Assembly (NCBI GenBank): GCA_020849665.1
Contig: JADLFX010000003.1
Location: 13,896-77,895, forward strand
Length of the DNA stretch: 64,000 nt
Source of the DNA: Planctomycetota bacterium
GTDB taxonomy: Bacteria > Planctomycetota > UBA1135 > UBA2386
Direction: 5' to 3'
A model generated the notes under the pieces. That model saw only the letters and a program-made list of their open reading frames with translations, made no database searches and had not been told where the DNA came from. This document shows, one piece after another, positions 1-64,000 of this stretch; positions within the stretch are counted from its first letter, which is position 1, and every line of letters starts with the position of its first letter. A program made the translations under genes and the position numbers.

Positions 1-203
1 AGGTCCATGCCCAGGCGCCGCTCGAACCAGCCCTGCGCCGGTTCGGTCAGGTCGCGGGCGGCGAGCGCATGCGCATGGGTGAGCGTGACGAAGTGGCCGA
101 CACGCAGCACGGGCCGCGGATCCGCCGGCTCGCGCCGCCCGCAGGCACTGGCGCAGAGCAGCGCGAGCGCGGCCAGGATCGGGAGGCGCGGGGGGCGGGT
201 CAT
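1..203 (-). CDS. ABC-transporter substrate-binding lipoprotein, NMT1/SsuA (nitrate/sulfonate/taurine) family; N-terminal part only, gene runs off the left edge
   Basis: Own translation of the minus strand from ATG at 201-203: MTRPPRLPILAALALLCASACGRREPADPRPVLRVGHFVTLTHAHALAARDLTEPAQGWFERRLGMD. It has a lipobox (LCASAC) and an LRVGHF...THA motif typical of SsuA/NMT1 binding proteins. It is not in the ORF track because it has no stop inside the window. Confidence 0.6.
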   Translation of the reverse strand, partial: MTRPPRLPILAALALLCASACGRREPADPRPVLRVGHFVTLTHAHALAARDLTEPAQGWFERRLGMD

Positions 204-264
204 GGCACGGTGCGCGGTGCGCATACCTTCGCAGGTCGGCGCACCCAGGACAACGCGCGTCGCG

Positions 265-1083
265 TCAGGACTTCCGCCGACGCGCCGCCATGTAGGGCAC
301 TACGCCCAGCAGCAGGCCGAGGGCCACGGTGACCGGGATCCAGATGGCCAGCTGCGGGATCAGGAGCAGCGCGGTCCACGCGCCGGCGGGGTCGTCGCGG
401 AAGTTCATCGGCCCCTGCAGGAAGAGGTTCACCTCGTGGATCGGGCTCACGTCGAGGTGCGTGCCGAGATGGCGCGTGGTGCAGAACCAGCCGACGGCCA
501 CCACGACGCCGCGGTGCAGGAGGCCGAGCAGGAAGAGCTGCGCCACCCAGGCCGCGACGGGCATGCGGCGCAGGCCGCAGTAGGCGCCGAGGAAGGGCAG
601 CAGGAGGACCAGCGGCAGCGACACGCCGATCGCCCAGTGCAGCTCGGGGGGCGCCGCGGTCTTCTCCAGGGCGAGGCGCACCGCGAGCGCATGGCTCCCG
701 AGCAGCGCGCAGTGCAGTGCGGGCGCCGGCGGGGCCGGGCGCCGCTCGCGCTGCACCAGGAGGAGCAGGGCGGGCACGAGCAGCGCCGCGAGCCCGACCA
801 GGGGCCACTGCCACGCCGGGCGCTCGACGACTTCGATCACGAAGCGGGTCGGGGTCTTGTCGGGGCCGGCGGGAAAGCGGTTCACGACCTCGGCGCGGGC
901 CACGGCCGCGCGCTGTGCGAACGCCAACCAGCCCATGGGCAGGGCGCCCAGGACCAGCACGGTCGCGATCGTCGTGCGGCCGCGCGTTCCGCAGAGCGGG
1001 GCCACGAGCAGGAGGAGGAGCGGCGGGAGGGTCCACACCAGCCAGGGGAGCGCCTCCCGCAGCGCCTGCAGGATCTGGCTCAT
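265..1083 (-). CDS. Polytopic membrane protein of unknown function, last gene of the permease/binding-protein operon
   Basis: Internal ATG of track ORF 265..2154 (MSQILQALREALPWLVWTLPPLLLLLVAPL...). The start overlaps the upstream stop in ATGA at 1080-1083. It contains many hydrophobic helices. No family recognised. Confidence 0.6.
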   Translation of the reverse strand: MSQILQALREALPWLVWTLPPLLLLLVAPLCGTRGRTTIATVLVLGALPMGWLAFAQRAAVARAEVVNRFPAGPDKTPTRFVIEVVERPAWQWPLVGLAALLVPALLLLVQRERRPAPPAPALHCALLGSHALAVRLALEKTAAPPELHWAIGVSLPLVLLLPFLGAYCGLRRMPVAAWVAQLFLLGLLHRGVVVAVGWFCTTRHLGTHLDVSPIHEVNLFLQGPMNFRDDPAGAWTALLLIPQLAIWIPVTVALGLLLGVVPYMAARRRKS

Positions 1084-2093
1084 CGGGTCGTGCCCCTGCC
1101 GGGGAGGCCGGCGCCCGCGCGGAAGCCCTGGTGCCGCTCCTGCGCCGGGCTGGAGGTCATCAGGCCCTGGATCTCGACGATGCGGCCCCTGCCGCCCAGG
1201 AGGCGCTGCGCCACGGCGCCCGCGGCGCGGCCGATCGCGAGGTTGTCGCCGCCCACGAAGCACGTGTAGTCCTCGCTGCCGAGCCTGCGGTCGAGGACCA
1301 GCACGGGGATGCCCTTGGCGCGGGCGCGCTGCACGGCGGGCACCAGCGTGATGCTCTCCTTGGGCGAGACGAGGATCAGGTGCACGCCCTGGGTGACGAA
1401 CTCGTCGATGTGCGTGCGCTGCTTGTCGGTGTCGTTCTGGGCGTCCTTCTCGATCAGCTCGAGCTGCGGGTACTTCTTCGCCTGCCGGCGCAGGTCGGCG
1501 TTCATCTGCACGCGCCACGGCTCGTCCAGGGTGGTCTGCGACATCCCCAGCCGCCACACGTGGTCGGTGGTCGCGGGGCGCAGATGCGCGGCGTGCATGG
1601 CGCGCAGCGCGGCCACGATCCTGGTGCCCTCGGCCTCGATCGGCGTGCCGCCCTGCGCCACGTCGGCCTTGGTGAACACGCGGGTGCCGAGGATGACGTC
1701 CCGGGGCACCGCCACGCCGTTCAGGATCAGGAGCGCGAGGTCGATCGCCTCCGCGCCGCCCGTGGGGTACTCCACGGTCGCGTCGAGGATGCCCTCCTGC
1801 ACGTAGCGCACGCCTTCCTGCGGCAGGGCGTCGACGCCGACGAAGCGGATCCCGGTGCGGTTGGCCTGCTTCGCCGCGAGGAACGCGCCGAACGCCATCG
1901 GGTCGTTGTGCGCGTAGACCAGATCGATCCGCGGGAAACGGGCCAGGGCCGACTCCATCTCCTTCTTGCCCTCGTCCTGCTTCCACTTCGCGTCGGCCAC
2001 GAACACCACCTCCAGCGCCGTGGCCGGGGCATCCTGGTTCCTGGTGCAACCGGCCGCGGCCAGCACGAAGACGAGCAGGGTGGAGCGAGACAT
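1080..2093 (-). CDS. Periplasmic sugar-binding lipoprotein (type I PBP, RbsB-like) with apparently circularly permuted domain order
   Basis: Internal ATG of track ORF 1080..2876: MSRSTLLVFVLAAAGC (lipobox). The RbsB C-terminal-half motifs come first (IDLVYAHNDPMAFGAFLAAKQA, FVGVDALPQEGVRYVQEGILDATVEYP). The N-terminal-half motifs follow (LIEKDAQNDTDKQRTHIDEFVTQGVHLILVSP, KGIPVLVLDRRL, VGGDNLAIGRAAG, QGLMTSSPAQERHQGF). Confidence 0.85.
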   Translation of the reverse strand: MSRSTLLVFVLAAAGCTRNQDAPATALEVVFVADAKWKQDEGKKEMESALARFPRIDLVYAHNDPMAFGAFLAAKQANRTGIRFVGVDALPQEGVRYVQEGILDATVEYPTGGAEAIDLALLILNGVAVPRDVILGTRVFTKADVAQGGTPIEAEGTRIVAALRAMHAAHLRPATTDHVWRLGMSQTTLDEPWRVQMNADLRRQAKKYPQLELIEKDAQNDTDKQRTHIDEFVTQGVHLILVSPKESITLVPAVQRARAKGIPVLVLDRRLGSEDYTCFVGGDNLAIGRAAGAVAQRLLGGRGRIVEIQGLMTSSPAQERHQGFRAGAGLPGRGTTR

Positions 2094-2110
2094 GCCGGGT
2101 TCTTGTCCCT

Positions 2111-3097
2111 TCAGCGGCGATCCTGGAGGAGCACCGCCGCGACCAGGATCGCACCCTGGAGGATCAGGCGCCAGTGTTCGGCCACGCCGTTGATGCTGAG
2201 GATCTTCTCGATGTAGCCCAGGGTGAGGACGCCGACGACGGTGAGGCCGATGCCGCCGCTGCCGCCGCGCAGCGAGGTGCCGCCAATCACCACCGCGGCG
2301 ATCGCCTTGAGCTCGAACATCGTGCCCGCCTCCGGGTTGCCGAGGCGGTCGCGCACCGTCTGACAGATCCCGGCCACGGCGGCGCACGCGCCGCACAGGA
2401 CGTAGGTGAGCGCGCGCACCCGGACCACCGCGACGCCGGCGAGGTGGCTGGCGACCTCGTTGCCACCCACCGCGAGCACGTGCCGGCCGTACACGGTGCG
2501 GCTCACGACCACTCCGAGGACCAGGGCGAGTCCGAGGAAGAGCACGCCGAGCGCGGGCACTCCGATCCCGCCGGCGAGCGGCAGGACCAGGAGATCGCCG
2601 TCGAGCCACTGGTAGAAGGGCGGGCCGAGGATCTGTTCGGCGGGGGGCATCACCTTGGAGCTGGGATCCTGGCCGAGAGTCACGGGCAGGACCTTGGCCA
2701 GTCCGCGGGCCAGCACCATCGTGGCGAGGGTGGCCACGAAGGGCTGCAGGCGCAGGCGCGCGGCGAGCATGCCGTTGACCCCGCCGAGCGCGACGCCGGC
2801 GACCAGGGCGCCGGCCGCCCCCAGCGGCCACGCCAGTCCGGCGCCCAGGGTCAGGGCGGCGAAGGTCATCCCGCACACGGCGAGCAGCGAGCCGACCGAG
2901 AGGTCGATCCCGCCCCCCAGGATCACGAGGGTCATGCCCAGGGCCAGGATGCCGGTGACGCTGCTGGCGCTGAGCAGGTCGCGGTGGGTCTGCGCGGCGA
3001 AGAAGGCGCCTTCGGCGTGGAAGACGCAGCCGAGGGCGACGACCAGGCCCAGGGCGAGCAGCGCCCGGCTCAGCGGCGACGCGAGGACCGGGTTCAA
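2111..3097 (-). CDS. ABC sugar permease, RbsC/AraH/XylH family
   Basis: C-terminal part of track ORF 2111..3403. Hallmark motifs are GMTLVILGGGIDLSVGSLLAV and AAVVIGGTSLRGGSGGIGLTVVG. No ATG lies upstream of the conserved core, so the start is placed at the in-frame TTG at 3095-3097. That start is uncertain by up to about 100 nt. Confidence 0.8.
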   Translation of the reverse strand: MNPVLASPLSRALLALGLVVALGCVFHAEGAFFAAQTHRDLLSASSVTGILALGMTLVILGGGIDLSVGSLLAVCGMTFAALTLGAGLAWPLGAAGALVAGVALGGVNGMLAARLRLQPFVATLATMVLARGLAKVLPVTLGQDPSSKVMPPAEQILGPPFYQWLDGDLLVLPLAGGIGVPALGVLFLGLALVLGVVVSRTVYGRHVLAVGGNEVASHLAGVAVVRVRALTYVLCGACAAVAGICQTVRDRLGNPEAGTMFELKAIAAVVIGGTSLRGGSGGIGLTVVGVLTLGYIEKILSINGVAEHWRLILQGAILVAAVLLQDRR

Positions 3098-3440
3098 CGC
3101 CGACCCCGCGGGCACGGGGCTGCGGTGCGAGACGGGCGGTGCCGGGGCGGAGCCCCGGGAGGGGCGGTGCGCATGGTGGGGGCGGATCGTCTCGCGAACG
3201 TCCTCGCGCCGCGAGACCGGGGCGGCGGGTGGCAGGAATCGTCGAGCGGCGCGGGCCTCGGCTGCGCCAACCCCCGGGCCGGGTTGGGGGAAGGTGCCGC
3301 CGATGGTCCGCGGCCCGGGCCTGGGCCGCGCGTGGCCAGTCAGCAGGCCGCGTCCTCCATGGCGAGGGCCGCCGCCGCGCCGGGTCCCCCTAGCCTCTTG
3401 CATGCCGCGCAGCCCTGGCTAAGGTTCCGCCTCCCTTCGC

Positions 3441-3517
<77 letters not shown>

Positions 3518-3610
3518 GTCTGTCCATGCCGGGCCCGCCGTGGCGCGGCGACCCGCGCGAAACGTCCGCCCCGCGCCGCCGTCGCGGAGGTGTGGCGGGT
3601 CGATGATGGC

Positions 3611-3643
3611 CCGGTGACGGGCCGGTGCCGAACCGGTGACGGG
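3611..3643. repeat. Three tandem 11-bp units (CCGGTGACGGG / CCGGTGCCGAA / CCGGTGACGGG) in the leader region upstream of the hyf-like operon
   Basis: Read directly from the sequence. The period is 11 bp and units 1 and 3 are identical. The repeat lies about 95 nt after the tRNA-Asp and about 170 nt before the ATG at 3812. Confidence 0.5.
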
Positions 3644-3811
3644 CAGGCGCCGGGCGCCGCAGGTCAGGGCAGGCCCGCCGCGAGGTGGTGGACCCACACA
3701 ACCCGACCTGCGCCGCGCAGCGCCGCGGCTGCGCGCGGAGGCGCGCGCGGCGCGCCGGCTTGCCGGCGCGATCCTGGAAAGCATGTCCGGGCATCGTTCT
3801 GATGTCCGGCC

Positions 3812-5752
3812 ATGCCCATGCTCGTGGGGGCGCTCCTCGTGGTGGCGGTGGGGGCGCTCTTCGCCCTGGTCCTGCCCCGGCGCATGGCGTCGGGCATCGC
3901 GGTGCTGGCCACCGCGATCGCTGGTGCGTGCCTGCTGGCGGCCTCGGTGCCCGTGGCCCTCGGCGCCGCGCTGCCGCAGGACTTCTCGGCGCCGTGGTCG
4001 GTGCCGATGGGCTCCTTCCACCTCGGGCTCGATCCGCTGAGCGCGTGGTTCCTCCTCGCCCTGGGCCTGATCGCGCCGCTGGCCGCGGTGCACGGCTTCG
4101 CCCGCCAGCCGGTGCGCCCCTTCCCCTGGCTGGTCCTGGTGGGGGCGCTGCTGGTGGTGTTCACGGCCCGCAACGCCGTGCTCTTCCTGGTCGCCTGGGA
4201 GGTGGTTTCCCTCGCCTCGTTCTTCCTGGTCCTGCACGGACGTGACGCCGACGCGGAGGAGGAGGCGGGCTGGACCTACCTGGTCGCCTCGCATCTCTCC
4301 ACCGCGTTCCTGATCGCCGCCCTGGTCCTGTTGGGCACCGCCGGCGTGCACGACCTCGGCCTGGCCGGAGGCGCCGCGCTCGCACCCGGCACGCGCGACG
4401 CCGTGTTCCTGCTTGCGCTGGTGGGGTTCGGCACCAAGGCCGGCCTGATGCCCTTCCACGTGGCGTCGCCGGGCCTCTACGCCGCCGCGCCGGGGCCGGT
4501 CGCCGCGCTCCTGGCCGGCGTCGCGAGCAAGACCGGCATCTACGGCCTGCTGCGCTGCGCCACGCTCCTGGGCGACATCCCCGAGTGGCACGGCTGGACG
4601 CTGCTCGCCCTGGGTCTGCTCACCGCGTTCTTCGGCGCGGTGCTGGCGCTCAGCCACGCCGACCTGCGCACCAGCCTCGCGTACAGCAGCATCGAGAACG
4701 TCGGGCTCGTGTTCGCGGCCCTGGGGCTCGGGTCCCTGGGACTCGCCAAGGGCAACACCTACGTGGCGGTGAGCGGCTACCTCGCCGCGCTCCTGCACGC
4801 GCTGCACCACGGGCTCTTCAAGGGCCTGCTCTTCCTCGCCACCGGCTCGTTCCTCGCCAGCGCGGGAGAGGGACCGGGTGCGCGCGCCGGCGGCTGGTGG
4901 AAGGTGTTCCCCGGGGTCGGCGCCGCGTTCCTCGCGGGCGCGTGCACGTGCGCGGCCCTGCCGCCGGCCTGCGGGTTCGTGGGCGAGTTCCTGCTCCTGC
5001 TCGGCGCGCTGGAGGCGGCGTCGGTGCCGCGCGCCGGCTTCGCCGTCCCGGCCGTGCTCTCGCTCGCGGTGCTGGGACTCACCGCCGGGCTCGCGGCCGC
5101 CAACCTCGCGCGCCTGGCCGGCGGGACCTTCCTGGGCACGCCGCGCGCGCCGCTCGCGGCCGCTCCGGTCCCCGTGGCCGAGCGGGCCATCCTGGGCGTG
5201 CTGGCGTTCCTCTGCCTGGCAGCGGGCCTGCTCGCGCCGCAGGTCCTGCAGCTCGCCACGCTGCCGGCCATGATCCCGCTGGCGTCCGCGAGCGCGCCCG
5301 GGATCGCGCTCGCCGAGCTGGCCGCCTCGTTGCGCGGCGTGCTCCTCCCGGCCGCGGCGCTGCTGGCGTTGGTGGGTGGGCTCGGCCTGCTGCGCGCACG
5401 CCTGCTGGATGGCCGGCCGGTGCACGAGGGCCCGACCTGGGACTGCGGGTTCGCCGCGCCCACGGCGCGCATGCAGTACACCCCGGCGTCGTTCGTGGCG
5501 CCGCTCGTCGCGCTGTTCCGCGCCCTGCATCGCGGCCGCGAGACGCTGCGCCCGCCGCGGGGTCCGTTCCCGGCGCGCGCCGAACACAGCGTGGCGGGCA
5601 GCGACCCCGGCCGCCGCTTCCTCTACGACCCGCTCTTCCGCCTCGTGGCCCGCTGCGCCGGACGTCTCGGCTGGATCCAGCACGGCTACGTGCAGGTCTA
5701 CCTGCTCTACATCGCGGCCACGCTGGTCGTGCTGATGGTGTGGAAGCTGTGA
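3812..5752 (+). CDS. Antiporter-like membrane subunit, HyfB/HycC/NuoL family (EhrA-type)
   Basis: 646 aa. Motifs: WEVVSLASFFLV, GFGTKAGLMPFHV, ALLAGVASKTGIYGLLR. First gene of a tightly coupled six-gene operon. Confidence 0.9.
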   Translation: MPMLVGALLVVAVGALFALVLPRRMASGIAVLATAIAGACLLAASVPVALGAALPQDFSAPWSVPMGSFHLGLDPLSAWFLLALGLIAPLAAVHGFARQPVRPFPWLVLVGALLVVFTARNAVLFLVAWEVVSLASFFLVLHGRDADAEEEAGWTYLVASHLSTAFLIAALVLLGTAGVHDLGLAGGAALAPGTRDAVFLLALVGFGTKAGLMPFHVASPGLYAAAPGPVAALLAGVASKTGIYGLLRCATLLGDIPEWHGWTLLALGLLTAFFGAVLALSHADLRTSLAYSSIENVGLVFAALGLGSLGLAKGNTYVAVSGYLAALLHALHHGLFKGLLFLATGSFLASAGEGPGARAGGWWKVFPGVGAAFLAGACTCAALPPACGFVGEFLLLLGALEAASVPRAGFAVPAVLSLAVLGLTAGLAAANLARLAGGTFLGTPRAPLAAAPVPVAERAILGVLAFLCLAAGLLAPQVLQLATLPAMIPLASASAPGIALAELAASLRGVLLPAAALLALVGGLGLLRARLLDGRPVHEGPTWDCGFAAPTARMQYTPASFVAPLVALFRALHRGRETLRPPRGPFPARAEHSVAGSDPGRRFLYDPLFRLVARCAGRLGWIQHGYVQVYLLYIAATLVVLMVWKL

Positions 5753-6684
5753 GCCTCGCCGCGCTGGTCCACCTCGCCGTGCACGCGGCCCTGGTGTTCG
5801 CCCTGGCCCCGCTGCTGCAGGGCATCGTGAACCGCACCAAGGCGTGGTTCGCGGGCCGCCGCGGCCCGCCGCTCGCCCAGCCGTACTTCGACCTCTGGCG
5901 CCTCCTGGCGAAGGGCGCGGTGTACAGCACCACGACCACGGTCGTGTTCCGCCTAGCCCCCGTCGTGGCGCTGGCCGCGCTGCTCACCACGGGGCTGCTG
6001 GTGCCCATGGGCGGCTGGCCGGCGCCGCTGGCCTTCGCCGGCGACCTCTTCCTCGTGGCAGGACTCCTGGCGCTGGCGCGCTTCGCCCTCGTGCTGGCCG
6101 CGCTCGACACCGGCTCGAGCTTCACCGGGATGGGCGCGAGCCGCGAGGTGTGGTTCGCCGCGCTGGCCGAGCCGGCGCTGCTGGTGTCCCTGGCCGCGCT
6201 GGCGCGCGGGCTGCGCCACGACCTCGCGCACGACTCGCTCTCGGCGATCTACGGCGCCATGAGCCCCGCCACGTTCACCGCCGGCGCGCCGTTCCTGCTC
6301 CTGGTGGCCGGGGCGCTGCTGCTGGTGTTCCTGGCCGAGAACGGCCGCATCCCCGTGGACGACCCCAACACCCACCTGGAGCTGACCATGATCCACGAGG
6401 TGATGATCCTGGATCACAGCGGCCCCGACCTGGCGTTCCTGCTCTACGGGCAGGCGCTCAAGCTGCAGATCCTGGGCGTCCTGCTGGTCGGCGTGCTCCT
6501 GCCGGTGCGCACCGGCGTCGCGGCGCTGGACCTGGCGCTCGCGGTGGCGGGGCTCGTCCTCCTCGCCGTGGCGGTGGGCTGCATCGAGTCGCTGCTGGCG
6601 CGCCTGCGCCTCGCGCGCGTCGCGCAGATGCTCACGTGGGCCGGCGCCCTCGCGGTGGCGGCCCTGGTCCTGGAGGTGAGCTGA
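5749..6684 (+). CDS. Membrane subunit, HyfC/HycD/NuoH family (EhrB-type)
   Basis: The GTG at 5749 overlaps the upstream TGA (GTGA). Translation VSLAALVHLAVHAALVFALAPLLQGIVNRTKAWFAGRRGPPLAQPYFDLWRLL...LAENGRIPVDDPNTHLELTMIHEVMILDHSGPDLA matches HycD/NuoH-type proteins. This is the in-frame tail of track ORF 4585..6684. Confidence 0.85.
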   Translation: MSLAALVHLAVHAALVFALAPLLQGIVNRTKAWFAGRRGPPLAQPYFDLWRLLAKGAVYSTTTTVVFRLAPVVALAALLTTGLLVPMGGWPAPLAFAGDLFLVAGLLALARFALVLAALDTGSSFTGMGASREVWFAALAEPALLVSLAALARGLRHDLAHDSLSAIYGAMSPATFTAGAPFLLLVAGALLLVFLAENGRIPVDDPNTHLELTMIHEVMILDHSGPDLAFLLYGQALKLQILGVLLVGVLLPVRTGVAALDLALAVAGLVLLAVAVGCIESLLARLRLARVAQMLTWAGALAVAALVLEVS

Positions 6685-7328
6685 TGCACGGCTTCGTGGA
6701 CGCGATCCTGGTGGTGCTGGTGCTCACCGACCTGCTGCTCCTGGGCAGCTTCCGGCTCGGCGCCAGCGTGCGCACCTCGGCGCTGCAGGGCGTCGCCCTC
6801 GGCGTGCTGCCGCTCTTCGCCCACCACCACGGGCTCGGCGCCGATGCCGTCCTGCTGGCGCTCGTGGCCACCGGCGCCAAGGGCGTGCTCTTCCCCTGGC
6901 TGATGCTGCGCGCGGTGCGCATCGCGCAGATCCCGCGGGCGATGAAGCCGATCGTCGGCACCGCCGCCTCCGTGGTGATCGGCATGGTGCTCCTGGTGCT
7001 GTGCCGCGAGCTCGCGCCGCGCCTGCCGCTGCCGTACTCGTCCGGCTCCACGCTGGTGCTGCCGGTGGCGCTGTTCACGATCTTCTGCGGGCTCTTCCTG
7101 CTGGTCGCGCGCCGCCTCGCCCTCACCCAGGTGCTGGGATACCTGGTGATGGAGAACGGCGTGTTCGCGTTCGGCGTGGCCGGCCTGCCCCCGGGTTCGT
7201 TCACGATCGAGCTCCTGGTGCTGCTCGACCTCCTGGTCGCGGTGTTCGTGATGGGCGTGACCGTGTCGCACATCAGCCGCACCTTCAATTCGATCGACAC
7301 GCGCCAGCTCACGGAGTTGAAGGGCTGA
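6684..7328 (+). CDS. Small membrane subunit, HyfE family (NuoK-related; EhrC-type)
   Basis: The ATG at 6684 overlaps the upstream TGA. 214 aa, all hydrophobic helices (MHGFVDAILVVLVLTDLLLLGS...LGYLVMENGVFAFGVAG). Length and pattern resemble HyfE. Tail of track ORF 5844..7328. Confidence 0.75.
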   Translation: MHGFVDAILVVLVLTDLLLLGSFRLGASVRTSALQGVALGVLPLFAHHHGLGADAVLLALVATGAKGVLFPWLMLRAVRIAQIPRAMKPIVGTAASVVIGMVLLVLCRELAPRLPLPYSSGSTLVLPVALFTIFCGLFLLVARRLALTQVLGYLVMENGVFAFGVAGLPPGSFTIELLVLLDLLVAVFVMGVTVSHISRTFNSIDTRQLTELKG

Positions 7329-8821
7329 TGCTCTGGCTCCTGCTGCTCCTGCCCTTCGCCGCGGGGGTCCTCGCGTTGCTCCTGCCAGGCCACGCCGGGC
7401 GCCGCACGGTGCTGCTCGGCGCCGCTGCCACGCACTTCGCCCTGGTGCTGGTGGCGCTGGCCGGCGCGGCGCCGCCCGCCTGGGGCGGGCGGCTGGCCCT
7501 CGACGGCCTGGGCGGCCTCTTCCTGCTGCTGAGCAGCGGTCTCTTCGCCGTGGCCTCCGCGTACGCGGTGGGCTACCTGCGGCGCGAACGCGTCCTCGAG
7601 CGGCTGCAAGGCACCGCGCGCCCGGATTTCCTCGAGGGCGGGCTCTTCGCCAACGTGCCCGAGGCGGTGTTCACGGCCACGCTGCTCTGCTTCCTCGGCA
7701 CCATGACCGGCGTGTGCCTCGCCCACGACTTCCAGCTCCTCTGGGTGCTGGTCGAGGGCACCACGCTGGCCAGCGCGCCGCTGATCTACTTCCACCGCCA
7801 CCATCGCTCCCTGGAGGCCTCGTGGAAGTACCTCCTGCTCTGCTCGGTGGGGATCTCGATCGCGCTGCTGGGCACGCTCTTCCTCGCCGTGGCGGGCACC
7901 GACGCGCAGGGGGGCTCGACGCCGCTCCTGATGACCGCGCTGGCGGCGAAGGCCGACACGCTGGCGGTGCCGTGGGTGAAGGCGGCGTTCGTGCTGATCC
8001 TCGTGGGCTATGGCGCCAAGATGGGTCTCGCGCCGATGCACAACTGGCTGCCGGACGCGCACAGCGAGGCGCCTTCGCTCGTGTCGGCGCTGCTCTCGGG
8101 CGCGCTGCTGAACTGCGCCTTCCTGGGCGTGCTGCGCGGTCTGCAGGTGTGCGGGATGGTGGGCGAGGCGGCATTCGCGCGCGAGCTGCTGCTCGGCTTC
8201 GGCCTCGTGTCGCTCGCGATCGCCGCCCTCTTCGTGCTGCGTCAGGCAGACTTCAAGCGCCTGCTGGCGTACTCGAGCGTCGAGCACATGGGACTGCTGG
8301 CGGTCGGGGTCGGTCTCGCCGGCGCGGGCGGCGAGGCCGCGATGCTGCATGCGGTGAACCACACCGTGGCCAAGGGCATGCTCTTCCTGCTCGCCGGCAA
8401 CCTGCTGGCGGCGTTCCACACCAAGGAGATCCACCAGGTGCGCGGGGCACTGCGCGTCCTGCCGGTGTCGGGCGGACTCTGGCTGCTGGGCCTCTTCGCG
8501 ATCACCGGGACGCCGCCCTTCGGCATGTTCCACAGCGAACTGGCGCTCGTGCGCGCGGCGCTGGAGCAGGGCCGCCCCGTCGTGGCCGCGGGGGTCCTGC
8601 TCGGCCTCGGCGCGGTGTTCGCCGGCATGTCGGCGGTGTTCCTGCGGATGTGCCTGGGCGCGCCGCGCGGGGCGGTGGCGGCGCCGGCGCGCGAGGAGTT
8701 CAGCGCGATCCTGCCGCCCGCGCTGCTCGCCACCCTGGCTCTCTGGCTCGGCCTGCAGGTGCCGGGCGAGCTCGCCGCGCTGTTGCGCGCCGCCGCGGCG
8801 CAGCTGGGGGCGCTGCCATGA
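7328..8821 (+). CDS. Antiporter-like membrane subunit, HyfF/NuoN/NuoM family (EhrD-type)
   Basis: The ATG at 7328 overlaps the upstream TGA. Motifs: GYGAKMGLAPMHNWLPDAHSEAPSLVSALLSGALLN, KRLLAYSSVEHMG. Tail of track ORF 7001..8821. Confidence 0.9.
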   Translation: MLWLLLLLPFAAGVLALLLPGHAGRRTVLLGAAATHFALVLVALAGAAPPAWGGRLALDGLGGLFLLLSSGLFAVASAYAVGYLRRERVLERLQGTARPDFLEGGLFANVPEAVFTATLLCFLGTMTGVCLAHDFQLLWVLVEGTTLASAPLIYFHRHHRSLEASWKYLLLCSVGISIALLGTLFLAVAGTDAQGGSTPLLMTALAAKADTLAVPWVKAAFVLILVGYGAKMGLAPMHNWLPDAHSEAPSLVSALLSGALLNCAFLGVLRGLQVCGMVGEAAFARELLLGFGLVSLAIAALFVLRQADFKRLLAYSSVEHMGLLAVGVGLAGAGGEAAMLHAVNHTVAKGMLFLLAGNLLAAFHTKEIHQVRGALRVLPVSGGLWLLGLFAITGTPPFGMFHSELALVRAALEQGRPVVAAGVLLGLGAVFAGMSAVFLRMCLGAPRGAVAAPAREEFSAILPPALLATLALWLGLQVPGELAALLRAAAAQLGALP

Positions 8822-10302
8822 GCGACCGGGGACTCGCGGTGCGGCCGGGCGAGCCGGTGGCGCGCGCGGCGCTGCCGGTGCTCGAGCCCCGCGCCTGGCG
8901 CGACGCGATCGTCGCCGACGTGGCCGCCGGCGGCCGCCTCCTGGCGCTGTTCGGCGCGGGCGAGGCCGCGGCGCCCACCCTGCACGCGATCCACCAGGAC
9001 CGCGCCGGGCAGCTGCGCTGGAGCCTGGCGCCGGTGCGCGGGTCGTGGCCCAGCCTGACCAGCGAGTGCCCGCAGGCGCACCTGTTCGAGCGCGAGATCT
9101 GGGAGGCGAGCGGTGCGGTGCCGGAGGGGCATCCGTGGCTCAAGCCGGTGCGCCGCGCGCCGGGCACGGCGGCGAGTGACGGCGCGCCGCCGTTCTTCGC
9201 CGTGGCCGGCGACGACGTGCACGAGGTCGCGGTCGGCCCGGTGCACGCGGGCGTGATCGAGCCGGGGCACTTCCGCTTCCAGTGCCACGGCGAGGCGGTG
9301 TTCCACCTGGAGATCGCGCTGGGCTACCAGCATCGCGGCGTGGAGGCGCTCCTCGCCCAGGGTCCGGACCGGCGCACGCTGCACGTCGTGGAGACCCTGG
9401 CCGGCGACACGACCCTCGGCCACGCCACCACCGCGTGCGAGGCATTGGAGGCGCTGCTCGGCGTGTCCGTGCCGCCGCGCGGCCATGCGCTGCGCGCGCT
9501 CGGCCTGGAGCTGGAACGGCTGGCCAACCACGTGGGCGACCTGGGTGCGCTGGCCAACGATGTGGGCTTCCTGCCCACGGCCGCGTACTGCGGCCGGCTG
9601 CGCGGCGACTTCCTCAACCTCACCGCGGCGCTGTGCGGCAACCGCTTCGGGCGCAGCCTCGTGCGCGTGGGCGGGACCGGCTTCGACGTGGATCCAGAGC
9701 GCGCCGCCGCGATGCGCGACCGCCTCGCCGCGGCGGCGCGCGACGTCCGCGACGCGGTGGCCCTGCTCTTCGGCGCGCCGATCGTGCGCGCGCGCTTCGA
9801 GGGCACCGGCGTCGTGACGGCGCCGGCCGCCCTGGACCTCGGGCTCGTGGGCATGGCAGCGCGCGCGTGCGGGCTGCCGCGCGACGTACGGCACGAGTTC
9901 CCGCCGCTGGCCTACCGCGCCGGCCGGCCACCCCTGGTGGTGCTGGAGGGGGGCGACGTCATGGCGCGCGCCCGGCTGCGCGCCGAGGAGATCGAGCGTT
10001 CGGTGGGCTTCGTCGACGGGCTCCTGGCGGCGCTGCCCGCGGGGCCGGCGCGCGCGGCGGCGGCGTGGCCCGCGCCGCTGGCGCCGGGCCACGCGGTGTT
10101 CGGCCTCGGGGAGGGCTGGCGCGGCGAGCTCGTGCACGTGCTCCTGACCGACGCCGCGGGCCGGATCGAGCGCTGGAAGGTGGTGGATCCCTCGTTCCAC
10201 AATTGGAGCGCCCTGGCCATGGCGTTGCGCGGCGAGGAGATCTCGGACTTCCCGCTCTGCAACAAGAGCTTCAACCTCTCGTACTGCGGGTTCGACCTGT
10301 GA
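8818..10302 (+). CDS. NuoC-NuoD/HycE/HyfG-like 'large subunit' lacking the [NiFe] cysteine ligands (EhrL-type)
   Basis: ATGA overlap at 8818-8821. There is an N-terminal NuoC-like region (HLFEREIWEASGAVPEGHPWLKP). The HycE-like core follows (GPVHAGVIEPGHFRFQCHGEAVFHLEIALGYQHRGVE). The position of the RxCGxCxxxH motif reads ETLAGDTTLGH. The C-terminus reads NKSFNLSYCGFDL instead of DPCxxCxxR. Confidence 0.85.
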   Translation: MSDRGLAVRPGEPVARAALPVLEPRAWRDAIVADVAAGGRLLALFGAGEAAAPTLHAIHQDRAGQLRWSLAPVRGSWPSLTSECPQAHLFEREIWEASGAVPEGHPWLKPVRRAPGTAASDGAPPFFAVAGDDVHEVAVGPVHAGVIEPGHFRFQCHGEAVFHLEIALGYQHRGVEALLAQGPDRRTLHVVETLAGDTTLGHATTACEALEALLGVSVPPRGHALRALGLELERLANHVGDLGALANDVGFLPTAAYCGRLRGDFLNLTAALCGNRFGRSLVRVGGTGFDVDPERAAAMRDRLAAAARDVRDAVALLFGAPIVRARFEGTGVVTAPAALDLGLVGMAARACGLPRDVRHEFPPLAYRAGRPPLVVLEGGDVMARARLRAEEIERSVGFVDGLLAALPAGPARAAAAWPAPLAPGHAVFGLGEGWRGELVHVLLTDAAGRIERWKVVDPSFHNWSALAMALRGEEISDFPLCNKSFNLSYCGFDL

Positions 10303-10309
10303 GCACACC

Positions 10310-11095
10310 ATGATCCCGATCCTGCGGACGCGCCTGCGCCAGGGGCAGCGCACGATCGCGTTCCCGGCGGCCCCGCCGGCGCTCCCCGAGCTCTTTCGCG
10401 GCATGCCGGTCGTGGACACCGCCAGGTGCCCCGACGGCTGCCGCGCGTGCGCCGATGCCTGCCCCACGCAGGCGATCGCCGTGGGGAGCGGCGCGGAGCC
10501 GCGCGTGGCCATCGACCTCGGCCGGTGTCTCTTCTGCACCGAGTGCACCGAGGCCTGCCCCGAGGGCGCGATCCGCTACGGCCAGGAGTACGCGCTGGCG
10601 ACGAGGCGCCGCGAGGACCTGGTCGCGACCGGCGCGCCGCTGCGGCTGGCCGCGGCCCTGGACGAGCGCTCGCGCCGGCTCTTCGGCCGTTCCCTCAAGC
10701 TGCGGCAGGTGAGCGCCGGCGGCTGCAACGGCTGCGAGTCGGACGTGAACGTGCTCAACACGATCGTGTTCGACCTGGCGCGCTTCGGCATCCAATTCGT
10801 CGCCTCTCCGCGCCATGCCGACGGCCTCCTGATCACCGGCCCGGTCACCCGCAACATGCGCCTCGCCCTGCACAAGACCTGGCAGGCGGTGCCCGAGCCG
10901 CGGCTGGTGGTCGCGGTGGGAGCGTGCGCGATCTCCGGCGGGCCCTACCTGGGCAGCGCCCAGGCCCACGACGGGGCGGGTAGTCTCCTGCCCGTGGACC
11001 TCTTCGTGCCCGGCTGTCCGCCGCATCCCATCACCATCCTCGATGGGCTGCTCCGCCTGCTGGGCCGGATCCCGTCGGGGACACGGACGCCATGA
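10310..11095 (+). CDS. Fusion of a 2x[4Fe-4S] ferredoxin domain (HycF/NuoI-like) with a NuoB/HycG-like small subunit (EhrS-type)
   Basis: 261 aa. Ferredoxin motifs: CPDGCRACADACP and CLFCTECTEACP. NuoB-like motifs: GGCNGCE, GLLITGPVTRNM, VGACAISGGPY, VPGCPPHP. Confidence 0.85.
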   Translation: MIPILRTRLRQGQRTIAFPAAPPALPELFRGMPVVDTARCPDGCRACADACPTQAIAVGSGAEPRVAIDLGRCLFCTECTEACPEGAIRYGQEYALATRRREDLVATGAPLRLAAALDERSRRLFGRSLKLRQVSAGGCNGCESDVNVLNTIVFDLARFGIQFVASPRHADGLLITGPVTRNMRLALHKTWQAVPEPRLVVAVGACAISGGPYLGSAQAHDGAGSLLPVDLFVPGCPPHPITILDGLLRLLGRIPSGTRTP

Positions 11096-12240
11096 GCGAG
11101 GCCGAGCTGCCGCCCCCGCATCTGGTGAGCGACGCGCCCGCGCTCGGTGCGATGGTCGAGCGGCTGCTGGGCGAGGAGCTGATCGCGGTGGACACCGAGG
11201 CCAACTCGATGTTCGCCTACCAGGAGCGTCTCTGCCTGGTGCAGGTCAGCTCCGCGGAAGAGGACTGGCTGATCGATCCCCTCGCCGGCCTCGACCTCGC
11301 GCCGCTCGGCGCGCTCTTCGCGTCCGAGCGGGTGCAGAAGGTGTTCCACGACGCCGAGTTCGACGTCCTCACGCTCAAGCGCGCGGCGCGGTTCCGGTTC
11401 GCGGCGGTGTTCGACACGAGGGTCGCCGCCGCGTCGCTGGGCCATGCGCAGGTGGGTCTCGCCGCGCTCCTGCACGAGTGCATGGGCGTCCGCCTCGACA
11501 AGCGCTTCCAACGCAGCGACTGGGGCAGGCGGCCACTCAGCGCGGGCCAGCTCGACTATGCGCGCCGTGACACCCGCTACCTGCCGGGGTTGGCGCGGCG
11601 CCTGCGCGCGGAACTGGACCGGCGCGGCGGCGTGCACGTGGAGGAGGTGGACTCCGAATGCCGTCGGATCGCGGCCGTCGAGCCCGAGCCGCGCTCGTTC
11701 GATCCCGAGGGATGGACCAGGATCGCCGGGGCCGAGCGCCTGGATGCCATGGGCCGCCGGCTGCTGCGGGCGCTCTTCGCGTGGCGCGACCGCGAGGCGG
11801 AGCGCCGCGACCAGCCGCACTTCAAGGTGCTCGGCAACGAGGCCATGCTGACCCTCGCGCAGCGCGCCGCATCCGGCGTCGAGTCGCCCGCGGCGGTGCC
11901 CGGCGTGCCGGCCTGGATCGCACCGGCGCTGGCCGCGCTCCTGGACGAGGCGCGCGCGGCGGGGCCGCTGAGCGGCTCGTTCCGCAGGGCGCCCACGCCG
12001 GAGGAGGAACTCTCCCCGGCCCAGCGCCGCGTGTTCGACGCCCTGCGCGCGTGGCGGCGCGAGGTCGCGGCGCGCCGTCCCGTGGATCCCGCCCTCGTAC
12101 TGCCGCGCGGCGCGCTCCTGGCCCTGGCGCGACGCGACTCCTGGCCCAGGGACCTCGCGGAACTGGCGGCATGTGGTGTCCTGGAGGAGTGGCGCCTGCG
12201 GCGCTACGGCGCGGGGATCCTCGCGGCGTTGCGGGGGTGA
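11092..12240 (+). CDS. rnd: Ribonuclease D (DEDD 3'-5' exonuclease plus HRDC domain)
   Basis: 382 aa. Motifs: IAVDTEANSMFAYQERLCLVQV, KVFHDAEFDVLTL, LDYARRDTRYL. The ATG overlaps the stop of the upstream gene (ATGA at 11092-11095). Confidence 0.85.
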   Translation: MSEAELPPPHLVSDAPALGAMVERLLGEELIAVDTEANSMFAYQERLCLVQVSSAEEDWLIDPLAGLDLAPLGALFASERVQKVFHDAEFDVLTLKRAARFRFAAVFDTRVAAASLGHAQVGLAALLHECMGVRLDKRFQRSDWGRRPLSAGQLDYARRDTRYLPGLARRLRAELDRRGGVHVEEVDSECRRIAAVEPEPRSFDPEGWTRIAGAERLDAMGRRLLRALFAWRDREAERRDQPHFKVLGNEAMLTLAQRAASGVESPAAVPGVPAWIAPALAALLDEARAAGPLSGSFRRAPTPEEELSPAQRRVFDALRAWRREVAARRPVDPALVLPRGALLALARRDSWPRDLAELAACGVLEEWRLRRYGAGILAALRG

Positions 12241-12259
12241 GCTGCACGCCCACTCGCGG

Positions 12260-14962
12260 CTACTCCCGTCGTACCGGTAACAACCCTGCCGCCAACGGCG
12301 CGAACCCGGGCAGGGCGCGCAGAGCAGCGAAGTCCGGATCGATGAGCAGCGCCGCGTTGCGGTAGCCGCGTGCGAGAGCCTCGCCCAGCAGGCGCAGGGC
12401 GCCGTGCGGGTCCCCGCCGAGCGTGGCGAACTTCGCGTGCAGGTACACCTGCGGTGCGCCGGCCGGATCGCGCCAGGCCGGGAGCGCCGCGAGGGCCTGC
12501 TCGCGCTCCGCCTCCGCCGAGCCGACGTCGCCCCGCTGGGCCAGCACGAACGCGCGGCCGAAGTGGGCATCGGCGCGCAGCCGCGCGTCGGACCCCGCCG
12601 CGGGATCCGCGAGGAGGCGCGCGAGAGCCGCGAGAGCCGCGTCGGACTCGCCGGCGCGCCGGTCGAGCTCGGCGAGCACCAGCACGCCCGCGAGGCGTGC
12701 GCGGCGCCCCTCCAGTGTCTGCGGCGCCAGCGCCAACACCGCCTCGGCCGCGGCGCGGGCAGGGCCGGCCTGCCCGGCCCGTGCGAGGAGTCGCGCGCGC
12801 AACGCCGCCGCGTCGATGCGTTGCGGATGCGTGTCGGCGAATGCCCCCGTGAGAATCGCGAGCGCGCGCTCGGCCTCGGCCAGCGCCTGCGCACCGTCGC
12901 CGAGTGCCTCGTGGATCAGCGCCAGGCTGCGGTGGACCATGCCGGTGTCCGGGTGGTGCGCCCCGAGCGCCGTGCGGGTCACCTCGAGGTCGCGCAGCTG
13001 CAACTCCAGGGCGCGCAGCGGATCCCCGAGCTGACGGTGCACGGTGGCGAGGTCGTTGAGCAGGCTGCCCACGCGCGGATCCGTCTCGCCATGTTGGCGC
13101 ATCACCACGGGGAGGGCCTGCTCCAGCAGCCGCTGTGCGAGTGCGTAGCGCTGCGCACGCATCTCGATGGCCGCCATGTTGGCGAGGACCATTGCGGCAT
13201 CGCCGCTCTCCTCGCCCTGACCGGCCACGGTCAGGGCATGGCTGCGCCGATAGGCGGCCAGCGCCTCCTCTGGCCGCCTGCGGGCCAGGAGCACGCCGAG
13301 CTCGTTGAGGATCGCACCGAGCCGGGGATGCTCCGCACCGAAGAGCCGTTCCTCGATCGCCAGCGCCTCACGCAGGGCCGCCGCGGCGCCATCCGCGTCG
13401 TCGAGGTGCCGGTCGACCCTGGCGCGGCGCAGGAGCCCCTCGGCGAGATCGAACGCTCCGGCCTCGCCCTGGGCGCGGGCCAGGTCGATCGACTCCTGCA
13501 GCAGGGCGCGCGCGTGCCGGTGCTCCGCGAACCCCGCGTGGGCTTCGCCGACGGCGCGCAGCAGCTGCGTCTGCACCAGCGGACGCTCGGCGAGCTCAGC
13601 GCGGACCCAGGCCGCGCCCTGTGCGAGCAGACGCGTGCGATCCAAGGCACGGCCGTCCGCTTCCTCCGGCCTGAGCCCTCCGAAGAGCGCGCGGAAGAAC
13701 CCGGTGAACCCTGCCACCAGCCGGGCGTCGGCACGGCTCTCCGCGGCGGCGGCCCGCGCCGCGGCGCCATGCACGAGGCCATAGAGCACGCCGGCGAGGC
13801 CGAGCAGTGCCGCGAGGACGGCCACCAGGGTGGCGGCGACCCCGGCGCGGTGGCGCTGGCAGAACTTGCGCAGGCGATAGCCTCGGCTCGGCGGGCCAGC
13901 CTGCACCGGCTCGCGATCGAGCAGGCGCTGGATCTCCTGGTCGAGGTCGCTGGCGGCGGCGTAGCGGCGGATCGGTTCCTTGGCCATCGCCCGCGCCACG
14001 ATCCAGTCGATCTCGCGCGGCACGCCGCGCGCGACGCGGCTGGGTCGCGCCGGCTCCGCCTCGCGGATGCGGCGCGCGGCCTCCGGGAGGGGGAGTCCCT
14101 CCAACTCGTACGGGTTCCGCCCCGTGGCCAGCCGGTAGAGCACCACGCCGAGTGCGTACACGTCGGTGCGCGCGTCGACCTCGGCACTGCGGCCCTCCAC
14201 CTGCTCCGGGCTCATCGACTCGAGCGTTCCCACGACCTCGCCGGCGAGCGTGGGACTGCCGGGCGCGCCGGCGGCGGGGCGCGCGATCCCGAAGTCGATG
14301 ACCTTCACCTGGCCGTGGCCATCGACGAGCAGATTGGCGGCCTTGAGGTCGCGGTGCACGACCCCGCGCTGGTGCGCGTGCTGCACGGCCCGGCACACCG
14401 ACTGGAAGAGCCGCAGCCGCGCGTGCAGGTCCAGGTTGCGGTCTTCCGCGTAGCGCGTGAGGGGGCAGGCGTCCTCGACGAACTCCAAGGCGAACCAGGG
14501 CACCGAAGGGACACCGCCCTCGGCCTCGAGGAAGCCGGCGCTGAACACCTGCGCGATCCCGGGGTGGCGCAGGTTGGCGAGCAGCTCGGCTTCGAAGTGG
14601 AAGCGCCGGCGCGCCTGCGGCGAGGCCAGCCCCGCGTGCAGGGTCTTGATCGCGACCTTGCGGCGTGGCTGATCCTGCTCGGCTTCCCACACGGTGCCCA
14701 TGCCGCCGCTGGCGATCGCGCGCACGATGCGGTACCCACCGACGCGCCGGCCCACGAGGCTCGGCAGCCGATCGGCAGGCAGCGGCGGCTCCAGGAACCC
14801 GTCGTCGGCGGCGTCGGCGGCGAGCAGCCGTGCCACCGCCTGCTTCAACGGCGCATCGTGGGCCGCGAGTCCGGCGAGGAACGCCGGACGCGCCTCCGGC
14901 GCCAGCTCGGCCGCGGCCTCGAAGAGGTCGCGGACCCGGTTCCAATGCCCGTCCCGGGTCAC
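12260..14962 (-). CDS. Ser/Thr protein kinase with one TM segment and a long C-terminal TPR-repeat region
   Basis: 900 aa. Kinase motifs: GGMGTVWEAEQ...VAIKTL, HRDLKAANLLV, DFGIAR, SPEQ. A hydrophobic helix follows (VAATLVAVLAALLGLAGVLYGLV). The remaining roughly 500 aa is Ala/Leu-rich and TPR-like. Confidence 0.9.
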   Translation of the reverse strand: MTRDGHWNRVRDLFEAAAELAPEARPAFLAGLAAHDAPLKQAVARLLAADAADDGFLEPPLPADRLPSLVGRRVGGYRIVRAIASGGMGTVWEAEQDQPRRKVAIKTLHAGLASPQARRRFHFEAELLANLRHPGIAQVFSAGFLEAEGGVPSVPWFALEFVEDACPLTRYAEDRNLDLHARLRLFQSVCRAVQHAHQRGVVHRDLKAANLLVDGHGQVKVIDFGIARPAAGAPGSPTLAGEVVGTLESMSPEQVEGRSAEVDARTDVYALGVVLYRLATGRNPYELEGLPLPEAARRIREAEPARPSRVARGVPREIDWIVARAMAKEPIRRYAAASDLDQEIQRLLDREPVQAGPPSRGYRLRKFCQRHRAGVAATLVAVLAALLGLAGVLYGLVHGAAARAAAAESRADARLVAGFTGFFRALFGGLRPEEADGRALDRTRLLAQGAAWVRAELAERPLVQTQLLRAVGEAHAGFAEHRHARALLQESIDLARAQGEAGAFDLAEGLLRRARVDRHLDDADGAAAALREALAIEERLFGAEHPRLGAILNELGVLLARRRPEEALAAYRRSHALTVAGQGEESGDAAMVLANMAAIEMRAQRYALAQRLLEQALPVVMRQHGETDPRVGSLLNDLATVHRQLGDPLRALELQLRDLEVTRTALGAHHPDTGMVHRSLALIHEALGDGAQALAEAERALAILTGAFADTHPQRIDAAALRARLLARAGQAGPARAAAEAVLALAPQTLEGRRARLAGVLVLAELDRRAGESDAALAALARLLADPAAGSDARLRADAHFGRAFVLAQRGDVGSAEAEREQALAALPAWRDPAGAPQVYLHAKFATLGGDPHGALRLLGEALARGYRNAALLIDPDFAALRALPGFAPLAAGLLPVRRE

Positions 14963-14969
14963 GGGCGCC

Positions 14970-15521
14970 TCAGTGGTCCTCGAGAGCGACGCGCAGCCAC
15001 GCCCGTGCCGCCCGCCAGCCGCGTTCGACGGTGGCGGTCGAGGTGGCCAGGGCCAGGGCCGTGTCCTCGATCGTCAGCCCTGCGAAGAAGCGCAGTTCCA
15101 CGATCCGGACCAGGGCGGGGTCCAGGGCCTCGAGGCGCGCGAGCAGGTCGTCCAGCTCGAGCAGGTCGGGCACGCGCGCCGCGTAGAGGTCGAGGGCGTC
15201 GTCGAGCGGGACCCGCGCGTGTGCCCCGCGCTTGAGGGTGCGCCGGGCGCGGGCGTGGTCGACGAGCACCGAGCGCATCGCCCTGGCAGCAACGCCCAGG
15301 AAGTGCGCGCGACTGGCGTAGGTGTGCTGCCGCCCGGCGACCTTCAGCCAGGCCTCGTGCACGATTGCGGTGGCCTGCAGGGTGTGGTTGCCCTGGTGCG
15401 CCATGAGGCCGCCTGCCCGCCGGCGCAGCTCGTCGTAGAGCTCGGCATAGAGCTGGTCGGCCGTGGTGGGTTCGCCGCCCGGGACGGGAGGCGGGGGCAG
15501 GGTCGCCGTGGGCGTGGGCAT
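14970..15521 (-). CDS. ECF-type sigma-70 factor of the kinase-associated class (TIGR02999-like)
   Basis: 183 aa. LYAELYDELRRRAGGLMAHQGNHTLQATAIVHEAWLKV and the C-terminal region-4 segment RIVELRFFAGLTIEDTALALATSTATVERGWRAARAWL fit this class. It lies 8 nt upstream of the kinase gene on the same strand. Confidence 0.85.
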   Translation of the reverse strand: MPTPTATLPPPPVPGGEPTTADQLYAELYDELRRRAGGLMAHQGNHTLQATAIVHEAWLKVAGRQHTYASRAHFLGVAARAMRSVLVDHARARRTLKRGAHARVPLDDALDLYAARVPDLLELDDLLARLEALDPALVRIVELRFFAGLTIEDTALALATSTATVERGWRAARAWLRVALEDH

Positions 15522-15727
15522 CGTCGGGACGGGGTGCGGTCGGGGTGGAGCGGTGCTGGGTCGGCTGCGGGCGGGTCACGCCCGCCCGTACGCCAGGAAT
15601 GACCGGTGTCCGTCAGGCGCACGCGGGTGATTCGTGATTCGGTGACGGAATCCTCGGCCGGATCTCGTGTGGGTCCGCGGCGCGGCGTTCCGCCCGCCCC
15701 GAACCTGCATCCCAAGAGGAATCCCGC

Positions 15728-18286
15728 ATGCGTCCGCCCAGATCCCCGTTCCGCACCCTGGCCGCCCTCGGCCTCCTGCTCCTGCCGTGGGCGCCCGGTC
15801 CAGGGCTCGCGGCCCAGTCCGCCCCGATCACCGTCGGCGCCGACCGCTTCGGCGTGAAGGCCCCGCGGCCCCCCGTGAGTCCAGGGACCCTCCCGCCGGT
15901 GGCCGCCGAGGGCTGCACGGACCGGCAGATCGAGCCGGTCCTCCCGCCGGTGCCCAAGGGCCGCGGGGGCAATCCCCAGCCGAAGGACCCGCCGGCCGTC
16001 GAAGCGGATCTGCGGGGCCAGCGGGACACCGGGCAATTCGTGTACTTCAAGAACGCCCTGGTGCAGCCGGCGGGCGCACGCCGTTCCACGGCGTCCACGA
16101 TCACGCCGAGCTGCGTCAACGTGCAGGACACCGTCCTGCAGACCGGCAACTGGTACGCGGCCCTGTCCCGGGACAGCGGCCAGACCTGGACCAACCTCGA
16201 TCCAGCCACGTTCTTCCCCGCGCCCGACGGAGGATTCTGCTGCAACCAGCGGGTCGAGTACGTGCCCTCGCACGACATCGCCTTGTGGCTCCTGCAGTAC
16301 GGCTACAGCGCGACCACAGCCAAGGGCAGCTACCAGCTCGCGGTGGCCAACGGCCGCGACGAGCTGCGCAGCGGCAACGCCGCCGACTGGACGCTCTACA
16401 CGTTCGATCCGACCGACTTCGGCTTCGCGTTGCCGGCGGTGCTCGACACGCCGGACATCGCCTTCAACAACGACTGGCTCTACCTGTCGAGCAACGTCAT
16501 CAACGGCGCGACGTTCCTGGGCGCCGTGGTATGGCGCATCAGCCTCCAGGACCTGCGGAACAACGGCAACGTCACCTTCAGCTACGAGACCAACGCGGTG
16601 ATGGGCGGGCACTCGTATCGCTTCGCCAACCGGGCCGGGGATGGCACCAACATGTACTGGGGCACGCTGCTCGACACGACCACGCTGCGCGTGTGGCGCC
16701 AGAACACCATCGGCATCCAGCGCGACTACGTCGACGTGACCACGGCGGCCTGGCAGAACTCGGGTACGGCCGGCTGCCAGGGCCCGGACGGCCGCGATTG
16801 GCTGGGCTCGGCCGTGGGGCGGATCCGCGGCGCCTGTGGCACGGCCAGCGAGCTCGTGTTCGCGTGGGCCAGCCACGGCAACGGCGGCAACCGGCCGTAC
16901 CCCTACACGCGCGTGACCCGGCTCCGCGTGAGCAACCGCACGCTGCTCGGCGAGCACGACGTGTACAACATCGATCGGTGCTGGGCCTACATGGCCCTGG
17001 ACAGCAACACCCTCGGCCACGTGGGCGGCGTCGTGGCCATCGGCGGGCCGTCGATCCACGTGCGGACGTCGGCGTTCGTGATCGACGGATACGACGCCTG
17101 GAGCGGCGTCACCGCCTTCCGCGTCGGCGACCCCACCAACAATCCTCCGGGGCAGGCGTTCGGCCACTACTTCGACGTGCAGCGTTCCTCGGTCGATGCC
17201 CGCACGTTCATCGGCACGGGCAACCTCATGGTCGGTGGCGACCAGCAGGCCCACGTGGAGACCCGGCATCTGTGGTTCGGGCGCGACGACTACCAGCCGT
17301 CGTGGGCGAGGCTCGAGGTGAACTCCACGCCCGTGCAGGGAGTGGCAGTGACGCTGGATGCCACGGACATCAGCGGCCAGCGAAACGGCACGACCAATCT
17401 CGTCCGCAACTTCGTGCCCGGTCAGGGCGTCGAGGTGGATGCGCCCGCGCGGCCGTCGCTCGGAGGAACGGAGTTCCAGTTCCAGCGCTGGGTGCTCAAC
17501 GCGACCCCCCAGCCGGAGGGCCAGCGCAAGCTGGTGATCCGCAGCCTGGGTTCCGCAGGCGCCACCGCGGAGGCGCGGTATCTGGCGGTCCGCTCGATCC
17601 GCTTCGAGGCGAGCGGCCATCTGACCGTTCCCGTGGCGGTGCAGGTCCCCCCCGACCTGGACGGCAACGGCAACGGCCGGACCGTGTTCACGCGCCGCTA
17701 CCTGCAGACCAGCCGGATCTCGATCACGCTCGCGGACCCGCTGGTCCAGGGTCACCCATTCAAGGCCTGGGTAGTCAACGGCAACCGCTATCCGCTCGGC
17801 CAGCAGACCGTGGACTTCACCCTCGGCGGCGCCAACGTCACGGCCACGGCGGAGTTCTACGAGCGCACGCCGGGTGCGTTCCGTGGCTTCGGGACCGGTT
17901 GCGCGGGCAGCAATGGCATCGACGTGCACAGTGGCGGGGGCACCCCGGAGACCAACCAGACCTTGCAGTGGCGGCTCCAGGGTGCGCCCGGCCTGAGCGC
18001 GGCCGTGCTGCTGCTCGGCGCGTCCAACACCAGCTGGGGTGGCATCCCTCTGCCGGCGCCCGTGCCCGGCGGAGGGGACTGCCTCGTGCGAGTCTCGGTG
18101 GACGTGACCCTGCCCACCTCGACCAACGCCAGCGGCGACGCTGCGATCCTGTTCGCGGTGCCGGGCGACGTCGCCCTCATCGGGGCCCGCGTGTTCACCC
18201 AGTACGCAACGGTGGATCTCCCGGCCAACCAGCTCGGGCTCACGCTGAGCAACGGCTTGGAGACCCTGGTGGGCGGCCTGCGTTGA
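15728..18286 (+). CDS. Large secreted protein with a BNR/Asp-box motif and a C-terminal module shared with two other secreted proteins in the window
   Basis: 852 aa. Signal peptide MRPPRSPFRTLAALGLLLLPWAPGPGLAAQ. Asp-box SRDSGQTW. No other family recognised. The C-terminal roughly 125 aa starts at FGTGCAGSNG. Confidence 0.75.
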   Translation: MRPPRSPFRTLAALGLLLLPWAPGPGLAAQSAPITVGADRFGVKAPRPPVSPGTLPPVAAEGCTDRQIEPVLPPVPKGRGGNPQPKDPPAVEADLRGQRDTGQFVYFKNALVQPAGARRSTASTITPSCVNVQDTVLQTGNWYAALSRDSGQTWTNLDPATFFPAPDGGFCCNQRVEYVPSHDIALWLLQYGYSATTAKGSYQLAVANGRDELRSGNAADWTLYTFDPTDFGFALPAVLDTPDIAFNNDWLYLSSNVINGATFLGAVVWRISLQDLRNNGNVTFSYETNAVMGGHSYRFANRAGDGTNMYWGTLLDTTTLRVWRQNTIGIQRDYVDVTTAAWQNSGTAGCQGPDGRDWLGSAVGRIRGACGTASELVFAWASHGNGGNRPYPYTRVTRLRVSNRTLLGEHDVYNIDRCWAYMALDSNTLGHVGGVVAIGGPSIHVRTSAFVIDGYDAWSGVTAFRVGDPTNNPPGQAFGHYFDVQRSSVDARTFIGTGNLMVGGDQQAHVETRHLWFGRDDYQPSWARLEVNSTPVQGVAVTLDATDISGQRNGTTNLVRNFVPGQGVEVDAPARPSLGGTEFQFQRWVLNATPQPEGQRKLVIRSLGSAGATAEARYLAVRSIRFEASGHLTVPVAVQVPPDLDGNGNGRTVFTRRYLQTSRISITLADPLVQGHPFKAWVVNGNRYPLGQQTVDFTLGGANVTATAEFYERTPGAFRGFGTGCAGSNGIDVHSGGGTPETNQTLQWRLQGAPGLSAAVLLLGASNTSWGGIPLPAPVPGGGDCLVRVSVDVTLPTSTNASGDAAILFAVPGDVALIGARVFTQYATVDLPANQLGLTLSNGLETLVGGLR

Positions 18287-18302
18287 GCCCTGGCCTGCGC
18301 CC

Positions 18303-18320
18303 GCGCGGGTTGACCCGCGC
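18303..18320 (+). terminator. Perfect hairpin (GCGCGGG-TTGA-CCCGCGC) 17 nt after the stop of the 15728..18286 gene
   Basis: Read from the sequence: 7-bp GC stem with a 4-nt loop. There is no U-tract, which is common in GC-rich genomes, so the terminator function is an inference. Confidence 0.4.
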
Positions 18321-18365
18321 CCGCCTGGCGCACTACCCTCCCATGCGTTTCCCAGAGGAGGTGCC

Positions 18366-19391
18366 ATGTACGCGATCACGACCATGACGGCCCTCGCCCT
18401 GCTCGCCGCGCCGCTGCTGGCGCAGGGCGACGGCTTCCGGCGCGAGGGGACGCCCGCGCAGCGCAAGGTGAAGGACGCCCTGGAGGGCAAGGCGCCGCCG
18501 GCGCTCGCCGTGCAGGGGTGGTTGAACACCGACGGGAAGGAGCTCGCGCTGGCGAACCTGCGCGGCAAGGTGGTGCTGCTCGACTTCTGGGGCGTCTGGT
18601 GAGGACCCTGCAGGGGTGCCGTGCCGCACCTCCTCGAGCTGGCAGCGAAGCACAAGGACCGCGGGCTGGTGGTGGTGGGGGTCCACACCACGGCCTCGGG
18701 TGAGCAGATGCCCGCATTCGTTGCGGAGCAGAAGATCACCTATCCGGTGGCCGTGGACGTCGACAACCAGACCACGAAGGCGTTCGCGGTCGACAGCTAC
18801 CCCGACTACTACCTGATCGACCGCAAGGGCATCCTGCGGGTGGCCGACCTCGCCAACGGCGAACTCGATCGCGCGCTCGAGGCGCTGCTCGCCGAGCCGG
18901 CCACAGCGGGTGCACCGCCTGCAGCGGAGAAACCCGACGCGGAGGCGCTCTTCACGACGGCCCTGGCCGAGGCGAAGCGCAGCGACCGCAAGGTCCTCAT
19001 CCACGTGCACGGGCCCGGTTGACCCTGGTGCACCAGGCTCGAGGAGTTCCTCGGGCAGAAGGACGTGGCCGGACTGCTCGCCAAGGACTACGTGCTCCAG
19101 GCGATCGACACCGGCAAGCAGCGCAATGCGGAGGCCGTGGTCGCACGCGTGCGGACCGGCAAGGGGCGCGGCATCCCGTGGATGGTCGTGCTCGACCCCG
19201 AGGGCAAGGCCCTGGTCACCAGCGACGGACCCAAGGGCAACATCGGCTGTCCGTACGAGCCGCACGAGATCGCGTACTTCCGCACGATGCTGGAGCAGAC
19301 CCGCAAGCGGCTCGGCGACGCCGACCTCGACGCGATCGTGAAGGCCAACGAGGCATTCGTGGAGCGCCTGAAGCAGGCGCAGAAGAAGTAG
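18366..19391 (+). CDS. Exported tandem thioredoxin-fold protein (TlpA/redoxin-like domain plus thioredoxin_7-like domain) with two selenocysteine (UGA) codons, each in a U-x-x-C redox motif
   Basis: Track ORFs 18366..18602, 18621..19022 and 19065..19391 are all in one frame. They are interrupted only by TGA at 18600-18602 and 19020-19022. Read-through gives [26 protein letters not shown] and KVLIHVHGPG-U-PWCTRLEEFL. A GAGGAGG RBS lies 6 nt before the ATG. The N-terminal signal peptide is MYAITTMTALALLAAPLLAQG. Confidence 0.75.
18613..18633 (+). promoter_or_regulatory. Candidate bacterial SECIS hairpin for the UGA at 18600
   Basis: It starts 10 nt after the UGA. Stem GGGGUGC / GCACC(U)CC is 7 bp with one bulged U. 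The loop is CGUGCC. Folded by hand. Confidence 0.5.
19038..19055 (+). promoter_or_regulatory. Candidate bacterial SECIS hairpin for the UGA at 19020
   Basis: It starts 15 nt after the UGA. Stem CUCGAGG / CCUCGGG is 7 bp including one G-U pair. The loop is AGUU. An alternative perfect palindrome CCUGGUGCACCAGG lies at 19024-19037. Confidence 0.45.
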
Positions 19392-19400
19392 CGGGCTTCG

Positions 19401-19469
19401 GCCGTCCCGACGGCGCGGGTTGCATGCGATGCAGCTGGCATCGAGTGCATGCGGCTGCGATGGCAGCCG
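19401..19469. terminator. Cluster of three hairpins between convergent genes (possible bidirectional terminator)
   Basis: The hairpins are GCCGT-CCCG-ACGGC (19401-19414), GCATGCGATGC-AGCTG-GCATC(GAGT)GCATGC (19422-19452) and CGGCTGC-GATG-GCAGCCG (19452-19469). Read from the sequence. Confidence 0.4.
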
Positions 19470-19490
19470 CCGCGCCGCAAGCCAGGCGCG

Positions 19491-21710
19491 CTATCGCTTC
19501 CCGGAGCCGATCACCTTCTTGGTCCGGGGCATGATCCGGCGCAGCATGTCGAACACGCGCATCCGCCGCAGGAAGCGGACGACCGCCATGTTCTTGAGAG
19601 CCAGGTGCTCGTCGCGGATGCGCTCGAGATCCGCCACGTAGCCGAGATTCTGCGGCGGGACACCCACTACGGCAGGGGCGGCGGGCAGCTCCAGGTTGCC
19701 GAGCAGCGTGGTGCCTTGGGCCAGGAGACCCAAGGTCTCCAGGTAGCCCAGGACGCGGCTCTGGACGTCCTCGGTCACGGGGGACAGCGGGAGATAGAAA
19801 TCGCCGGCGACATCGCCCGTGTGCAGGAACCGGAGCTTGGCGCTGGCTGCTGCGGCGGCCATGAGCCCGCACAAGCGTGCCTCGGGATAGGACAGGCCTT
19901 CCAGGCCTGCGCAGACGCGGAGGGACCCCGCCGGCACCGCGAACACGGGCGGGATCACCGTCCCGGTGAGGAGGAGGTCCTGCAAGCTCGCGTCCGGTAG
20001 GTACGGGAAGAGCTGAGCGTTGGCCGGGCGGAGCCAGAGGAAGGCGCCGCACCCCGCACCATGCTCCATGAGCGTGGTCACCAGCCGGTGCAGCGAGCCG
20101 GGATCGAAGCGCACGCCGGCCTTCACGAACACGACGCAGCGCTGCGGTTCGATCCGGAGCCACGGTGGAGGATCCAGGGGGCTGAAGCGTGCCCATCCCC
20201 CGGGGAGTTCGGGTGGGGGAGTGCCATCGAGCAGGACCGCGACCTGCCACTCGGGCGAGTTGGCCACCTGCGCCCGTAGCGAGTCGATGGACGCCTTGAG
20301 CGCCGCAGCATCGGCCATGCATGCGTCCAGGACCACCAGGCCCTTGCCCGGCAGGGCTGGATTCTCGTAGCCGACCTCGAGGAAAGGAGGGACGTGGGTC
20401 GGTTCCGCCGCGGGGGCCGAACGGCGTTCGCGCTCGACCATGGCTGAGAAGAGATCGAGCTTCTGGCGCAGGATGGTCTCGGGATTCGTGAGACTGCGCA
20501 TGCGCGCCGACGCGTTTGCGCAGAGTGTGGCGCGCAGTCCCTGGTCCGAGAGTACGCGGCGCAGCGCCTTGGCCAACGCGTCGGGGTCGCCCCCGGCGAA
20601 GACCAGGCCGCTGGCGCCATCCTCGACCATCTCCGCGTGCCCGCCGCTGTCGGAGACCACGCACGCTGCACCCAGGCCCATCGCCTCGAGCACCGCGTTG
20701 GGGTGGTTGTCCCAGGGCGCGGCGTGGACGAATGCCCGCGAATCACGCACCGCGGAGAGCACCTGGAGGCGCGGCAGATTGCCGGGCCGCACGACCCGGG
20801 CGAGCACGTTCGCCGGGAGATGTCGTTGCAGGAACGCATCGAACGACTCCCCGTTGCGCCAGGCCTCGCGACCCAGGAACACGAGCTTCAAGTCCGGAAA
20901 CTCGGGCGCGAGCAGGGCGAACGCCTGGGCCAGCGTATCGCTGCCCTTCCGGGGCTCGATGCGGCCGACGGCGACCAGGTAGGGCGAGCCGCCGGTCAAG
21001 GAAGCCGGTGCCGGAGGCAGGTTGGCGGGCAGGTCCACGAAGTAGGGGATCACCGCGCGCAGTTCGGGAAGTGCCCCGCCGAAACGCCGCTCGTAGCGCT
21101 GCAGGAGTGAGCGCGAGGGCGTCTGCAGCGCATCGGCGGCCCGCAGGCAGTATTCCTCGCGTTCCATGCGAAACCGATGTCTGGTTTCGCCGAGCTCGTA
21201 CAGGTGCTTGCTGACCTCCAGGAGTTCGCGCGTGCTGGTGTGACCGATGACGCACACGGGCGGGAACACATTCCTCGCGCCCGACCGGCGGCGCCGGATC
21301 ACGTAGAAGGCCTCGGCGAAGTACTCGGGAACCTCGATCACGTCGAGGCCGACCTCCGCGTGCAGGTACTCCACGAACGCGGCGATCTGGAACGCCGCCA
21401 GGTTCGATGGGTCGAAGGCCCAGAGCGTCGAGCGCCCCGCATACGCCGTCGGGTTGGTGTCGAAGAACCGTGCTCCTGCGTAGGGCTGTTTCTGCTCGTC
21501 GAAGAGGCCCAGCCGGTGGATGGTGAGCCCGCCGGAGCGATAGTGGCGAAGCGTCAGGTGCGGCGCCGTTTCACCGAACCATGCGGAGTTGGTGACCACG
21601 TGGACCTGGTGGCCAGCAGCCACGAAGCGCTTGGCGGCGGCCTCCGTGTAGGTGGCGATGCCGCCCCCGGGGAACGGTGGATACTCGTGCGAGATCAGAC
21701 AGATCTTCAT
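19491..21710 (-). CDS. Glycosyltransferase family 4 (N-terminal GT-B domain) with a roughly 350-aa C-terminal extension of uncertain, GT2-like nature
   Basis: Track ORF 19491..21749. MKICLISHEYPPFPGGGIATYTEAAAKRFVAAGHQVHVVT is a typical GT4 N-terminus, so the internal ATG at 21710 is preferred over 21749. A later motif is VHAAPWDNHPNAVLEAMGLGAACVVSDSGG. Confidence 0.85.
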   Translation of the reverse strand: MKICLISHEYPPFPGGGIATYTEAAAKRFVAAGHQVHVVTNSAWFGETAPHLTLRHYRSGGLTIHRLGLFDEQKQPYAGARFFDTNPTAYAGRSTLWAFDPSNLAAFQIAAFVEYLHAEVGLDVIEVPEYFAEAFYVIRRRRSGARNVFPPVCVIGHTSTRELLEVSKHLYELGETRHRFRMEREEYCLRAADALQTPSRSLLQRYERRFGGALPELRAVIPYFVDLPANLPPAPASLTGGSPYLVAVGRIEPRKGSDTLAQAFALLAPEFPDLKLVFLGREAWRNGESFDAFLQRHLPANVLARVVRPGNLPRLQVLSAVRDSRAFVHAAPWDNHPNAVLEAMGLGAACVVSDSGGHAEMVEDGASGLVFAGGDPDALAKALRRVLSDQGLRATLCANASARMRSLTNPETILRQKLDLFSAMVERERRSAPAAEPTHVPPFLEVGYENPALPGKGLVVLDACMADAAALKASIDSLRAQVANSPEWQVAVLLDGTPPPELPGGWARFSPLDPPPWLRIEPQRCVVFVKAGVRFDPGSLHRLVTTLMEHGAGCGAFLWLRPANAQLFPYLPDASLQDLLLTGTVIPPVFAVPAGSLRVCAGLEGLSYPEARLCGLMAAAAASAKLRFLHTGDVAGDFYLPLSPVTEDVQSRVLGYLETLGLLAQGTTLLGNLELPAAPAVVGVPPQNLGYVADLERIRDEHLALKNMAVVRFLRRMRVFDMLRRIMPRTKKVIGSGKR

Positions 21711-21714
21711 GGCT

Positions 21715-23082
21715 TCATCGTGCCGCGCGGAGTGCGGACCCGGAGTCATGCACGGAGTCCTGCGTCGTATCGGCTGGGTGCCACCGCAGCGCGGCGGGTT
21801 GCAGCCCGGCGCAGTCCTTGTCGTAGCTGCGGGCGCGGTCCAGCCACGCCGCGAGGTGGGGCATCAGCTTCGCCTTGCCGCCCGCCTGGTCGAGTCGGAA
21901 CTCCTCCAGCATCCAGCGCAGGTCCTGCACGAACACGAGGGGGCCCGAGGAGAGCGGGAGCATCCGCTCGTCGAGCTTCTGGACCAGGCGCGTGAGGTGG
22001 TGTGCGTCCTCGTACGCCCCGGACGCGTACAGGCGCTCGGCGGGCTGCACCAGCGGCGCGAGCGAGCCCATCAACGCGAGGTGCAGCGGTGGGAGGAAGC
22101 CTGCGGGAGCGCCCCAGGAGTCGAGCTGGAGCTTGGTGCCGAGCAGCGGCCGCCGGCGATTGCCGCGCCAGTACCACGGCAGCACGCAGCGGCGGACGTA
22201 GTGCCACTGCTCCACTCCGAAGTCCCGGTGCATGGTGTCGCGGAACAGCACCCAGTTCCGATCCACGGGGCGTCCGCCGAAGATGGTGTCGTGGGGGCAG
22301 TGGAACACGTAGGCCCCTGGATCGGAGACGCACGCTGCGCCCATCAGCTCTGCACGCAGGCAGAACTCGTGGTCATCCAGCCCGTAGCTGCCCTCGTACG
22401 CACGGTCGAACCCGCCAAGGCGCCGCCACAAGCTCTTCCGGAACGACAGATTCGCGCCGAACGGCACCAGGTAGTTGGTCGCGGGGAAATGGGCGAACTC
22501 GAGCGTGGTGTACATGCTCGTGAACGGCCCCGACTGCCCCTGCAGGTACTCGAAACGGGGTCCCGAACCGATCGCCAGGGGGTGGCGCAGGTGGATGGCC
22601 TGATGGGATTCGACGGTGTACCGGTCGAACACGCAGTCTGAATCCGACACCAGGATGAGGCCGTCCAGGGCGTTGGCGATGCCGCTGTTGCGCATCGTCT
22701 GGAGGCGATAGCGACCCGCGCGAGGATGGCGCAGGATCCGGTACGGGAGGCCGCACCGCCGCGCGGCCGCCTCCGCGGCGTCTGGGGTCCCGTCGGTGGA
22801 ACCGTCGTCCGACACCACGAGGAGGTCGGGCACCACGGAGCCGCCCGCTACGGACTCGATGACCCGGCCAATCACGTCGGCCTTGTGGTAGGAAACGAGG
22901 ACAAGGGTGACGGGATGCGGGCGGGTGTCCACGGGAAGGTCGGAAGAGTCTACAAGCACGCGCGACCCGGGCTGCAGCACAGTCTTCGCGGCCGCGGAAC
23001 GTCCGTTGGGAGCGATCTGAACCGCGGAACTGGAACGGGACGAGCCGGCTCTGGATCCGGCGCGTGGCACACGCAGCGCCAC
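21715..23082 (-). CDS. Glycosyltransferase family 2 with a C-terminal extension
   Basis: 455 aa with a GTG start. Motifs: VTLVLVSYHKADVIGRVIESV, LLVVSDDGSTDGT, LVSDSDCVF. The true start may be internal. Confidence 0.75.
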   Translation of the reverse strand: MALRVPRAGSRAGSSRSSSAVQIAPNGRSAAAKTVLQPGSRVLVDSSDLPVDTRPHPVTLVLVSYHKADVIGRVIESVAGGSVVPDLLVVSDDGSTDGTPDAAEAAARRCGLPYRILRHPRAGRYRLQTMRNSGIANALDGLILVSDSDCVFDRYTVESHQAIHLRHPLAIGSGPRFEYLQGQSGPFTSMYTTLEFAHFPATNYLVPFGANLSFRKSLWRRLGGFDRAYEGSYGLDDHEFCLRAELMGAACVSDPGAYVFHCPHDTIFGGRPVDRNWVLFRDTMHRDFGVEQWHYVRRCVLPWYWRGNRRRPLLGTKLQLDSWGAPAGFLPPLHLALMGSLAPLVQPAERLYASGAYEDAHHLTRLVQKLDERMLPLSSGPLVFVQDLRWMLEEFRLDQAGGKAKLMPHLAAWLDRARSYDKDCAGLQPAALRWHPADTTQDSVHDSGSALRAAR

Positions 23083-23140
23083 TGCACGGCCGACGGTCTG
23101 CAGGGAGCGGATCCCGAAGCCCGACGCGTGGACTCCGAGC

Positions 23141-25561
23141 CTAGGGCGCGATCCGCGTCGCGATCGCGTCGGAGAAGTAGCCGCCGGTGCCGGCCTGCAC
23201 GAACGCCTGCGAGAAGAACGTGACGCCGGCGAGGCCGGGATCGGCCGGGATCGTCAGCCGCCAGGTCGCCGAGCCGGTCACGTCGGTCTGGATCGCGAAC
23301 GCCAGCAGCCCGCCGGGATGCACGAGCAGCGGGCCGAACCCGGAGAGCGGCAGCACGGTGGGCGAGCCGCCCACGAGCACCACGCCCGGGGCGTTGGGCC
23401 ACGCGCGGCTCACCATGTAGTCGACGCCCTGGCCGGGCGCGGGCAGGCCCTCGCCCCACAGGCGCAGCGGCGCGGTCCTGGGGTCGGGCGCGTTGTAGCC
23501 GAGGTGGCCGCCGGGCTCGGCCCGGTTGACCTGCCGCGGCGTGGGGATCGCGAAGGTCACGTCCACCGCGGGGAAACCGGGCAGCCTGCCGGTCGAGGTG
23601 TCCGCCGACTGGGCGCCGAACTCGATCCAGTCCAGATTGGTCACGCCGTCCCGGTCGTAGAGCGCCAGCTCCTCGCCGTCCGCGCTCAGCTTGAAGTTGG
23701 CGTGGAGCGGTCCCTGGGTCCCGTTCTCGTCGGCCCAGACGATCAGGGTCCCGCCGGGCGGCAGGGTCTGGCCATCGGGGATCCGCCACTTGGCAGGCTC
23801 CGCCACCGTGTCGGTCAGGTAGAGGCCGCCCACCGCGACGCTCTGTGTGCCGGTGTTGACGAGTTCGATCCAGTCCTCGCGCTCGCCGGCCTCGTCGCGG
23901 ATGCCGTTGTCGTTCTTGGCCACGAACTCGCTGATCTGGACCGCACCCTCAGGCGGCACGCCGCGCACGCGGTAGCTGCGGGCGGTGAACTCGGCCAGCG
24001 GCGGCAGGAACGCCATGGCGCCGCCGGTGGCGAGATCGCCGTTGGCGCCCACGTAGTACTCCACGAGCCGGAGCGGGCCCTGCGGCGGGATCGTGGCGCC
24101 GTACACGCCGTCGTTGGCGGCGCCGTCGCCATGGTTGCCGTCGTCGAACATCGGCGTCTCGACAAACCGCCCCTGCACGCGGTGGTGGAGCGTCACGGCG
24201 GTGGCCGCGGCGCCCGAGACCGTGACGTTCACGGTCACGCCCTGCTGCGGGGTCGGGGCCGCCGGCGTGTGCGTCAGGTTGGCGAGCGTCGGCGCCACCT
24301 TGCGCAGTTCCGCGTGCGAGGCGAGGAACGCGTTGCGGTCCTGGAAGAAGGGCTGCAGGCCGGGGACGGTGACGATCCCGACGTTGAGCGCGGTGGTCAG
24401 GTTCTGGTCGAAGAACTGCAGCGTGTAGATGCTGCGCGTGTCGGCGGCGACGAGTGGCCGGATCATGGCGCGCAGCTGCTGGATGCGCGCGCCGAGCGTC
24501 GACCAGGAGAACTCCGGCAGCATGGTCCGGTAGTGCGCGAGGTAGCGGGCGCGCCATTCCGGCCGCTGGACGATGCGGGTCAGGAGCGGGCGGGGGTTGG
24601 CGCTGTCGAACTCGCGGAAGAACGGATCGATCCGGGCGACGCCGGTCGTGGTCAGGCCGTCGGTGAGGCCGCCGAAGCCGTTGTTCACGTCCCAGGGCAG
24701 GATCACCATCCGGCCATGGCAGAGGTCCTCGTAGAGGTAGAAGTTCTTGCAGGTCCGGCCGAGGTAGCTGTCCAGCCACGCGGTGAGGTTCGCGACCGCG
24801 AGGAAGCGCAGCGCGTTGTCGACGTCGAGGACCTTCGGCAGCTCGACCGGAAGCTGCGCGACCGGCGTGTTGTTGAGGACGTCGATCGTGTGGATGAGGT
24901 CCACCCAGGGCGTGTGGCTGCCGTTCTCGGTCTTGAGCTGGTAGGCACTCAGGTACGGCGTCTGGCTGGTGCCCAGCCAGGTGAGCGCGGAGTTGGCGTA
25001 CGGCACGTTGCCCGTCCGCTCGCCGCGGTACCGGTTGCCAGCGTCCTCCGGCAGCCACTCCTCCAGGAAGTCGCGGTTGATCTGCTGCGTGTTGACGAAG
25101 AGTCCCAGGTCCTCGCCGTTGACCACGAACTTCACGTAGCACGACTTCGGCGCAGGCAGGTACCTGCGCATGAACTCGTAGCCGGCGACCTCACGCACGA
25201 AGCTCGGGTCCCAGATGTTGTTGGTGATGTTCAGCGTGTTGTAGCCCTGCACGTCCTGGCCGGGCACGAACTCGTCGAACGAGAGCTTCCAGGGCCGCTT
25301 GTCGGTCTTGTTGGCCGGCAGGAAGCGGTAGGTCGAGAAGCCGCGGTGCCGCGCGCCGACGTCCCGGTACACGACGTTGTCGATCTTGACGTCGACCTTG
25401 ATGTAGGTCTGGGAGGCGTAGTTGGCCGCCATCACCGTGCGCCAGTCGGCCGGTGCCGTGACCTCGATCGTCCGGATGGTGGCGATGTCGTAGAGGTCCT
25501 GTGCGGCGGTTGCGCCGACGACCATCGCTGCCGCCAGGAGCGTGCGGGACAGAGCGTGCAT
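23141..25561 (-). CDS. Secreted CotH-kinase-family protein with a lamin-tail (LTD) domain and the shared C-terminal module
   Basis: Internal ATG of track ORF 23141..25624 gives signal peptide MHALSRTLLAAAMVVGATAAQ. The CotH-like core includes DKRPWKLSFDEFVPGQ, YVKFVVNGEDLGLFVNTQQI and KNFYLYEDLCHGRMVILPWDVNNGFG. The LTD reads QISEFVAKNDNGIRDEAGEREDWIELVNTGTQSVAVGGLYLTD. Confidence 0.85.
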   Translation of the reverse strand: MHALSRTLLAAAMVVGATAAQDLYDIATIRTIEVTAPADWRTVMAANYASQTYIKVDVKIDNVVYRDVGARHRGFSTYRFLPANKTDKRPWKLSFDEFVPGQDVQGYNTLNITNNIWDPSFVREVAGYEFMRRYLPAPKSCYVKFVVNGEDLGLFVNTQQINRDFLEEWLPEDAGNRYRGERTGNVPYANSALTWLGTSQTPYLSAYQLKTENGSHTPWVDLIHTIDVLNNTPVAQLPVELPKVLDVDNALRFLAVANLTAWLDSYLGRTCKNFYLYEDLCHGRMVILPWDVNNGFGGLTDGLTTTGVARIDPFFREFDSANPRPLLTRIVQRPEWRARYLAHYRTMLPEFSWSTLGARIQQLRAMIRPLVAADTRSIYTLQFFDQNLTTALNVGIVTVPGLQPFFQDRNAFLASHAELRKVAPTLANLTHTPAAPTPQQGVTVNVTVSGAAATAVTLHHRVQGRFVETPMFDDGNHGDGAANDGVYGATIPPQGPLRLVEYYVGANGDLATGGAMAFLPPLAEFTARSYRVRGVPPEGAVQISEFVAKNDNGIRDEAGEREDWIELVNTGTQSVAVGGLYLTDTVAEPAKWRIPDGQTLPPGGTLIVWADENGTQGPLHANFKLSADGEELALYDRDGVTNLDWIEFGAQSADTSTGRLPGFPAVDVTFAIPTPRQVNRAEPGGHLGYNAPDPRTAPLRLWGEGLPAPGQGVDYMVSRAWPNAPGVVLVGGSPTVLPLSGFGPLLVHPGGLLAFAIQTDVTGSATWRLTIPADPGLAGVTFFSQAFVQAGTGGYFSDAIATRIAP

Positions 25562-25709
25562 GGAGGACTCCGCAGGAGAGGAGGAGCAGTGGCGGGGCCA
25601 GGCGGCGAGCGCGGGTTGTAGCACAAGGCCCGGGCCGGTGCCCGTCAGGGCCGGCCACGGCCGCGCCGCACAGCGGCAGGGTCCCGAACTCCTTCCCGAG
25701 GCGTCCCAG

Positions 25710-26240
25710 TCACGCCTTGCCGCACTCGCACTCGATGCAGCCGTGAGTGGCGCACACCTTGCAGGTCTGCAGGAGGCTCTTGTGCAGGGCTTGGCGGGCG
25801 CGGTGGCGCCGCACCTTCAGGTTGTTCGGGGTGATGCCGAGGCGCCGCGCGGCCGCGGCGGTCTCCTCGCCGCCGAGGTCCACCGCACGCAAGAGCTCGG
25901 CCTGGGCCCCGGGCAGCGCGTCGATGGCGGTGCCGAGGCAGGCGCAGACCGCGGCCAGGGTCTCGGCCGGCGCGGCCAGGTCGTCTTCGGGCACATCCGG
26001 GGCGCTGCGCACCCGCTCGCGGCCGCGGCGCTCGATCAGGTCGGCCAGCGTGTTGCGCAGGATCCGGTAGAACCACGCCACCAGCCGCTCCTCGTCGCGC
26101 ACGGAGTCGGCGTGGGCCAGTGCCTTCAGCAGCGCCTCCTGCACGGCGTCGGCGGCGAGCTCGGGATCGCCGACGCGACGGCGCGCGAACGCCACGAAGG
26201 CGGTGAGGTTCTCGAGCAGGCGTTCGCTGCGCTGGGTCAT
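25710..26240 (-). CDS. ECF sigma factor with a Cys-rich C-terminal extension (CorE-like / ECF44-type)
   Basis: Internal ATG of track ORF 25710..26396: MTQRSERLLENLTAFVAFARRRVGDPELAADAVQEALLKA... It ends in LLQTCKVCATHGCIECECGKA, with further Cys in AAVCACLG. Confidence 0.8.
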   Translation of the reverse strand: MTQRSERLLENLTAFVAFARRRVGDPELAADAVQEALLKALAHADSVRDEERLVAWFYRILRNTLADLIERRGRERVRSAPDVPEDDLAAPAETLAAVCACLGTAIDALPGAQAELLRAVDLGGEETAAAARRLGITPNNLKVRRHRARQALHKSLLQTCKVCATHGCIECECGKA

Positions 26241-26289
26241 GGTGGCTCCGCACGGCGACTCGCTGCGCGCCACCGAGGCGGAGAAGAAC

Positions 26290-26886
26290 TCAGTGGCAGG
26301 CACGGCCGTGCCTCCGGAGCTGATGGTAGTTGTAGGGGAGGGGGGCCAGGAAGCCGACCACCAGGGCGGGCACCCAGGCGAGCCAGTAGCCCGCATGGTG
26401 GATCGGTATGCGCTCGCCGCCCATCGCCACCCAGTCGGTGACGTTCATGGCGAGTTCCATCGCCACCATCGAGATCAGGCTCATGCCCCATGCGATGCGC
26501 AGGGCCGAGGGCCAGGGCATGCGTTCCCGCACGCGCAGGACCACGGTCTCCAGGGCGAGCGAGGTGCCGATGCCGGCCACGATCGCGATCGCCATCAGCA
26601 GGGCGAGCGGAATCTCGGGCCAGGCGATGGGCACCAGGGTCATCGCGGCGATGTCGCCGATCGCGCAGCCCAGCAGGCATTGCGCGGTGTTGAAGGACGC
26701 GCGCCGCCAGGTGGCGAAGTCGCGCCAGAACCCGGCCTGCGCGGCCCTGCCCGCACTTGGGGATCCGGTGGTCTCTGGTGTCCCCTCCGCCGCGGCTCCG
26801 GGCCGGCAGCAGGGGGAGGTGGCGTCGGGCCGCCCGTGCTCCGGCATCGTGCAGGCCGCGGGCGGGGTCTCGGTGTTCGTGGTCAT
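26290..26886 (-). CDS. Membrane protein, DUF4396-like, with a Cys-containing N-terminal tail
   Basis: 198 aa. N-terminus PAACTMPEHGRPDATSPCCRPG. TM core with AQCLLGCAIGDIAAMTL. The family assignment is from memory of the CxxGCxxG(D/E) signature. Confidence 0.6.
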   Translation of the reverse strand: MTTNTETPPAACTMPEHGRPDATSPCCRPGAAAEGTPETTGSPSAGRAAQAGFWRDFATWRRASFNTAQCLLGCAIGDIAAMTLVPIAWPEIPLALLMAIAIVAGIGTSLALETVVLRVRERMPWPSALRIAWGMSLISMVAMELAMNVTDWVAMGGERIPIHHAGYWLAWVPALVVGFLAPLPYNYHQLRRHGRACH

Positions 26887-26960
26887 GGCTCGTGCTCCGC
26901 GCCTGCCGACGGTCGGGCGCCGGTGCGGTTACACGGCCGGAAGCTGCCGGACGCTCCGCC

Positions 26961-29081
26961 TCACCCCGACGGGGCGGTGCGGCGGCGGCGGCCGAGCTTC
27001 TTCTGCTCCTCCTGCTCGTGGGCGTGGCGGGCCTTCTGCGCCTGCTCCAGGAACACCGCCTGGCTGCGCACCGGCGCCGCCTCGGGGGCACGGGCCACGC
27101 GGCGGAATCCACCGTCGGGCAGGATCTCGCGCGCCTTGACGTTGTCCTCGAAGGTGACCTGCAGGATGTCCTGGATCACGCGCTTCTTGAGCGCGGGGTC
27201 GAGCACGGGAAACACCGCCTCGACGCGGTAGTCGAGGTTGCGCACCATCCAGTCCGCCGACGCGAGCCACACCTCGCCTTCGCCGCCGTTCTCGAAGAAG
27301 AAGATCCGGCTGTGTTCCAGGAAGCGGTCGACGATCGACACCACCTGGATGTTCTCGGAGAGGCCGGGCACGCCCGGGCGCAGGGTGCAGATGCCGCGCA
27401 CGCACAGGCGCACGCGCACGCCGGCCTGGCTGGCGCGGTAGAGCAGCCGCACGGTCTGCGGATCGGCCAAGCCGTTCATCTTGGCCAGGATCGCGGCCTT
27501 GCGGCCGGCCTGCGCGTTCTTGATCTCGCGCTCGATCCACTGGGTGAGTCGGCTGCGGAACGCGAAGGGCGCGGCCACGAGGCGGCGCATCACCGGCACC
27601 TGTGCGTAGCCGGTGATCATGTTGAAGAGGTCCGCCACGTCCTGGCAGAGGGCGTCCTGTGCGGTCATCAGCGCGAAGTCGGTGTACACGCGCGCGCTGG
27701 CGGCGTTGTAGTTGCCCGTGCCCAGGTGGCAGTAGCGGCGGATGCCGTCCTCTTCGCGCCGGATCACCAGGCAGACCTTGGCGTGGGTCTTGAGCCCGAC
27801 GATGCCGTACACGACGTGCACGCCGGCCTGCTCCATGCGGCGCGCCCAGCGGATGTTGGCCTCCTCGTCGAAGCGCGCCTTCAGCTCGACCACCACCGTG
27901 ACCTGCTTGCGGTTCTCGGCCGCGCGGATCAGGTCGGCCACGATCGAGGAGTCCTCGCCCGCCCGGTAGATGGTCATCTTCAGGGCCAGCACGCGCGGGT
28001 CGGCCGCGGCGTAGCGCACGAATTCCTCGACCGTGTGGAACGAGTCGTAGGGATGGTGCAGCAGCAGGTCGCCCTCGCGCAGCGCCGCGAACATCGCCTC
28101 CGGCGAGCCCCAGGTGGCCAACTTGCGCGGCGCGTACGGCGGGTCCTTGAGCGCCGGATTGTCGACGGTGCGGTACAGCTCCATCAGGCGGCCCAGGTTG
28201 ACCGGGCCGTCGCAGAAGTACACGTCGTCCGGCTCCAGGCCGAAGGCGTCGAGGAAGCGCTCGATCACCTCGGGATGGGCCTCGCGTGCGATCTCCAGGC
28301 GGACCGGCTCGCCGCGGCGCCGCTTGCGCAGCTCGCGCTCGATGGTCACCAGCAGGTTCTCGCTCTCGGCCTCGTCCACGTCCAGGTTGCCGTCGCGGGT
28401 CACCCGGAACGCGGTCGCGTGCAGCACCTGGAACCCGGGGAAGAGCAGGTCGAGGTGTTCGCGCACCAGGTCGGCCATCAGCACGAACGCGTTCTGGCCC
28501 GTGGCCTCCGGGAGGCGCACGAGTCGCGACAGGACCCGCGGCACCTGCACCACGGCCATGCGCTTGACCTGCGGCTTGCGTGGATCCTGGAGCACGGCCG
28601 CCAGGTTCAGCGACTTGTTGAGCAGGGACGGGAACGGATGCGCCGGATCCACCGCCAGCGGAGTGAGCACCGGGAACACCTCGCGCTGGAAGTACTCCCG
28701 CAGCCACTGCTGTTGCTCCGGTGCCAGCGTGCGGATCGACGGGAAGCGGATGCCCGCCTTCTCGAGCGCCGGGATCAGGGTCTGGGTCCAGGCGCGGTGC
28801 ATCTCCTCGTTGAAGCGCCCCGCGTCCTTGCGGATCGCGTCGAGTTCCTCCTTGGGGGTCAGTCCGACCTCCGGCACCTCGGAGGGCAGGCCGGCATCGA
28901 CCCGCTCCATCACCCCGGCCACGCGCACCTCGAAGAACTCGTCCAGGTTGGTGCTGCAGATCGCCAGGAACTTGACCCGCTCCAGCGCCGGATTGGTCTC
29001 GTCGAGGGCTTCTTCCAGCACGCGCCGGTTGAAGTTGAGCCAGGACAGCTCGCGGTTGATGAAGAGTGGCTCTTCGCTCAT
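26961..29081 (-). CDS. ppk: Polyphosphate kinase 1
   Basis: Internal ATG of track ORF 26961..29213: MSEEPLFINRELSWLNFNRRVLEEALDETNPALERVKFLAICSTNLDEFFEVRVAG. 706 aa. Later motif: GTGNYNAASARVYTDFALMT. Confidence 0.95.
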   Translation of the reverse strand: MSEEPLFINRELSWLNFNRRVLEEALDETNPALERVKFLAICSTNLDEFFEVRVAGVMERVDAGLPSEVPEVGLTPKEELDAIRKDAGRFNEEMHRAWTQTLIPALEKAGIRFPSIRTLAPEQQQWLREYFQREVFPVLTPLAVDPAHPFPSLLNKSLNLAAVLQDPRKPQVKRMAVVQVPRVLSRLVRLPEATGQNAFVLMADLVREHLDLLFPGFQVLHATAFRVTRDGNLDVDEAESENLLVTIERELRKRRRGEPVRLEIAREAHPEVIERFLDAFGLEPDDVYFCDGPVNLGRLMELYRTVDNPALKDPPYAPRKLATWGSPEAMFAALREGDLLLHHPYDSFHTVEEFVRYAAADPRVLALKMTIYRAGEDSSIVADLIRAAENRKQVTVVVELKARFDEEANIRWARRMEQAGVHVVYGIVGLKTHAKVCLVIRREEDGIRRYCHLGTGNYNAASARVYTDFALMTAQDALCQDVADLFNMITGYAQVPVMRRLVAAPFAFRSRLTQWIEREIKNAQAGRKAAILAKMNGLADPQTVRLLYRASQAGVRVRLCVRGICTLRPGVPGLSENIQVVSIVDRFLEHSRIFFFENGGEGEVWLASADWMVRNLDYRVEAVFPVLDPALKKRVIQDILQVTFEDNVKAREILPDGGFRRVARAPEAAPVRSQAVFLEQAQKARHAHEQEEQKKLGRRRRTAPSG

Positions 29082-29252
29082 GGCAGCGGCGCGGAATGGC
29101 CGGGAAGGGGGCGCGGAATGGTATCGGCACCGGCGTGCCCCCGCATCGGCATCGCGACCGGAAGCGGCGTCGCCATGGCGCCGTGAAGCGCCGGTGAGAC
29201 ACGCCGTCCGCATGCGTCAAGACCGGGATGCCACCTGCCGATCCCGTGGTGC

Positions 29253-30542
29253 GTGCAAGGGACGGGGTCGGCGCCCACGCCACACCCAGAGTCACTCCTC
29301 GTGATCACCATCGATCAGCTCCTGCACGAAATGGTCAAGCACCGCGCGTCCGACCTGCACCTGCGCGCCGGCACGCTGCCCGGGTTCCGCATCGACGGCA
29401 ACCTGGTCCCGCAGGAGCGATACGACGCGCTCACGCCGGAGCTCACCAAGACCCTCGCCCACAGCCTGATGAGCGAGGAGCAGCGCAAACGCTTCGAACA
29501 CGAGCTGGAGATGGACTTCAGCCACGCCGTGCCCGGGCTGTCGCGCTTCCGCGTGAACGTGATGGTGCAGCGCGGCTCCGTGGCGATGGTGCTGCGCCAG
29601 ATCCCGGACCGGATCCCCACCGCGGCCGACCTGCACCTGCCGCAGATCTGCCTGGAGCTGGCGCTCAAGCCGCGCGGGCTGGTGCTGGTCACCGGACCCA
29701 CGGGCAGCGGCAAGTCGACCACGCTGGCGGCGATGATCGACCACTACAACTCGAACGAGTCCGGCCACATCCTCACCATGGAGGACCCGCTGGAGTTCAT
29801 CCACCCGGACAAGAAGTGCTACGTGACCCAGCGGCAGGTGGGGCTGGACACGCGCTCGTTCCAGGAGGCGCTGCGCCGCGCCCTGCGCCAGGACCCGGAC
29901 GTGATCCTGATCGGCGAGATGCGCGACCTGGAGACGATCTCGATGGCGATCACCGCGGCGGAGACCGGCCACCTGGTGTTCGGCACGCTGCACACCACGA
30001 CCGCGATCTCGACCGTGGACCGGATCATCGACGTGTTCCCGCACGAGGCGCAGCAGCAGGTGCGCGTGCAGCTCGGCTCCACGCTGCAGGGCGTGATCAG
30101 CCAGGCGCTCCTGCCCAAGGTGGGCGGCGGGCGCGTGGCGGCGCGCGAGATCCTGATCGCCACCGACGGCGTGCGCTCGCTGGTGCGCGAGGGCAAGACC
30201 GCGCAGATCGTCAACCTGATGCAGACCGGCGCGAAGTCCGGCATGAGCACCCTCGAGAACGAGCTGGCCAACCTCGTGAACAAGGGGCTGGTCGCCCTCG
30301 ACGACGCGCTCTCGTTCGCCAACCGCCCCGAGGACGTGATGCGGCTGGTGAAGGACACGCCGCAGCGTGCGGCGGCCGCCGAGGCGGGGATGGCGTCGAT
30401 GGCGGCCATGGGCGGCGGGCGCGGGGCGGCGGCGGGCGTGGGCGCGGCCGTGGGCGGCGGGACGGGCCTGGGTGCCGGGACGATGCTGGGCACCGGCTCA
30501 CGGCCGGCGCCCTCGCCGATGGCCCGGCCGAGGCCGTCCTGA
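29253..30542 (+). CDS. pilT: Type IV pilus retraction ATPase PilT with a Gly/Ala-rich C-terminal tail
   Basis: Motifs: ASDLHLRAG, GLVLVTGPTGSGKSTTLAAMID, ILTMEDPLEF, DPDVILIGEMRDLETI, TGHLVFGTLHT. The in-frame GTG at 29301 (VITIDQLLHEMV) is a likely alternative start. Confidence 0.9.
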   Translation: MQGTGSAPTPHPESLLVITIDQLLHEMVKHRASDLHLRAGTLPGFRIDGNLVPQERYDALTPELTKTLAHSLMSEEQRKRFEHELEMDFSHAVPGLSRFRVNVMVQRGSVAMVLRQIPDRIPTAADLHLPQICLELALKPRGLVLVTGPTGSGKSTTLAAMIDHYNSNESGHILTMEDPLEFIHPDKKCYVTQRQVGLDTRSFQEALRRALRQDPDVILIGEMRDLETISMAITAAETGHLVFGTLHTTTAISTVDRIIDVFPHEAQQQVRVQLGSTLQGVISQALLPKVGGGRVAAREILIATDGVRSLVREGKTAQIVNLMQTGAKSGMSTLENELANLVNKGLVALDDALSFANRPEDVMRLVKDTPQRAAAAEAGMASMAAMGGGRGAAAGVGAAVGGGTGLGAGTMLGTGSRPAPSPMARPRPS

Positions 30543-30560
30543 TTCGCCGGCGGGCGCCGG

Positions 30561-32003
30561 TCAGCGCCTGCCGGTGTCCGTTCCCCCGATCAGCCAGCGC
30601 GGCGCGTGTGCCGCGTCGAGCAGGCGTTCGGCCAGCCATGCCGTCGCCAGGAGCCACGCCGGCACGGCCCAGTGCAGCAGGAGCCGGGTGGCGCTCGAGC
30701 GCAGGTGATGCCGCACGTCGGGCTCCGGCGAGAGCAGGAACGCCGCCACGACGGAGAGCAGGCCGCAGCCCAGGAAGGCCAGGGCGGGGCGCGATGGGCA
30801 GCGCCCCACGATCCGCCGTCGCGTGAGCGCCAGCGCGGCCAGGAGCAGGTAGCAGGTGCCGAAGCGGCGCGGGTGCAGGGCCTGCGCCAGGAGGCCGCCC
30901 AGGATCTCGGGGAGCCGCATGAGGCGTGCGGGCAGCCGGTCGGCGCCGCCGAGGTACTGGGCCACCAGGACGTCGGGACGGGTGCGCAGCCAGGGCAGCA
31001 GCCAGGCGATGGCGGCCACCCCCCCGAGCAGCGCGATCCCGCCGAACAGCGCCAAGGTGCGCGGCGTCAGGCGCGCGCGGAGCTCCCCGGCGGCGAGCGC
31101 CAGGGCGCCCACGCCCAGCGCCGCCAACGCGGGAACGGGACCGGGCGCGGCGAACGTCGTGAGCCGCTGCTGCAGGGGCAGCCAGAGCGCGAACGCCAGC
31201 GTGGCGCCGAGCGTGGCGGCACCGTGCCGTGCGCGCGGTCCGGTCCACGTGGTCAACGCGACCAGGGCCGCGGCGTAGACCGTGCCCTCGGGCTTCGCCA
31301 ACGGCAGCAGGAACGCCGCCGCGCCGAGCAGGAGGTGATCGTCGAGCAGCAGCGCGGCCAGCACGCCGCTCAGCGCCAGCGTCATCAGGAGCTCGGCGTA
31401 GCCCGAGTCCACGCCGCCGCCGCCGTTGCCCACCAGCGCCGGCAGGAGCGCCACGCCGACGGCGGCCAGGAGCGCCACGCCCTGCGGCGCGCCGCGGCGC
31501 GCCACGGCGAGTCCGGCCAGCGCAGCCAGGAGCATGTGCAGGAGCGGGAACAGGATCCGGCCGCCGTTGCCCAGCAGCTGCAGCATGGCGGCGAGCGCGA
31601 AGGGTTGCAGGAGTGGGTAGGCGCGGCTGTGGTGGTACACCCCGGGGTCGGTGAAGAACGGCTGGTCGAGCCCGCGCGGATCGGCGAGGACGCGTGCGCG
31701 CAGGCCCCAGGAGACCACGCCGTCCCATTCGCGCTCGGCCGTGGCCACGGCGCCGTGCCCGACCACGGCCAGCGCGAACGCGGTGACCGCGAGCACCAGG
31801 CCCGTCAGCCAGCGCGGCGGCGGGCCGGCGCCCGGCAGCGCGGCGGGCAGGGCGACGCCCGCGAGGAACACGCCGACGGCGACGGAGAGCGGGAGCAGGA
31901 CCGCGGGCACGGGCCACAGGAGCAGCGCCAGTGCGTGGGCGAGGAGGCCGAACAACGCGAGGCCAAGGACCGCGCCACGCACCCAGCGCCAGCCGGGTTC
32001 CAC
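30561..32003 (-). CDS. Large polytopic membrane protein, possibly a GT-C-fold (ArnT/PMT-like) glycosyltransferase
   Basis: 480 aa with a GTG start and more than 10 hydrophobic helices. It is the last gene of a three-gene minus-strand operon. The functional call is weak and based only on architecture. Confidence 0.6.
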   Translation of the reverse strand: MEPGWRWVRGAVLGLALFGLLAHALALLLWPVPAVLLPLSVAVGVFLAGVALPAALPGAGPPPRWLTGLVLAVTAFALAVVGHGAVATAEREWDGVVSWGLRARVLADPRGLDQPFFTDPGVYHHSRAYPLLQPFALAAMLQLLGNGGRILFPLLHMLLAALAGLAVARRGAPQGVALLAAVGVALLPALVGNGGGGVDSGYAELLMTLALSGVLAALLLDDHLLLGAAAFLLPLAKPEGTVYAAALVALTTWTGPRARHGAATLGATLAFALWLPLQQRLTTFAAPGPVPALAALGVGALALAAGELRARLTPRTLALFGGIALLGGVAAIAWLLPWLRTRPDVLVAQYLGGADRLPARLMRLPEILGGLLAQALHPRRFGTCYLLLAALALTRRRIVGRCPSRPALAFLGCGLLSVVAAFLLSPEPDVRHHLRSSATRLLLHWAVPAWLLATAWLAERLLDAAHAPRWLIGGTDTGRR

Positions 32004-32004
32004 G

Positions 32005-32424
32005 TCAGCGGGTCTCCAGGCGCAGCGCCTTGCCCTCGCCCACCAGCACGGCCTGGGCGAAGCGTCCCCCCGGCGAGGGCAGGCGAGCGATCCGGCGGCC
32101 GGAGTAGGTCGTCGCCTCGGGCGGGACCCGGTCGGCGTGCACCAGGAGCCGCGGCCAGAGCAGCGCCGGCGCGAACTCGAGCGCCCCCTTGCCGTCGCCG
32201 CGGAACAGGATCACGGAGTCGGCGGGCGTGGTGCGCAGGCGCTCGACGGCCGCCGCGCCGCGCAGGAACGCGGTGCGGAACAGGTAGCGCGTGTCGCCCT
32301 CCGCGCGGCAGGCGCGCACCTCGGCCAGGCGCTGGCCGACCACGTCGTGGGGGACGCGCGCCAGGCCGATGCCGGCGTGCAGGCAACCCAGCGCGACCAG
32401 CACCCCGCCCCAGGAGACGCGCAT
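32005..32424 (-). CDS. Small hypothetical protein with an N-terminal TM/signal anchor
   Basis: Internal ATG of track ORF 32005..32673 (MRVSWGGVLVALGCLHAGIG...). The ATG overlaps the upstream stop (ATGA at 32422-32426). It ends 1 nt before the next gene. Confidence 0.5.
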   Translation of the reverse strand: MRVSWGGVLVALGCLHAGIGLARVPHDVVGQRLAEVRACRAEGDTRYLFRTAFLRGAAAVERLRTTPADSVILFRGDGKGALEFAPALLWPRLLVHADRVPPEATTYSGRRIARLPSPGGRFAQAVLVGEGKALRLETR

Positions 32425-33545
32425 CAGGGCTCCAGGGTGGCCTCGGCCGGACGCGGGCCCGCGGCGGTGGCGTGCGCGGGCCACGTCCCGGTCCACGTCA
32501 CGACCTGCACGCCGGCGTCCCCGAGGAGGATCGTGTCCTCGCTCTTCGTGCCCGTGATCGAGGGGTTCCAGGCGAACGCCTGCCCGGCCGCCACGAGCTG
32601 CGGGCTCGTGGGCGTCGCCACGACCTCGCGCGGCGCGTAGCCGGCGATGCCGCCCTGGTGGTGGAAGCGCCACTCGTCCGGGAAGCCCTGCTCGGCGTAG
32701 GCGTGCTGGATCGCCGCGAACACGTCGGCGAGGCGCGCACCCGGCCGCGTAGCCGCGAGCGCTGCGGCGTCCACCTCGGCGACCGCGCGGGCGCGGCGGG
32801 CCACTTCGCCGGAGAGGGGCTGGAACCCCACCAGGCGGGTGGCCGAGACCACCAGACCGTGCCGCTCGGCGCAGAGCACCAGCATGGCGCGCCGGGTCAC
32901 GCGCTGGCCGGTGGGGATCGGGTGGCGGAAGCGCTCGATGCGCTGGTCGCCCGCCACCAGCGCGACCACCGCGCGCGCGCCGGTCGCACGGACGTTGTGT
33001 TCGAGGGCGCCGGCGATCTCGTGTTCGCTCTGCCCGGGGCGTACGCCGCGGGCGGCGGCCTCCAGCGCGCTCGCCGCGCTGAGGCCGAGGGCCCGCAGGC
33101 GCTCCCGTTCGACCGGCGTGAGCACGAGGCGCAGGGCCTGGAAGCGCGCCGCCGCGTCCGCGCCCAGCGGGTCCACTCCCGGCAGGAGCGACTCCGACGC
33201 GATGCGCCCCGCGCGGCGGCGGGCGAGCTCCGCCAGCAGCGCCTCCAGACCGTTCGTGGTCCAGGGGTGCACGAGGGGCGCCACCGGGACGTCGCCGAGT
33301 TCCTCCGCGCGCAGGCGCGGCATCTCGATGGCGTCGGCGGCCAGGATCCCGGTGCCGTCGCGCAGCACGGCGAAGAACGCGCAGGCGTCCTCGCTGTCGG
33401 CGCGCACGTGGCTGTCGGCGCCGTCCAGGATCCAGGCCAGCGGCCCCCGGCGCCGCAGCACCAGCGCATCCAGACCTTCGCCCGCCAGGAACTCGCCGCT
33501 GCGTGCCAGCTTGGTGCGGACCTCGGCCTCCCGCCCGGTCGTCAT
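32424..33545 (-). CDS. M24-family metallopeptidase (Xaa-Pro aminopeptidase / creatinase fold)
   Basis: 373 aa. It has an N-terminal creatinase-like region and a C-terminal pita-bread region, with GQSEHEIAGALEH, FHHQGGIAGYAPRE and AFAWNPSITGTKSEDTILL. Confidence 0.8.
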   Translation of the reverse strand: MTTGREAEVRTKLARSGEFLAGEGLDALVLRRRGPLAWILDGADSHVRADSEDACAFFAVLRDGTGILAADAIEMPRLRAEELGDVPVAPLVHPWTTNGLEALLAELARRRAGRIASESLLPGVDPLGADAAARFQALRLVLTPVERERLRALGLSAASALEAAARGVRPGQSEHEIAGALEHNVRATGARAVVALVAGDQRIERFRHPIPTGQRVTRRAMLVLCAERHGLVVSATRLVGFQPLSGEVARRARAVAEVDAAALAATRPGARLADVFAAIQHAYAEQGFPDEWRFHHQGGIAGYAPREVVATPTSPQLVAAGQAFAWNPSITGTKSEDTILLGDAGVQVVTWTGTWPAHATAAGPRPAEATLEP

Positions 33546-33633
33546 GGTTGCATTATGTGCGCGGCCGTCCTAACAATCCCGCGATGCGTCCGCCGTGTGC
33601 CACCGGTCCCGCCCGGCCTCCCAAGAGGTGGCG

Positions 33634-34356
33634 ATGAGGGCTTTGGTCCTGGCGGGTGGCCGCGGGTCCCGCCTCGGAGAGGTCACCGAGCACCTGCCCA
33701 AGTGCCTGCTGCGCGTGGGCGGCATGCCGATCCTGGACCGCACCCTGCGCTGGCTGGCCACGCAGGGCGTGCGCGAGGTCGCGATCCACGTCGAGCACCT
33801 GGCCGACCTCGTCGAGCGCCACGTCGGCACCGGCGGCCCGTTCGGCCTCCAGGTGCGCTGGGTGCGTACTCCGATGCCCTGCGGGAGCGCGGGCGCCGTG
33901 CGCGCGGCGGCGGAGTTCCTCGGCGCCGGGCCGATGCTCGTGGTGCACGGCGATCGCGTGCACGAGTGGGAGCTCGCGCGGCTGCTGCGCGACCACGAGC
34001 GCAACGAGGTGGTCGGCACCCTCGCCGTGTTCTCGGCGGAGAAGGACCCGGAGAGCGGCGTGGCGGGCGCGCGCGCCGAAGTGGACCGCAGCGGCCGCAT
34101 CCTGCGCATCACGGAGCGGACCGACGAGCCGCGGCTGCCCTGGCTCCTGGCTGGCGCGTATGCCCTGGATCCGGTGCTGCTCCAGCACATCCCCGGCGAC
34201 CAGCCCTTCCAGCTGGTGAAGGACCTGTTCCAGAAGGTCCTGCGCCTGCACGGCGTGCTCTGCGCCCACGAGATCCTCGGCCGGGTGGTGGGCGTCGACA
34301 CGCCGCAGGCGCACGCGCAGGCGCGGCGGAAGTACGAGGAAGGCGTCACTGGCTGA
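33634..34356 (+). CDS. Sugar-phosphate nucleotidyltransferase (NTP_transferase family)
   Basis: Internal ATG of track ORF 33595..34356: MRALVLAGGRGSRLGEVTEHLPKCLLRVGGMPILDRTLRWL, which carries the G-G-x-G-x-R-L signature. Confidence 0.85.
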   Translation: MRALVLAGGRGSRLGEVTEHLPKCLLRVGGMPILDRTLRWLATQGVREVAIHVEHLADLVERHVGTGGPFGLQVRWVRTPMPCGSAGAVRAAAEFLGAGPMLVVHGDRVHEWELARLLRDHERNEVVGTLAVFSAEKDPESGVAGARAEVDRSGRILRITERTDEPRLPWLLAGAYALDPVLLQHIPGDQPFQLVKDLFQKVLRLHGVLCAHEILGRVVGVDTPQAHAQARRKYEEGVTG

Positions 34357-34450
34357 GCGGCGCGCGCCGGCCCTGCGGGGGGCGGGGCGCGGGCCGTGCG
34401 GCGCGGTCCTTCTGGCGGCGTGGCGGGCGGGGTAACCTCTGCCGCCCCGC

Positions 34451-36186
<1,736 letters not shown>

Positions 36187-36190
<4 letters not shown>

Positions 36191-38970
36191 CCGAGACCGC
36201 ACCGATCCCGACCAAGACCCAGCGCGCGTCGACGCTCGTGCTCGACGGCGTCGAGGTCCCGTTCCAGGACGGCGAGAGCCTGTACCAGGTCGCGCAGCGG
36301 CACCGCAGCGAGGTGCCGACGCTGTGCTACGACCCGCGCCTCGATGCGTTCGGCGCGTGCCGGCTCTGCGTGGTGGAGGTGGAGGGGTTCCGCACGCCGG
36401 TGGCCTCGTGCACCACCAGGGCCGCGGCGGGGATGAAGGTCCGCACGCGCACCGATGCGCTGGAACAGCACCGCAAGACCCTGCTAGAGCTGGTCGCCTC
36501 GGAGAGCCGCGACTCGGGCGATGCGCACGGCAAGGGCACGCCGGGGCACGTCGACCCGCTGCGCGGCTACGCCAGCCAGGAGCTGGCCACGCTCACCGCC
36601 CGGTACGCGGTCGACGGCACCCGCTTCGCCGGCGCGCACTCGGGGCGCTCGCACCGCGAGGACGACAACCCGTTCCTCCTCCGCGACTACGACCTGTGCA
36701 TCTCGTGCTACCGCTGCGTGCGGGTGTGCGCCGAGCGCGAAGGGGACCACGCCATCTCGGTGGCGAATCGCGGCTTCCACACCCAGATCACCACCGAGTT
36801 CGGCGGCAAGCTCCTCGACTCGTCGTGCACGTTCTGCGGCCAGTGCGTGCAGACCTGTCCGACCGGCGCGCTGGCCGACCGCAAGGCGATGCGCAACGCC
36901 GGCCAGCCCGGTGAGCTGACCAAGACCCGCACCGTCTGCCCGTACTGCGGCGTGGGTTGCTCGGTCGACATCGTCACGCGGGGCGAACGCATCGTCGCGG
37001 TGCAGCCCGCGATGGACGGACCGGCCAACGAGGGGGCCCTGTGCGTGAAGGGCCAGTTCGCCTGGGACCATGTCCAGCACCCCGAGCGCCTGAAGACGCC
37101 GCTGGTGCGCGACGCGGCGGGCCGGCTGGTGCCCGCGAGCTGGGACGAGGCCCTCGGCCGGGCCGCGGCGGGCTTCGCCAAGGCGTTGCGCGAGCACGGC
37201 GACGAGTCGATCTACGCGATCGCGTCGGGGCGCGCCCCGCACGAATCGGCCTACACGATCCAGAAGCTGATCCGCGCCGCGGCGGGCACCAACTTCGTCG
37301 ACAACTGCTCGCGTGCTTGACACGCCCCGACGGTCGCCGGTCTGGCGGCCGCCATCGGCCGGGGTGCCATGTCGAATCCACTGCGCGACATGGACAAGCC
37401 CGAGACGATCTTCTGCATCGGCACCAACATGACCGAGTGCCACCCGGTCGCGGCCACGCGGATCAAGCGCGCGGTCGCCAAGGGTGCGCACCTGATCGTG
37501 GCGGACCCGCGCCGCATCCCGCTGGTCGAGTACGCGGAGCTCTATCTGCCGATCCGGGTCGGCTCCGACGTGGCGCTGCTCCTGGCCATGGCCCACGTGA
37601 TCGAGCGCGAAGGCCTGGTGGACGAGGAGTTCGTGGCCGCGCGTACGCAGGACTTCGCGGCGTTCCGCGAACACGTGCGGCGCTTCACGCCCGAGTGGGC
37701 CGAGTCCATCTGCCAGGTGCCGGCCGCCGACATCGCCCGGGCGGCGCGCCTCTACGGCGGCGCGTCGCGCGCCGCGATCTACTACACGCTCGGCATCACC
37801 GAGCACATCTGCGGCGTCGACAACGTGCAGAGCCTCTGCAACCTCGCGCTGATGACCGGCAACCTCGGCAAGGAGGGCGCGGGCATCAACCCCATGCGCG
37901 GGCAGAACAACATCCAGGGCGCGGGCGACTGCGGCGCGATCCCGGCCAACTTCCCCGGCTTCCAAGCCTGCGACGACCCCGCCAACGCGGCGAAGTTCGC
38001 GAAGCTCTACGGCCGGCCGATCCAGGCCAGGAAGGGCATCACCAAGGTGCACGCGCTCGAGCGCGCGACCGACGGGCGGATCCGCGCGATGCTGATCTGC
38101 GGCGAGAACACGGTGGTCTCGGATCCCGACCGGCACCACTGCGAGAAGGCCCTGAACAGCCTGGACCACCTCGTGGTGATCGACGTGTTCCCCACCGAGA
38201 CCACGGCCCTCGCCGACGTCGTGCTGCCGGCCACCGCCTGGGGCGAGACCGACGGGGTGTACACCAACACCGAGCGCCGTGTGCAGCGTGTGCGCGCCGC
38301 GGTGCCGCCGCAGGGCGAGGCGCGGCCGGACTGGTGGATCGTGTCGCAGATCGGCCGGCGCCTGGGCCTGCCGGGATTCGAGTACGAGGCGGCGCGGGAC
38401 GTGTTCGACGAGCTCTGCTCGGTGTCGCCGATCTACGCCGGACTCGACTGGGACCGGATCGAGGACGGCGCGTACCAGTGGCCCGTGCCCGACCGCAACC
38501 ACCCGGGGACGCCGATCCTGCACGTCGGCGAGTTCAAGAACGGGCGCGGCAGGTTCAACGTGATCTCGTACCGCGATCCCGCCGAGGTCGTCGACGCCGA
38601 GTACCCGGTGTGGCTCACGACGGGCCGGCGCCTGGAGGCGTACCACACCCGCACCATGTCCGGGCGCGCCGCGGGGATGGACTACCTCCTGAACGAGGAG
38701 ACGGTCGAGGTGCACCCGGACAACGTGCGCGCGTGGGGGCTCAGCGACGGCGGGTTCGCGCGCGTCACCAGCCGGCGTGGTTCGATCGTCGTGCGCGTGG
38801 AGGCCACGCCGCAGTCGCCGCGCGGCACGGTGTTCTGCTCGTTCTCGTTCGGCGACGTGCCGGTGAACGTGCTCACCGGCGGCGGCTACGACCCGGTGAC
38901 GACGACCGCCGAGCTGAAGGTCTGCCCGGTGCGCGTCGAGCCCTGCGCGGCGCCGGTGCCCACCGCCTGA
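36187..38970 (+). CDS. fdhA: Formate dehydrogenase catalytic subunit (NuoG-like Fe-S N-terminus plus molybdopterin domain) with selenocysteine at codon 378 (UGA 37318-37320)
   Basis: Track ORFs 35104..37320 (tail) and 37369..38970 share one frame. Read-through gives NFVDNCSRA-U-HAPTVAGLAAAIGRGAMSN, which matches the FdhF motif CARV-U-HGPSVAGL...GNGAMSN. The ATG at 36187 overlaps the stop of the NuoEF gene (ATGA). Confidence 0.9.
37332..37350 (+). promoter_or_regulatory. SECIS hairpin for the formate dehydrogenase UGA
   Basis: It starts 11 nt after the UGA. Stem GGUCGCC / GGCGGCC is 7 bp including one U-G pair. The apical loop is GGUCU. Folded by hand. Spacing and the GU-containing loop resemble the E. 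coli fdhF SECIS. Confidence 0.6.
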
Positions 38971-39004
38971 GGCGAAGCGTCGGGGGTGGGGTCCTGCGCC
39001 GCGC

Positions 39005-39214
39005 CTACTCCTTCACCAGGAGGACGTGCACGGCCTTGACGATCACCTTCACCCGGTCGCCGGCCTTCAGGCCCAGGCCCTGCACGGATTCGGTGGTCAG
39101 GACCGAGGCCATCCTGGCCGGCGCGATGACGTCGAGCTTGACCAGGGACATGACGTCGCCTGTCTGGACCGAGCTGACCGTGGCGAGGATCTCGTTGCGG
39201 GCGCCGTACTTCAT
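39005..39214 (-). CDS. Mop/TOBE-domain molybdate-binding protein (69 aa)
   Basis: C-terminal 69 codons of track ORF 39005..40411: MKYGARNEILATVSSVQTGDVMSLVKLDVIAPARMASVLTTESVQGLGLKAGDRVKVIVKAVHVLLVKE. The pattern (SARN-like ..G.V......G.v...V.l....), the size and the position next to a Mo enzyme fit a Mop protein. Confidence 0.8.
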   Translation of the reverse strand: MKYGARNEILATVSSVQTGDVMSLVKLDVIAPARMASVLTTESVQGLGLKAGDRVKVIVKAVHVLLVKE

Positions 39215-39413
39215 GGCCGGAGCTTGGTCCGTGTGGCGATCCCGGTCAAAGGCGAACCGCCTGCGGGGGGCAGGGCCGCGCGCCGGGCAGGCCAGGATTC
39301 CGGCCGGGAACGACCGCCTCGCCTTGCCCGACCCAGGTGTGCTCCTGGACGACGACCGGGTGGGCGTGCGCGAGTCGGGTCCGGCCCCCGTGCGGCCTCC
39401 GACCGAGGGGCGG

Positions 39414-39468
39414 CGCCTCCGGCTCGGGATGGGCGCAGGCGGGCCCGGGCCCCGCCGAGCCGGAGGCG
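39414..39468 (-). terminator. 14-bp perfect inverted repeat (CGCCTCCGGCTCGG ... CCGAGCCGGAGGCG) with a 27-nt loop, immediately 3' of the monooxygenase gene
   Basis: Read from the sequence. The arms are at 39414-39427 and 39455-39468. The loop itself contains GGGCCCGGGCCC. It sits 13 nt after the stop at 39481 on the minus strand. Confidence 0.4.
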
Positions 39469-39480
39469 GAACACCGCCGC

Positions 39481-40785
39481 CTACGGTGTCGGGGCCTTGC
39501 CCGCGGGCGTGCGGAACGCGGCCGGCAGGCGGCAGGTCAGGCCGATCTGTCCGAGCAGCGTCGCCAGGTCGCGGCCGGAGGCGGGGATGCAGGGCAGGAT
39601 CTGGTCCTTGTGCTCGGCCACCCACGGATCGGTGTTGGCGTCGCCGCGGAGCATCGGCTCCACGCCCAGGAGCCCACGCCACTCCGCGAGGCGCTCCTTG
39701 CCGTACTGCTCCAGGGGCTCGGTGCTCCCGCCGGGTTGGAGCGCCGCGGCGATCGCGTTGGCGAGGTCGCGGCCCTCGCGGAAGCCCACGTTCATGCTCT
39801 GGATCCCGGCCGGGCCGGTCAGGTGGCCGGCGTCGCCGACCAGCCAGGTGCGGCCCTTGCCGAACGACTCGGCGAGGCGGCGCTCGAAGCGCACCATCAT
39901 GCGCCAGCGCAGCCCGGACACGTTGCCGCGGAACCACGGCGCGCGTTCGCTCAGCAGGCTGCGCAGCCGCTCCTCGTTGAGCGAGGGGAAGAGGCCGGCG
40001 CCGACCTGGACGAAGTCGCGATCCTTCTCGCGGGTGTCCCAGTCGGGATCCTCCAGCGGCTTCTGGAAGCTCCAGCGGCACGCGCCGTCGGCCAACGGCC
40101 AGCACACGTTCGTGGTCCCTCCGGTCAGCACCAGGGGCATCTCGTCGCGCAGGTCGGCGTCGGTCTTGAACTCGAACACCGCGAACTCGTTGGCGTTGCC
40201 GACCGTGGGGAACTCGATGCCGGCGGCGCGGCGCACGTTGGAGAAGTGGCCGTCGGCCCCGATCACGAACGGCACGGTCAGGTGCTCGGTTCCGGACACG
40301 ACCCACTCGGTGTGCTGCACCGTGTAGCCGACGCTGTCCTTGCTCAGCTTCTCGATCGTCACGTCCATGCCCTTCTCGCGCGGCTCCAGGCGCACGGCCT
40401 CGTGGCTCCACGACACCTTCACCTTCTGCTTGGCGAGCGCCTCCTCGAGGATCCGCTCCAACGACTCCTGCGGCAGCACCGCCAGGAACGAGTGGTCCTC
40501 GGAGAGCCCCGAGATGCGCATCTCGGCCTTGCGTTGTGCGCCGTCGTACATGGCGATGGTGCGGATGCGTCGCGCGTGTTCCAGCACGCTGGCGAGGAGT
40601 CCGAGCTCCTCGAAGTAGCGCAGCGATTCCGCGTGCAGTGCGAGCGCATAGCTGCGGGTGCCGGTGCGCCAGTCCTTGTCGAGGATGCGGACGGGGATCC
40701 CTCGCTTGGTCAGGGTCAGCGCGGTGAAGAGCCCCACCGGGCCGGCACCAACGACGAGGACGTCGGGCTTGTTGCGGGCGAACAC
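39481..40785 (-). CDS. FAD-dependent aromatic-ring monooxygenase (UbiH/PheA-TfdB family)
   Basis: 434 aa. Motifs: DVLVVGAGPVGLFTALTLTKRGIPVRILDK (GxGxxG), GADGHFSNVRR, TWLVGDAGHLTGPAGIQSMNVGFREGRDLA. Confidence 0.9.
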   Translation of the reverse strand: MFARNKPDVLVVGAGPVGLFTALTLTKRGIPVRILDKDWRTGTRSYALALHAESLRYFEELGLLASVLEHARRIRTIAMYDGAQRKAEMRISGLSEDHSFLAVLPQESLERILEEALAKQKVKVSWSHEAVRLEPREKGMDVTIEKLSKDSVGYTVQHTEWVVSGTEHLTVPFVIGADGHFSNVRRAAGIEFPTVGNANEFAVFEFKTDADLRDEMPLVLTGGTTNVCWPLADGACRWSFQKPLEDPDWDTREKDRDFVQVGAGLFPSLNEERLRSLLSERAPWFRGNVSGLRWRMMVRFERRLAESFGKGRTWLVGDAGHLTGPAGIQSMNVGFREGRDLANAIAAALQPGGSTEPLEQYGKERLAEWRGLLGVEPMLRGDANTDPWVAEHKDQILPCIPASGRDLATLLGQIGLTCRLPAAFRTPAGKAPTP

Positions 40786-41068
40786 GAGTGCCTCCTCACG
40801 GTTGCGCGCGCACCCTCACCGTGCAGCACGAGCTGCGCCACCCGGCGGGCAGGCTGGAGAACCGCGTTTGGTCTGCCAGGGCCAACGGCGCTCGGGGCCC
40901 CGCCTTTCGCCCACCGGCAGCGCACGCAAGCGGCAGGTTGGCGGGCCGCATCCGCCGGCGACATCGGGCGGTCGGGCGAAACCCGGCGCCGGGACCCCCA
41001 TGGCCCTGGGCCGGCAGGACTTGCGAGGGCTCGCCGCGGCATCCGGCCGCGCCTAGATTGGGCCCACC

Positions 41069-42256
41069 GTGCGCCTCGTCCTCGCCGCCCTCCCGTTGCT
41101 CCTCTTCGCCGCGCCAGGCCTGGCCCAGCGCACGTGGATCGTCGACGCCGCCAATGGGCCGGGGACCGACTTCGCCGACCTTCCGCCGGCCGTCCAGGCC
41201 GCGAACCCGGGCGATCTGGTGCTGGTCCGCACGGGCACGTACTCCGCCTTCGTCACGGCCAAGGGGCTGCGGATCGTGGCCGTCGCCCCGGCGATCCTGG
41301 TCCCCGGCACCACGGGTCTCAACCTGGCGGTTGCGGGCCTGCCGTCCGGCCAGACCCTGGTGATCCATGGCTTCGAGGCGCCGCGCCGCCAGCCGCTGCG
41401 TGCCGAGATCGCCAACGCGGCCGGAACCGTGGTGCTCTCGGCGCTGCGCGCGGTGGAGACCTGCGGCTGCGGGCCGCTGCGGCAGAATCCGCCGTCGATC
41501 CAGATCACCGACTGCGCGCGCGTGATCCTCGACGCCTGCGTCGACTACGGCGGTCCCGCGGTGTCGGCCGCGCGATCGTCCGTGATCCTGACCCGCTGCC
41601 AGCTCGGCGTGCTCAGCCCGAGCGATCCGATGGGGGACTGCCTGCTCGTCGACGGAGGCACGGTCGAGGTCGTGGACAGCCGCCTCGACGGCCGCGCCGC
41701 CAGCGATGCCCAGGGGGTGCCGCAGCCCGCGGTGCGTGTCCTCGCCGGCAGCCTCGTGCTGCGGGGCACCAGCGCCGCATTCGTGCAGGGCGGCTACGAG
41801 GTCGCGCCGCAGAACCCCGCGCCGGCCATCCGCGCCACAGGTGGCGCACTGGTCCTCGATCCCGACGTGGCGCTCAACCCCCAGGCCGGGCAAGCGGTGG
41901 CCCTTTTCGTGCAGGGTGCGCAGGTGACCAGGCGCCAGCTCGGCGCGGCGCTGGTGCGCAGCGCCGGCCTCGGCGGCGTGCTCCAGGCCGAGCTGGTGGC
42001 CGTGCCCGGCGCGCCCGCCGGACTCCTGCTGGCGCTGCCGGGTGCGCCGCAGGTCCTGGCCTTCGGCACGCTGCACCTCGACCTCGGCGCCACGCTGCCG
42101 TTGGCGTTCGGCACGGCCTCGGCCGCGGGCCTCCTCGCTGGTGCGGTGCCGATCCCCGGCAGCCTGCCGCACGGCCTGGTCCTGGCCGTGCAGGGCGTGA
42201 GCGACCTGGGCGCCGGGTTGGAACTCTCCTCGCCGGCGCTGGTGCCGCTGCGCTAG
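41069..42256 (+). CDS. Secreted protein, probable right-handed parallel beta-helix, ending in the shared C-terminal module
   Basis: 395 aa with a GTG start. Signal peptide MRLVLAALPLLLFAAPGLAQ. The opening WIVDAANGPGTDFADLPPAVQAANPGDLVLVRTGTY is typical of pectate-lyase-fold proteins. It contains repetitive short beta-strand segments. Confidence 0.7.
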   Translation: MRLVLAALPLLLFAAPGLAQRTWIVDAANGPGTDFADLPPAVQAANPGDLVLVRTGTYSAFVTAKGLRIVAVAPAILVPGTTGLNLAVAGLPSGQTLVIHGFEAPRRQPLRAEIANAAGTVVLSALRAVETCGCGPLRQNPPSIQITDCARVILDACVDYGGPAVSAARSSVILTRCQLGVLSPSDPMGDCLLVDGGTVEVVDSRLDGRAASDAQGVPQPAVRVLAGSLVLRGTSAAFVQGGYEVAPQNPAPAIRATGGALVLDPDVALNPQAGQAVALFVQGAQVTRRQLGAALVRSAGLGGVLQAELVAVPGAPAGLLLALPGAPQVLAFGTLHLDLGATLPLAFGTASAAGLLAGAVPIPGSLPHGLVLAVQGVSDLGAGLELSSPALVPLR

Positions 42257-42288
42257 GTCCGGGTCGCCGTGCGGCGACCTCGGCTCGT

Positions 42289-42831
42289 TCAGACCCCCGC
42301 CGGCTCCGGCTTGGGACTGCCCCAGGAGAGGCCGGCCAGCGAATCCCCGCCCTCGCGCGCGGGCGCGGCTTCCGCGCCGTCGGCTGCGGCGGGTTCCTCC
42401 GCCGCGGAGGGCTCCCAGCCCATGTCGATGCGTCCCTTGAAGCGCGCGTCCTCCGCCAGCACCACGCGTCCGGCGCGGATGTCGCCCACCAGCGAACCGG
42501 TGGCGGTCACCTCCACCCGGTCCTCCGCCGTGACGTCGCCGACCACCTCGCCGGCGATCACCACGCAGCGGGCCCGCACTTCAGCCCGCACGAGGCCGCC
42601 GCTGCCGATCGTGAGCGTGTGGCCGCTCAGGTCGATGCGGCCCTCGAAGCGTCCGTCGATGCGCACGTCCTCGCTGCCGCTGAGATCGCCCCGGAACTGC
42701 AGTCCGGCGCCCAGGGTCGGGACCGCCGAGGACGGCTCGAGTGCCGGCGCGGACTCGACCGGCATCGCTTGTTCCATCGCGGCCATCGGCTGCGGCCGCA
42801 TCACCTCTTCCTTGCGCTTGCTCCAGCCCAT
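42289..42831 (-). CDS. Bactofilin-family cytoskeletal protein
   Basis: Internal ATG of track ORF 42289..44055: MGWSKRKEEV... This is followed by the beta-helical repeat LQFRGDLSGSEDVRIDGRFEGRIDLSGHTLTIGSGGLVRAEVRARCVVIAGEVVGDVTAEDRVEVTATGSLVGDIRAGRVVLAEDARFKGRIDM. Confidence 0.85.
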   Translation of the reverse strand: MGWSKRKEEVMRPQPMAAMEQAMPVESAPALEPSSAVPTLGAGLQFRGDLSGSEDVRIDGRFEGRIDLSGHTLTIGSGGLVRAEVRARCVVIAGEVVGDVTAEDRVEVTATGSLVGDIRAGRVVLAEDARFKGRIDMGWEPSAAEEPAAADGAEAAPAREGGDSLAGLSWGSPKPEPAGV

Positions 42832-42960
42832 CCTCCCCTCCAGCTCCCCCACGCGCTGGATCCAGGTGTGCAGTGGCGCAGCCGCGTGGCTTCTGCGCCG
42901 CCTGGATTGCCGGGGACCTATCGGTCGTGCGCACGGGTCTCTTCGTGGTGGGGCGGTGCC

Positions 42961-44076
42961 ATGGCTCGGAACGGGAACGCGCTGCGACGGGCGGCGCGCG
43001 AGGGCGCCCTTCGCAGGGCCGGCTCGGCGCAGTCCCGGAACCGGGCAACCTCGCCCGTCGGCGGCGCCTGCCCTAGGCTCTGGGCGTTGACCCGGTTCCC
43101 CGCCACCTTCGCGATCCCCTGCCGCGACGCCGGCCCGCACCTGCGGCCGCTCCTCGAGTCCCTGCTCGCGCAGACCCGCCAGGATTTCGCCCTGCTGCTG
43201 GTGGACGACGGTTCGCGCGATGGCTCGGCGGAGGTGGCGCGCGCGGTCGCCGGGGAGCGGATCGAGATCCACCGCAACCGCGCGCCGCTGGGCATGGGCG
43301 CCAACTGGAACCGCTGCGCGGAGCTGGTGCGCACGCCGTACTTCTGCCTCGCGCACCAGGACGACCGCTATGCCGACCGCTACCTGGAACGGATGCTGGC
43401 CGCCCTGGAGCGGCACCCCGAGACGGGCCTCGCGCACTGCAAGGCGTGGACTCTCGACCCCGAGGGGCGTCGCGGCCTGGGCCGGGCCGAGCGCTACAAG
43501 GAACGGTTCTGGGCCCGGGACCCGGGGCCGGATCCGGGGGCGCACTTCGCGCTCCTCCTGCGCGGCAACTACGTGATCTGCCCCTCGGTGCTCTACCGCA
43601 CCGACGTCTTCCGAGCCGCCGGCGGGTTCCGCACCGACCTGCGCTTCGCGCTCGACTGGGAACTCTGGTTCCGCCTCCTCGGCATGGGGCACGCCCCCCG
43701 GGGCGTGCCGGAACGGCTCCTCGGCTACCGTCGCCACGCGGCGTCGGCCACCGCCGAGGCGGGCGCGGGCGTGGCGCGCTGGTCGGAGGAACAGGCGGTC
43801 CTGGAGGGGGCGATCGCGCTGGGCCGGGCCCGCGGCTGGCTGCCGGCGGGGCGGCCACCGCTCCAGGCGCTGCGCAACTCGGTCCTGCACGAATTCGGCG
43901 TCGCGGTGGCGCGTGGCGACTCCGGCGGGGCCGAGACCGCGCTGCGCTTCCTGCGCGAGCGGGTCCCGGCTCTGCTCCTGGATCCCATGGTGCGCGTGGC
44001 CACGCGGCTGGCCCGTCTGGGGCCGCCGGGGCGCGCGGCGCTGCGCCTCCTGCACGCACTCGCCGTGCGCGTGTAG
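42961..44076 (+). CDS. Glycosyltransferase family 2
   Basis: Tail of the 1579-aa track ORF 39337..44076. Motifs: FPATFAIPCRDAGPHLRPLLESLLAQTRQDFALLLVDDGSRDGS, CLAHQDDRY. The start is either ATG 42961 or TTG 43087. Confidence 0.8.
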   Translation: MARNGNALRRAAREGALRRAGSAQSRNRATSPVGGACPRLWALTRFPATFAIPCRDAGPHLRPLLESLLAQTRQDFALLLVDDGSRDGSAEVARAVAGERIEIHRNRAPLGMGANWNRCAELVRTPYFCLAHQDDRYADRYLERMLAALERHPETGLAHCKAWTLDPEGRRGLGRAERYKERFWARDPGPDPGAHFALLLRGNYVICPSVLYRTDVFRAAGGFRTDLRFALDWELWFRLLGMGHAPRGVPERLLGYRRHAASATAEAGAGVARWSEEQAVLEGAIALGRARGWLPAGRPPLQALRNSVLHEFGVAVARGDSGGAETALRFLRERVPALLLDPMVRVATRLARLGPPGRAALRLLHALAVRV

Positions 44077-44117
44077 CCGTGCGGGCGCGCCAGTAGCATC
44101 CGCCGGACGATCCCCCC

Positions 44118-44954
44118 ATGCCCCTAGACCGCCACCAGCTCGCCGCGCTGCTCGTCGCGCGCCTGCATCGCGACCGGGCCGCGCTGACCAGCGGGTTCCG
44201 GGGGAGCGCGCCCGTGCGGCACTTCGTGCTCGACGGCGTCCTGCCGGAGCGGTGGCTGCGCGAGCTCGCGGCCCGCTTTCCCGCGCCCGGCGAGCTGCGC
44301 CTGCTCGACACGCTGCGCGAACGCAAGCGGATCGGCGTCGACGTCGAGCGCTACCACCCGGAGATCGGCGCCCTCCTCTACGCGTTCCAGGATCGCGAGG
44401 TGGTGGCCGCGGTGGAATCGATCACGGGACTGCGCGGGCTCGAGCCCGATCCCACGCTCTACGCGTCGGGCATCTCGGTGATGGGCGAGGGCGACTTCCT
44501 CAATCCGCATCTCGACAACAGCCACGACGGGGACCAGCGGCTCTACCGCGTACTCAACCTGCTCTTCTACGTCGGCCCGGACTACGACCCGGCGCAGGGC
44601 GGCAACCTCGAGCTGTGGGCCGCGGACCGGCGCCAGCCGTACACGGTGCCTTCGCTCTTCAACCGCCTCGTGGTGATGGAGACCGGTCCGCGGAGCTGGC
44701 ACTCGGTCAGCCCGCTGCGCGGCCTGCGGCCCCGCCTCTGCGTCTCCAACTACTACTTCGCCGCCGCATCGGTCGGCGGCGCCGCGTACCGCCACGTGAC
44801 CACGTACGCGGGACGGCCCGAGGAGCCGGTCAAGAAGGTCCTGCTCGGTGCCGACGCCGTGCTGCGCAACGCGCTGGGCCGCGCCTTCCCGGGCCTGCTG
44901 CGGCGCACGCGCCACCGCCGCGCCGCGCCGCCGCGGGAGCAGGGCGCGCCGTGA
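44118..44954 (+). CDS. 2-oxoglutarate/Fe(II)-dependent oxygenase (prolyl-4-hydroxylase-like fold)
   Basis: 278 aa. HxD in FLNPHLDNSHD. Distal His in GPRSWHSVSPL. GGNLELW also fits the family. Confidence 0.75.
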   Translation: MPLDRHQLAALLVARLHRDRAALTSGFRGSAPVRHFVLDGVLPERWLRELAARFPAPGELRLLDTLRERKRIGVDVERYHPEIGALLYAFQDREVVAAVESITGLRGLEPDPTLYASGISVMGEGDFLNPHLDNSHDGDQRLYRVLNLLFYVGPDYDPAQGGNLELWAADRRQPYTVPSLFNRLVVMETGPRSWHSVSPLRGLRPRLCVSNYYFAAASVGGAAYRHVTTYAGRPEEPVKKVLLGADAVLRNALGRAFPGLLRRTRHRRAAPPREQGAP

Positions 44955-45997
44955 CGCCGGACGCGCCGCGCGTGGCCGTCGTGGTCCTGAACTGGAACGG
45001 CCTCGCCCACACCCGCGCCTGCCTCGCGTCGCTCGCCCGCCAGGCCTGGCAGGATCTGGAGGTGCACGTGGTGGACAACGCCTCGGCCAACGGCGAGGCC
45101 GATGCGCTGGCCGCGGAGTTCGGCGGCAGGGTGCGCCTGCACCGCGCCGAGCGCAACCTCGGATTCACCGGCGGCTGCAACCTCGCGCTGCGCGTCGTGC
45201 TGGCCGAGGGGCGCTGCCGCTACGTGGCGCTGCTCAACAACGATGCCGAGGCCGAGCCGGAGTGGGTGGCCGCCCTGGTCGCCAGCGCGGAGGCCGACCC
45301 GCGCATCGGTCTCGTGGCCAGCCGGATGGTGTTCCACGCCGATCCGACGCGGATCGAGAACGCGGGCGTGCACGTGCTGTCCAACGGCGACAACGCGCCG
45401 CGCGGCCGCCACGCCCCGGCCGAGCGCTTCGCCGCTCCCGCGGAGCTCGTGGCCGCGTGCGGCGGCGCGCTGCTGGCACGGGTGGCGACCCTGCAGGAGG
45501 TCGGGCTCCTGCGCGAGGACTTCTTTGCCAACTTCGAGGACGTCGACCTCTCGCTGCGCACGGCCGTGGCCGGCTGGCGGATCGTCTACGCCCCCGCGGC
45601 GATCGTGCGCCATCACCTCAACGCCAGCATCGTGAAGGTGCGTGACCTCGGCTTCGACGTGCGCTCGGTGCGCAACGCCACGTGGGCGTTCTTCGTGAAC
45701 GCGCCGGCGCCGGTGATCGCGCTCAACCTGCCCTGGTTCGTGCTCTGCAACCTGGCGATCCTCGCGGTGATGCCGTTGCTCGGACGCACGGACGTGGCAC
45801 GGGCCTTCTGGCGCGGGCGCCTGCAGGCGTGGCGCGAGCGCGACGCGATCCGCGCCGAGCGCGCGCGGCTCCAGCCGTTGCGGCGCGCCTCGTGGCTGGG
45901 TCTGTGGTGGCGCGAGCGCTCGTACCTGGTCGAGTACCTGCGCATCCTGCTCCTGCGCCTGCGCGGGCAGCGCACGCGCATCCTCGCGCGCGCGTGA
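44951..45997 (+). CDS. Glycosyltransferase family 2 (rhamnosyltransferase-like), paralog A
   Basis: The GTG at 44951 overlaps the upstream TGA (GTGA). Motifs: VAVVVLNWNGLAHTRACLASL, VVDNASANGEADAL, NLGFTGGCNLA, LLNNDAEAEPEW, ANFEDVDLSLR. Tail of track ORF 43913..45997. Confidence 0.85.
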   Translation: MTPDAPRVAVVVLNWNGLAHTRACLASLARQAWQDLEVHVVDNASANGEADALAAEFGGRVRLHRAERNLGFTGGCNLALRVVLAEGRCRYVALLNNDAEAEPEWVAALVASAEADPRIGLVASRMVFHADPTRIENAGVHVLSNGDNAPRGRHAPAERFAAPAELVAACGGALLARVATLQEVGLLREDFFANFEDVDLSLRTAVAGWRIVYAPAAIVRHHLNASIVKVRDLGFDVRSVRNATWAFFVNAPAPVIALNLPWFVLCNLAILAVMPLLGRTDVARAFWRGRLQAWRERDAIRAERARLQPLRRASWLGLWWRERSYLVEYLRILLLRLRGQRTRILARA

Positions 45998-46083
45998 GCT
46001 GGAGACTCGCGAGCGTGCGGCGCTGCGTTGCCCGTGCCGGGGCGCGCGGCTAGGGTCGGGCCGGTACCCCGACGGAGCCTCAT

Positions 46084-46893
46084 ATGTCCGAGCCGAAGTC
46101 TGCCCAGGAACCCATGCGCGTGTTCGTCGGCACCGACGAGTCGCAGATGGTCGCCACGAAGGTGCTCGAGTACTCGATCCGCCGCCACGCCTCGGCGCCG
46201 GTCGAGGTCGTGCCGATGCGCGACCTGCCGATCCCCGTGCCCGCGGATCCAGCCAACCGCCCGCGCACCGGCTTCTCGCTGTTCCGCTTCGTGATCCCCG
46301 AACTGGCCGGATACCGCGGCCGCGCGCTCTATCTGGACGCCGACATGCACGTGTTCACGGACATCGCCGAGCTGTGGCGGATCCCGTTCGGCGAGGACCT
46401 CGTGCTGTGCACCTGCCAGCCGGAGCCGCCGCCGGCGTGGCGGCACCATGCGTTCTTCCGCCCGGGGCGGCAGTTCAGCGTGATGCTCCTCGACTGCGAC
46501 CGCCTGGACTGGGACATCGCGAAGATCGTGGCGAACCTGGATGCCGGCGCGTTCACCTACCCGCAGCTGCTCTTCGAGATGTGCGTGGTCCCGGACGGAC
46601 GGGTCGGCGACCGGATCCCGCGCGAGTGGAACTGCCTCGAGCACTACGACCTGGGTCGCACCAAGCTGCTGCACTACACGGTGGTGCCCACGCAGCCGTG
46701 GAAGAACGACCAGAACCCGCTGCGCTACGTCTGGGAGCGGGAGTTCGAAGACGCCGTGGCCGCGGGCGCGGTGCCCGAGGAGCTGGTGCAGGAGGGGGTG
46801 GCCAAGGGCCACCTGAAGCGTTCGCTGCTGGACGCGTTCTTGCGCCGCCCCAGGACTCAGAGCGCCTCGCTGGCCGGCACGGCCTCGGCGTAG
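46084..46893 (+). CDS. Glycosyltransferase family 8-like, paralog A
   Basis: 269 aa. A GGAG RBS precedes the ATG. Motifs: MRVFVGTDESQMVATKVLEYSIRRH, ALYLDADMHVF (DxD), LLHYTVVPTQPW. Confidence 0.8.
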   Translation: MSEPKSAQEPMRVFVGTDESQMVATKVLEYSIRRHASAPVEVVPMRDLPIPVPADPANRPRTGFSLFRFVIPELAGYRGRALYLDADMHVFTDIAELWRIPFGEDLVLCTCQPEPPPAWRHHAFFRPGRQFSVMLLDCDRLDWDIAKIVANLDAGAFTYPQLLFEMCVVPDGRVGDRIPREWNCLEHYDLGRTKLLHYTVVPTQPWKNDQNPLRYVWEREFEDAVAAGAVPEELVQEGVAKGHLKRSLLDAFLRRPRTQSASLAGTASA

Positions 46894-48950
46894 TTCGACG
46901 CGGTGCGGGCGAGGGCCGGGCTGAAGTAGGGGTCCTGCTCGAGCACTGCGCCCCAGCGCGCGCGCATCGCCGCGCGTTCCTGCTCGAAGCGCTCCTGGCC
47001 GCGGCGGTCGCGGCCGCGGCTGATCGACTCGTAGTGCCAGAGCGTGGCGCGGGGCGTGTACACCACGCGCAGCCCGCGCGCGCGCACGCGCAGGCAGTAG
47101 TCGACGTCGTTGAACGCGACTGCGAAGGTCTCGTCCATCCCGCCTAGCTCCAGCCACAACTCGCGCCGGGTGAGCAGGCAGGCGCCGGTGACGGCGCTGA
47201 CCTCGCGCGTGCTGTGCGCGAGGCCGTGGTAGCCGGGGTGCGCGAACGCGAAGCGCTTGTGCGCGTGGCCGGCCACGCCCCCGAAGCCGAGCACGACGCC
47301 GGCATGCTGGATGGTGCCGTCGGCGTACCGCAGGCGCGCGCCCACGGCGCCCACGTCTTGCAGCTCGGCCAGGGCCACCATCTCGTCCAGCCAATGGGGA
47401 TCGACGACCTCCGTGTCGTTGTTGAGCAGGAGCACCAGTGGGGTGCGCGCGGCGCGGACCGCCGCGTTGTTGAGCGCGGCGAAGTGGAAGGGCCGCTCGT
47501 CGCGCAACACCCGCACGCGCGGATCCGTGCGCCAGCGGGCGAGGAGCGCGTGGGTCTCCGGCTCCACGCTGCCGTTGTCGACGATCAGGAGCTCGAGTCC
47601 GGGATAGCGCGTGCGCCGCAGGATGCTCGCGATGCAGGGCCCGAGGAGCCCGGGGCGGTCGCGTGTGGGCACGATCACGGTCACGCCCGGGGTGCCGCGC
47701 GGGCGCAGGTACAGCTCCTGGCCAGGAAAGCCGCGGGCCTCGCGCACGGATCCCTGCAGCCCGAACCCCGCCAGCGCGGCGGCGACGGCGGCCCGGCGCG
47801 CCCGGGGGTCGTCGTGCTCCACGCCGCCGCGGTGGTGCAGGAGCTCGGGCAGGTGCAGGATCCGGCGCGCGCGGGGCGCCACGCGCAGCGCAAGGTCGTA
47901 CTCCCAGGCCGCACCCGCGGCGCGGTTCGGTCCGCCGGCGGCGAGCAGCAGCTCGCGCCGCCAGAGCGCGAACCGCAAGGCGTACGGCTGGCTGAGGAAG
48001 AGCAGCGGCGACCAGTCCGGCTTGCGGTACGCCCCGGCCAGCCGGCCGGGGCCCACGAACTCGTCCTCGTCGGTGTAGACGGCGTCGGCGTCCGGAGCGG
48101 CGAGCAGCGCCGCGATCGCGCGCAGCACCGCGGCCGGGTGCAGCCGGTCGCCGGGCGGCACGAACCCGAGCCAGACGGCGGACTCGCCTGCCAGCGCCGC
48201 GCCGGCCGCCGCGGCGAGCTCGGCCGGAGTCCGGCCGCTCACGGCGCGGAGCGCGAGCGGCGCGTAGGCCTGCTCGCGCAGGGCGGCCAGGGTGTTCTCG
48301 GCCGCGTCCTCCTCGCCCGGCAGGACCGGCACCAGCAGCGTCGCCGCGGGTCGCTCCGGCAACCCCGCCAGCTCGCGGGCGAACGCCGCGCGTTCGCCGG
48401 TGGTGAGGTCCCGCAGGAGCCGGGTCGGTTCCTGCGCGAGCCGGGCGGGAGGGAAGCGTGGTTCGGTGCGGCCCAGGCGCGCGAGCGCCCGCCAGTCGGC
48501 GGGCAGGCCGCGCAGGAGTGCCAGCGCGGTGGCCCGACCGGGCAGGGGCAGGAGCGAGCCGAGCACGAGGCGCAGGCGGCCCGCCACGAAGTGCGGCAGG
48601 CGCGGCGCCGCGGCCGGAGCGATGGTCACGCGCGCCGCAGGCGAGACGACCACGCGGCCGTCGCGGTCGACGGCCCGCACGCGCAGCTGCACCGTGCGGC
48701 CGCGGCACCCGGCGAGCTCCAGCTCGCCCGCGAAGCCGCGCGCCAGCTCCGGCGCGCAGCGCAGGTCGCGCGCCACGTCGCCGCGCTCCTGGTCCAGCGC
48801 CAGCGGCATCCGCGCATCGCCGTCCACCAGCAGCACCGCCTCGCGGGGCGGCGCCGGCAAGGCCACCCAGCCGCGCAGCTCCACGCGCACCGCCTGGGAG
48901 TAGAACGCGTCGGCGGGCAGCTCGAGCCTGGCCTTGGCCGGCGTGTCCAC
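46857..48950 (-). CDS. Large two-region glycosyltransferase (N-terminal roughly 400 aa of unclear or degenerate GT nature plus a C-terminal GT2 domain)
   Basis: 697 aa. The C-terminal GT2 region has VTVIVPTRDRPGLLGPCIASI, LLIVDNGSVEPET, LLLNNDTEVVDPHWL and AFNDVDYCLR. Confidence 0.85.
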   Translation of the reverse strand: MDTPAKARLELPADAFYSQAVRVELRGWVALPAPPREAVLLVDGDARMPLALDQERGDVARDLRCAPELARGFAGELELAGCRGRTVQLRVRAVDRDGRVVVSPAARVTIAPAAAPRLPHFVAGRLRLVLGSLLPLPGRATALALLRGLPADWRALARLGRTEPRFPPARLAQEPTRLLRDLTTGERAAFARELAGLPERPAATLLVPVLPGEEDAAENTLAALREQAYAPLALRAVSGRTPAELAAAAGAALAGESAVWLGFVPPGDRLHPAAVLRAIAALLAAPDADAVYTDEDEFVGPGRLAGAYRKPDWSPLLFLSQPYALRFALWRRELLLAAGGPNRAAGAAWEYDLALRVAPRARRILHLPELLHHRGGVEHDDPRARRAAVAAALAGFGLQGSVREARGFPGQELYLRPRGTPGVTVIVPTRDRPGLLGPCIASILRRTRYPGLELLIVDNGSVEPETHALLARWRTDPRVRVLRDERPFHFAALNNAAVRAARTPLVLLLNNDTEVVDPHWLDEMVALAELQDVGAVGARLRYADGTIQHAGVVLGFGGVAGHAHKRFAFAHPGYHGLAHSTREVSAVTGACLLTRRELWLELGGMDETFAVAFNDVDYCLRVRARGLRVVYTPRATLWHYESISRGRDRRGQERFEQERAAMRARWGAVLEQDPYFSPALARTASNYAEAVPASEAL

Positions 48951-48963
48951 CGTCGCCGCCGGC

Positions 48964-50454
48964 TCAGCCCCGGCTCCGGTCGGACACGCGGCCGGCGAAG
49001 AGGCCGCGCACCGCGCCGCCGAGCCGCTGGCCCCACGAACGGCGCGGCGGCTGTGGGCTCAGCACCGTCGCCGGGCCCGCGGCCTGCTCGGGGACCGCGT
49101 CGAGGAGCGCGCGCTTGAGCCATCCCTTGCGCACGCCCTCGTCGACCTCGGCGAACGGCACCGCGCCCGCGGCGACCGCCTCGCGGTAGCACTCCATCCA
49201 GATCGGCGCGAGCCGGTTCTTGTCGTTGCGCCAGGGCTGGGTGTCGACCACCGTGTAGTGCAGCAGCCTGGTGCGGCCCGGCTCGAAGTGCTCCAGGCAG
49301 TTCCACTCCGGCGGCAGGTCGTCGCCGATCTCCTCGGGGCGCACCAGGCAGAGGTCGAAGAGCAGCTCCTCGTAGCCGTAGCGTCCCTCGTCGAGGCCGG
49401 CCACCACGTCCTCGATGCGCCAGGGCAGGCGCCCGCAGTCGAGCATCATCACGCTCATCTGGCGGCCGGGCTGGAAGTTCACGCGCGGGTTGCGCCAGGC
49501 CGGCGGCGGCTCCTTCTGGTAGGTGCAGAGCACCTTGCGTGCGCCGAAGGGGATCCGCCACAGCTCCTCCAGGTCGGTGAACACCTGCATGTCGGAGTCG
49601 ACGTAGAGCGCACGGCCCTGGTGGCCGCAGAGCCCGGGGATCAGGAAGCGGCTGAACGAGAAGCCGGTGCGTGGCCGGTTGCGCGGCTCCTTCGGCATCG
49701 GCACCGGCACGTCGACCATCGGCGTGACCTGCACCGGCATCGGGGTGTGCTTGCGGATCGAGTACTCCAGCACGCGGGCCGGCACGATCTGCGTGGCGTC
49801 GGCGCCCACGAACACGCGCATCGGCGCGACCAGCGGCGCGTAGTCGATCGCGAACTCCTTGGTGATCCGGTCCAGCTCGGCGAACTGCAGATCGAAGCTC
49901 GGCTGGCCGTTGGCCAGGCGCGTGACGCCCGAGAGGTCCTGGAAGCTGCTGCTGTACCGCGTGCCGCCGTCCACGCCCAGCGAGCGGACGGTCTTCACGC
50001 CCATCGTGCCGAGCAGGTGCAGCGCGGCCTCGGACGAGAAGTAGCGGGCGCAGAGCACCGAGCGCGCGCCCACCATCGGCGAGTTCTTGCTGTTGCGCAG
50101 GTTGTACCAGACCAGGCGGCCCTGCCGGTCCAGTTCGCGCAGCGCCGGGATGCGGTCGAAGAAGCTCTCCAACGGCTGCTGCGTGTCCGGCTTGCAGTGC
50201 ACGTGCGGGTGGCGCGGCATCACCAGGACGCGGCAGTGGCTGAGCAGCACGTCGGCACACGCCTCGGCCACGTCGATGTCGATCATGTGCGCGATGGCGA
50301 CCGGCAGCTCGCGCACCACGTGGTTGAGCGAGAGCAGGTTGTAGGCCCCCAGGTCGAACTCGCCGCGCTTCGCGAACGTCGGGCCCTTGCCCAGCAGCAG
50401 CCAGGGCCGGTCCGGGAACGAGGCCGTGCGCAGCCAGTCGCTCAGCTCCAACAT
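48964..50454 (-). CDS. Two-domain protein: N-terminal roughly 230-aa domain (possibly sialyl/MAF-type transferase-like) fused to GT8-like paralog B
   Basis: Internal ATG of track ORF 48964..51138: MLELSDWLRTASFPDRPWLLLGKGPTFAKRGEFDLGAYNLLSLNHV... The C-terminal half (MRVFVGADATQIVPARVLEYSIRKH, ALYVDSDMQVF, LLHYTVVDTQPW) is clearly paralogous to 46084..46893. Confidence 0.75.
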   Translation of the reverse strand: MLELSDWLRTASFPDRPWLLLGKGPTFAKRGEFDLGAYNLLSLNHVVRELPVAIAHMIDIDVAEACADVLLSHCRVLVMPRHPHVHCKPDTQQPLESFFDRIPALRELDRQGRLVWYNLRNSKNSPMVGARSVLCARYFSSEAALHLLGTMGVKTVRSLGVDGGTRYSSSFQDLSGVTRLANGQPSFDLQFAELDRITKEFAIDYAPLVAPMRVFVGADATQIVPARVLEYSIRKHTPMPVQVTPMVDVPVPMPKEPRNRPRTGFSFSRFLIPGLCGHQGRALYVDSDMQVFTDLEELWRIPFGARKVLCTYQKEPPPAWRNPRVNFQPGRQMSVMMLDCGRLPWRIEDVVAGLDEGRYGYEELLFDLCLVRPEEIGDDLPPEWNCLEHFEPGRTRLLHYTVVDTQPWRNDKNRLAPIWMECYREAVAAGAVPFAEVDEGVRKGWLKRALLDAVPEQAAGPATVLSPQPPRRSWGQRLGGAVRGLFAGRVSDRSRG

Positions 50455-50473
50455 GCGTGCACTCTTACCATTT

Positions 50474-51259
50474 CTAGCCCCGCCAACCCATGCGGCGGTG
50501 CTGCTCGGCCCGCGCCAGCCATTGCGGGTGGGCGAAGACGGTGAACGGCTCGCGGCCGACCTCGCGCAGCCCGAGTCCCAGGGTCTGCACGCGCTTGCTG
50601 GTGCCGATCTCGGCGGCGATCGCCTCGCCGTAGTTCCGCCCCACGGGGAAACCGCCCATGGCCACGAGCACGCTGCGGCGGGCGAAGAGCGCCAGCGTCT
50701 GGAGGTGATCGCCCTTGGCGCCCGGGTCGATGCCGTGCGCGCGCAGGTAGTGCAGGTAGCACGCGATCCGCTCGGCCGCCCGTCCCTCGATCTCGTGTCC
50801 GGGGAGGGAATGTCCGGCGAAGCGCCGCGCCAGCTCGTCCCAGGGCGCGTTCCAGGGCGGGCTGAGCCGCTCGCCCACGAGACCCACGCCGGGCTGCTCG
50901 GCCGCGCGCACGAAGGGCGACAGCCACGGGGTCGCGCGCACCACGCACTCGTCCTGGAGGAAGAGGTAGGCGTCGCGCGGCGGGTCCATGCGCCAGCCGT
51001 GTTCCCAGGCGCCGATGTTGAATCCGACGTTCTCGCGCACCGCGACCGTGATCCCTGCAGGCAGGTCGAGGGCGACGGGCGTGGCGAGCGCCGGGTCGTG
51101 GTTGACCACCACGCGCAGCTCGAAGGGCGCGCCCGCATCGCCGGACAGGAGGCCGCGCACCAGGGCCTGCAGAGGGGCCGCGGGCCGGGCGTCGTAGTAC
51201 GAGACCACGACCGCGATCGGGCCCCGGATCGGGCCCTCCTGGCGGGCGTCCTCTGCCAT
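50474..51259 (-). CDS. Probable glycosyltransferase (GT2-like fold)
   Basis: Internal ATG of track ORF 50474..51520: MAEDARQEGPIRGPIAVVVSYYDARPAAPLQALVRGL..., with VRENVGFNIGAWEHGW and YLFLQDECVV. Confidence 0.6.
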   Translation of the reverse strand: MAEDARQEGPIRGPIAVVVSYYDARPAAPLQALVRGLLSGDAGAPFELRVVVNHDPALATPVALDLPAGITVAVRENVGFNIGAWEHGWRMDPPRDAYLFLQDECVVRATPWLSPFVRAAEQPGVGLVGERLSPPWNAPWDELARRFAGHSLPGHEIEGRAAERIACYLHYLRAHGIDPGAKGDHLQTLALFARRSVLVAMGGFPVGRNYGEAIAAEIGTSKRVQTLGLGLREVGREPFTVFAHPQWLARAEQHRRMGWRG

Positions 51260-51326
51260 CCGCACGACTATCGCCCCCTCCCGCCTCCCGTGCAAAAGCG
51301 CAAGCCCGTCCGTAGCATCGCCCGGG

Positions 51327-52334
51327 ATGGTGCGCCCGGTGTTCTTCGTCGTCGAACTGGACCGCGTCGCGGGCGGCGGCGGGGACGAGCCATGCGCGCG
51401 CCTCAACGAACGGATGCTCCAACTCGCCGGCGCCAGCGAAGCCGTGCCGCCGCTCTGGCTGGCCGACGCATGGTGGCGCGACGCGCGCTTCGAACCGCTG
51501 CGCCACGAGGCCCGGGGCATCCTGGAGGCGCCGTGCGGCGCCAGCGGCGGCCCGCATGTGATGGCGGATCCGCGCCTCGCCTACACCCTGCCCCTGTGGC
51601 TGGAGGCGGCTGGCGAAGCCGCGAACTGCGTGGTCGTGCACGGCCCGCCCGACGCGGAGCTGGCGCCGGAGGCCTTCGCGGCGCGGGCCGCGGCGGCGCT
51701 GCGGGCCACGGCCTCCCGGCCCGGCCTCGTGGTGGATCGCGCCCGGCTGCGCAGCGACCGCGGCGAACGCCAGCGGGTCCTGGAGTGGCTGCGCGGGCGC
51801 GACCCCTGGGAGGGATGGCCAGCCTGCCTCGAGCGTTGGAGTGCCGCGCCGGAGACGCACCCCGGCCGGCCGCTCACCCCCGCGCAGGCCGAGCTGGGTG
51901 CCGCGCTCGCGGCCGCGGCGCCCGCAGGCGCCGTCCTCGCCGCGGAACGCGCCGTCGTGGCGGCCCGCCTCGCGCTCGAACGGGCGATCCTCGATGCCGG
52001 CTTCGCGCGCCAGGAGCTGCTGGGCCGGGCACGGGCCGCGACCGAGGCCGCCGAACGGGAACTCGGCGAGCTGCAGCGGCGCCGCGGCGAGTACGAGGCG
52101 CAGCTGGCGGTCGCGGCCCAGGCCGTGGACGAGCTGCGCGCGCGGCTGCGCAGCGAGCTGGGCCGGTGGTTCACCCTGGACGACTTCGGCGACCGGATCG
52201 AGAGCATCCGCGAGCGCCTGCAGCACGTCGACGCGGTGCGCGGTTCCTGGACCTTCCGCCTGGCGATGGTGCTCGGCTGGCCGCTGCGCTTCCTGGACCG
52301 GGTGCTGCGGCGCGGGCGCGGAGCCCGTCCGTGA
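51327..52334 (+). CDS. Hypothetical protein with a C-terminal coiled-coil segment
   Basis: 335 aa. The Ala/Glu/Arg/Leu heptad-like stretch is AAERAVVAARLALERAILDAGFARQELLGRARAATEAAERELGELQRRRGEYEAQLAVAAQAVDELRARLRSELG. Its stop overlaps the next start (GTGA). Support for coding comes only from composition and operon context. Confidence 0.55.
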   Translation: MVRPVFFVVELDRVAGGGGDEPCARLNERMLQLAGASEAVPPLWLADAWWRDARFEPLRHEARGILEAPCGASGGPHVMADPRLAYTLPLWLEAAGEAANCVVVHGPPDAELAPEAFAARAAAALRATASRPGLVVDRARLRSDRGERQRVLEWLRGRDPWEGWPACLERWSAAPETHPGRPLTPAQAELGAALAAAAPAGAVLAAERAVVAARLALERAILDAGFARQELLGRARAATEAAERELGELQRRRGEYEAQLAVAAQAVDELRARLRSELGRWFTLDDFGDRIESIRERLQHVDAVRGSWTFRLAMVLGWPLRFLDRVLRRGRGARP

Positions 52335-53050
52335 GCGCACCCGGCAGCGGCGGTGACGCCCCGGATGCGAAGCGCAGGTCCCCGGCCGCGTCGGCGACCC
52401 AGCCCGGGATGGTCGACTTCGACAAGTACCGGCGCTTCGGGGCCTACCACTGGAAGCTGGTCGAGACCATGCCGGATTACCGGCAGCGCGTGGCGACGGT
52501 GTGCGGCTACATCCGCCCGGGCATGCGCTGCCTCGACCTGGGCTGCGGCGACGGCACGTACATCTACTACGTGGCCCAGCACGGCGGCCGGGTCACCGGC
52601 GTGGACGGAGACGCAGACGGGATCCGCTGCGCAGGCGAGGAGCTGCGCCGTCGCGACGTGCCGGGATTCCGCCTCGTGCACGCGACGTTCCGCAACCTCG
52701 GCGAGCACCTGCGCGGCGAGGAGGGCCGCTTCGACTTCGTGTACTCGATGGACTGCATCGAGCACCTCGTCGATCCCGCGGAGCTCCTCGACGTGGTGGA
52801 GCGCTTCACCGCGCGGCGCGGCACCTTCCTGATCGGTACGCCGCTCTTCCTGGGGCCCGAGCTGGTGTCGGAGTACCACGTCAAGGAGTACACCCGGGAG
52901 GAACTCGACGCGCTGCTGGACGCGCGCTTCAGGAAGCTCGGCGACCACCTCCTCGACGCTCCGGTGCCCGGACAGAAGCAGCTGGTGCCGCGCTTCTACT
53001 GCTACCACGGCCGCCGCCGCGTGCCGTGGTGGCGGTTCTGGGGCCGCTAG
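52331..53050 (+). CDS. Class I SAM-dependent methyltransferase
   Basis: Tail of track ORF 50387..53050. Motif I reads RCLDLGCGDGTYIYYVAQHGGRVTGVD, followed by FDFVYSMDCIEHL. The start is GTG 52331 (coupled) or ATG 52409. Confidence 0.8.
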   Translation: MSAPGSGGDAPDAKRRSPAASATQPGMVDFDKYRRFGAYHWKLVETMPDYRQRVATVCGYIRPGMRCLDLGCGDGTYIYYVAQHGGRVTGVDGDADGIRCAGEELRRRDVPGFRLVHATFRNLGEHLRGEEGRFDFVYSMDCIEHLVDPAELLDVVERFTARRGTFLIGTPLFLGPELVSEYHVKEYTREELDALLDARFRKLGDHLLDAPVPGQKQLVPRFYCYHGRRRVPWWRFWGR

Positions 53051-55287
53051 CCCGGGGCGCGTTCGACCTCGGCGGTGAGCCACGCACCGAGGCGGCCCGG
53101 GCCCTGGTCCTGGAACATGGTGGGCACGTGCACGACGACCGCCGCGGGGCGGCGGTCGGTGACCCGCGCCCCCGCGCCCTCCGCGGCCATCAGGGCGGCC
53201 TGGGCGTGATAGCGGCCACCCGCGAGGTGCGACACGCAGCGCACCCGGTAGCGGCGCACCTCGCCGGCGCGCAGCGGCTGCAGCGGGTGCGAGTGCTGGA
53301 ACTCCGCCATGCGTGCCACGACGTGCTCCTGCGGCCCCAGGAACGAGAACTTGAACGTCGGCCTCGGCACCGGTGCGGTCGCGTGTGCGATCACCTCGAG
53401 GACCGCGGGTGCGCCGGGATGCAGGAGCGCGGCGGCCGGCGCCTCGGCGCCCTCGACCGCGAAGCGCAGGATCCGGAACGTGGCCGCGTCGCCGGATCCG
53501 GCCGCGGGCGCCGCCACGTCGGGAGCGTCCGCCTCCTCCACCGCGCTGGGTTCCAGGAGCACGTCGCCGGTCGAGCCGCGCGGCCCGACCACGTTCAGGA
53601 TGGCGAAGTCTCCGTAGTGGACCTCCAGGGTCTCCCCGCCGGAGCGGGTGCCGGTGACCACCAGGCCGGCCAGGTACTGCCCGGGCGAGAGCACGAGGGC
53701 GAAGCCCACGCGGAGCTCGTGGGTGCCGGCCGGCAGGAGTTCGCGGCGCACCCGCATCCCGGCGCTGCGTCCCCCGCGCGGCTGGCGGAAGCTGAGCGCC
53801 ACGCTGGCGTCGCGCAGCTCCTCGGGCGTGCGCAGGCGCAGCGTCGCGGTGCACGCCTCGCCCGAACGGAACGAGGCCGGCGGGACGCGCACCTGCAGGT
53901 CGCTGAGCAGCCGCAGCGTCCCGTCCCGGCCGAGGACGCCGACCAGGGCCGGATCGTGGCCCTCCAGCCGCAACTCCTGCACGCAGAGCTCGCCTGCGGC
54001 GCCGTCGTGGCGCAGGCTGGCGGTCGCCCGCAGCTCGGCGTAGCCGATGCCCTCCACCGGCACCGCGTCGGCCGGGCCCGCCTCGTGCGGGGCAGGCGAC
54101 TGTCCCTCGGCAACGACGCAAGGCCAGCGGCCGGCGACGGGCACACCGCGGCCGGCGCCGCGCAGCTCCAGCGCGAGCCACCCGCGGCCCGCGGCCAGCC
54201 GCGGGCACACCGTGACGTGGAAGTGCCACACGTCGTCAGGGCCGGCCTGCGGGTGGGTGGTCGCGGAGAGCCACGCGGTGGCGCCGGCCCGGACCGTGCC
54301 CGCCTCGTCCTCGATCCAGAGGCGCAGGTGCGGCTCCGGCAGGGTGCCGGGATGGTGCAGCGTGAAGTGCAGCCGGCTCGCGCTGCCGCAGGCGAGGCGG
54401 ATCTCGGCGTCCGCGTCCGCGCCGTGGCGGACCAGCCGGGGCGCGGGCGCGGGCGCGGCGGGTTCCGGCGCGGGCGCGGAGAGCGGGAGTGCGGCGGGGG
54501 GCGTGGGCGCCGGTGCGGGGCGCATCTCCAGGGCGGCGTGGTAGCGATCCAGGACGTCGTCGATCGGACCCAGCAGCACCGGCGCGCCCCGGTCGAGCCA
54601 GAGCCCGCGGTCGGCGAGGCGGCGCAGGTAGCCGGCCGCGTGGCTGACGATCAGCAGGGAGCAGCCGCGGCGCTTCTGCTCCAGCAGGTGCTCCACGCAC
54701 TTCTCGCGGAACGCCTGGTCGCCGACGGCGAGCACCTCGTCCACCACGAAGACCTGCGGGTCGGAATGCGCCGCCACGCTGAAGGCGAGGCGCATGTACA
54801 TCCCGCTGCTGTAGTACTTGACCGGCGTGTCGAGGAACTCGCTCAGCTCGGCGAACTCGACGATGCGTGCCAGCCGCTCGTCGATCTCGCGGCGCTTCAA
54901 TCCGAGGATGCTGCCGTAGACGTACACGTTCTCGCGCCCGGTGAGCATCGGATGGAAGCCGGCGCCGATCATCATGAGCGCGACCACGCGGCCGCGGACC
55001 CGCACCTCCCCGCGATCCGGCGCGATCACGCCGCTCAGCACCTTGAGCAGCGTGGTCTTGCCCGCGCCGTTGCGGCCGACCAGGGCGAGGCTCTCGCCCG
55101 GCTCGAGCTGGAACGAGACCCCCCGGACGCTCCAGAACTCCTCGTTGCGCAGCGTGTCGGGAGACGCCTTGCGCATGCCCAGGAACGCGCGCGTGCCGTC
55201 CTGCACGGCGTACAGCGTGCCGCGCTGCAGGGTCTTGCTGTAGCGCTTCCACAGGTCCTCGACCACGACCACCGGGCGGCTGGCCAT
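53047..55287 (-). CDS. wzt: Polysaccharide ABC exporter ATP-binding protein (Wzt/TagH type) with a roughly 490-aa C-terminal extension
   Basis: Internal ATG of track ORF 53047..55869: MASRPVVVVEDLWKRY... Walker A is GRNGAGKTTLLK, the signature is YSSGMYMRLAF and Walker B is VFVVDEVLAVGD. About 490 further residues follow and look like three beta-rich segments. Confidence 0.9.
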   Translation of the reverse strand: MASRPVVVVEDLWKRYSKTLQRGTLYAVQDGTRAFLGMRKASPDTLRNEEFWSVRGVSFQLEPGESLALVGRNGAGKTTLLKVLSGVIAPDRGEVRVRGRVVALMMIGAGFHPMLTGRENVYVYGSILGLKRREIDERLARIVEFAELSEFLDTPVKYYSSGMYMRLAFSVAAHSDPQVFVVDEVLAVGDQAFREKCVEHLLEQKRRGCSLLIVSHAAGYLRRLADRGLWLDRGAPVLLGPIDDVLDRYHAALEMRPAPAPTPPAALPLSAPAPEPAAPAPAPRLVRHGADADAEIRLACGSASRLHFTLHHPGTLPEPHLRLWIEDEAGTVRAGATAWLSATTHPQAGPDDVWHFHVTVCPRLAAGRGWLALELRGAGRGVPVAGRWPCVVAEGQSPAPHEAGPADAVPVEGIGYAELRATASLRHDGAAGELCVQELRLEGHDPALVGVLGRDGTLRLLSDLQVRVPPASFRSGEACTATLRLRTPEELRDASVALSFRQPRGGRSAGMRVRRELLPAGTHELRVGFALVLSPGQYLAGLVVTGTRSGGETLEVHYGDFAILNVVGPRGSTGDVLLEPSAVEEADAPDVAAPAAGSGDAATFRILRFAVEGAEAPAAALLHPGAPAVLEVIAHATAPVPRPTFKFSFLGPQEHVVARMAEFQHSHPLQPLRAGEVRRYRVRCVSHLAGGRYHAQAALMAAEGAGARVTDRRPAAVVVHVPTMFQDQGPGRLGAWLTAEVERAPG

Positions 55288-55289
55288 GC

Positions 55290-56198
55290 TCAGATGGTCT
55301 CCGCCACGCGTGGCAGCATGACCTGGAAGTAGCGCCACGCCACCGGCAGCAGCGCCAGCGTGAGCAGTGTCGCCACGGCCAGCTGGCCGGGCATCGTCAG
55401 CGTGCCGGTGAACGCGAGGTCGCGCCACGCCACCACGATCGGCGCCATGGGGTTGAGCCAGCTCAGCAGCGCGGCGAATCCCTCGGTGGCCGGCGGATAG
55501 ACCACGGGCGTGAGGAACATCCACAGCAGCCCGGCGAGCGGCACGATGCTGGCCAGGTCGCGGAGCGCGCCGTTCAGCACGGCCAGGATCAGGCCGAGCA
55601 CCAGGCTGAAGAGCACCTGCAGCAGCAGGAGCAGGGGCAGCAGGACCGCGGTCCACGCCGGCACCACGCCCTGGATCGCGAAGAACGGCACCAGGACCGC
55701 GGCACCCAGGACGAAGTCGAAGAGCGCCCCACCCAGCGCGGCGAGCACCAGGATCTCGCGCGGGAAGCGCACCCGGTTCACCAGCTCGGGCTGGCTGGAG
55801 AGGGCGGTCGTGGTGCGGGTCAGCGCCGCCTGGAAGAACTGCCACGCCAGGACCCCCACGTAGAGCCACAGGCCCAGGGGCGCGCCAGGGGAGCCGCCGG
55901 TGAGCAGGTTGGCGCGGTGCAGGAAGTAGAACACCAGCACCATCGCCAGGGGCGTGAGCACCGCCCAGCCGAGACCCAGGAGCGACTGCCGGTAACGCGA
56001 GGCGATGTCGCGGCGCAGGAGGCCGGCCAGGATCTCGCGGCCGGCGACCAGGTCGCGCAGGCCGTCGCGCCAGGCGCGCGCTCCCAGGCTCACGAAGCGG
56101 TCGGGCCGGTTCACGTACTCCGGCCCGCCCGGCTCGGGATCCGCGACGGGCGCCGGCGCGGGCACCGGGCGCGCCAACGTGGGTTCGGCGTCGGCCAT
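55290..56198 (-). CDS. wzm: Polysaccharide ABC exporter permease (ABC-2 type, Wzm/TagG)
   Basis: 302 aa. LLRRDIASRYRQSLLGLGWAVLTPLAMVLVF is the typical ABC-2 N-terminal motif. It has six hydrophobic helices and ends 2 nt before the wzt start. Confidence 0.9.
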   Translation of the reverse strand: MADAEPTLARPVPAPAPVADPEPGGPEYVNRPDRFVSLGARAWRDGLRDLVAGREILAGLLRRDIASRYRQSLLGLGWAVLTPLAMVLVFYFLHRANLLTGGSPGAPLGLWLYVGVLAWQFFQAALTRTTTALSSQPELVNRVRFPREILVLAALGGALFDFVLGAAVLVPFFAIQGVVPAWTAVLLPLLLLLQVLFSLVLGLILAVLNGALRDLASIVPLAGLLWMFLTPVVYPPATEGFAALLSWLNPMAPIVVAWRDLAFTGTLTMPGQLAVATLLTLALLPVAWRYFQVMLPRVAETI

Positions 56199-56217
56199 GG
56201 GCGGTTGCCGGCAGAAC

Positions 56218-57123
56218 CTAGCGGTGGGCTTCCGCCGCGCAACGCTGCGCCCGCAACCTCGCGAAGTACGCCTCGTAGTGCCGGGCGATGGCCTCCAGGG
56301 TGTACTGGGGGCGCAGCGCCAGGAAGGAGCGGTGCGCCGCGAGGCGGGTCTCGTACGGCAGGAGCGCCGCGAGTCCCGCGGCCAGTTCCGCCCGGTTGGC
56401 GAAGTAGCGCACGTGCTCGTTGCCGGTCTCCCGGTACGCGAGGTCGGAGTCGTTCACGAGGCAGGGCAAGCCGGCGCCGATGAAGTTCACCAGCTTGACG
56501 TTGGACTTGTAGCGGTGCGCCATGAGCGAGCCATGCGCGCCGGCGCGGGCGGCGAAGCCGATGTCGAGCGCGGCGAAGTCCGGCGGGTTGACCACGAACT
56601 CCAGGCCCAGGTTCCGGCACTCCTGCACCACGATGGCGTGCCACTCGCCCAGGTACGAGGGCTCGCCCTCGTAGCCGACGACGCGTGCGCGCGGGCGCAC
56701 CTCGATGGGTCCGAGTCCGGGACGGAAGTGGTGGTAGATCGTGATCGGGTTGGGGACCAGGTCGCCGAGGTCCTCCAGCATCGTGCGATTGGCGAAGATC
56801 ACCCCGTCGAGGGCGAGCCCCGCGAACCACGCGCGAAACCACTCGCGCACCCGGTCCAGGGTGTTGCAGGCGAGCCCGTCCTCGGGCTGCTTCCAGCAGT
56901 CGAGCGCGTCGAACACCACGGTCTTGCCGAGGCGGCGCAGCATCCGCATGCGCGACGGCTCGGGTCGCTTGACGAAGCAGAACAGGTCGTGCTCGAGGAC
57001 GTCCTCGGGGCGCAGCCTGGTGCCGCAGCGCCACCAGGGGCGCGCGGAGGCGATCTGCTGGGCGCGGATCTGCCAGCTGCCCATCAGCGGGTGGCCGAGG
57101 AAGCAGGCGCGCACCTTGTCCAT
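56218..57123 (-). CDS. Hypothetical protein, possible glycosyltransferase (GT-B-like C-terminal half)
   Basis: 301 aa. The context lies inside the glycan operon. KLVNFIGAGLPCLVNDSDLAYRETG resembles the C-terminal sugar-donor region of GT1/GT4 enzymes. The assignment is weak. Confidence 0.55.
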   Translation of the reverse strand: MDKVRACFLGHPLMGSWQIRAQQIASARPWWRCGTRLRPEDVLEHDLFCFVKRPEPSRMRMLRRLGKTVVFDALDCWKQPEDGLACNTLDRVREWFRAWFAGLALDGVIFANRTMLEDLGDLVPNPITIYHHFRPGLGPIEVRPRARVVGYEGEPSYLGEWHAIVVQECRNLGLEFVVNPPDFAALDIGFAARAGAHGSLMAHRYKSNVKLVNFIGAGLPCLVNDSDLAYRETGNEHVRYFANRAELAAGLAALLPYETRLAAHRSFLALRPQYTLEAIARHYEAYFARLRAQRCAAEAHR

Positions 57124-57132
57124 GGCCAGAAG

Positions 57133-58164
57133 CTACTCCAGGAACCCGCGCCGGCGCAGCAGCACGGCCTCGACGAAGAAGCGCCACCACACCGGCAGGA
57201 CCGAGCGCTCCAGCCACCACAGCCGCAGCCAGCAGCCGCGCCGGCGTGGGGCCAGTTCCGCACGGCGGGCGGCCACCCACGTGCGTTCGGCGGCCGCCGC
57301 CCGGCGCGCGGCGCGGTCGATGCGCGCCACCTGCGGCTGCCCGAGGAGCGGCGCGAGCCCGGCCACGACTACGCGGCGCAGCAAGGTCCACGGCAGGTCG
57401 AGTGCAAGCACGGCCAGGGGCAGGTTTACGCGCCGGGCGAGCAGCAGGTTGCGCAACGACCGCACCTGGAACTCCTCGGTCCGCACCTTCACGATGCTCC
57501 GGCTGAGGCGGTGTCGGACGCGGGCGCCGGGCACGTAGCGGCAGCGCCAGCCGCAGGCCTGGGCGCGCAGGGCCAGGTCCACGTCCTCGAAGTTGGCGAA
57601 GAACTCCTCGCGGAAGAGCCCCAGCTCGCCGAGCAGGCGGGAGCGGTAGAGCGCCGCGCCCGCACAGGCGCCGAGCACCTCGGCCGCGGCGTCGTAGCGC
57701 TCCGTCCTGCGGCCGCGGCCGCGCGGCACCGCGCTGCCATCGCGCAGCAGGTCGATGCCTGTGTTCTCGATCCGGTCCGGCTGGTCGTGGAACACCATCC
57801 GGCTGGCGAAGAGCCCGCACTCCGGATGGCGCTCGGCGGCCGCCACCAGTGCCGCGAGCCAGCCGGGGTCTGCCTCGGCGTCGTTGTTGAGGAGGGCCAC
57901 GAGCGCGGCCCGGCCCTCGGCGAGGATGGCGCGCAAGGCCACGTTGTTGCCGCCCGAGAAGCCCAGGTTGGCCGCGTTGCGGTGCAGCCGGACGCGCGCG
58001 CCGTACTCGGCCGCCAGGAGGCCGGCCTCCCCGCCGGCCGACGCGTTGTCCACCAGGTGCACCTCGAAGGCGCCGTACGCCTGCGCCAGGAGCGAGTCCA
58101 GGCACGCGCGCGTGTCGGCGATCCCGTTCCAGTTCAGGACGACGACGCTGACGAAGGGGGGCAC
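57133..58164 (-). CDS. Glycosyltransferase family 2 (rhamnosyltransferase-like), paralog B
   Basis: Track ORF 57133..58263. The GTG at 58164 (VPPFVSVVVLNWNGIADTRACLDSL) gives a length matching paralog A. Motifs: LVDNASAGGEAGLL, NLGFSGGNNVA, LLNNDAEADPGW, ANFEDVDLALR. Confidence 0.85.
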   Translation of the reverse strand: MPPFVSVVVLNWNGIADTRACLDSLLAQAYGAFEVHLVDNASAGGEAGLLAAEYGARVRLHRNAANLGFSGGNNVALRAILAEGRAALVALLNNDAEADPGWLAALVAAAERHPECGLFASRMVFHDQPDRIENTGIDLLRDGSAVPRGRGRRTERYDAAAEVLGACAGAALYRSRLLGELGLFREEFFANFEDVDLALRAQACGWRCRYVPGARVRHRLSRSIVKVRTEEFQVRSLRNLLLARRVNLPLAVLALDLPWTLLRRVVVAGLAPLLGQPQVARIDRAARRAAAAERTWVAARRAELAPRRRGCWLRLWWLERSVLPVWWRFFVEAVLLRRRGFLE

Positions 58165-58342
58165 GGTGCAGGGCTTCCGGATCGGGCGGGCGGGAGGATA
58201 GCGCCGGGCCCGGTGCCGGCCACGTGCGGAGCGCGGGCGGGATCGGGCGCTGCATCGGCGCATCGGGCGCCTGCCGCCCGGGCCGCGACCAGGGTGATCC
58301 GGCGCAGGAGCCGGTCGGGTGCGACGGCTCCCGGATCAGGGT

Positions 58343-58370
58343 GAGCGGCGGCGCCGGGCGCTCGCCGCTC
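58343..58370 (-). terminator. Hairpin GAGCGGCG-(12 nt)-CGCCGCTC just 3' of the 58380..59687 gene
   Basis: Read from the sequence: 8-bp perfect GC-rich stem, 10 nt after the stop codon on the minus strand. Confidence 0.4.
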
Positions 58371-58379
58371 CGTGGCGGC

Positions 58380-59687
58380 CTACCAGCGGTACTCGTAGCG
58401 CCAGCCGCCGCCGCCGATGTTGCTGGCGATGATCATGCTCGTCTCGTGCTGCATCCGCATGATGTTCGACATCATGGTGAACGTGGCCTGCTGCGCCTGC
58501 AGCCGGGCCTGGAGCTCCCCCAGCTTGCTGGCGGACGATGCCTGCAGCTGCCTGCCGAGCGCGGCCAGCGCCTCGCTCTTGCGCCACGAGTCGACGTAGC
58601 TCTTGCGTTCGGCCTCTGGCATGTCGGGCCATGCCACGCGCAAGGCCGCCCAGGTGAGCGGCATGCCGGCGATCAGCTCGCGCTGCTCCGCCGGCATGGC
58701 CGCGTAGCCGGCGGCCACCTCGCCTGCGAGCTTGTCCTTCACGTCCTTCGGTGGCGCCGCGGTCACTCCGGCGGTCTTGCCGGCGGCGAAGTAGAGGAAC
58801 TCGCTGAAGGCGTCGACAGCCTGCCGCGTCAGCGGCGGCGTGCCCTTGGCGATCGGCTGGTGCGCGGCGGCGTGGATCTCGAGGAGCATCCGCGCGGAGG
58901 GGCTGTCCTTCTCCTCGCGCCATTGCTTCAGCGCCTCCTGGAGGACGGCTTGCCGAGCCAGCTCGCGCTCCTCGGCCTTCATCTTCGCGAGCTGCTCCCG
59001 GCCCTCGAGCAGCTCGCGGATGTCGTCCATGTCGGTCTGCGACTTCTTCTGCCAGTAGCCGCGCACCTCGGCCTCCACCGTGAGCTTCTGGGCTTCGGTC
59101 AGGGGTGAGTGCATCAGCCACTCCAGGAAGTCGATCGTCTCGTCGAGTGCGTGGCGGGTGAGCGGCGGCCGGCCCTTCTCCACCACGATGGCCGTGCTCA
59201 GCGCGAGCTTCTCGACCAGCTTCGCGACCGTGCCTCCGTGCCGGCGGTACGCGTCCAGGTCGTGGGCGGTGGCGACGAGCGTGACGTAGCGGCCGCCGGC
59301 GGCGACCGTCACGACCCAGTCGTACGCGTAGAGGTTCGGGCGTGCATCGTCCACGTAGCTGTAGACGAGTCCGTACCAGTGGCCGCCCGTGGTGGTGTGC
59401 TTGCCGCCACTGCGCTTGCTCTCCTCGCGGAACTCGCGGCGCGGGCGGGCCTGCTGCAGCAGGGCGTCCATCACGGTCTCCTGCGGCTCGGCCAGCGGCT
59501 GCCCGGCGGTGAGCGTGACCGTCACCTTGCCATCGGGAGCGGTCCACACGGCCCGCCCGTCCAGGTCGGAGCGTGTCCATCCCTGGGGTGGGTCGAGGCG
59601 CGAGATGCCGAAGCGGGCGCGGTCCTGGGCCGATGCGGCCAGGGCCAGGATGAGGAACGGGAGGCTGGAGAGGATTCCGCGGCGCAT
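58380..59687 (-). CDS. Secreted hypothetical protein (435 aa), Lys/Glu-rich helical middle region
   Basis: Internal ATG of track ORF 58380..60143 gives signal peptide MRRGILSSLPFLILALAASAQ. Composition is visibly less GC-biased than the surroundings. It ends in NIGGGGWRYEYRW. No family recognised. Confidence 0.65.
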   Translation of the reverse strand: MRRGILSSLPFLILALAASAQDRARFGISRLDPPQGWTRSDLDGRAVWTAPDGKVTVTLTAGQPLAEPQETVMDALLQQARPRREFREESKRSGGKHTTTGGHWYGLVYSYVDDARPNLYAYDWVVTVAAGGRYVTLVATAHDLDAYRRHGGTVAKLVEKLALSTAIVVEKGRPPLTRHALDETIDFLEWLMHSPLTEAQKLTVEAEVRGYWQKKSQTDMDDIRELLEGREQLAKMKAEERELARQAVLQEALKQWREEKDSPSARMLLEIHAAAHQPIAKGTPPLTRQAVDAFSEFLYFAAGKTAGVTAAPPKDVKDKLAGEVAAGYAAMPAEQRELIAGMPLTWAALRVAWPDMPEAERKSYVDSWRKSEALAALGRQLQASSASKLGELQARLQAQQATFTMMSNIMRMQHETSMIIASNIGGGGWRYEYRW

Positions 59688-59877
59688 GCGACGTTGTCGG
59701 CAGAAGTGGAGAGTCGATGGAACCAGCGGCAGACGCGGGCAGACCACACGGGCGGCCGTGGGCGCGGGACGCTCGGGCCGCGTTGGGTGCCTGTGCGGCG
59801 GAAGGTGGGAATCGTCGTGGTGCGCGAGCGTGGCTGCGACCAACGCCGGGAGCCGCGATGGGAGCGACGCTTGCTGC

Positions 59878-60402
59878 TCATCCGGGCCGGCGCGCACAGA
59901 GCCGCTGGCGGACGGCCACGACCGGATCTCCCTCTTCCGCATGCTGGAACTCGAGCACCTCCAGGTCGCCGTGGAACGCCTCGAGCAGTTCGCCCGGCCG
60001 CAGCAGGAACTCGGGGTTGCGTGGCCGGCCGTAGCGCTCGTGGCCCACTGCGTAGGTCTCGTAGAGCAGGACGCCGCCGGGTGCGACGCTGTCGCGGATC
60101 GTTGGCAGGAGCGGGCGCCAGAGGTAGTTGCAGACCACCACACCCGCGAAGGTCCGTCCCGGCAGGGGCCAGGGGCCGTGCTCCAGATCGGCCTCGAGGA
60201 CCTCGAGGCCGGGATCGGCCAGGGCGCGCAGAGCCGCGGCGTCGCGGTCGATCGCGGTCACCGGATGCCCGCGGCGCAGGAAGAGCACGCTGTGACGACC
60301 ACCGCCGGCCGCGACGTCGAGGACCGCGCCCCCCGCCGGCACGCGCGTGGCCCAGCGCGCGATGGCGGGCGACGGCACATGGGCGGCCGCGTCGCGGTGC
60401 AT
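59878..60402 (-). CDS. Small class I SAM-dependent methyltransferase
   Basis: Internal ATG of track ORF 59878..60456: MHRDAAAHVPSPAIARWATRVPAGGAVLDVAAGGGRHSVLFLRRGHPVTAID (motif I), then PGGVLLYETY. Confidence 0.75.
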   Translation of the reverse strand: MHRDAAAHVPSPAIARWATRVPAGGAVLDVAAGGGRHSVLFLRRGHPVTAIDRDAAALRALADPGLEVLEADLEHGPWPLPGRTFAGVVVCNYLWRPLLPTIRDSVAPGGVLLYETYAVGHERYGRPRNPEFLLRPGELLEAFHGDLEVLEFQHAEEGDPVVAVRQRLCARRPG

Positions 60403-60497
60403 GCCGGCAGGATAGGGAGCGCCGTGCCGTGGTCGAGGGCGGCGCGGAGACCTCACGGGCCCGGCCCGGGTCGGCTACGGTGCCGCGCATCCCTGCG

Positions 60498-61757
60498 ATG
60501 GCCCTGTCCCGAAGAGGATTCCTGGCGGGTGCCGCGGCGCCCTTCGCGTTCCGCGACGACACGCGAGCCCAGCTCGACCGGCTCGACTTCGCGCGCGCCG
60601 CGGCCGAGGACGACGGGTTCTGGCGCGAGCTGCGCGGCTTCTTCGACGTCGACCCCGCCATCACGTCGTTCAACCACGCCGGGCTCTCGCCGTCGCCGCG
60701 CGCGGTGCGCGAGGCGCTGGCAGCCCAGCAGCGCCGCGCCAACACCGACCCCAGCCAGGTGATCTGGCGCCAGCAGGACCAGGAGCTCGAGGAAGTCCGC
60801 GAGCGTCTGGCCGGCCTGCTCGGTTGCGGGGTGGAGGAGCTGGCGCTGACCCCGAACGCCACCTACGGGCTGCACACGGTGATCCTCGGACTGCCCCTGC
60901 AGCGCGGCGACGAGATCCTCACCACGGTGCACGACTACTCGCGCGCGTTCAACGCGATGCGCCAGCGCGAGCGGCGCGACGGCACGGTGACCGTGGAGGT
61001 GCCCCTGGACTCGCCGCCCGCCGACCCCGGGGCGGTCGCAGCGGCGATCCTGGAGCGCCTCACGCCGCGCACGCGCCTGGTGGTGCTGAGCCAGATGACC
61101 TACCTCAGCGGGCAGCTCCTGCCGGTGCGCGCCGTCGCAGACGTGCTCGCGCGCCGAGGCCTCCCGCTCCTGGTCGACGGGGCGCATGGCATCGGCCTGC
61201 TCCCGGACACGGTCGCCGAGCTCGGCGGCGCGTTCTACACGGCCTGCCTCCACAAGTGGCTCATGGGGCCGGTGGGTACCGGCGTGCTGGTCGCGCGCAG
61301 CGCGTGGATCGACAAGGCGTGGCCGTTGCATCCCGGCGAGGAGGCGCTCGACCGCCGCATCAGCAAGTTCGAGCAGTACGGGACGCGCCCGGCGGCCCCG
61401 TTCCTGGCGCTGCACGAGGCACTCGACTTCCACGAGCGCCTGGGACGGGAGCGCAAGGCGGCGCGCCTGGAGGCCCTGAAGGCGCGGCTCGCGGCGCCGC
61501 TGCTCGGCCTGCCTGGAGTGCGCCCCTGCAGCAGCCTGGACCCGACCCGCAGCCGGGCCCTGTGGACGGTCGGGTTCGACCGGGTGGAGCCGCGGGCGCT
61601 CGTGGCGTGGCTCTGGGAGCGGCATCGGATCCACGTGACCGCGGCGGAGGCAGGCGGGCTGCGCGCGATCCGGATCTCACCCAACGTGTTCACGACCCAC
61701 GCCGAGGTGGATCGGCTGGCCGGGATCCTGGTCCGCGTGACACGCGAGGGGCTCTGA
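60498..61757 (+). CDS. Class V PLP-dependent aminotransferase / cysteine-desulfurase-like enzyme with a twin-arginine (Tat) signal
   Basis: Tail of track ORF 59109..61757 from ATG 60498: MALSRRGFLAGAAAPFAF (the SRRxFL Tat motif). Motifs: LTPNATYGLHTV, LVDGAHGIG, ACLHKWLMGP (PLP lysine). Confidence 0.85.
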   Translation: MALSRRGFLAGAAAPFAFRDDTRAQLDRLDFARAAAEDDGFWRELRGFFDVDPAITSFNHAGLSPSPRAVREALAAQQRRANTDPSQVIWRQQDQELEEVRERLAGLLGCGVEELALTPNATYGLHTVILGLPLQRGDEILTTVHDYSRAFNAMRQRERRDGTVTVEVPLDSPPADPGAVAAAILERLTPRTRLVVLSQMTYLSGQLLPVRAVADVLARRGLPLLVDGAHGIGLLPDTVAELGGAFYTACLHKWLMGPVGTGVLVARSAWIDKAWPLHPGEEALDRRISKFEQYGTRPAAPFLALHEALDFHERLGRERKAARLEALKARLAAPLLGLPGVRPCSSLDPTRSRALWTVGFDRVEPRALVAWLWERHRIHVTAAEAGGLRAIRISPNVFTTHAEVDRLAGILVRVTREGL

Positions 61758-61869
61758 GCCGCGCTGCGGCGCATCGTTCGGCCGCGTGCCTCGCGCGTGG
61801 AGTGCGGACACGGGCGAGGGCGTCGCGCGGGTAGCATGGCGGCGCAGCCGCTGGAGGCGGCCCCGAACC

Positions 61870-64000
61870 ATGCTCGCGAATCTGCTGCTCGTGCTGTGGG
61901 CGACCTGTTCTCCGCTCTCCTCGCTGGCCGCCCCGGGAACGCCGGTTCCCGGAATCGCGGTCCAGGACCCGAAGCCCGCCGACGGCGAGCGGGCGCGGCT
62001 GGAGCGCCTGGGCGAGATCGCGCGGGCGCTGCAGGACCCCGCCTCGGATGCGGTGGCGCTCACCACCGAGGCGGTCCGTCTGGTCGGCTTCGTGCTCTGG
62101 AGCGAGGAGCGCAAAGTGCTCGCGGAACCGACCGGCGCCCCACGCCTCCACCTGGCGATCACGGACGCGGAGATCCGTGCCTACACGCGGATGTTCCGCG
62201 ACGGGCACACGGTGGCGCGCTCCGACCTGATCGGCGCGATGGACGTGTTGTTCCGGGGTCTGGGCGGCGAGGGGTCGGTCGAACGCTTCCTGCGCGACTG
62301 GATGAACGACGGTTTCAACTCCGGCAACCCGTCGGTGCGCGCGCTGACCGCGTTCGTCCAGGACCTGGGCTTCCATCGGGCCGGCGCCGAGGGCCGCATC
62401 GAGGGCGAAGCCGAGTGCGACCTCGACCCGCTCCAGGCGCTGCTCGTGCTGCGGGTGCTGACCGAGGACATGGGCACACCGCTGCGCCGGGCCATCGCGC
62501 GCGGCGAGATCGGTGCGCCCCCCAAGGAGGGTGGCAAGGAGGAGGAGGCCGAGGCGCCGCGCGGGCCCGCCGTGGCTGCGGGAGGTGCCTGGGCGCGCGC
62601 CGACGAGCCGCCAGGCTGGGGGGAGGATGCGTACGTCGGCGGGATCACCGGGCTCTTCGGCGAGGTGGTCGGCACGCTCGGCAAGCTGGGCAAGGGCATC
62701 TCCGACGGCGTCGGCAAGGCCAACGCCATCTCGACGATCGCCAAGTTCATCGCCACCTACACGTTCCTGAAGGGCGAGACGCGCGTCGAGGATCCCGGCC
62801 AGCCGCTGATCCGCACCAAGGACCGGGACCCTGGCGAGCAGCGCACCCTGGTGGCGCGCTTCTACATCGACGGCACGCGGGTCACCGACTGGATGAAGGA
62901 GCATCGCGTGCTGGTCGCCACCGCCGGGCTCGACATCGACATGCCGAAGACCGGGGCGCTCAAGGGTGTCGAGACCGAGTGGGACATCAAGCAGGACCGC
63001 CACTCCTCGAAGAGTCACCTGATCCAGACCGTGCGCGGCACGGGCGACATCTCGAAGATCAAGACCGATGCCAATGGCGAGGCGCGGATCCGCGTGGAGG
63101 GCACGCCCCAGCCCCGGAAGCTGGATCCCAACGCGGTGATGCCGCTGGACAAGTCGGTGCGCATCGTGGTGACGCCGCAGGTCAAGGCCACCGAGATGCA
63201 GCAGGACCTGGTCGATGCGGTCACCGGGGCGATCGGGATCAAGGGCGGGCCCCCCGGTTGGATCACGCCCGTGATCGAGTGCCTCTACCGGATGAAGTGG
63301 AAGGGCGGGCGTTGGTTCGACCTGCAGGTCCGGGACTGGCAGCCGGCGGAGACCATCGGCCAGGCGGAGATCACCGTGCGGGCCAGCGGCAGCTCGTTCT
63401 CCCGCAGGGGCGGCTACCGGATGACTCTCCAGCGCACCCTGAAGTTCAGCGACGTGCGGATGAACGTGTCCGGGTTCGAGATGCCGAAGATGCCCGACCC
63501 GGAGCTGCTCAAGCTGATGCCGCCGAACGTACGCAAGCAGATGGAGGAGGGCATGCGGCAGATGGCCGAGGCGGCGAAGAAGCGCATGTTCATGGGGCGC
63601 GGACCAGGGCTCGCCGAGCTGCACATCCACGATTCCGCGGCCGGATTCATGGAGGCGGACGGCTGCGACGACGGCAGCACCGAGACGCGGATCACTTGGG
63701 ACGGGGACGAGTCCATGGAGTGGACCGAGGAGGCCGCGGCGCTGCGTGGGGTGAACTTCATGATCGACGCGGACCTGGATCGGAAGGTCGCGGTGCTGCG
63801 CGTGAGGATGCTGGCCGACACCAGGGTCGTGACGACCACGCGGGGTTCCAAGGGCAAGTCCCAGACCCATGAGCAGAGGGAGCGGATGGAGGTGCTCTCC
63901 GGCCTGGAGCTCGAGCCGCCGTTCAACAAGAGCATCGAGATCCCCCTGAACGAGACCGAGATCCGCGACATGGGCGCGAGCAACTACTACGGCGTCGTGG
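61870..64000 (+). CDS. Large secreted hypothetical protein, 5' 710 codons only (runs off the right edge)
   Basis: Own translation from ATG 61870: MLANLLLVLWATCSPLSSLAAPGTPVPGIAVQDPKPADGERARLERLGEIARAL... The frame stays open to the last base. It is absent from the ORF track because there is no stop in the window. Its amino-acid composition is normal, unlike the Arg/Gly-rich track ORFs 61797..63872(+) and 61690..63870(-) that cover the same DNA. Confidence 0.7.
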   Translation, partial: MLANLLLVLWATCSPLSSLAAPGTPVPGIAVQDPKPADGERARLERLGEIARALQDPASDAVALTTEAVRLVGFVLWSEERKVLAEPTGAPRLHLAITDAEIRAYTRMFRDGHTVARSDLIGAMDVLFRGLGGEGSVERFLRDWMNDGFNSGNPSVRALTAFVQDLGFHRAGAEGRIEGEAECDLDPLQALLVLRVLTEDMGTPLRRAIARGEIGAPPKEGGKEEEAEAPRGPAVAAGGAWARADEPPGWGEDAYVGGITGLFGEVVGTLGKLGKGISDGVGKANAISTIAKFIATYTFLKGETRVEDPGQPLIRTKDRDPGEQRTLVARFYIDGTRVTDWMKEHRVLVATAGLDIDMPKTGALKGVETEWDIKQDRHSSKSHLIQTVRGTGDISKIKTDANGEARIRVEGTPQPRKLDPNAVMPLDKSVRIVVTPQVKATEMQQDLVDAVTGAIGIKGGPPGWITPVIECLYRMKWKGGRWFDLQVRDWQPAETIGQAEITVRASGSSFSRRGGYRMTLQRTLKFSDVRMNVSGFEMPKMPDPELLKLMPPNVRKQMEEGMRQMAEAAKKRMFMGRGPGLAELHIHDSAAGFMEADGCDDGSTETRITWDGDESMEWTEEAAALRGVNFMIDADLDRKVAVLRVRMLADTRVVTTTRGSKGKSQTHEQRERMEVLSGLELEPPFNKSIEIPLNETEIRDMGASNYYGVV

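Follow-up and report, generated by a model that had tools for sequence, protein, structure and literature searches.

The window, a 64-kb stretch of DNA, contains six open reading frames between positions 3812 and 11095, all on the + strand, which form an ehr operon with the following features.

3812–5752, + strand: EhrA, HyfB-like antiporter-like subunit, 646 aa (NF005086 hydrogenase 4 subunit B, 4.8e-118)
5749–6684, + strand: EhrB, HyfC/HycD/NuoH-like subunit, 311 aa (PF00146, 4.5e-27)
6684–7328, + strand: EhrC, HyfE-like small membrane subunit, 214 aa (NF008556 HyfE, 4e-24, full length)
7328–8821, + strand: EhrD, HyfF-like antiporter-like subunit, 497 aa (NF005044 HyfF, 2e-97)
8818–10302, + strand: EhrL large subunit, 494 aa, NuoC-NuoD/HycE-type, without NiFe ligands (HycE 7z0s_E, 1.5e-41)
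9220–9294, + strand: beta1-beta2 loop region of EhrL, HEVAVGPVHAGVIEPGHFRFQCHGE, residues 135–159 (invariant columns of alignment A1)
9391–9423, + strand: former L1 motif of EhrL, ETLAGDTTLGH, residues 192–202 (HMMER/MAFFT alignments)
10246–10299, + strand: former L2 motif and C-terminus of EhrL, DFPLCNKSFNLSYCGFDL, residues 477–494 (same alignments)
10310–11095, + strand: EhrS small subunit, 261 aa, two fused domains (HycF and HycG matches)
10310–10630, + strand: HycF/NuoI-like 2x[4Fe-4S] domain of EhrS, residues 1–107 (HycF 7z0s_F, 4e-18, residues 4–105)
10679–11071, + strand: HycG/NuoB-like [4Fe-4S] domain of EhrS, residues 124–254 (HycG 7z0s_G, 7.8e-32)

None of the six frames contains an internal stop and their third-position GC lies between 0.94 and 0.98. 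The genes are coupled by start/stop overlaps as stated in the preliminary description; the junctions read GTGA at 5749, TGATG (1-nt overlap) at 6684 and 7328, and ATGA at 8818, and a gap of 7 nt separates the end of the EhrL frame at 10302 from the EhrS start at 10310. Profile matches agree with the HyfB-, HyfC-, HyfE-, HyfF-, HyfG- and HyfH/I-like products named there for all six subunit types. The large subunit in addition matches Complex1_49kDa and, weakly, the 30kDa domain, the small subunit matches Oxidored_q6 and Fer4, and the C-terminal half of EhrC is NuoK-like (PF00420 on residues 128–213). The best solved relative of EhrA is HycC (7z0s_C, 1.2e-41), while EhrB matches HycD (7z0s_D, 1.6e-30) and EhrD matches MbhH (6cfw_H, 6.8e-29). 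A Pfam scan of the ~50 predicted genes of the window revealed no Hyp or HycI domains, in line with the earlier claim that hyp and hycI-type genes are missing from it, and a search of the gaps between the predicted genes gave no convincing additional ones.

The large subunit EhrL is 100% identical to an NCBI MAG protein (P0001, 'Planctomycetes bacterium'). Its best Foldseek match is HycE, and no nearer solved structure was found. The ligand register was determined with HMMER and MAFFT against E. coli HycE and P. furiosus MbhL, and the two methods agree. In the HMMER alignment ETLAGDTTLGH lies opposite DRVCGICGFAH of HycE and ERMCGICSFSH of MbhL, with A195 and T198 at both cysteine positions of L1 and G196 at the complex I tyrosine position. 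The register first proposed by hand was thus right, although the HycE motif quoted with it, ERICGICSFAH, is slightly off in its letters. At L2, SFNLSYCGFDL is aligned with SLDPCYSC(TDR) of HycE, which places S488 and G491 at both cysteine positions and the nearby C490 one position out of register. All four NiFe cysteines are therefore absent, as originally described, and there is no CxxC near L1 or L2 of EhrL. The end of EhrL coincides with that of mature HycE, without a C-terminal extension. Its beta1-beta2 loop is nearly invariant across the family, with I147 at the position of the Nqo4 quinone-ligand His38 and E148 at that of the hydrogenase glutamate; the arginine of the E-x-x-R-G motif is retained as R435. 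In an AlphaFold monomer model the segments forming the pocket (residues 111–170 and 475–494) have a pLDDT <50, and the model is unreliable there. Judged by the aligned residues, the Ehr large subunit cannot hold a Ni-Fe centre, and the complex of the window is no ordinary H2-evolving [NiFe]-hydrogenase.

The other subunits retain Fe-S cysteines and charged ion-path residues. EhrS has exactly 12 cysteines (40, 44, 47, 51, 73, 76, 79, 83, 139, 142, 206 and 236), each conserved in 63–66 of 68 orthologues, and together with the HycF and HycG matches this bears out the earlier view of a small subunit that retains its Fe-S cysteines and is fused to a 2x[4Fe-4S] domain. Since 67 of the 68 orthologues compared reach a length of 248 aa or more, the fusion is a trait of the clade and not peculiar to the window operon; a low-potential donor may reasonably be inferred from it. 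In 90–100% of 54–68 orthologues, the antiporter-like subunits keep their canonical Glu and Lys residues and the NuoH-like and NuoK-like ones their acidic residues. The conserved positions comprise E130, K209, K240, K337 and E392 of EhrA (53–54 of 54), E133, E141, E197, D204, D205, E211, E217, D222 and E280 of EhrB (62–64 of 64), E157, E176 and D182 of EhrC (67–68 of 68), and E143, K231, K349 and E404 of EhrD, where the TM8 lysine position is N, S or T family-wide. The EhrA of the window is unusually divergent in TM7. Of 88 columns that are conserved elsewhere it differs at 16, compared with just 0–4 conserved columns in each of the other five proteins.

EhrL homologues form >8000 clusters. The 120 closest (56–62% identity) all carry AGDT at L1 and all share the 20-residue ending of EhrL with at most 1–2 changes, the C-terminus FPLCNKSFNLSYCG[HF]DL being near-invariant among them. 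Of the 150 best cluster representatives, ~125 have xGD[ST] and 3 have CGxC. Across >15 phyla, conservation within EhrL is highest in the pocket-forming segments of the former active site, and the gene order B-C-E-F-L-S is constant in 80 loci from >15 phyla including Geobacteraceae. Chance is no issue, the motifs being family-wide, and the loss of the cysteines is not local decay. The flanks of the 80 related loci contain no conserved gene for a partner enzyme, a pattern suggesting that the donor is diffusible. The Ehr (Ech-/energy-converting-hydrogenase-related) family, kin to membrane hydrogenases and respiratory complex I, has been known since 2005 (Coppi 2005; Marreiros 2013) and occurs very widely. 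It is defined by absent CxxC motifs and its role has been called unknown (PMC6349859, PMC10284858, PMC4758237), still so in 2023 (PMC10284858) and likewise in bioRxiv 10.1101/765248. The earlier statement that no role has been established experimentally passes over some experimental evidence, namely in vivo H2 phenotypes in the sister clade Hyq and protein abundances of Geobacter Ehr. The earlier account of the subunit composition, of the NiFe cysteine loss and of Ehr membership holds, Geobacteraceae relatives have the published ehr layout, and the window operon is an intact member of the family, an ordinary new example of a long-known puzzle. Its gene content, the loss of four cysteines, the retained Fe-S cysteines and charged ion-path residues and their family-wide conservation are directly established.

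Donor, acceptor, direction and ion we each infer. The reading that we consider rather probable is a ferredoxin-fed, ion-translocating oxidoreductase with its acceptor, possibly a quinone, in a remodelled polar pocket. Ehr is a six-subunit membrane enzyme with the architecture of the E. coli formate hydrogenlyase/hydrogenase-4 core. By analogy with Ech and Mbh, where ferredoxin is the electron donor, a soluble low-potential carrier (ferredoxin or flavodoxin) would dock at the HycF-like domain of EhrS. Electrons would pass through three [4Fe-4S] clusters down to the NuoB-type proximal cluster and leave to an acceptor in the former NiFe pocket, at the interface of the large, small and NuoH-like subunits, where I147, D197, T198, R279, N482, K483, S488 and Y489 would form its signature. 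This redox step may power H+ or Na+ translocation through the acidic channel of the NuoH-like and HyfE-like subunits and the two antiporter-like subunits, and the enzyme might also run in reverse, spending an ion gradient on ferredoxin reduction. The odd divergence of the HyfB-like subunit of the window in TM7 speaks against this explanation. A membrane quinone is a first guess for the acceptor, though overall a doubtful one. The complex I ligands are missing in EhrL (Nqo4 Tyr87 is replaced by G196 and His38 by I147) and the signature residues are polar or charged, not quinone-like. Moreover, Ehr has been reported in Riflemargulisbacteria, said to have no quinone biosynthesis (PMC6349859), and in CPR bacteria (PMC7304191), so that a quinone cannot be the universal acceptor.

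Without net electron transfer, the complex could be an Mrp-like cation/proton antiporter whose Fe-S arm serves only as a cellular redox sensor. No acceptor can be named, the charged pocket residues D197, R279 and K483 could make a closed salt-bridge network, and a regulator with a PTS-EIIA(Ntr)-type domain, which in E. coli is linked to K+ homeostasis, precedes the operon in 36 of 55 related loci. However, a three-cluster wire to a NuoB-type cluster is typical of electron transfer, not sensing, and the Mrp-specific small subunits (MrpE/F/G) are absent, which makes this an unlikely alternative. Quite unlikely is a formate-oxidising supercomplex in which Ehr is the membrane module fed by a NuoEF-like protein and a selenocysteine FdhA. 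Both are encoded in the window (a NuoE-NuoF fusion at 34451–36190 and FdhA with an in-frame TGA at 36187–38970), such a pairing has been put forward because the two co-occur in Margulisbacteria and Saganbacteria (PMC6349859), and Geobacter Ehr subunits are more abundant on formate than under hydrogen-containing conditions (PMC7894505). But these genes lie 23 kb downstream of ehr with many unrelated genes on both strands in between, they look like a self-contained, soluble, NAD-linked set, the operon has no HycB/HyfA-type connector subunit, and homologues of FdhA/NuoEF occur within 10 kb in 0 of 80 related loci.

A hydrogenase that makes or consumes H2 without the four canonical cysteines, like the 'endo-hydrogenase' Hyq of Azorhizobium, is very unlikely. 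Deletion of the hyqRBCEFGI operon affects H2 evolution and diazotrophic growth (PMC2650096, PMC3357923): H2 evolution by diazotrophic cultures rose ~15-fold, while under microaerobic conditions ~80% of the NifA-dependent H2 production that persists in a nifK mutant was lost (PMC3357923). This conflicts with an absence of H2 chemistry unless the effect is indirect, and the phenotypes could indeed arise via an altered electron supply to nitrogenase or other enzymes. HyqG and EhrL have their GD[ST][ST] and NKSFNxSYxGxDL signatures in common, and E148 and R435 are still present. Against this, the Hyq evidence is purely genetic and in vivo, its authors stating that a cell-free assay is lacking; the Hyq clade, with an identity of only 38–39%, is part of the nif regulon and has no ferredoxin domain; the clade-conserved cysteines differ; and H2 activation by such a pocket is no known chemistry. 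It is highly improbable that the operon is a decayed, non-functional remnant under neutral evolution, as suggested for Geobacter KN400 (PMC13194489). The catalytic ligands are gone and the HyfB-like subunit deviates as described, but the six frames are intact, synteny is strict, the other five proteins hardly deviate, the former active-site segments are the best conserved over >15 phyla, and the Fe-S and ion-path residues are kept. A true Hyf/Hyc-type [NiFe]-hydrogenase of group 4 whose cysteines are missing only through an alignment artefact, as the database names (hydrogenase 4 B/E/F at NCBIfam, 'Ni,Fe-hydrogenase III large subunit' for JGI homologues) and the relatedness to HycE might suggest, is next to untenable, being refuted at the sequence level by the non-Cys L1 and L2 positions in two independent alignments, with identical replacements in all 120 closest homologues, NCBIfam scores of the operon proteins far under the hydrogenase family cut-offs and neither hyp nor hycI in the window.

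The operon was compared with its closest known systems. Complex I NuoD likewise has no NiFe cysteines and stops where EhrL stops, D248 corresponds to Nqo4 Asp139, and the proximal cluster ligands and ion-path residues are common to both. However, the quinone ligands Tyr87 and His38 are absent from EhrL, NuoA, J, N, E, F and G are not encoded in the operon, and EhrL is nearer in sequence to HycE than to NuoD. Of the solved structures, E. coli Hyc/Hyf (7Z0S) is the closest for five subunits, through HycC, HycD, HycE, HycF and HycG, and it shares with EhrL the 'EPGHFR' loop and the overall fold. It differs in having the Ni-Fe ligands CGIC and CYSC, a C-terminal extension that is cleaved off, the partners HycB/HyfA and FdhF, and separate HycF and HycG proteins. 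The Mycobacterium tuberculosis Rv0082–Rv0087 type, described as an EHR complex that is very probably no hydrogenase (PMC6728331), was compared via a Rhodococcus plasmid (L083). Its subunit set is Ehr-like, SGDTT stands at L1 and the C-terminus is NKSFNLSYAGNDL, but the gene for the small subunit, which is without a ferredoxin domain, leads the cluster, none of the clade-specific cysteines is present, and identity is 39%. In Azorhizobium caulinodans Hyq, six structural genes are arranged as in the window operon, and HyqG, like EhrL, lacks both CxxC pairs and carries DFPLCNKSFNxSYxGxDL (PMC3357923). In contrast to the window system, it is NifA-regulated (PMC2650096), the small subunit of its clade is NuoB-only (177 aa in Rhizobium, L081), and its cysteine pattern is CNKSFNC instead of CNKSFNLSYC. 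Geobacter sulfurreducens Ehr (GSU0739–0745, ehrA-1/A-2/B/C/D/L/S; Coppi 2005) and the complexes grouped as Ehr by Marreiros et al. 2013 agree with the window operon in subunit types and order; their large subunit is likewise without NiFe cysteines and their small subunit ~250–260 aa long. The sequences compared were those of Geobacteraceae loci such as that of the cultured Geomonas limicola (L067). These loci, of the published layout R-ehrA1-A2-B-C-D-L-S, carry ehrA twice and an HTH-EIIA regulator upstream, whereas the window has a single, divergent EhrA and no regulator; they are among the nearest relatives, with EhrL proteins that are 52–57% identical and share both AGDT and NKSFNLSYCG.

The operon at 3812-11095 on the forward strand consists of six open reading frames without internal stops, with a third-position G+C content of 0.94-0.98 in a window of ~74% G+C. 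The genes are joined by GTGA (5749), TGATG (6684 and 7328) and ATGA (8818) overlaps and by a 7-nt spacer in front of 10310. The six coupled genes of the preliminary description were recovered with exactly the same coordinates, open frames and the four overlapping junctions:

3812-5752, forward strand, HyfB-like subunit (EhrA), 646 aa, by Pfam/NCBIfam; first gene, PF00361
5749-6684, forward strand, HyfC/NuoH-like subunit (EhrB), 311 aa, by Pfam/NCBIfam; second gene, PF00146
6684-7328, forward strand, HyfE-like subunit (NuoK-like half; EhrC), 214 aa, by Pfam/NCBIfam
7328-8821, forward strand, HyfF-like subunit (EhrD), 497 aa, by Pfam/NCBIfam; fourth gene, PF00361
8818-10302, forward strand, large subunit of the NuoC-NuoD type (EhrL), 494 aa; PF00346, 4.9e-37
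10310-11095, forward strand, small subunit (EhrS), 261 aa; Fer4 motifs joined to a NuoB domain

Judged by its sequence, this operon is a single-EhrA version of the Ehr complex. The earlier assignment to this family was real and correctly interpreted: the Ni-Fe cysteines are missing, the small subunit is of the NuoB type, and NuoH-like and antiporter-like genes are present. The Ehr complex was reportedly named by Coppi (2005). Its generalisation is due to Marreiros et al. (2013), as cited in PMC6349859 and PMC4758237, and the layout reported for G. sulfurreducens is ehrA-1/A-2/B/C/D/L/S, GSU0739-0745 (PMC7894505, PMC8691401). Five Geobacteraceae loci (L029, L034, L048, L066 and L067, the last from the cultured Geomonas limicola) encode large subunits 50-57% identical to that of the window, and L067, L048 and a further related locus, L033, whose large subunits share its motifs, have the layout regulator-A1-A2-B-C-D-L-S. 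The assignment follows from this seven-gene layout, which matches that of G. sulfurreducens, together with 52-57% identity and the motifs, where the match to the Geobacter type operon is one to loci of the family Geobacteraceae and not to the G. sulfurreducens sequence itself.

The closest solved structures are HycC (1.2e-41) for the HyfB-like subunit, HycD (1.6e-30) for the NuoH-like subunit, MbhH for the HyfF-like protein and HycE (1.5e-41) for the large subunit, while the small subunit matches HycF over residues 4-105 (4e-18) and HycG over residues 124-254 (7.8e-32). Foldseek returned 7z0s_E as the best match of the large subunit, for which the PDB up to April 2026 contained no structure nearer than HycE. 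The subunits all score far below the NCBI curated cut-offs for true hydrogenase-4 proteins (395 against 667 bits for HyfB, 327 against 610 for HyfF, 86 against 136 for HyfE), and no hydrogenase large-subunit NCBIfam model was reached by the large subunit, which is 100% identical to the NCBI protein of a 'Planctomycetes bacterium' MAG.

The two Ni-Fe ligand motifs of group 4 [NiFe]-hydrogenases, RxCGxCxxxH (L1) and DPCxxCxx(H/R) (L2), are not found in the large subunit. HMMER places ETLAGDTTLGH opposite DRVCGICGFAH of HycE and ERMCGICSFSH of MbhL at L1, and the C-terminal SFNLSYCGFDL opposite SLDPCYSC of HycE at L2; an independent MAFFT alignment gave the identical register. The four ligand positions are occupied by A195, T198, S488 and G491. 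The hand alignment behind the claim that all four metal-ligand cysteines are absent was therefore in the right register, since profile alignment with HycE and MbhL reveals no CxxC at either motif. By ungapped extension of the alignment the protein ends five residues past Tyr489, a point which we take to be the end of mature HycE after endopeptidase cleavage. The reported absence of hyp and hycI genes was borne out by a domain search, which detected no Hyp or HycI domain among the ~50 predicted genes of the 64-kb window; the gaps between these genes contained no convincing further genes.

Five other cysteines of the large subunit (C156, C258, C273, C481 and C490) are kept at 98-100% among the best 120 of at least 8000 homologue clusters (90% identity). 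The possibility that they form a new disulfide or Cys-ligated metal site was considered and rejected, as they vary beyond the closest homologues: position 481 is Asn in Geomonas, the Rhodococcus type has none of the five, and the 'endo-hydrogenase' Hyq of Azorhizobium caulinodans has another pair. Not being conserved across the superfamily, they were dropped as a shared catalytic feature. An AlphaFold monomer of the large subunit reached a pTM of 0.84; its pocket geometry was set aside because the pLDDT of the pocket segments is <50.

The small subunit has retained its cluster cysteines, as had been noted together with the fused 2x[4Fe-4S] domain. Its 12 cysteines fall into C-x3-C-x2-C-x3-CP, C-x2-C-x2-C-x3-CP and the NuoB set GGCNGCE/GAC/GCPP, within halves matching HycF and HycG, and all are kept in 63-66 of 68 orthologues. 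C139, C142, C206 and C236, which align with the HycG ligands of the proximal [4Fe-4S] cluster, are kept in 63-65 of the 68. The usual spacing of a ferredoxin motif is C-x2-C-x2-C-x3-CP; the C-x3-C-x2-C-x3-CP spacing of the first motif here (10427-10462, residues 40-51) is kept across the family.

The family is both broad and strongly constrained. The best 120 large-subunit homologues (of at least 8000 clusters) are 56-62% identical overall; they have AGDTxxGH at L1 and an almost invariant loop HEVAVGPVHAGVIEPGHFRFQCHGE, and nearly all end in (I/V)SDFPLCNKSF(N/D)LSYCG(H/F/Y)DL. Of the 150 top representatives of clusters at 50% identity, ~125 have xGD[ST] at L1, only three have CGxC, and NKSF[ND]LSYxGxDL prevails at the C-terminus. 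Scanning one genome per GTDB species gave at least 600 matching stretches, and the best 80 of these include Planctomycetota, Verrucomicrobiota, Desulfuromonadales/Geobacteraceae, Desulfovibrionaceae, Spirochaetota, Elusimicrobia, Acidobacteriota, Gemmatimonadota, Chlamydiota, Omnitrophota, Riflebacteria, Fibrobacteres, alphaproteobacteria and others, with the gene order B-C-E-F-L-S kept in every locus long enough to judge. Charged residues of the predicted ion path are kept in 90-100% of orthologues in the HyfB-like (E130, K209, K240, K337, E392), HyfF-like (E143, K231, K349, E404) and HyfE-like (E157, E176, D182) subunits, as are nine acidic residues of the NuoH-like subunit. With motifs and ion-path residues conserved in this way, a decaying pseudo-operon is incompatible with the conservation pattern of the Ehr family. 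At the TM8 lysine position of the HyfF-like subunit, where MbhH and MbsH have Lys, all 65 of 65 orthologues carry Asn, Ser or Thr (N262 in the window); the TM8 lysine is retained in the HyfB-like subunit (K240).

Some features are peculiar to the window copy. Among 54 orthologues its HyfB-like subunit diverges most: it departs from the consensus at 16 of 88 conserved columns (median 1), and each of the other five window proteins does so at 0-4. The substitutions are concentrated in the broken helix TM7, in which HVWLPEAHPAAPSHVSA has become HVASPGLYAAAPGPVAA. Over residues 216-235 (nt 4457-4516) ASPGLYAAAPGPVAA takes the place of the near-invariant motif WLPxAHxxAPSHVSA, the key Lys and Glu being retained. 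A compensated frameshift was rejected as the cause because no other frame encodes the consensus and three independent sequencing runs reproduce the odd sequence with 99.7-100% identity at the nucleotide level.

The flanks of the operon contain the following features, the last three being examples from related loci:

3441-3517, forward strand, tRNA-Asp(GTC), in the 408 nt that separate the first ehr gene from a divergent ABC-transporter permease gene
11092-12240, forward strand, RNase D gene rnd, 3'-5' exonuclease plus HRDC; TIGR01388, 3e-56
L002:4199-4972, same strand as ehr, HTH-EIIA regulator
L067:2121-2798, same strand as ehr, HTH-EIIA regulator
L004:4241-4951, same strand as ehr, HTH-EIIA regulator

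A regulator gene of ~235 aa combining HTH_17 with a type-2 PTS EIIA domain (PtsN-like, PTS_EIIA_2) immediately precedes the operon, in the same orientation, in 36 of the 55 related loci whose upstream DNA is long enough to judge. It often shares a few bases with the first ehr gene, and it may point to regulation through the nitrogen-related PTS. This regulator was not found in the window, where the tRNA-Asp gene stands 295 nt upstream of the first ehr gene. In each of three independently obtained short assemblies of the same organism, the sequence breaks off inside this tRNA gene or ~100 nt downstream of it. Rfam detected only a tRNA in the whole window, and around the operon there was neither a sigma-70-like promoter nor a convincing terminator. 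The start of rnd overlaps the small-subunit stop in an ATGA, which gives rnd the look of a seventh cistron; no related locus has a similar linkage, the only rnd homologue (L080) being 8 kb off on the other strand.

The surroundings (12260-15521, 23141-25624 and 26961-29081 on the reverse strand, and 41069-60402) are unrelated to hydrogen metabolism. Encoded there are a Ser/Thr kinase with TPR repeats adjoining an ECF sigma factor, a CotH-kinase/lamin-tail protein and polyphosphate kinase, together with an extended series of genes for glycosyltransferases and Wzm/Wzt-type ABC exporters. One further gene set stands apart:

33595-38970, forward strand, formate dehydrogenase-like set: MobA-like gene, NuoE-NuoF fusion (579 aa), FdhA

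This set, in which the N-terminus of FdhA is NuoG-like, appears to encode a formate dehydrogenase that is soluble and NAD-linked. FdhA has one in-frame TGA (37318-37320, context NCSRA-U-HAPTVAGL), probably encoding selenocysteine; the stability of a hairpin past this codon is not significant (z = -1.4). A physical link of Ehr to formate dehydrogenase was discarded, as none of the best 80 of at least 600 loci has an FdhA or NuoEF homologue within 10 kb.

The role of Ehr has been called unknown (PMC10284858, 2023; bioRxiv 10.1101/765248; PMC7304191), and we found no functional study of GSU0739-45 or Rv0087 in the literature. The statement that nothing had been established experimentally is thus essentially right, although the phenotypes of Hyq should be named. 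Deletion of hyq in Azorhizobium slowed diazotrophic growth and raised H2 release ~15-fold at 20 µM O2, and at <1 µM O2 it caused an ~80% loss of a NifA-dependent H2 production that persists in a nifK mutant; the authors described the large subunit HyqG as lacking both CxxC pairs and pointed to the absence of a cell-free assay (PMC2650096, PMC3357923). Geobacter Ehr subunits were more abundant with formate than in hydrogen-containing conditions, and were also raised in a syntrophic co-culture (PMC7894505, PMC8691401), and Rv0081-87 of M. tuberculosis, an organism without NiFe maturation genes, has been described as an EHR complex (PMC6728331).

By its sequence, the operon encodes a three-cluster Fe-S wire, an intact set of ion-path residues and a highly conserved Cys-free pocket. 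We lean towards an ion-translocating oxidoreductase, redox-driven or redox-reversible, that works with a soluble low-potential partner. By analogy with Ech and Mbh, where the donor acts at the HycF-like domain, a diffusible low-potential donor (ferredoxin or flavodoxin) would act at this domain. The acceptor would bind at the interface of the large, small and NuoH-like subunits, and electron transfer would be coupled, possibly reversibly, to H+ or Na+ translocation. With operon genes and antisense ORFs set aside, the flanks of the related loci contain no conserved partner gene; the only flanking family present in more than nine of the best 80 (of at least 600) loci is the upstream regulator.

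Quinone would be the obvious candidate acceptor by analogy with complex I, and overall we consider it possible but rather doubtful. The Tyr and His ligands are absent from the large subunit, the positions of Nqo4 Tyr87 and His38 being G196 and I147, invariant in the family (Nqo4 Asp139 corresponds to D248). The Ehr signature is made up of polar or charged residues; the positions at which all five Ehr-like sequences agree with one another but differ from HycE and MbhL include I147, D197, R279, N482, K483, F485, S488, G491, D493 and L494. Moreover, Ehr has been reported from lineages in which no quinone synthesis is recognisable (PMC6349859) and from CPR bacteria (PMC7304191). The Hyq phenotypes might, speculatively, reflect loss of a gradient-driven ferredoxin-reducing complex feeding nitrogenase, which would slow diazotrophic growth and push nitrogenase towards H2 but leaves the H2 production in the nifK mutant unexplained. 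It is very unlikely that the polar pocket replacing the Ni-Fe site is a new kind of true catalytic site. Such a pocket, improbable as it is, would comprise GD[TS][TS] at L1, R279 and the C-terminal NKSFNxSYxGxDL, common to the Ehr, Hyq and mycobacterial clades. Its extreme form, suggested by the hyq deletions, would be H2 conversion without the four canonical cysteines, and otherwise a new non-quinone acceptor with ion pumping; we give either little credence.

Ehr complexes stand between membrane hydrogenases and complex I and are very common, and the database labels 'hydrogenase' and 'NADH-quinone oxidoreductase subunit C' are probably both wrong. Knowledge of their reaction would add a missing piece to the energy metabolism of Planctomycetota, Verrucomicrobiota, Geobacter, mycobacteria and many uncultured phyla, and would show the origin of the complex I quinone site. 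The window operon, from an uncultured source, is a member of an already known family without solved function and no surprise to specialists. Because the organism is uncultured, this copy adds nothing decisive, nor does it alone make the open Ehr question more testable. The useful by-product is at the level of the family: the signature residues, the conserved regulator, the lack of a conserved partner gene and clade-specific cysteines that are not universal, results which offer concrete mutagenesis targets for tractable hosts such as Geobacter.

In comparison with complex I, whose set of 11-14 subunits includes the membrane subunits NuoA, J, K and N, the window operon has only the NuoH-like subunit, HyfE (a NuoK-like half) and two antiporter-like genes. 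Among related systems, an operon on a Variovorax plasmid is 44% identical and has a fused small subunit as in the window. This plasmid (L082; Variovorax sp. PBL-E5 plasmid 3, NZ_LR594673.1) carries two different Ehr-like operons, at 3806-11090 and from 14502 onward, with 3.4 kb between them; one has the fused ferredoxin-NuoB small subunit and the other is annotated with Hyf-type names (hyfB, hydrogenase 4 subunit F). The Rhizobium Hyq type, at 38-39% identity, has an HTH regulator and a small subunit of the NuoB domain alone, and the Rhodococcus/M. tuberculosis type is 39% identical with the small-subunit gene in first place. The Hyq clade is marked by its NuoB-only small subunit, by C258, C491 and C497 of HyqG and by control through the nif regulon, whereas the window small subunit carries a fused ferredoxin domain, the C-terminal cysteines are spaced by 9 rather than 6, and identity to Hyq is 38-39% as against 50-62% within its own clade. 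The motifs GD[ST][ST] and DFPLxNKSFNxSYxGxDL are common to the window, Variovorax, Rhizobium Hyq and Rhodococcus types.

Follow-up and report, generated by a model that had tools for sequence, protein, structure and literature searches.

The segment 18366-19391 of the DNA analysed here, a 64,000-nucleotide stretch of a Planctomycetota contig (the window), very probably constitutes one gene, in which two in-frame UGA codons specify selenocysteine (Sec) and whose product is an exported thiol/selenol-disulfide oxidoreductase of ~36 kDa. The three genes called in this segment are almost certainly one gene for a secreted redox enzyme with Sec at both active sites. Judging from its sequence, the product is most likely an exported reductase in which a ResA/TlpA-like domain is fused to a DsbD-gamma-like Thioredoxin_7 domain.

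A single reading frame with two in-frame UGA codons

On the forward strand, one frame runs from the ATG at 18366 to the TAG at 19389-19391 over 341 sense codons, and its sole interruptions are the TGA codons at 18600-18602 (codon 79) and 19020-19022 (codon 219). The ORF listing splits this frame into 18366-18602, 18621-19022 and 19065-19391, which bears out the earlier sequence-only reading that three ORFs in the same frame are separated only by these two TGAs. The main features of the gene are the following:

18355..18361, + strand: Shine-Dalgarno-like GAGGAGG, 4 nt upstream of the ATG, read from the sequence
18366..19391, + strand: whole predicted gene of an exported two-domain thioredoxin-fold selenoprotein, 341 codons plus TAG, with two UGA (Sec)
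18600..18602, + strand: UGA 1, predicted Sec79, first residue of W-U-G-P-C82; stands opposite the first Cys of WCGPC in the homologs P0003, P0009, P0011, P0012 and P0020
19020..19022, + strand: UGA 2, predicted Sec219, first residue of G-U-P-W-C222; stands opposite the first Cys of WCGWC in P0003, P0041, P0044 and 80 genomic Cys forms

No start other than 18366 has a good ribosome-binding site, in its case the GAGGAGG sequence at 18355..18361; the GTG codons at 18621 and 19065 are possible starts. The GC content at third codon positions (GC3) was 0.87-0.95 in all three segments, and a scan for promoters and terminators around 18366-19391 found none. Each TGA takes the place of the first Cys in a thioredoxin-fold CxxC motif, in the contexts W-U79-GPC for TGA 1 and HVHGPG-TGA-PWC (G-U219-PWC) for TGA 2. 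When all six frames of the window were scanned for TGA codons flanked on either side by a strong coding signal, only 18600 and the codon at 37318 in a formate dehydrogenase (FDH) gene were flagged. The scan missed 19020, and we suspect that its filter on second-position GC failed in the Ala/Pro-rich linker just upstream.

A probable N-terminal signal peptide and two thioredoxin-fold domains

Reading through both TGAs gives one 341-codon protein with two thioredoxin-fold domains, as had been proposed from the sequence, and Pfam matches obtained with U replaced by C span both codons: the AhpC-TSA/Redoxin match (aa 45-159, E 3e-21) crosses TGA 1 and the Thioredoxin_7 match (aa 196-278, E 5e-12) crosses TGA 2. 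The protein is organized as follows:

18366..18425, + strand: probable Sec-type signal peptide, aa 1-20 MYAITTMTALALLAAPLLAQ, then GDG, judged by inspection
18498..18842, + strand: domain 1, ResA/TlpA-like redoxin, aa 45-159; Pfam AhpC-TSA 76.1 bits and Redoxin 70.1 bits, with cut-offs of ~26
18951..19199, + strand: domain 2, Thioredoxin_7 (DsbD-gamma/DsbH-like), aa 196-278; Pfam Thioredoxin_7 46.2 bits against a cut-off of 27

The N-termini of the orthologs carry an equivalent hydrophobic stretch ending in A-x-A/Q, mostly with a basic n-region, which the signal peptide of the window protein lacks. The solved structures closest to domain 1 are the DipZ C-terminal domain, Etrx1/2 and ResA (E 2e-22 to 1e-10), and with its active site FWGVW-U-GPC the domain belongs to the TlpA-like/Redoxin family (PF08534, PF00578, cd02966). 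Domain 2 belongs to the Thioredoxin_7 family (PF13899), its G-U-P-W-C aligning with WCGWC, and a PDB profile search matched it to 3fk8, 2kuc, DsbH-like proteins and DsbD gamma domains.

None of the NCBIfam models (subfamily, equivalog and exception types) for ResA (82 vs 170), TlpA (55 vs 230), DsbE (45 vs 123) or StoA (49 vs 210) reached its cut-off, so the window protein is not an ortholog of ResA, TlpA, DsbE/CcmG or StoA. It likewise falls outside DsbD, to which it gave a weak local match in the gamma domain (15-19 bits vs 330) and whose membrane domain does not occur in the 341 residues, outside NF041054 WAxxUGC_long (52 vs 300), in which the motif is UGC and not UGPC, and outside NF045694 TsoB (31 vs 805). 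No model of NCBIfam release 20.0 covers a TlpA-like plus Thioredoxin_7 Sec architecture.

Both UGA codons are kept among orthologs and aligned with Cys in relatives

Both TGAs lie at the same codons in eight further independent orthologs (L001, L002, L003-5, L110, L164, L216, L217 and L218). With the window this makes nine lineages, mutually only 45-81% identical, and in no homolog do the pieces occur as separate functional genes. One ortholog that keeps both TGAs (L001) comes from the cultured Planctomycetes isolate Pla163, for which a complete genome is available (CP036290.1). The window's gene, both TGAs included, was recovered from four Logan metagenome contigs, of which three match it exactly and one has 4 base differences, and the double-TGA form is also present in metagenomic relatives of unassigned origin. 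Taken by position, UGA 1 corresponds to TGA in 10 other sequences of the subfamily and UGA 2 to TGA in 8 other lineages. Conservation at the protein level had been expected to continue through the UGAs; it runs through and past both, with 64-70% identity among orthologs and dN/dS <1 in each of the three segments.

The proposal that the UGAs stand where the nucleophilic Cys belongs agrees with the alignment of Cys homologs over both sites. A Cys/Cys fusion ortholog (P0003/L209), with WCGPC and WCGWC, aligned over both TGA positions, while P0009, P0011, P0012 and P0020 have FWGxWCGPC at site 1. Single-domain Cys homologs of the TlpA type are 62-67% identical in domain 1. The domain 1 subfamily as a whole (52-81% identical) includes single-domain Cys and Sec forms, the Cys/Cys fusion, Sec/Sec fusions of two or three domains, and a Sec/degenerate form. 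As relatives of domain 2 we retrieved 80 Cys-form Thioredoxin_7 loci; the pattern used in this genome scan contained the Cys codon, so Sec forms were unretrievable, and the loci served as a negative control.

The prediction that gene callers would report three fragments held in every ortholog record examined, where gene callers or the NCBI annotation split the gene into three ORFs labelled 'hypothetical' or 'TlpA family'. Among these records are several NCBI MAGs as well as the complete genome of the isolate Pla163 (Pla163_01980). About 25 more orphan clusters of C-terminal fragments start just after the second motif, and these appear to be the same split gene. The neighbouring genes differ at every ortholog locus, with no conserved operon and no adjacent CcdA/DsbD, so the genomic context adds nothing on function.

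SECIS-like hairpins downstream of each UGA

The hairpins reported earlier after each UGA were recovered within 1 nt of their former coordinates, including the bulged U of hairpin 1:

18612..18634, + strand: SECIS-like hairpin 1, 5+3 bp, bulged U at 18631, loop CGUGCC, -11.9 kcal/mol
19037..19056, + strand: SECIS-like hairpin 2, 8 bp, loop AGUU, -14.5 kcal/mol, z -3.9; encodes LEEFLG

We compared them with the criteria for bacterial SECIS elements given in Fig. 2A of PMC13188914: a loop of 3-9 nt, a stem of 4-16 bp, a G in the first two loop positions, a distance of 16-37 nt from the UGA and a minimum free energy <= -7.5 kcal/mol. Both elements fall within these bounds, site 1 with loop CGUGCC, 5+3 bp, a spacing of 17 nt and -11.9 kcal/mol, and site 2 with loop AGUU, 8 bp, a spacing of 22 nt and -14.5 kcal/mol. 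In this window of 73% GC ~20% of random positions also qualify, so the bounds are permissive, and it is conservation and the contrast between Sec and Cys forms that carry the weight. The hairpins alone are weak evidence; it is the comparison of ortholog sequences that raises the double-UGA observation well above chance.

Hairpin 2 is found in 9/9 Sec forms, with two compensatory pairs, and is essentially absent from the 80 Cys forms, in which the corresponding segment has a mean of -6.8 kcal/mol (sd 2.7) and only 2/80 are as stable as the Sec forms. About 4% of random window positions precede a hairpin as stable as this one, and the stretch that encodes it has the highest nucleotide identity in the gene. 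At site 1 the conserved core spans 18614-18631, with G22 and U23 in the loop (counted from the U of the UGA), and the hairpin, which shows one compensatory pair, occurs throughout the window's clade (7/7 sequences). Within that clade the use of the rare codons GGU and AGU at this site is invariant. Hairpin 1 alone is weak (z -1.3), with ~7-12% of random window positions having one as stable, and among three DNA sequences that serve as Cys controls for this site one (L210) folds about as stably as the Sec forms. The proposal that the hairpins are kept in orthologs thus stands for all Sec forms at site 2 and for the window's clade at site 1.

In the three-domain relatives the site 1 hairpin lies at +27 to +44, ~15 nt further downstream and in varying register, and a single SECIS-1 element common to the whole family was rejected.

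Directly 3' of each UGA nucleotide identity reaches a peak of 0.79-0.85, where the mean over the gene is 0.65. There, 8/12 of the invariant residues after the UGAs have fully identical codons, compared with 29/94 elsewhere. Folding the 61 nt after each UGA as a whole gave unremarkable values, z +1.3 at site 1 and -0.65 at site 2, and the hairpin energies given above are those of the minimal hairpins folded by themselves. Rfam showed no SECIS family at either hairpin, at the gathering threshold or with E up to 10; this miss is expected, since the sole Rfam SECIS match in the window is that of the FDH gene.

Probable selenocysteine decoding in the host

The sequence-only reading had pointed to a Sec codon in the window's FDH, and this was confirmed:

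37315..37373, + strand: Sec codon (37318-37320) and SECIS of FDH alpha, in the gene 36187-38970

The TGA at 37318 lies in frame at the catalytic position, in the context NCSRA-U-HAPTVAGL (U-H-x-P), and the Pfam Molybdopterin domain spans it. The hairpin that follows (-15.7 kcal/mol, with G23 and U24 in the loop) matches Rfam SECIS_3 with 49.9 bits (E 3.7e-11). This Sec codon and its SECIS_3 match are indirect evidence suggesting that the host decodes UGA as Sec. The 64 kb window contains none of selA, selB, selD or tRNA-Sec, Pfam scans of 30 ORFs included. For other Planctomycetes, PMC4807772 documents the Sec trait together with an fdhA-nuoEF operon and candidate single-Sec proteins of the 'thiol-disulfide isomerase-like' kind.

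Discussion

In the mechanism that we propose, which follows the one established for bacteria, SelB carrying Sec-tRNA(Sec) would bind first one hairpin and then the other as translation arrives at their UGAs, placing Sec at residues 79 and 219. With the two UGA/SECIS units 420 nt apart within one ORF, such insertion would therefore take two separate recoding events per polypeptide. By family resemblance, the protein would be exported through the Sec pathway, after which both domains (W-U-G-P-C and G-U-P-W-C) would cycle between selenolate/thiol and selenylsulfide and act as reductants in the cell envelope, with electrons probably passing from a CcdA/DsbD-type membrane protein to oxidised envelope substrates. 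The two centres may act one after the other as a relay, or side by side, each on its own substrates.

A more specific arrangement, which we hold to be unlikely, is an intramolecular envelope relay in which electrons would pass from a CcdA/DsbD-type protein to domain 2, by selenylsulfide exchange to domain 1, and from there to substrates. If true, it would be a cascade of the DsbD-to-CcmG type in one polypeptide with selenium at both steps, the first disulfide relay in which consecutive steps both use Sec, and a natural bacterial system that serves two in-ORF SECIS elements in succession.

Three other explanations were weighed against this main reading of the gene as a two-domain double-Sec protein. 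The best of them, itself improbable, accepts both residues as Sec and supposes that termination at UGA 2 is physiologically used, so that low selenium or SelB would yield a 218-residue single-domain Sec-TlpA and plentiful selenium the two-domain protein. The same TlpA subfamily does include single-domain proteins, with Sec or with Cys (L182, P0009-P0012), that are presumably functional alone. Recoding of a UGA by its SECIS is only 30-40% efficient in E. coli according to PMC4513850, so a truncated product is expected in any case. Regulated use of this product fits poorly with a second domain and SECIS that are as conserved as the first; moreover, a stop at UGA 1 would leave just a 78-residue peptide of no use, so both products would cease under selenium limitation.

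We gave a markedly smaller chance to read-through of the UGAs by means other than Sec, whether by near-cognate Trp or Cys, by a suppressor tRNA or by reassigned UGA. TGA is an ordinary stop for orthologous genes in relatives (it ends the L001 and L110 genes, for example), the two UGAs align with nucleophilic Cys in the classic Cys/Sec pairing, the hairpins are specific to TGA forms, and the window's own FDH combines U-H-x-P with a SECIS_3 match. What speaks for this explanation is that the Sec machinery was not seen directly, there being none in the 64 kb window, together with the statistical weakness of the site 1 hairpin.

That the TGAs are true stops, in a pseudogene or between three separate small genes without any full-length protein, is the least probable of all, for although gene callers and the NCBI annotation give three ORFs and the GTGs at 18621 and 19065 could start the downstream pieces, both stops recur at identical codons across the nine divergent lineages and are always TGA, never TAA or TAG, purifying selection acts on all three segments, and the remainder of each active site (GPC and xWC) is encoded between the TGA and the following start, so that lone fragments would be without the redox motif and the first beta strand.

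Sec insertion at both UGAs thus remains our preferred reading, and it has several consequences. Most bacterial selenoproteins contain one Sec. If each UGA were decoded here at the 30-40% of E. coli, the yield of full-length protein would be low, so these bacteria would either recode better or tolerate the cost, a question that the cultured host makes testable. The SECIS at site 2 would impose the peptide motif LEEFLG on the protein, and the TlpA subfamily offers a compact system for the study of Cys-Sec exchange and of the origin of a SECIS inside coding sequence. The gene also points to a selenium-dependent redox function in the Planctomycetota envelope, and public annotations of Planctomycetota genomes consistently miss it as a double-Sec gene.

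Comparison with known systems

The nearest described selenoproteins are the single-Sec TlpA-like, thiol-disulfide isomerase-like and Redoxin types (cd02966 / PF08534, UxxC) of Table 1 in PMC13188914, with which domain 1 shares the fold, W-U-G-P-C, a nucleophilic Sec and an in-ORF SECIS. As presented in that source, those families have one Sec and are annotated as two fragments, whereas the window protein adds a second Sec domain with its own SECIS. The single-Sec kind is very common, since a metagenome scan for FW[GA]xW-TGA-GPC returned at least 120 loci, and candidates have been reported in Planctomycetes (PMC4807772, Table S9). In the abundant metagenomic Sec-TlpA type (UGPCRAMYPHERSLV) the hairpin lies at +27 to +44, while that of the window lies at +13 to +35.

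With ResA, TlpA, CcmG (DsbE), the DipZ C-terminal domain and Etrx1-2, the window protein shares the site that is WCxxC in those proteins, an export signal or anchor, and an inferred role as reductant in an oxidising compartment. Those proteins use Cys and none has a C-terminal Thioredoxin_7 domain, whereas here Sec and Thioredoxin_7 are both present. Domain 2 belongs to the same Pfam family as DsbD gamma, DsbH and the Thioredoxin_7 proteins, including the double-Thioredoxin_7 proteins of Planctomycetota (P0041, P0044, L006-L085), and over its tail, GIPWMVVLD...TSDGPKGNIGCP, it shares 53% identity with P0041. It differs from DsbD in having no membrane domain, and from the Thioredoxin_7 proteins in having G-U-P-W-C in place of W-C-G-W-C and a TlpA-like N-terminal partner in place of a second Thioredoxin_7.

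Two Sec centres in one polypeptide had been called unusual in the sequence-only reading; they are indeed rare, but not unprecedented, since a small number of double selenoproteins have been described. Among the entries compared from the 2026 catalogue of 119 families, in its Table 1 (PMC13188914), there is no TlpA-like plus Thioredoxin_7 fusion with two UxxC centres. The bacterial two-Sec proteins in that table include MbdU, MduS, arsenite methyltransferase fusions and UxxU proteins (Haft & Tolstoy 2025). They likewise take two UGA recodings per polypeptide and several are fusions of two selenoprotein types. They are mostly cytoplasmic proteins of anaerobes with metal or methyl chemistry, whereas the window protein would be an exported disulfide oxidoreductase of Planctomycetota.

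Reading frame and domains of the target gene

The target gene occupies a single frame of 341 sense codons from ATG 18366 to TAG 19389-19391, and its sole interruptions are TGA 18600-18602 (codon 79, site 1) and TGA 19020-19022 (codon 219, site 2). The third-position G+C of the three segments so delimited is 0.87, 0.88 and 0.95, the level expected for coding sequence in frame (window G+C, 73%). A Pfam scan of the protein, with Cys in place of both stops, placed one TGA inside each of two domains.

Features of the target gene
4 nt upstream of ATG 18366, + strand: ribosome-binding site GAGGAGG (sequence)
Residues 45-159: AhpC-TSA/Redoxin domain, domain 1 (Pfam, E 3e-21, above cut-off)
Residues 196-278: Thioredoxin_7 domain, domain 2 (Pfam, E 5e-12, above cut-off)
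18612-18634, + strand: site 1 hairpin, loop CGUGCC, bulged U, -11.9 kcal/mol
19037-19056, + strand: site 2 hairpin, GCUCGAGG-AGUU-CCUCGGGC, -14.5 kcal/mol, z -3.9

The TGA is the first position of the active-site motif at both sites, FWGVW-U-GPC and HVHGPG-U-PWC. Congruently with the sequence-only reading, we thus recovered one frame in three pieces parted only by two TGAs, two thioredoxin-fold domains with UGA at the first CxxC position of each, and a GC-rich hairpin after each UGA, the first with a bulged U.

The 852-residue ORF directly upstream has a strong coding signal and lacks a Pfam match at E 1e-5; several long strong-coding ORFs gave none at E 1e-5 or better (15728-18286 and 61741-63999 on the + strand; 8242-10575, 30561-32210 and 58380-60257 on the - strand). 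Elsewhere in the window, 23141-25816 (-) encodes an 892-residue protein with a CotH kinase domain and a Lamin Tail Domain in glycosyltransferase-rich surroundings (19491-23082, 46054-49058, 57133-58335).

Relatives carrying both TGA codons

Our protein search returned single-domain Cys homologs (P0009, P0011, P0012, P0020) with the motif FWGxWCGPC and 62-67% identity in domain 1, and the Planctomycetota MAG protein P0003, a Cys/Cys fusion in which the motifs are WCGPC and WCGWC; Cys orthologs therefore align across both UGA positions in the fusion and at site 1 in the single-domain proteins. It also returned odd fragments, either starting right behind the first motif or ending '...HLGAPW'. Their DNA holds three in-frame ORFs in succession, parted only by TGA at both active-site positions, so the fragments are pieces of the same gene type as the target. 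This layout is present in isolate Pla163 (L001, complete genome CP036290.1) and in two metagenome lineages (L002, L003-5). A metagenome scan with FW[GA]xW-TGA-GPC added L110 and L164, both with the short two-domain layout of the target gene, and a search with the C-terminal domain gave ~27 orphan proteins, 91-128 residues long, that with few exceptions start right behind the second motif; both TGAs were found in all three orphan loci whose DNA was examined (L216, L217, L218; 64-70% identical to the target protein). Independent Sec/Sec lineages number nine, the target gene included. As had been anticipated, standard gene callers gave three fragments in all two-TGA records examined. Sequencing error is ruled out as the origin of the TGAs, since the target gene occurs with both on four Logan metagenome contigs (three identical, one with 4 base differences).

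A C-terminal fragment on a 904-nt ENA contig (P0122) starts MRKRPGARCTRLEEFLG, with G-A-R-C where U-P-W-C is expected, and is thus in frame through the expected UGA place; either a frameshift in the assembly or a variant lacking both Sec and Cys could explain this.

That the TGAs are true stops, leaving three separate genes or a pseudogene, is excluded for practical purposes: the same two codons are TGA in nine lineages and never TAA or TAG, no homologs with three separate genes were seen, dN/dS is 0.27-0.74 in every segment, and the codons from each TGA to the next start encode the remainder of the active site, so that separate fragments would be inert. Read-through of the UGAs as an amino acid other than Sec is unlikely, as TGA is the ordinary stop of orthologous genes in Pla163 and L110 and both positions are classic Cys/Sec pairs.

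Hairpins downstream of the two sites

At site 2, an 8-bp stem with an identical AGUU loop is conserved in 9/9 Sec forms. In Pla163 the stem is preserved although two of its pairs differ, C-G being replaced by U-A and G-C by C-G (compensatory pairs counted on 6/9 sequences). Folding energies of Sec forms range from -13.6 to -15.5, while the aligned place in 80 Cys-form genome loci averages -6.8 (sd 2.7) and only 2/80 reach -13.6. Hence the hairpin tracks the TGA rather than the protein sequence; it forces the peptide LEEFLG on Sec forms.

The site 1 hairpin is common to 7/7 sequences of the target gene's clade, with 100% stem pairing and one compensatory pair (four sequences counted). Its conservation holds within this clade but not in place among the three-domain relatives, whose hairpin lies ~15 nt further downstream, at the position of CACGAGC-GGUC-GCUCGUG in the abundant 'UGPCRAMYPHERSLV' Sec-TlpA family. 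At site 1, 1/3 Cys homologs folded as stably as the Sec forms.

The published bacterial SECIS consensus (PMC13188914, Fig. 2A) asks for a loop of 3-9 nt with G in its first two positions, a distance of 16-37 nt to the UGA and a folding energy of at most -7.5 kcal/mol; both hairpins conform to it. These criteria are permissive in this 73% G+C window: ~20% of random positions pass, ~7-12% at site 1 stability and ~4% at site 2 stability. Given this background and the one Cys homolog that folds well at site 1, the case for site 1 rests on conservation; that for site 2 rests on the clean Sec-versus-Cys contrast. Independent support for the hairpins comes from nucleotide conservation in the six two-domain genes, where identity peaks directly past each UGA (0.79-0.85 vs a mean of 0.65) and invariant residues have an identical codon in 8/12 positions past the UGAs vs 29/94 elsewhere. 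A U follows the loop G in all three loops, those of site 1, site 2 and the formate dehydrogenase (FDH) gene of the same window. In E. coli fdhF, a GU in the SECIS loop plays an important part in the binding of SelB.

Probable selenocysteine decoding in the host

36187-38970, + strand: FDH alpha gene, NuoG-fused type, Pfam Molybdopterin domain spanning the TGA
37318, + strand: FDH Sec codon TGA, canonical context C-S-R-A-U-H-A-P-T

The hairpin past this TGA matches Rfam SECIS_3 (49.9 bits, E 3.7e-11, short of the family gathering score of 63), which together with the context and domain bears out the earlier call of a textbook Sec codon. A NuoE/NuoF-like gene (34436-36190, +) ends in a stop that overlaps the FDH ATG 36187, and the layout of 34436-38970 is the fdhA-nuoEF arrangement of planctomycete P1 (PMC4807772). 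Other Planctomycetes have an fdhA-nuoEF selenoprotein operon, full sel gene sets and single-Sec 'thiol-disulfide isomerase-like thioredoxin' candidates (PMC4807772). No sel genes or tRNA-Sec lie within the 64-kb window; the FDH Sec codon and its SECIS_3 match indirectly suggest that the host decodes UGA as Sec.

A mosaic family

Domain 1 is 52-81% identical across single-domain Cys, single-domain Sec (L182), Cys/Cys (P0003) and Sec/Sec forms and L185, which combines a Sec codon at site 1 (TGA at 1505 in the oriented sequence) with W-Q-D-K-C, a degenerate motif, at site 2. This mix suggests that exchange between Cys and Sec has been frequent in the family, as has the gain or loss of domains. 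The Pla163, L002 and L005 relatives have a third domain in the middle, Thioredoxin_7-like but with the CxxC lost. Most Cys-form relatives of domain 2 are proteins with two Thioredoxin_7 domains (WG[AG]NWCxWC ... FGAPWCGWC, about 320-370 aa in L006-L085), widespread in Planctomycetota (199 confirmed genome loci). The C-terminal domain appears to derive from these double-Thioredoxin_7 proteins, and so does the degenerate middle domain of three-domain Sec forms. Half-dead active sites occur in L185 and in P0042, where site 1 is W-S-E-P-C, with Ser replacing Cys/Sec, followed by an unrelated C-terminal domain.

The single-Sec TlpA-like family (FWGxW-U-GPCRAMYPHERSLV) is very abundant among the metagenome loci matching FW[GA]xW-TGA-GPC (at least 120, L086-L205), and its SECIS hairpin is the stretch coding for the conserved HERSLV peptide. 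Two loci hold neighbouring Sec-TlpA genes of this family (L153, minus strand, with matches at 2061-2087 and 2585-2611; L187, plus strand, with TGA at 540 and 1646); the copies lie in different frames and are thus tandem paralogs, not one two-Sec protein. Additional in-frame TGAs, 7 codons past the Sec codon in L105 (Tyr/Phe in relatives) and in ...EKIT*PNIY of L195 (Trp in relatives), could reflect sequencing errors, pseudogenes or some other cause.

Discussion

Taken on its sequence and that of its relatives, the target is very probably a genuine two-Sec gene. Its structure, both Sec-type codons, the pair of hairpins and the domain families are directly shown. By the established bacterial mechanism, hairpin 1 and then hairpin 2 would recruit SelB and Sec-tRNA(Sec), each in turn, giving two recoding events per polypeptide. 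Termination at UGA 2 as regulation, yielding a 218-residue single-domain Sec-TlpA, is possible but unsupported. Returning to the two-Sec product, homology suggests that it would be exported; its N-terminus is hydrophobic and ends AQ-G, and signal peptides of typical form are present in the orthologs. It probably acts as an envelope reductant; by homology, Sec would be the residue that attacks, and the redox cycle of both centres would pass through selenylsulfides. A relay of the two centres in series seems doubtful.

The gene is real and consistently mis-annotated, not a new principle, and a useful test case for double recoding. The two-Sec periplasmic fusion had been called unusual. This stands insofar as a TlpA-like plus Thioredoxin_7 protein with two UxxC centres is not among the entries examined in Table 1 of a 2026 review (PMC13188914), and no NCBIfam release 20.0 model reached cut-off for the target protein or its Pla163 ortholog; proteins with 2-3 Sec residues are known, however, as 'a small subset' of the 119 prokaryotic selenoprotein families of that review, several being fusion 'double selenoproteins'. 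Predicted families that are already established include single-Sec TlpA-like, Redoxin-family and thiol:disulfide-interchange selenoproteins. By homology, domain 1 is akin to reductases that work outside the cytoplasm (the DipZ C-terminal domain, Etrx1/2 and ResA), and domain 2 to domains of the DsbD-gamma and DsbH type.
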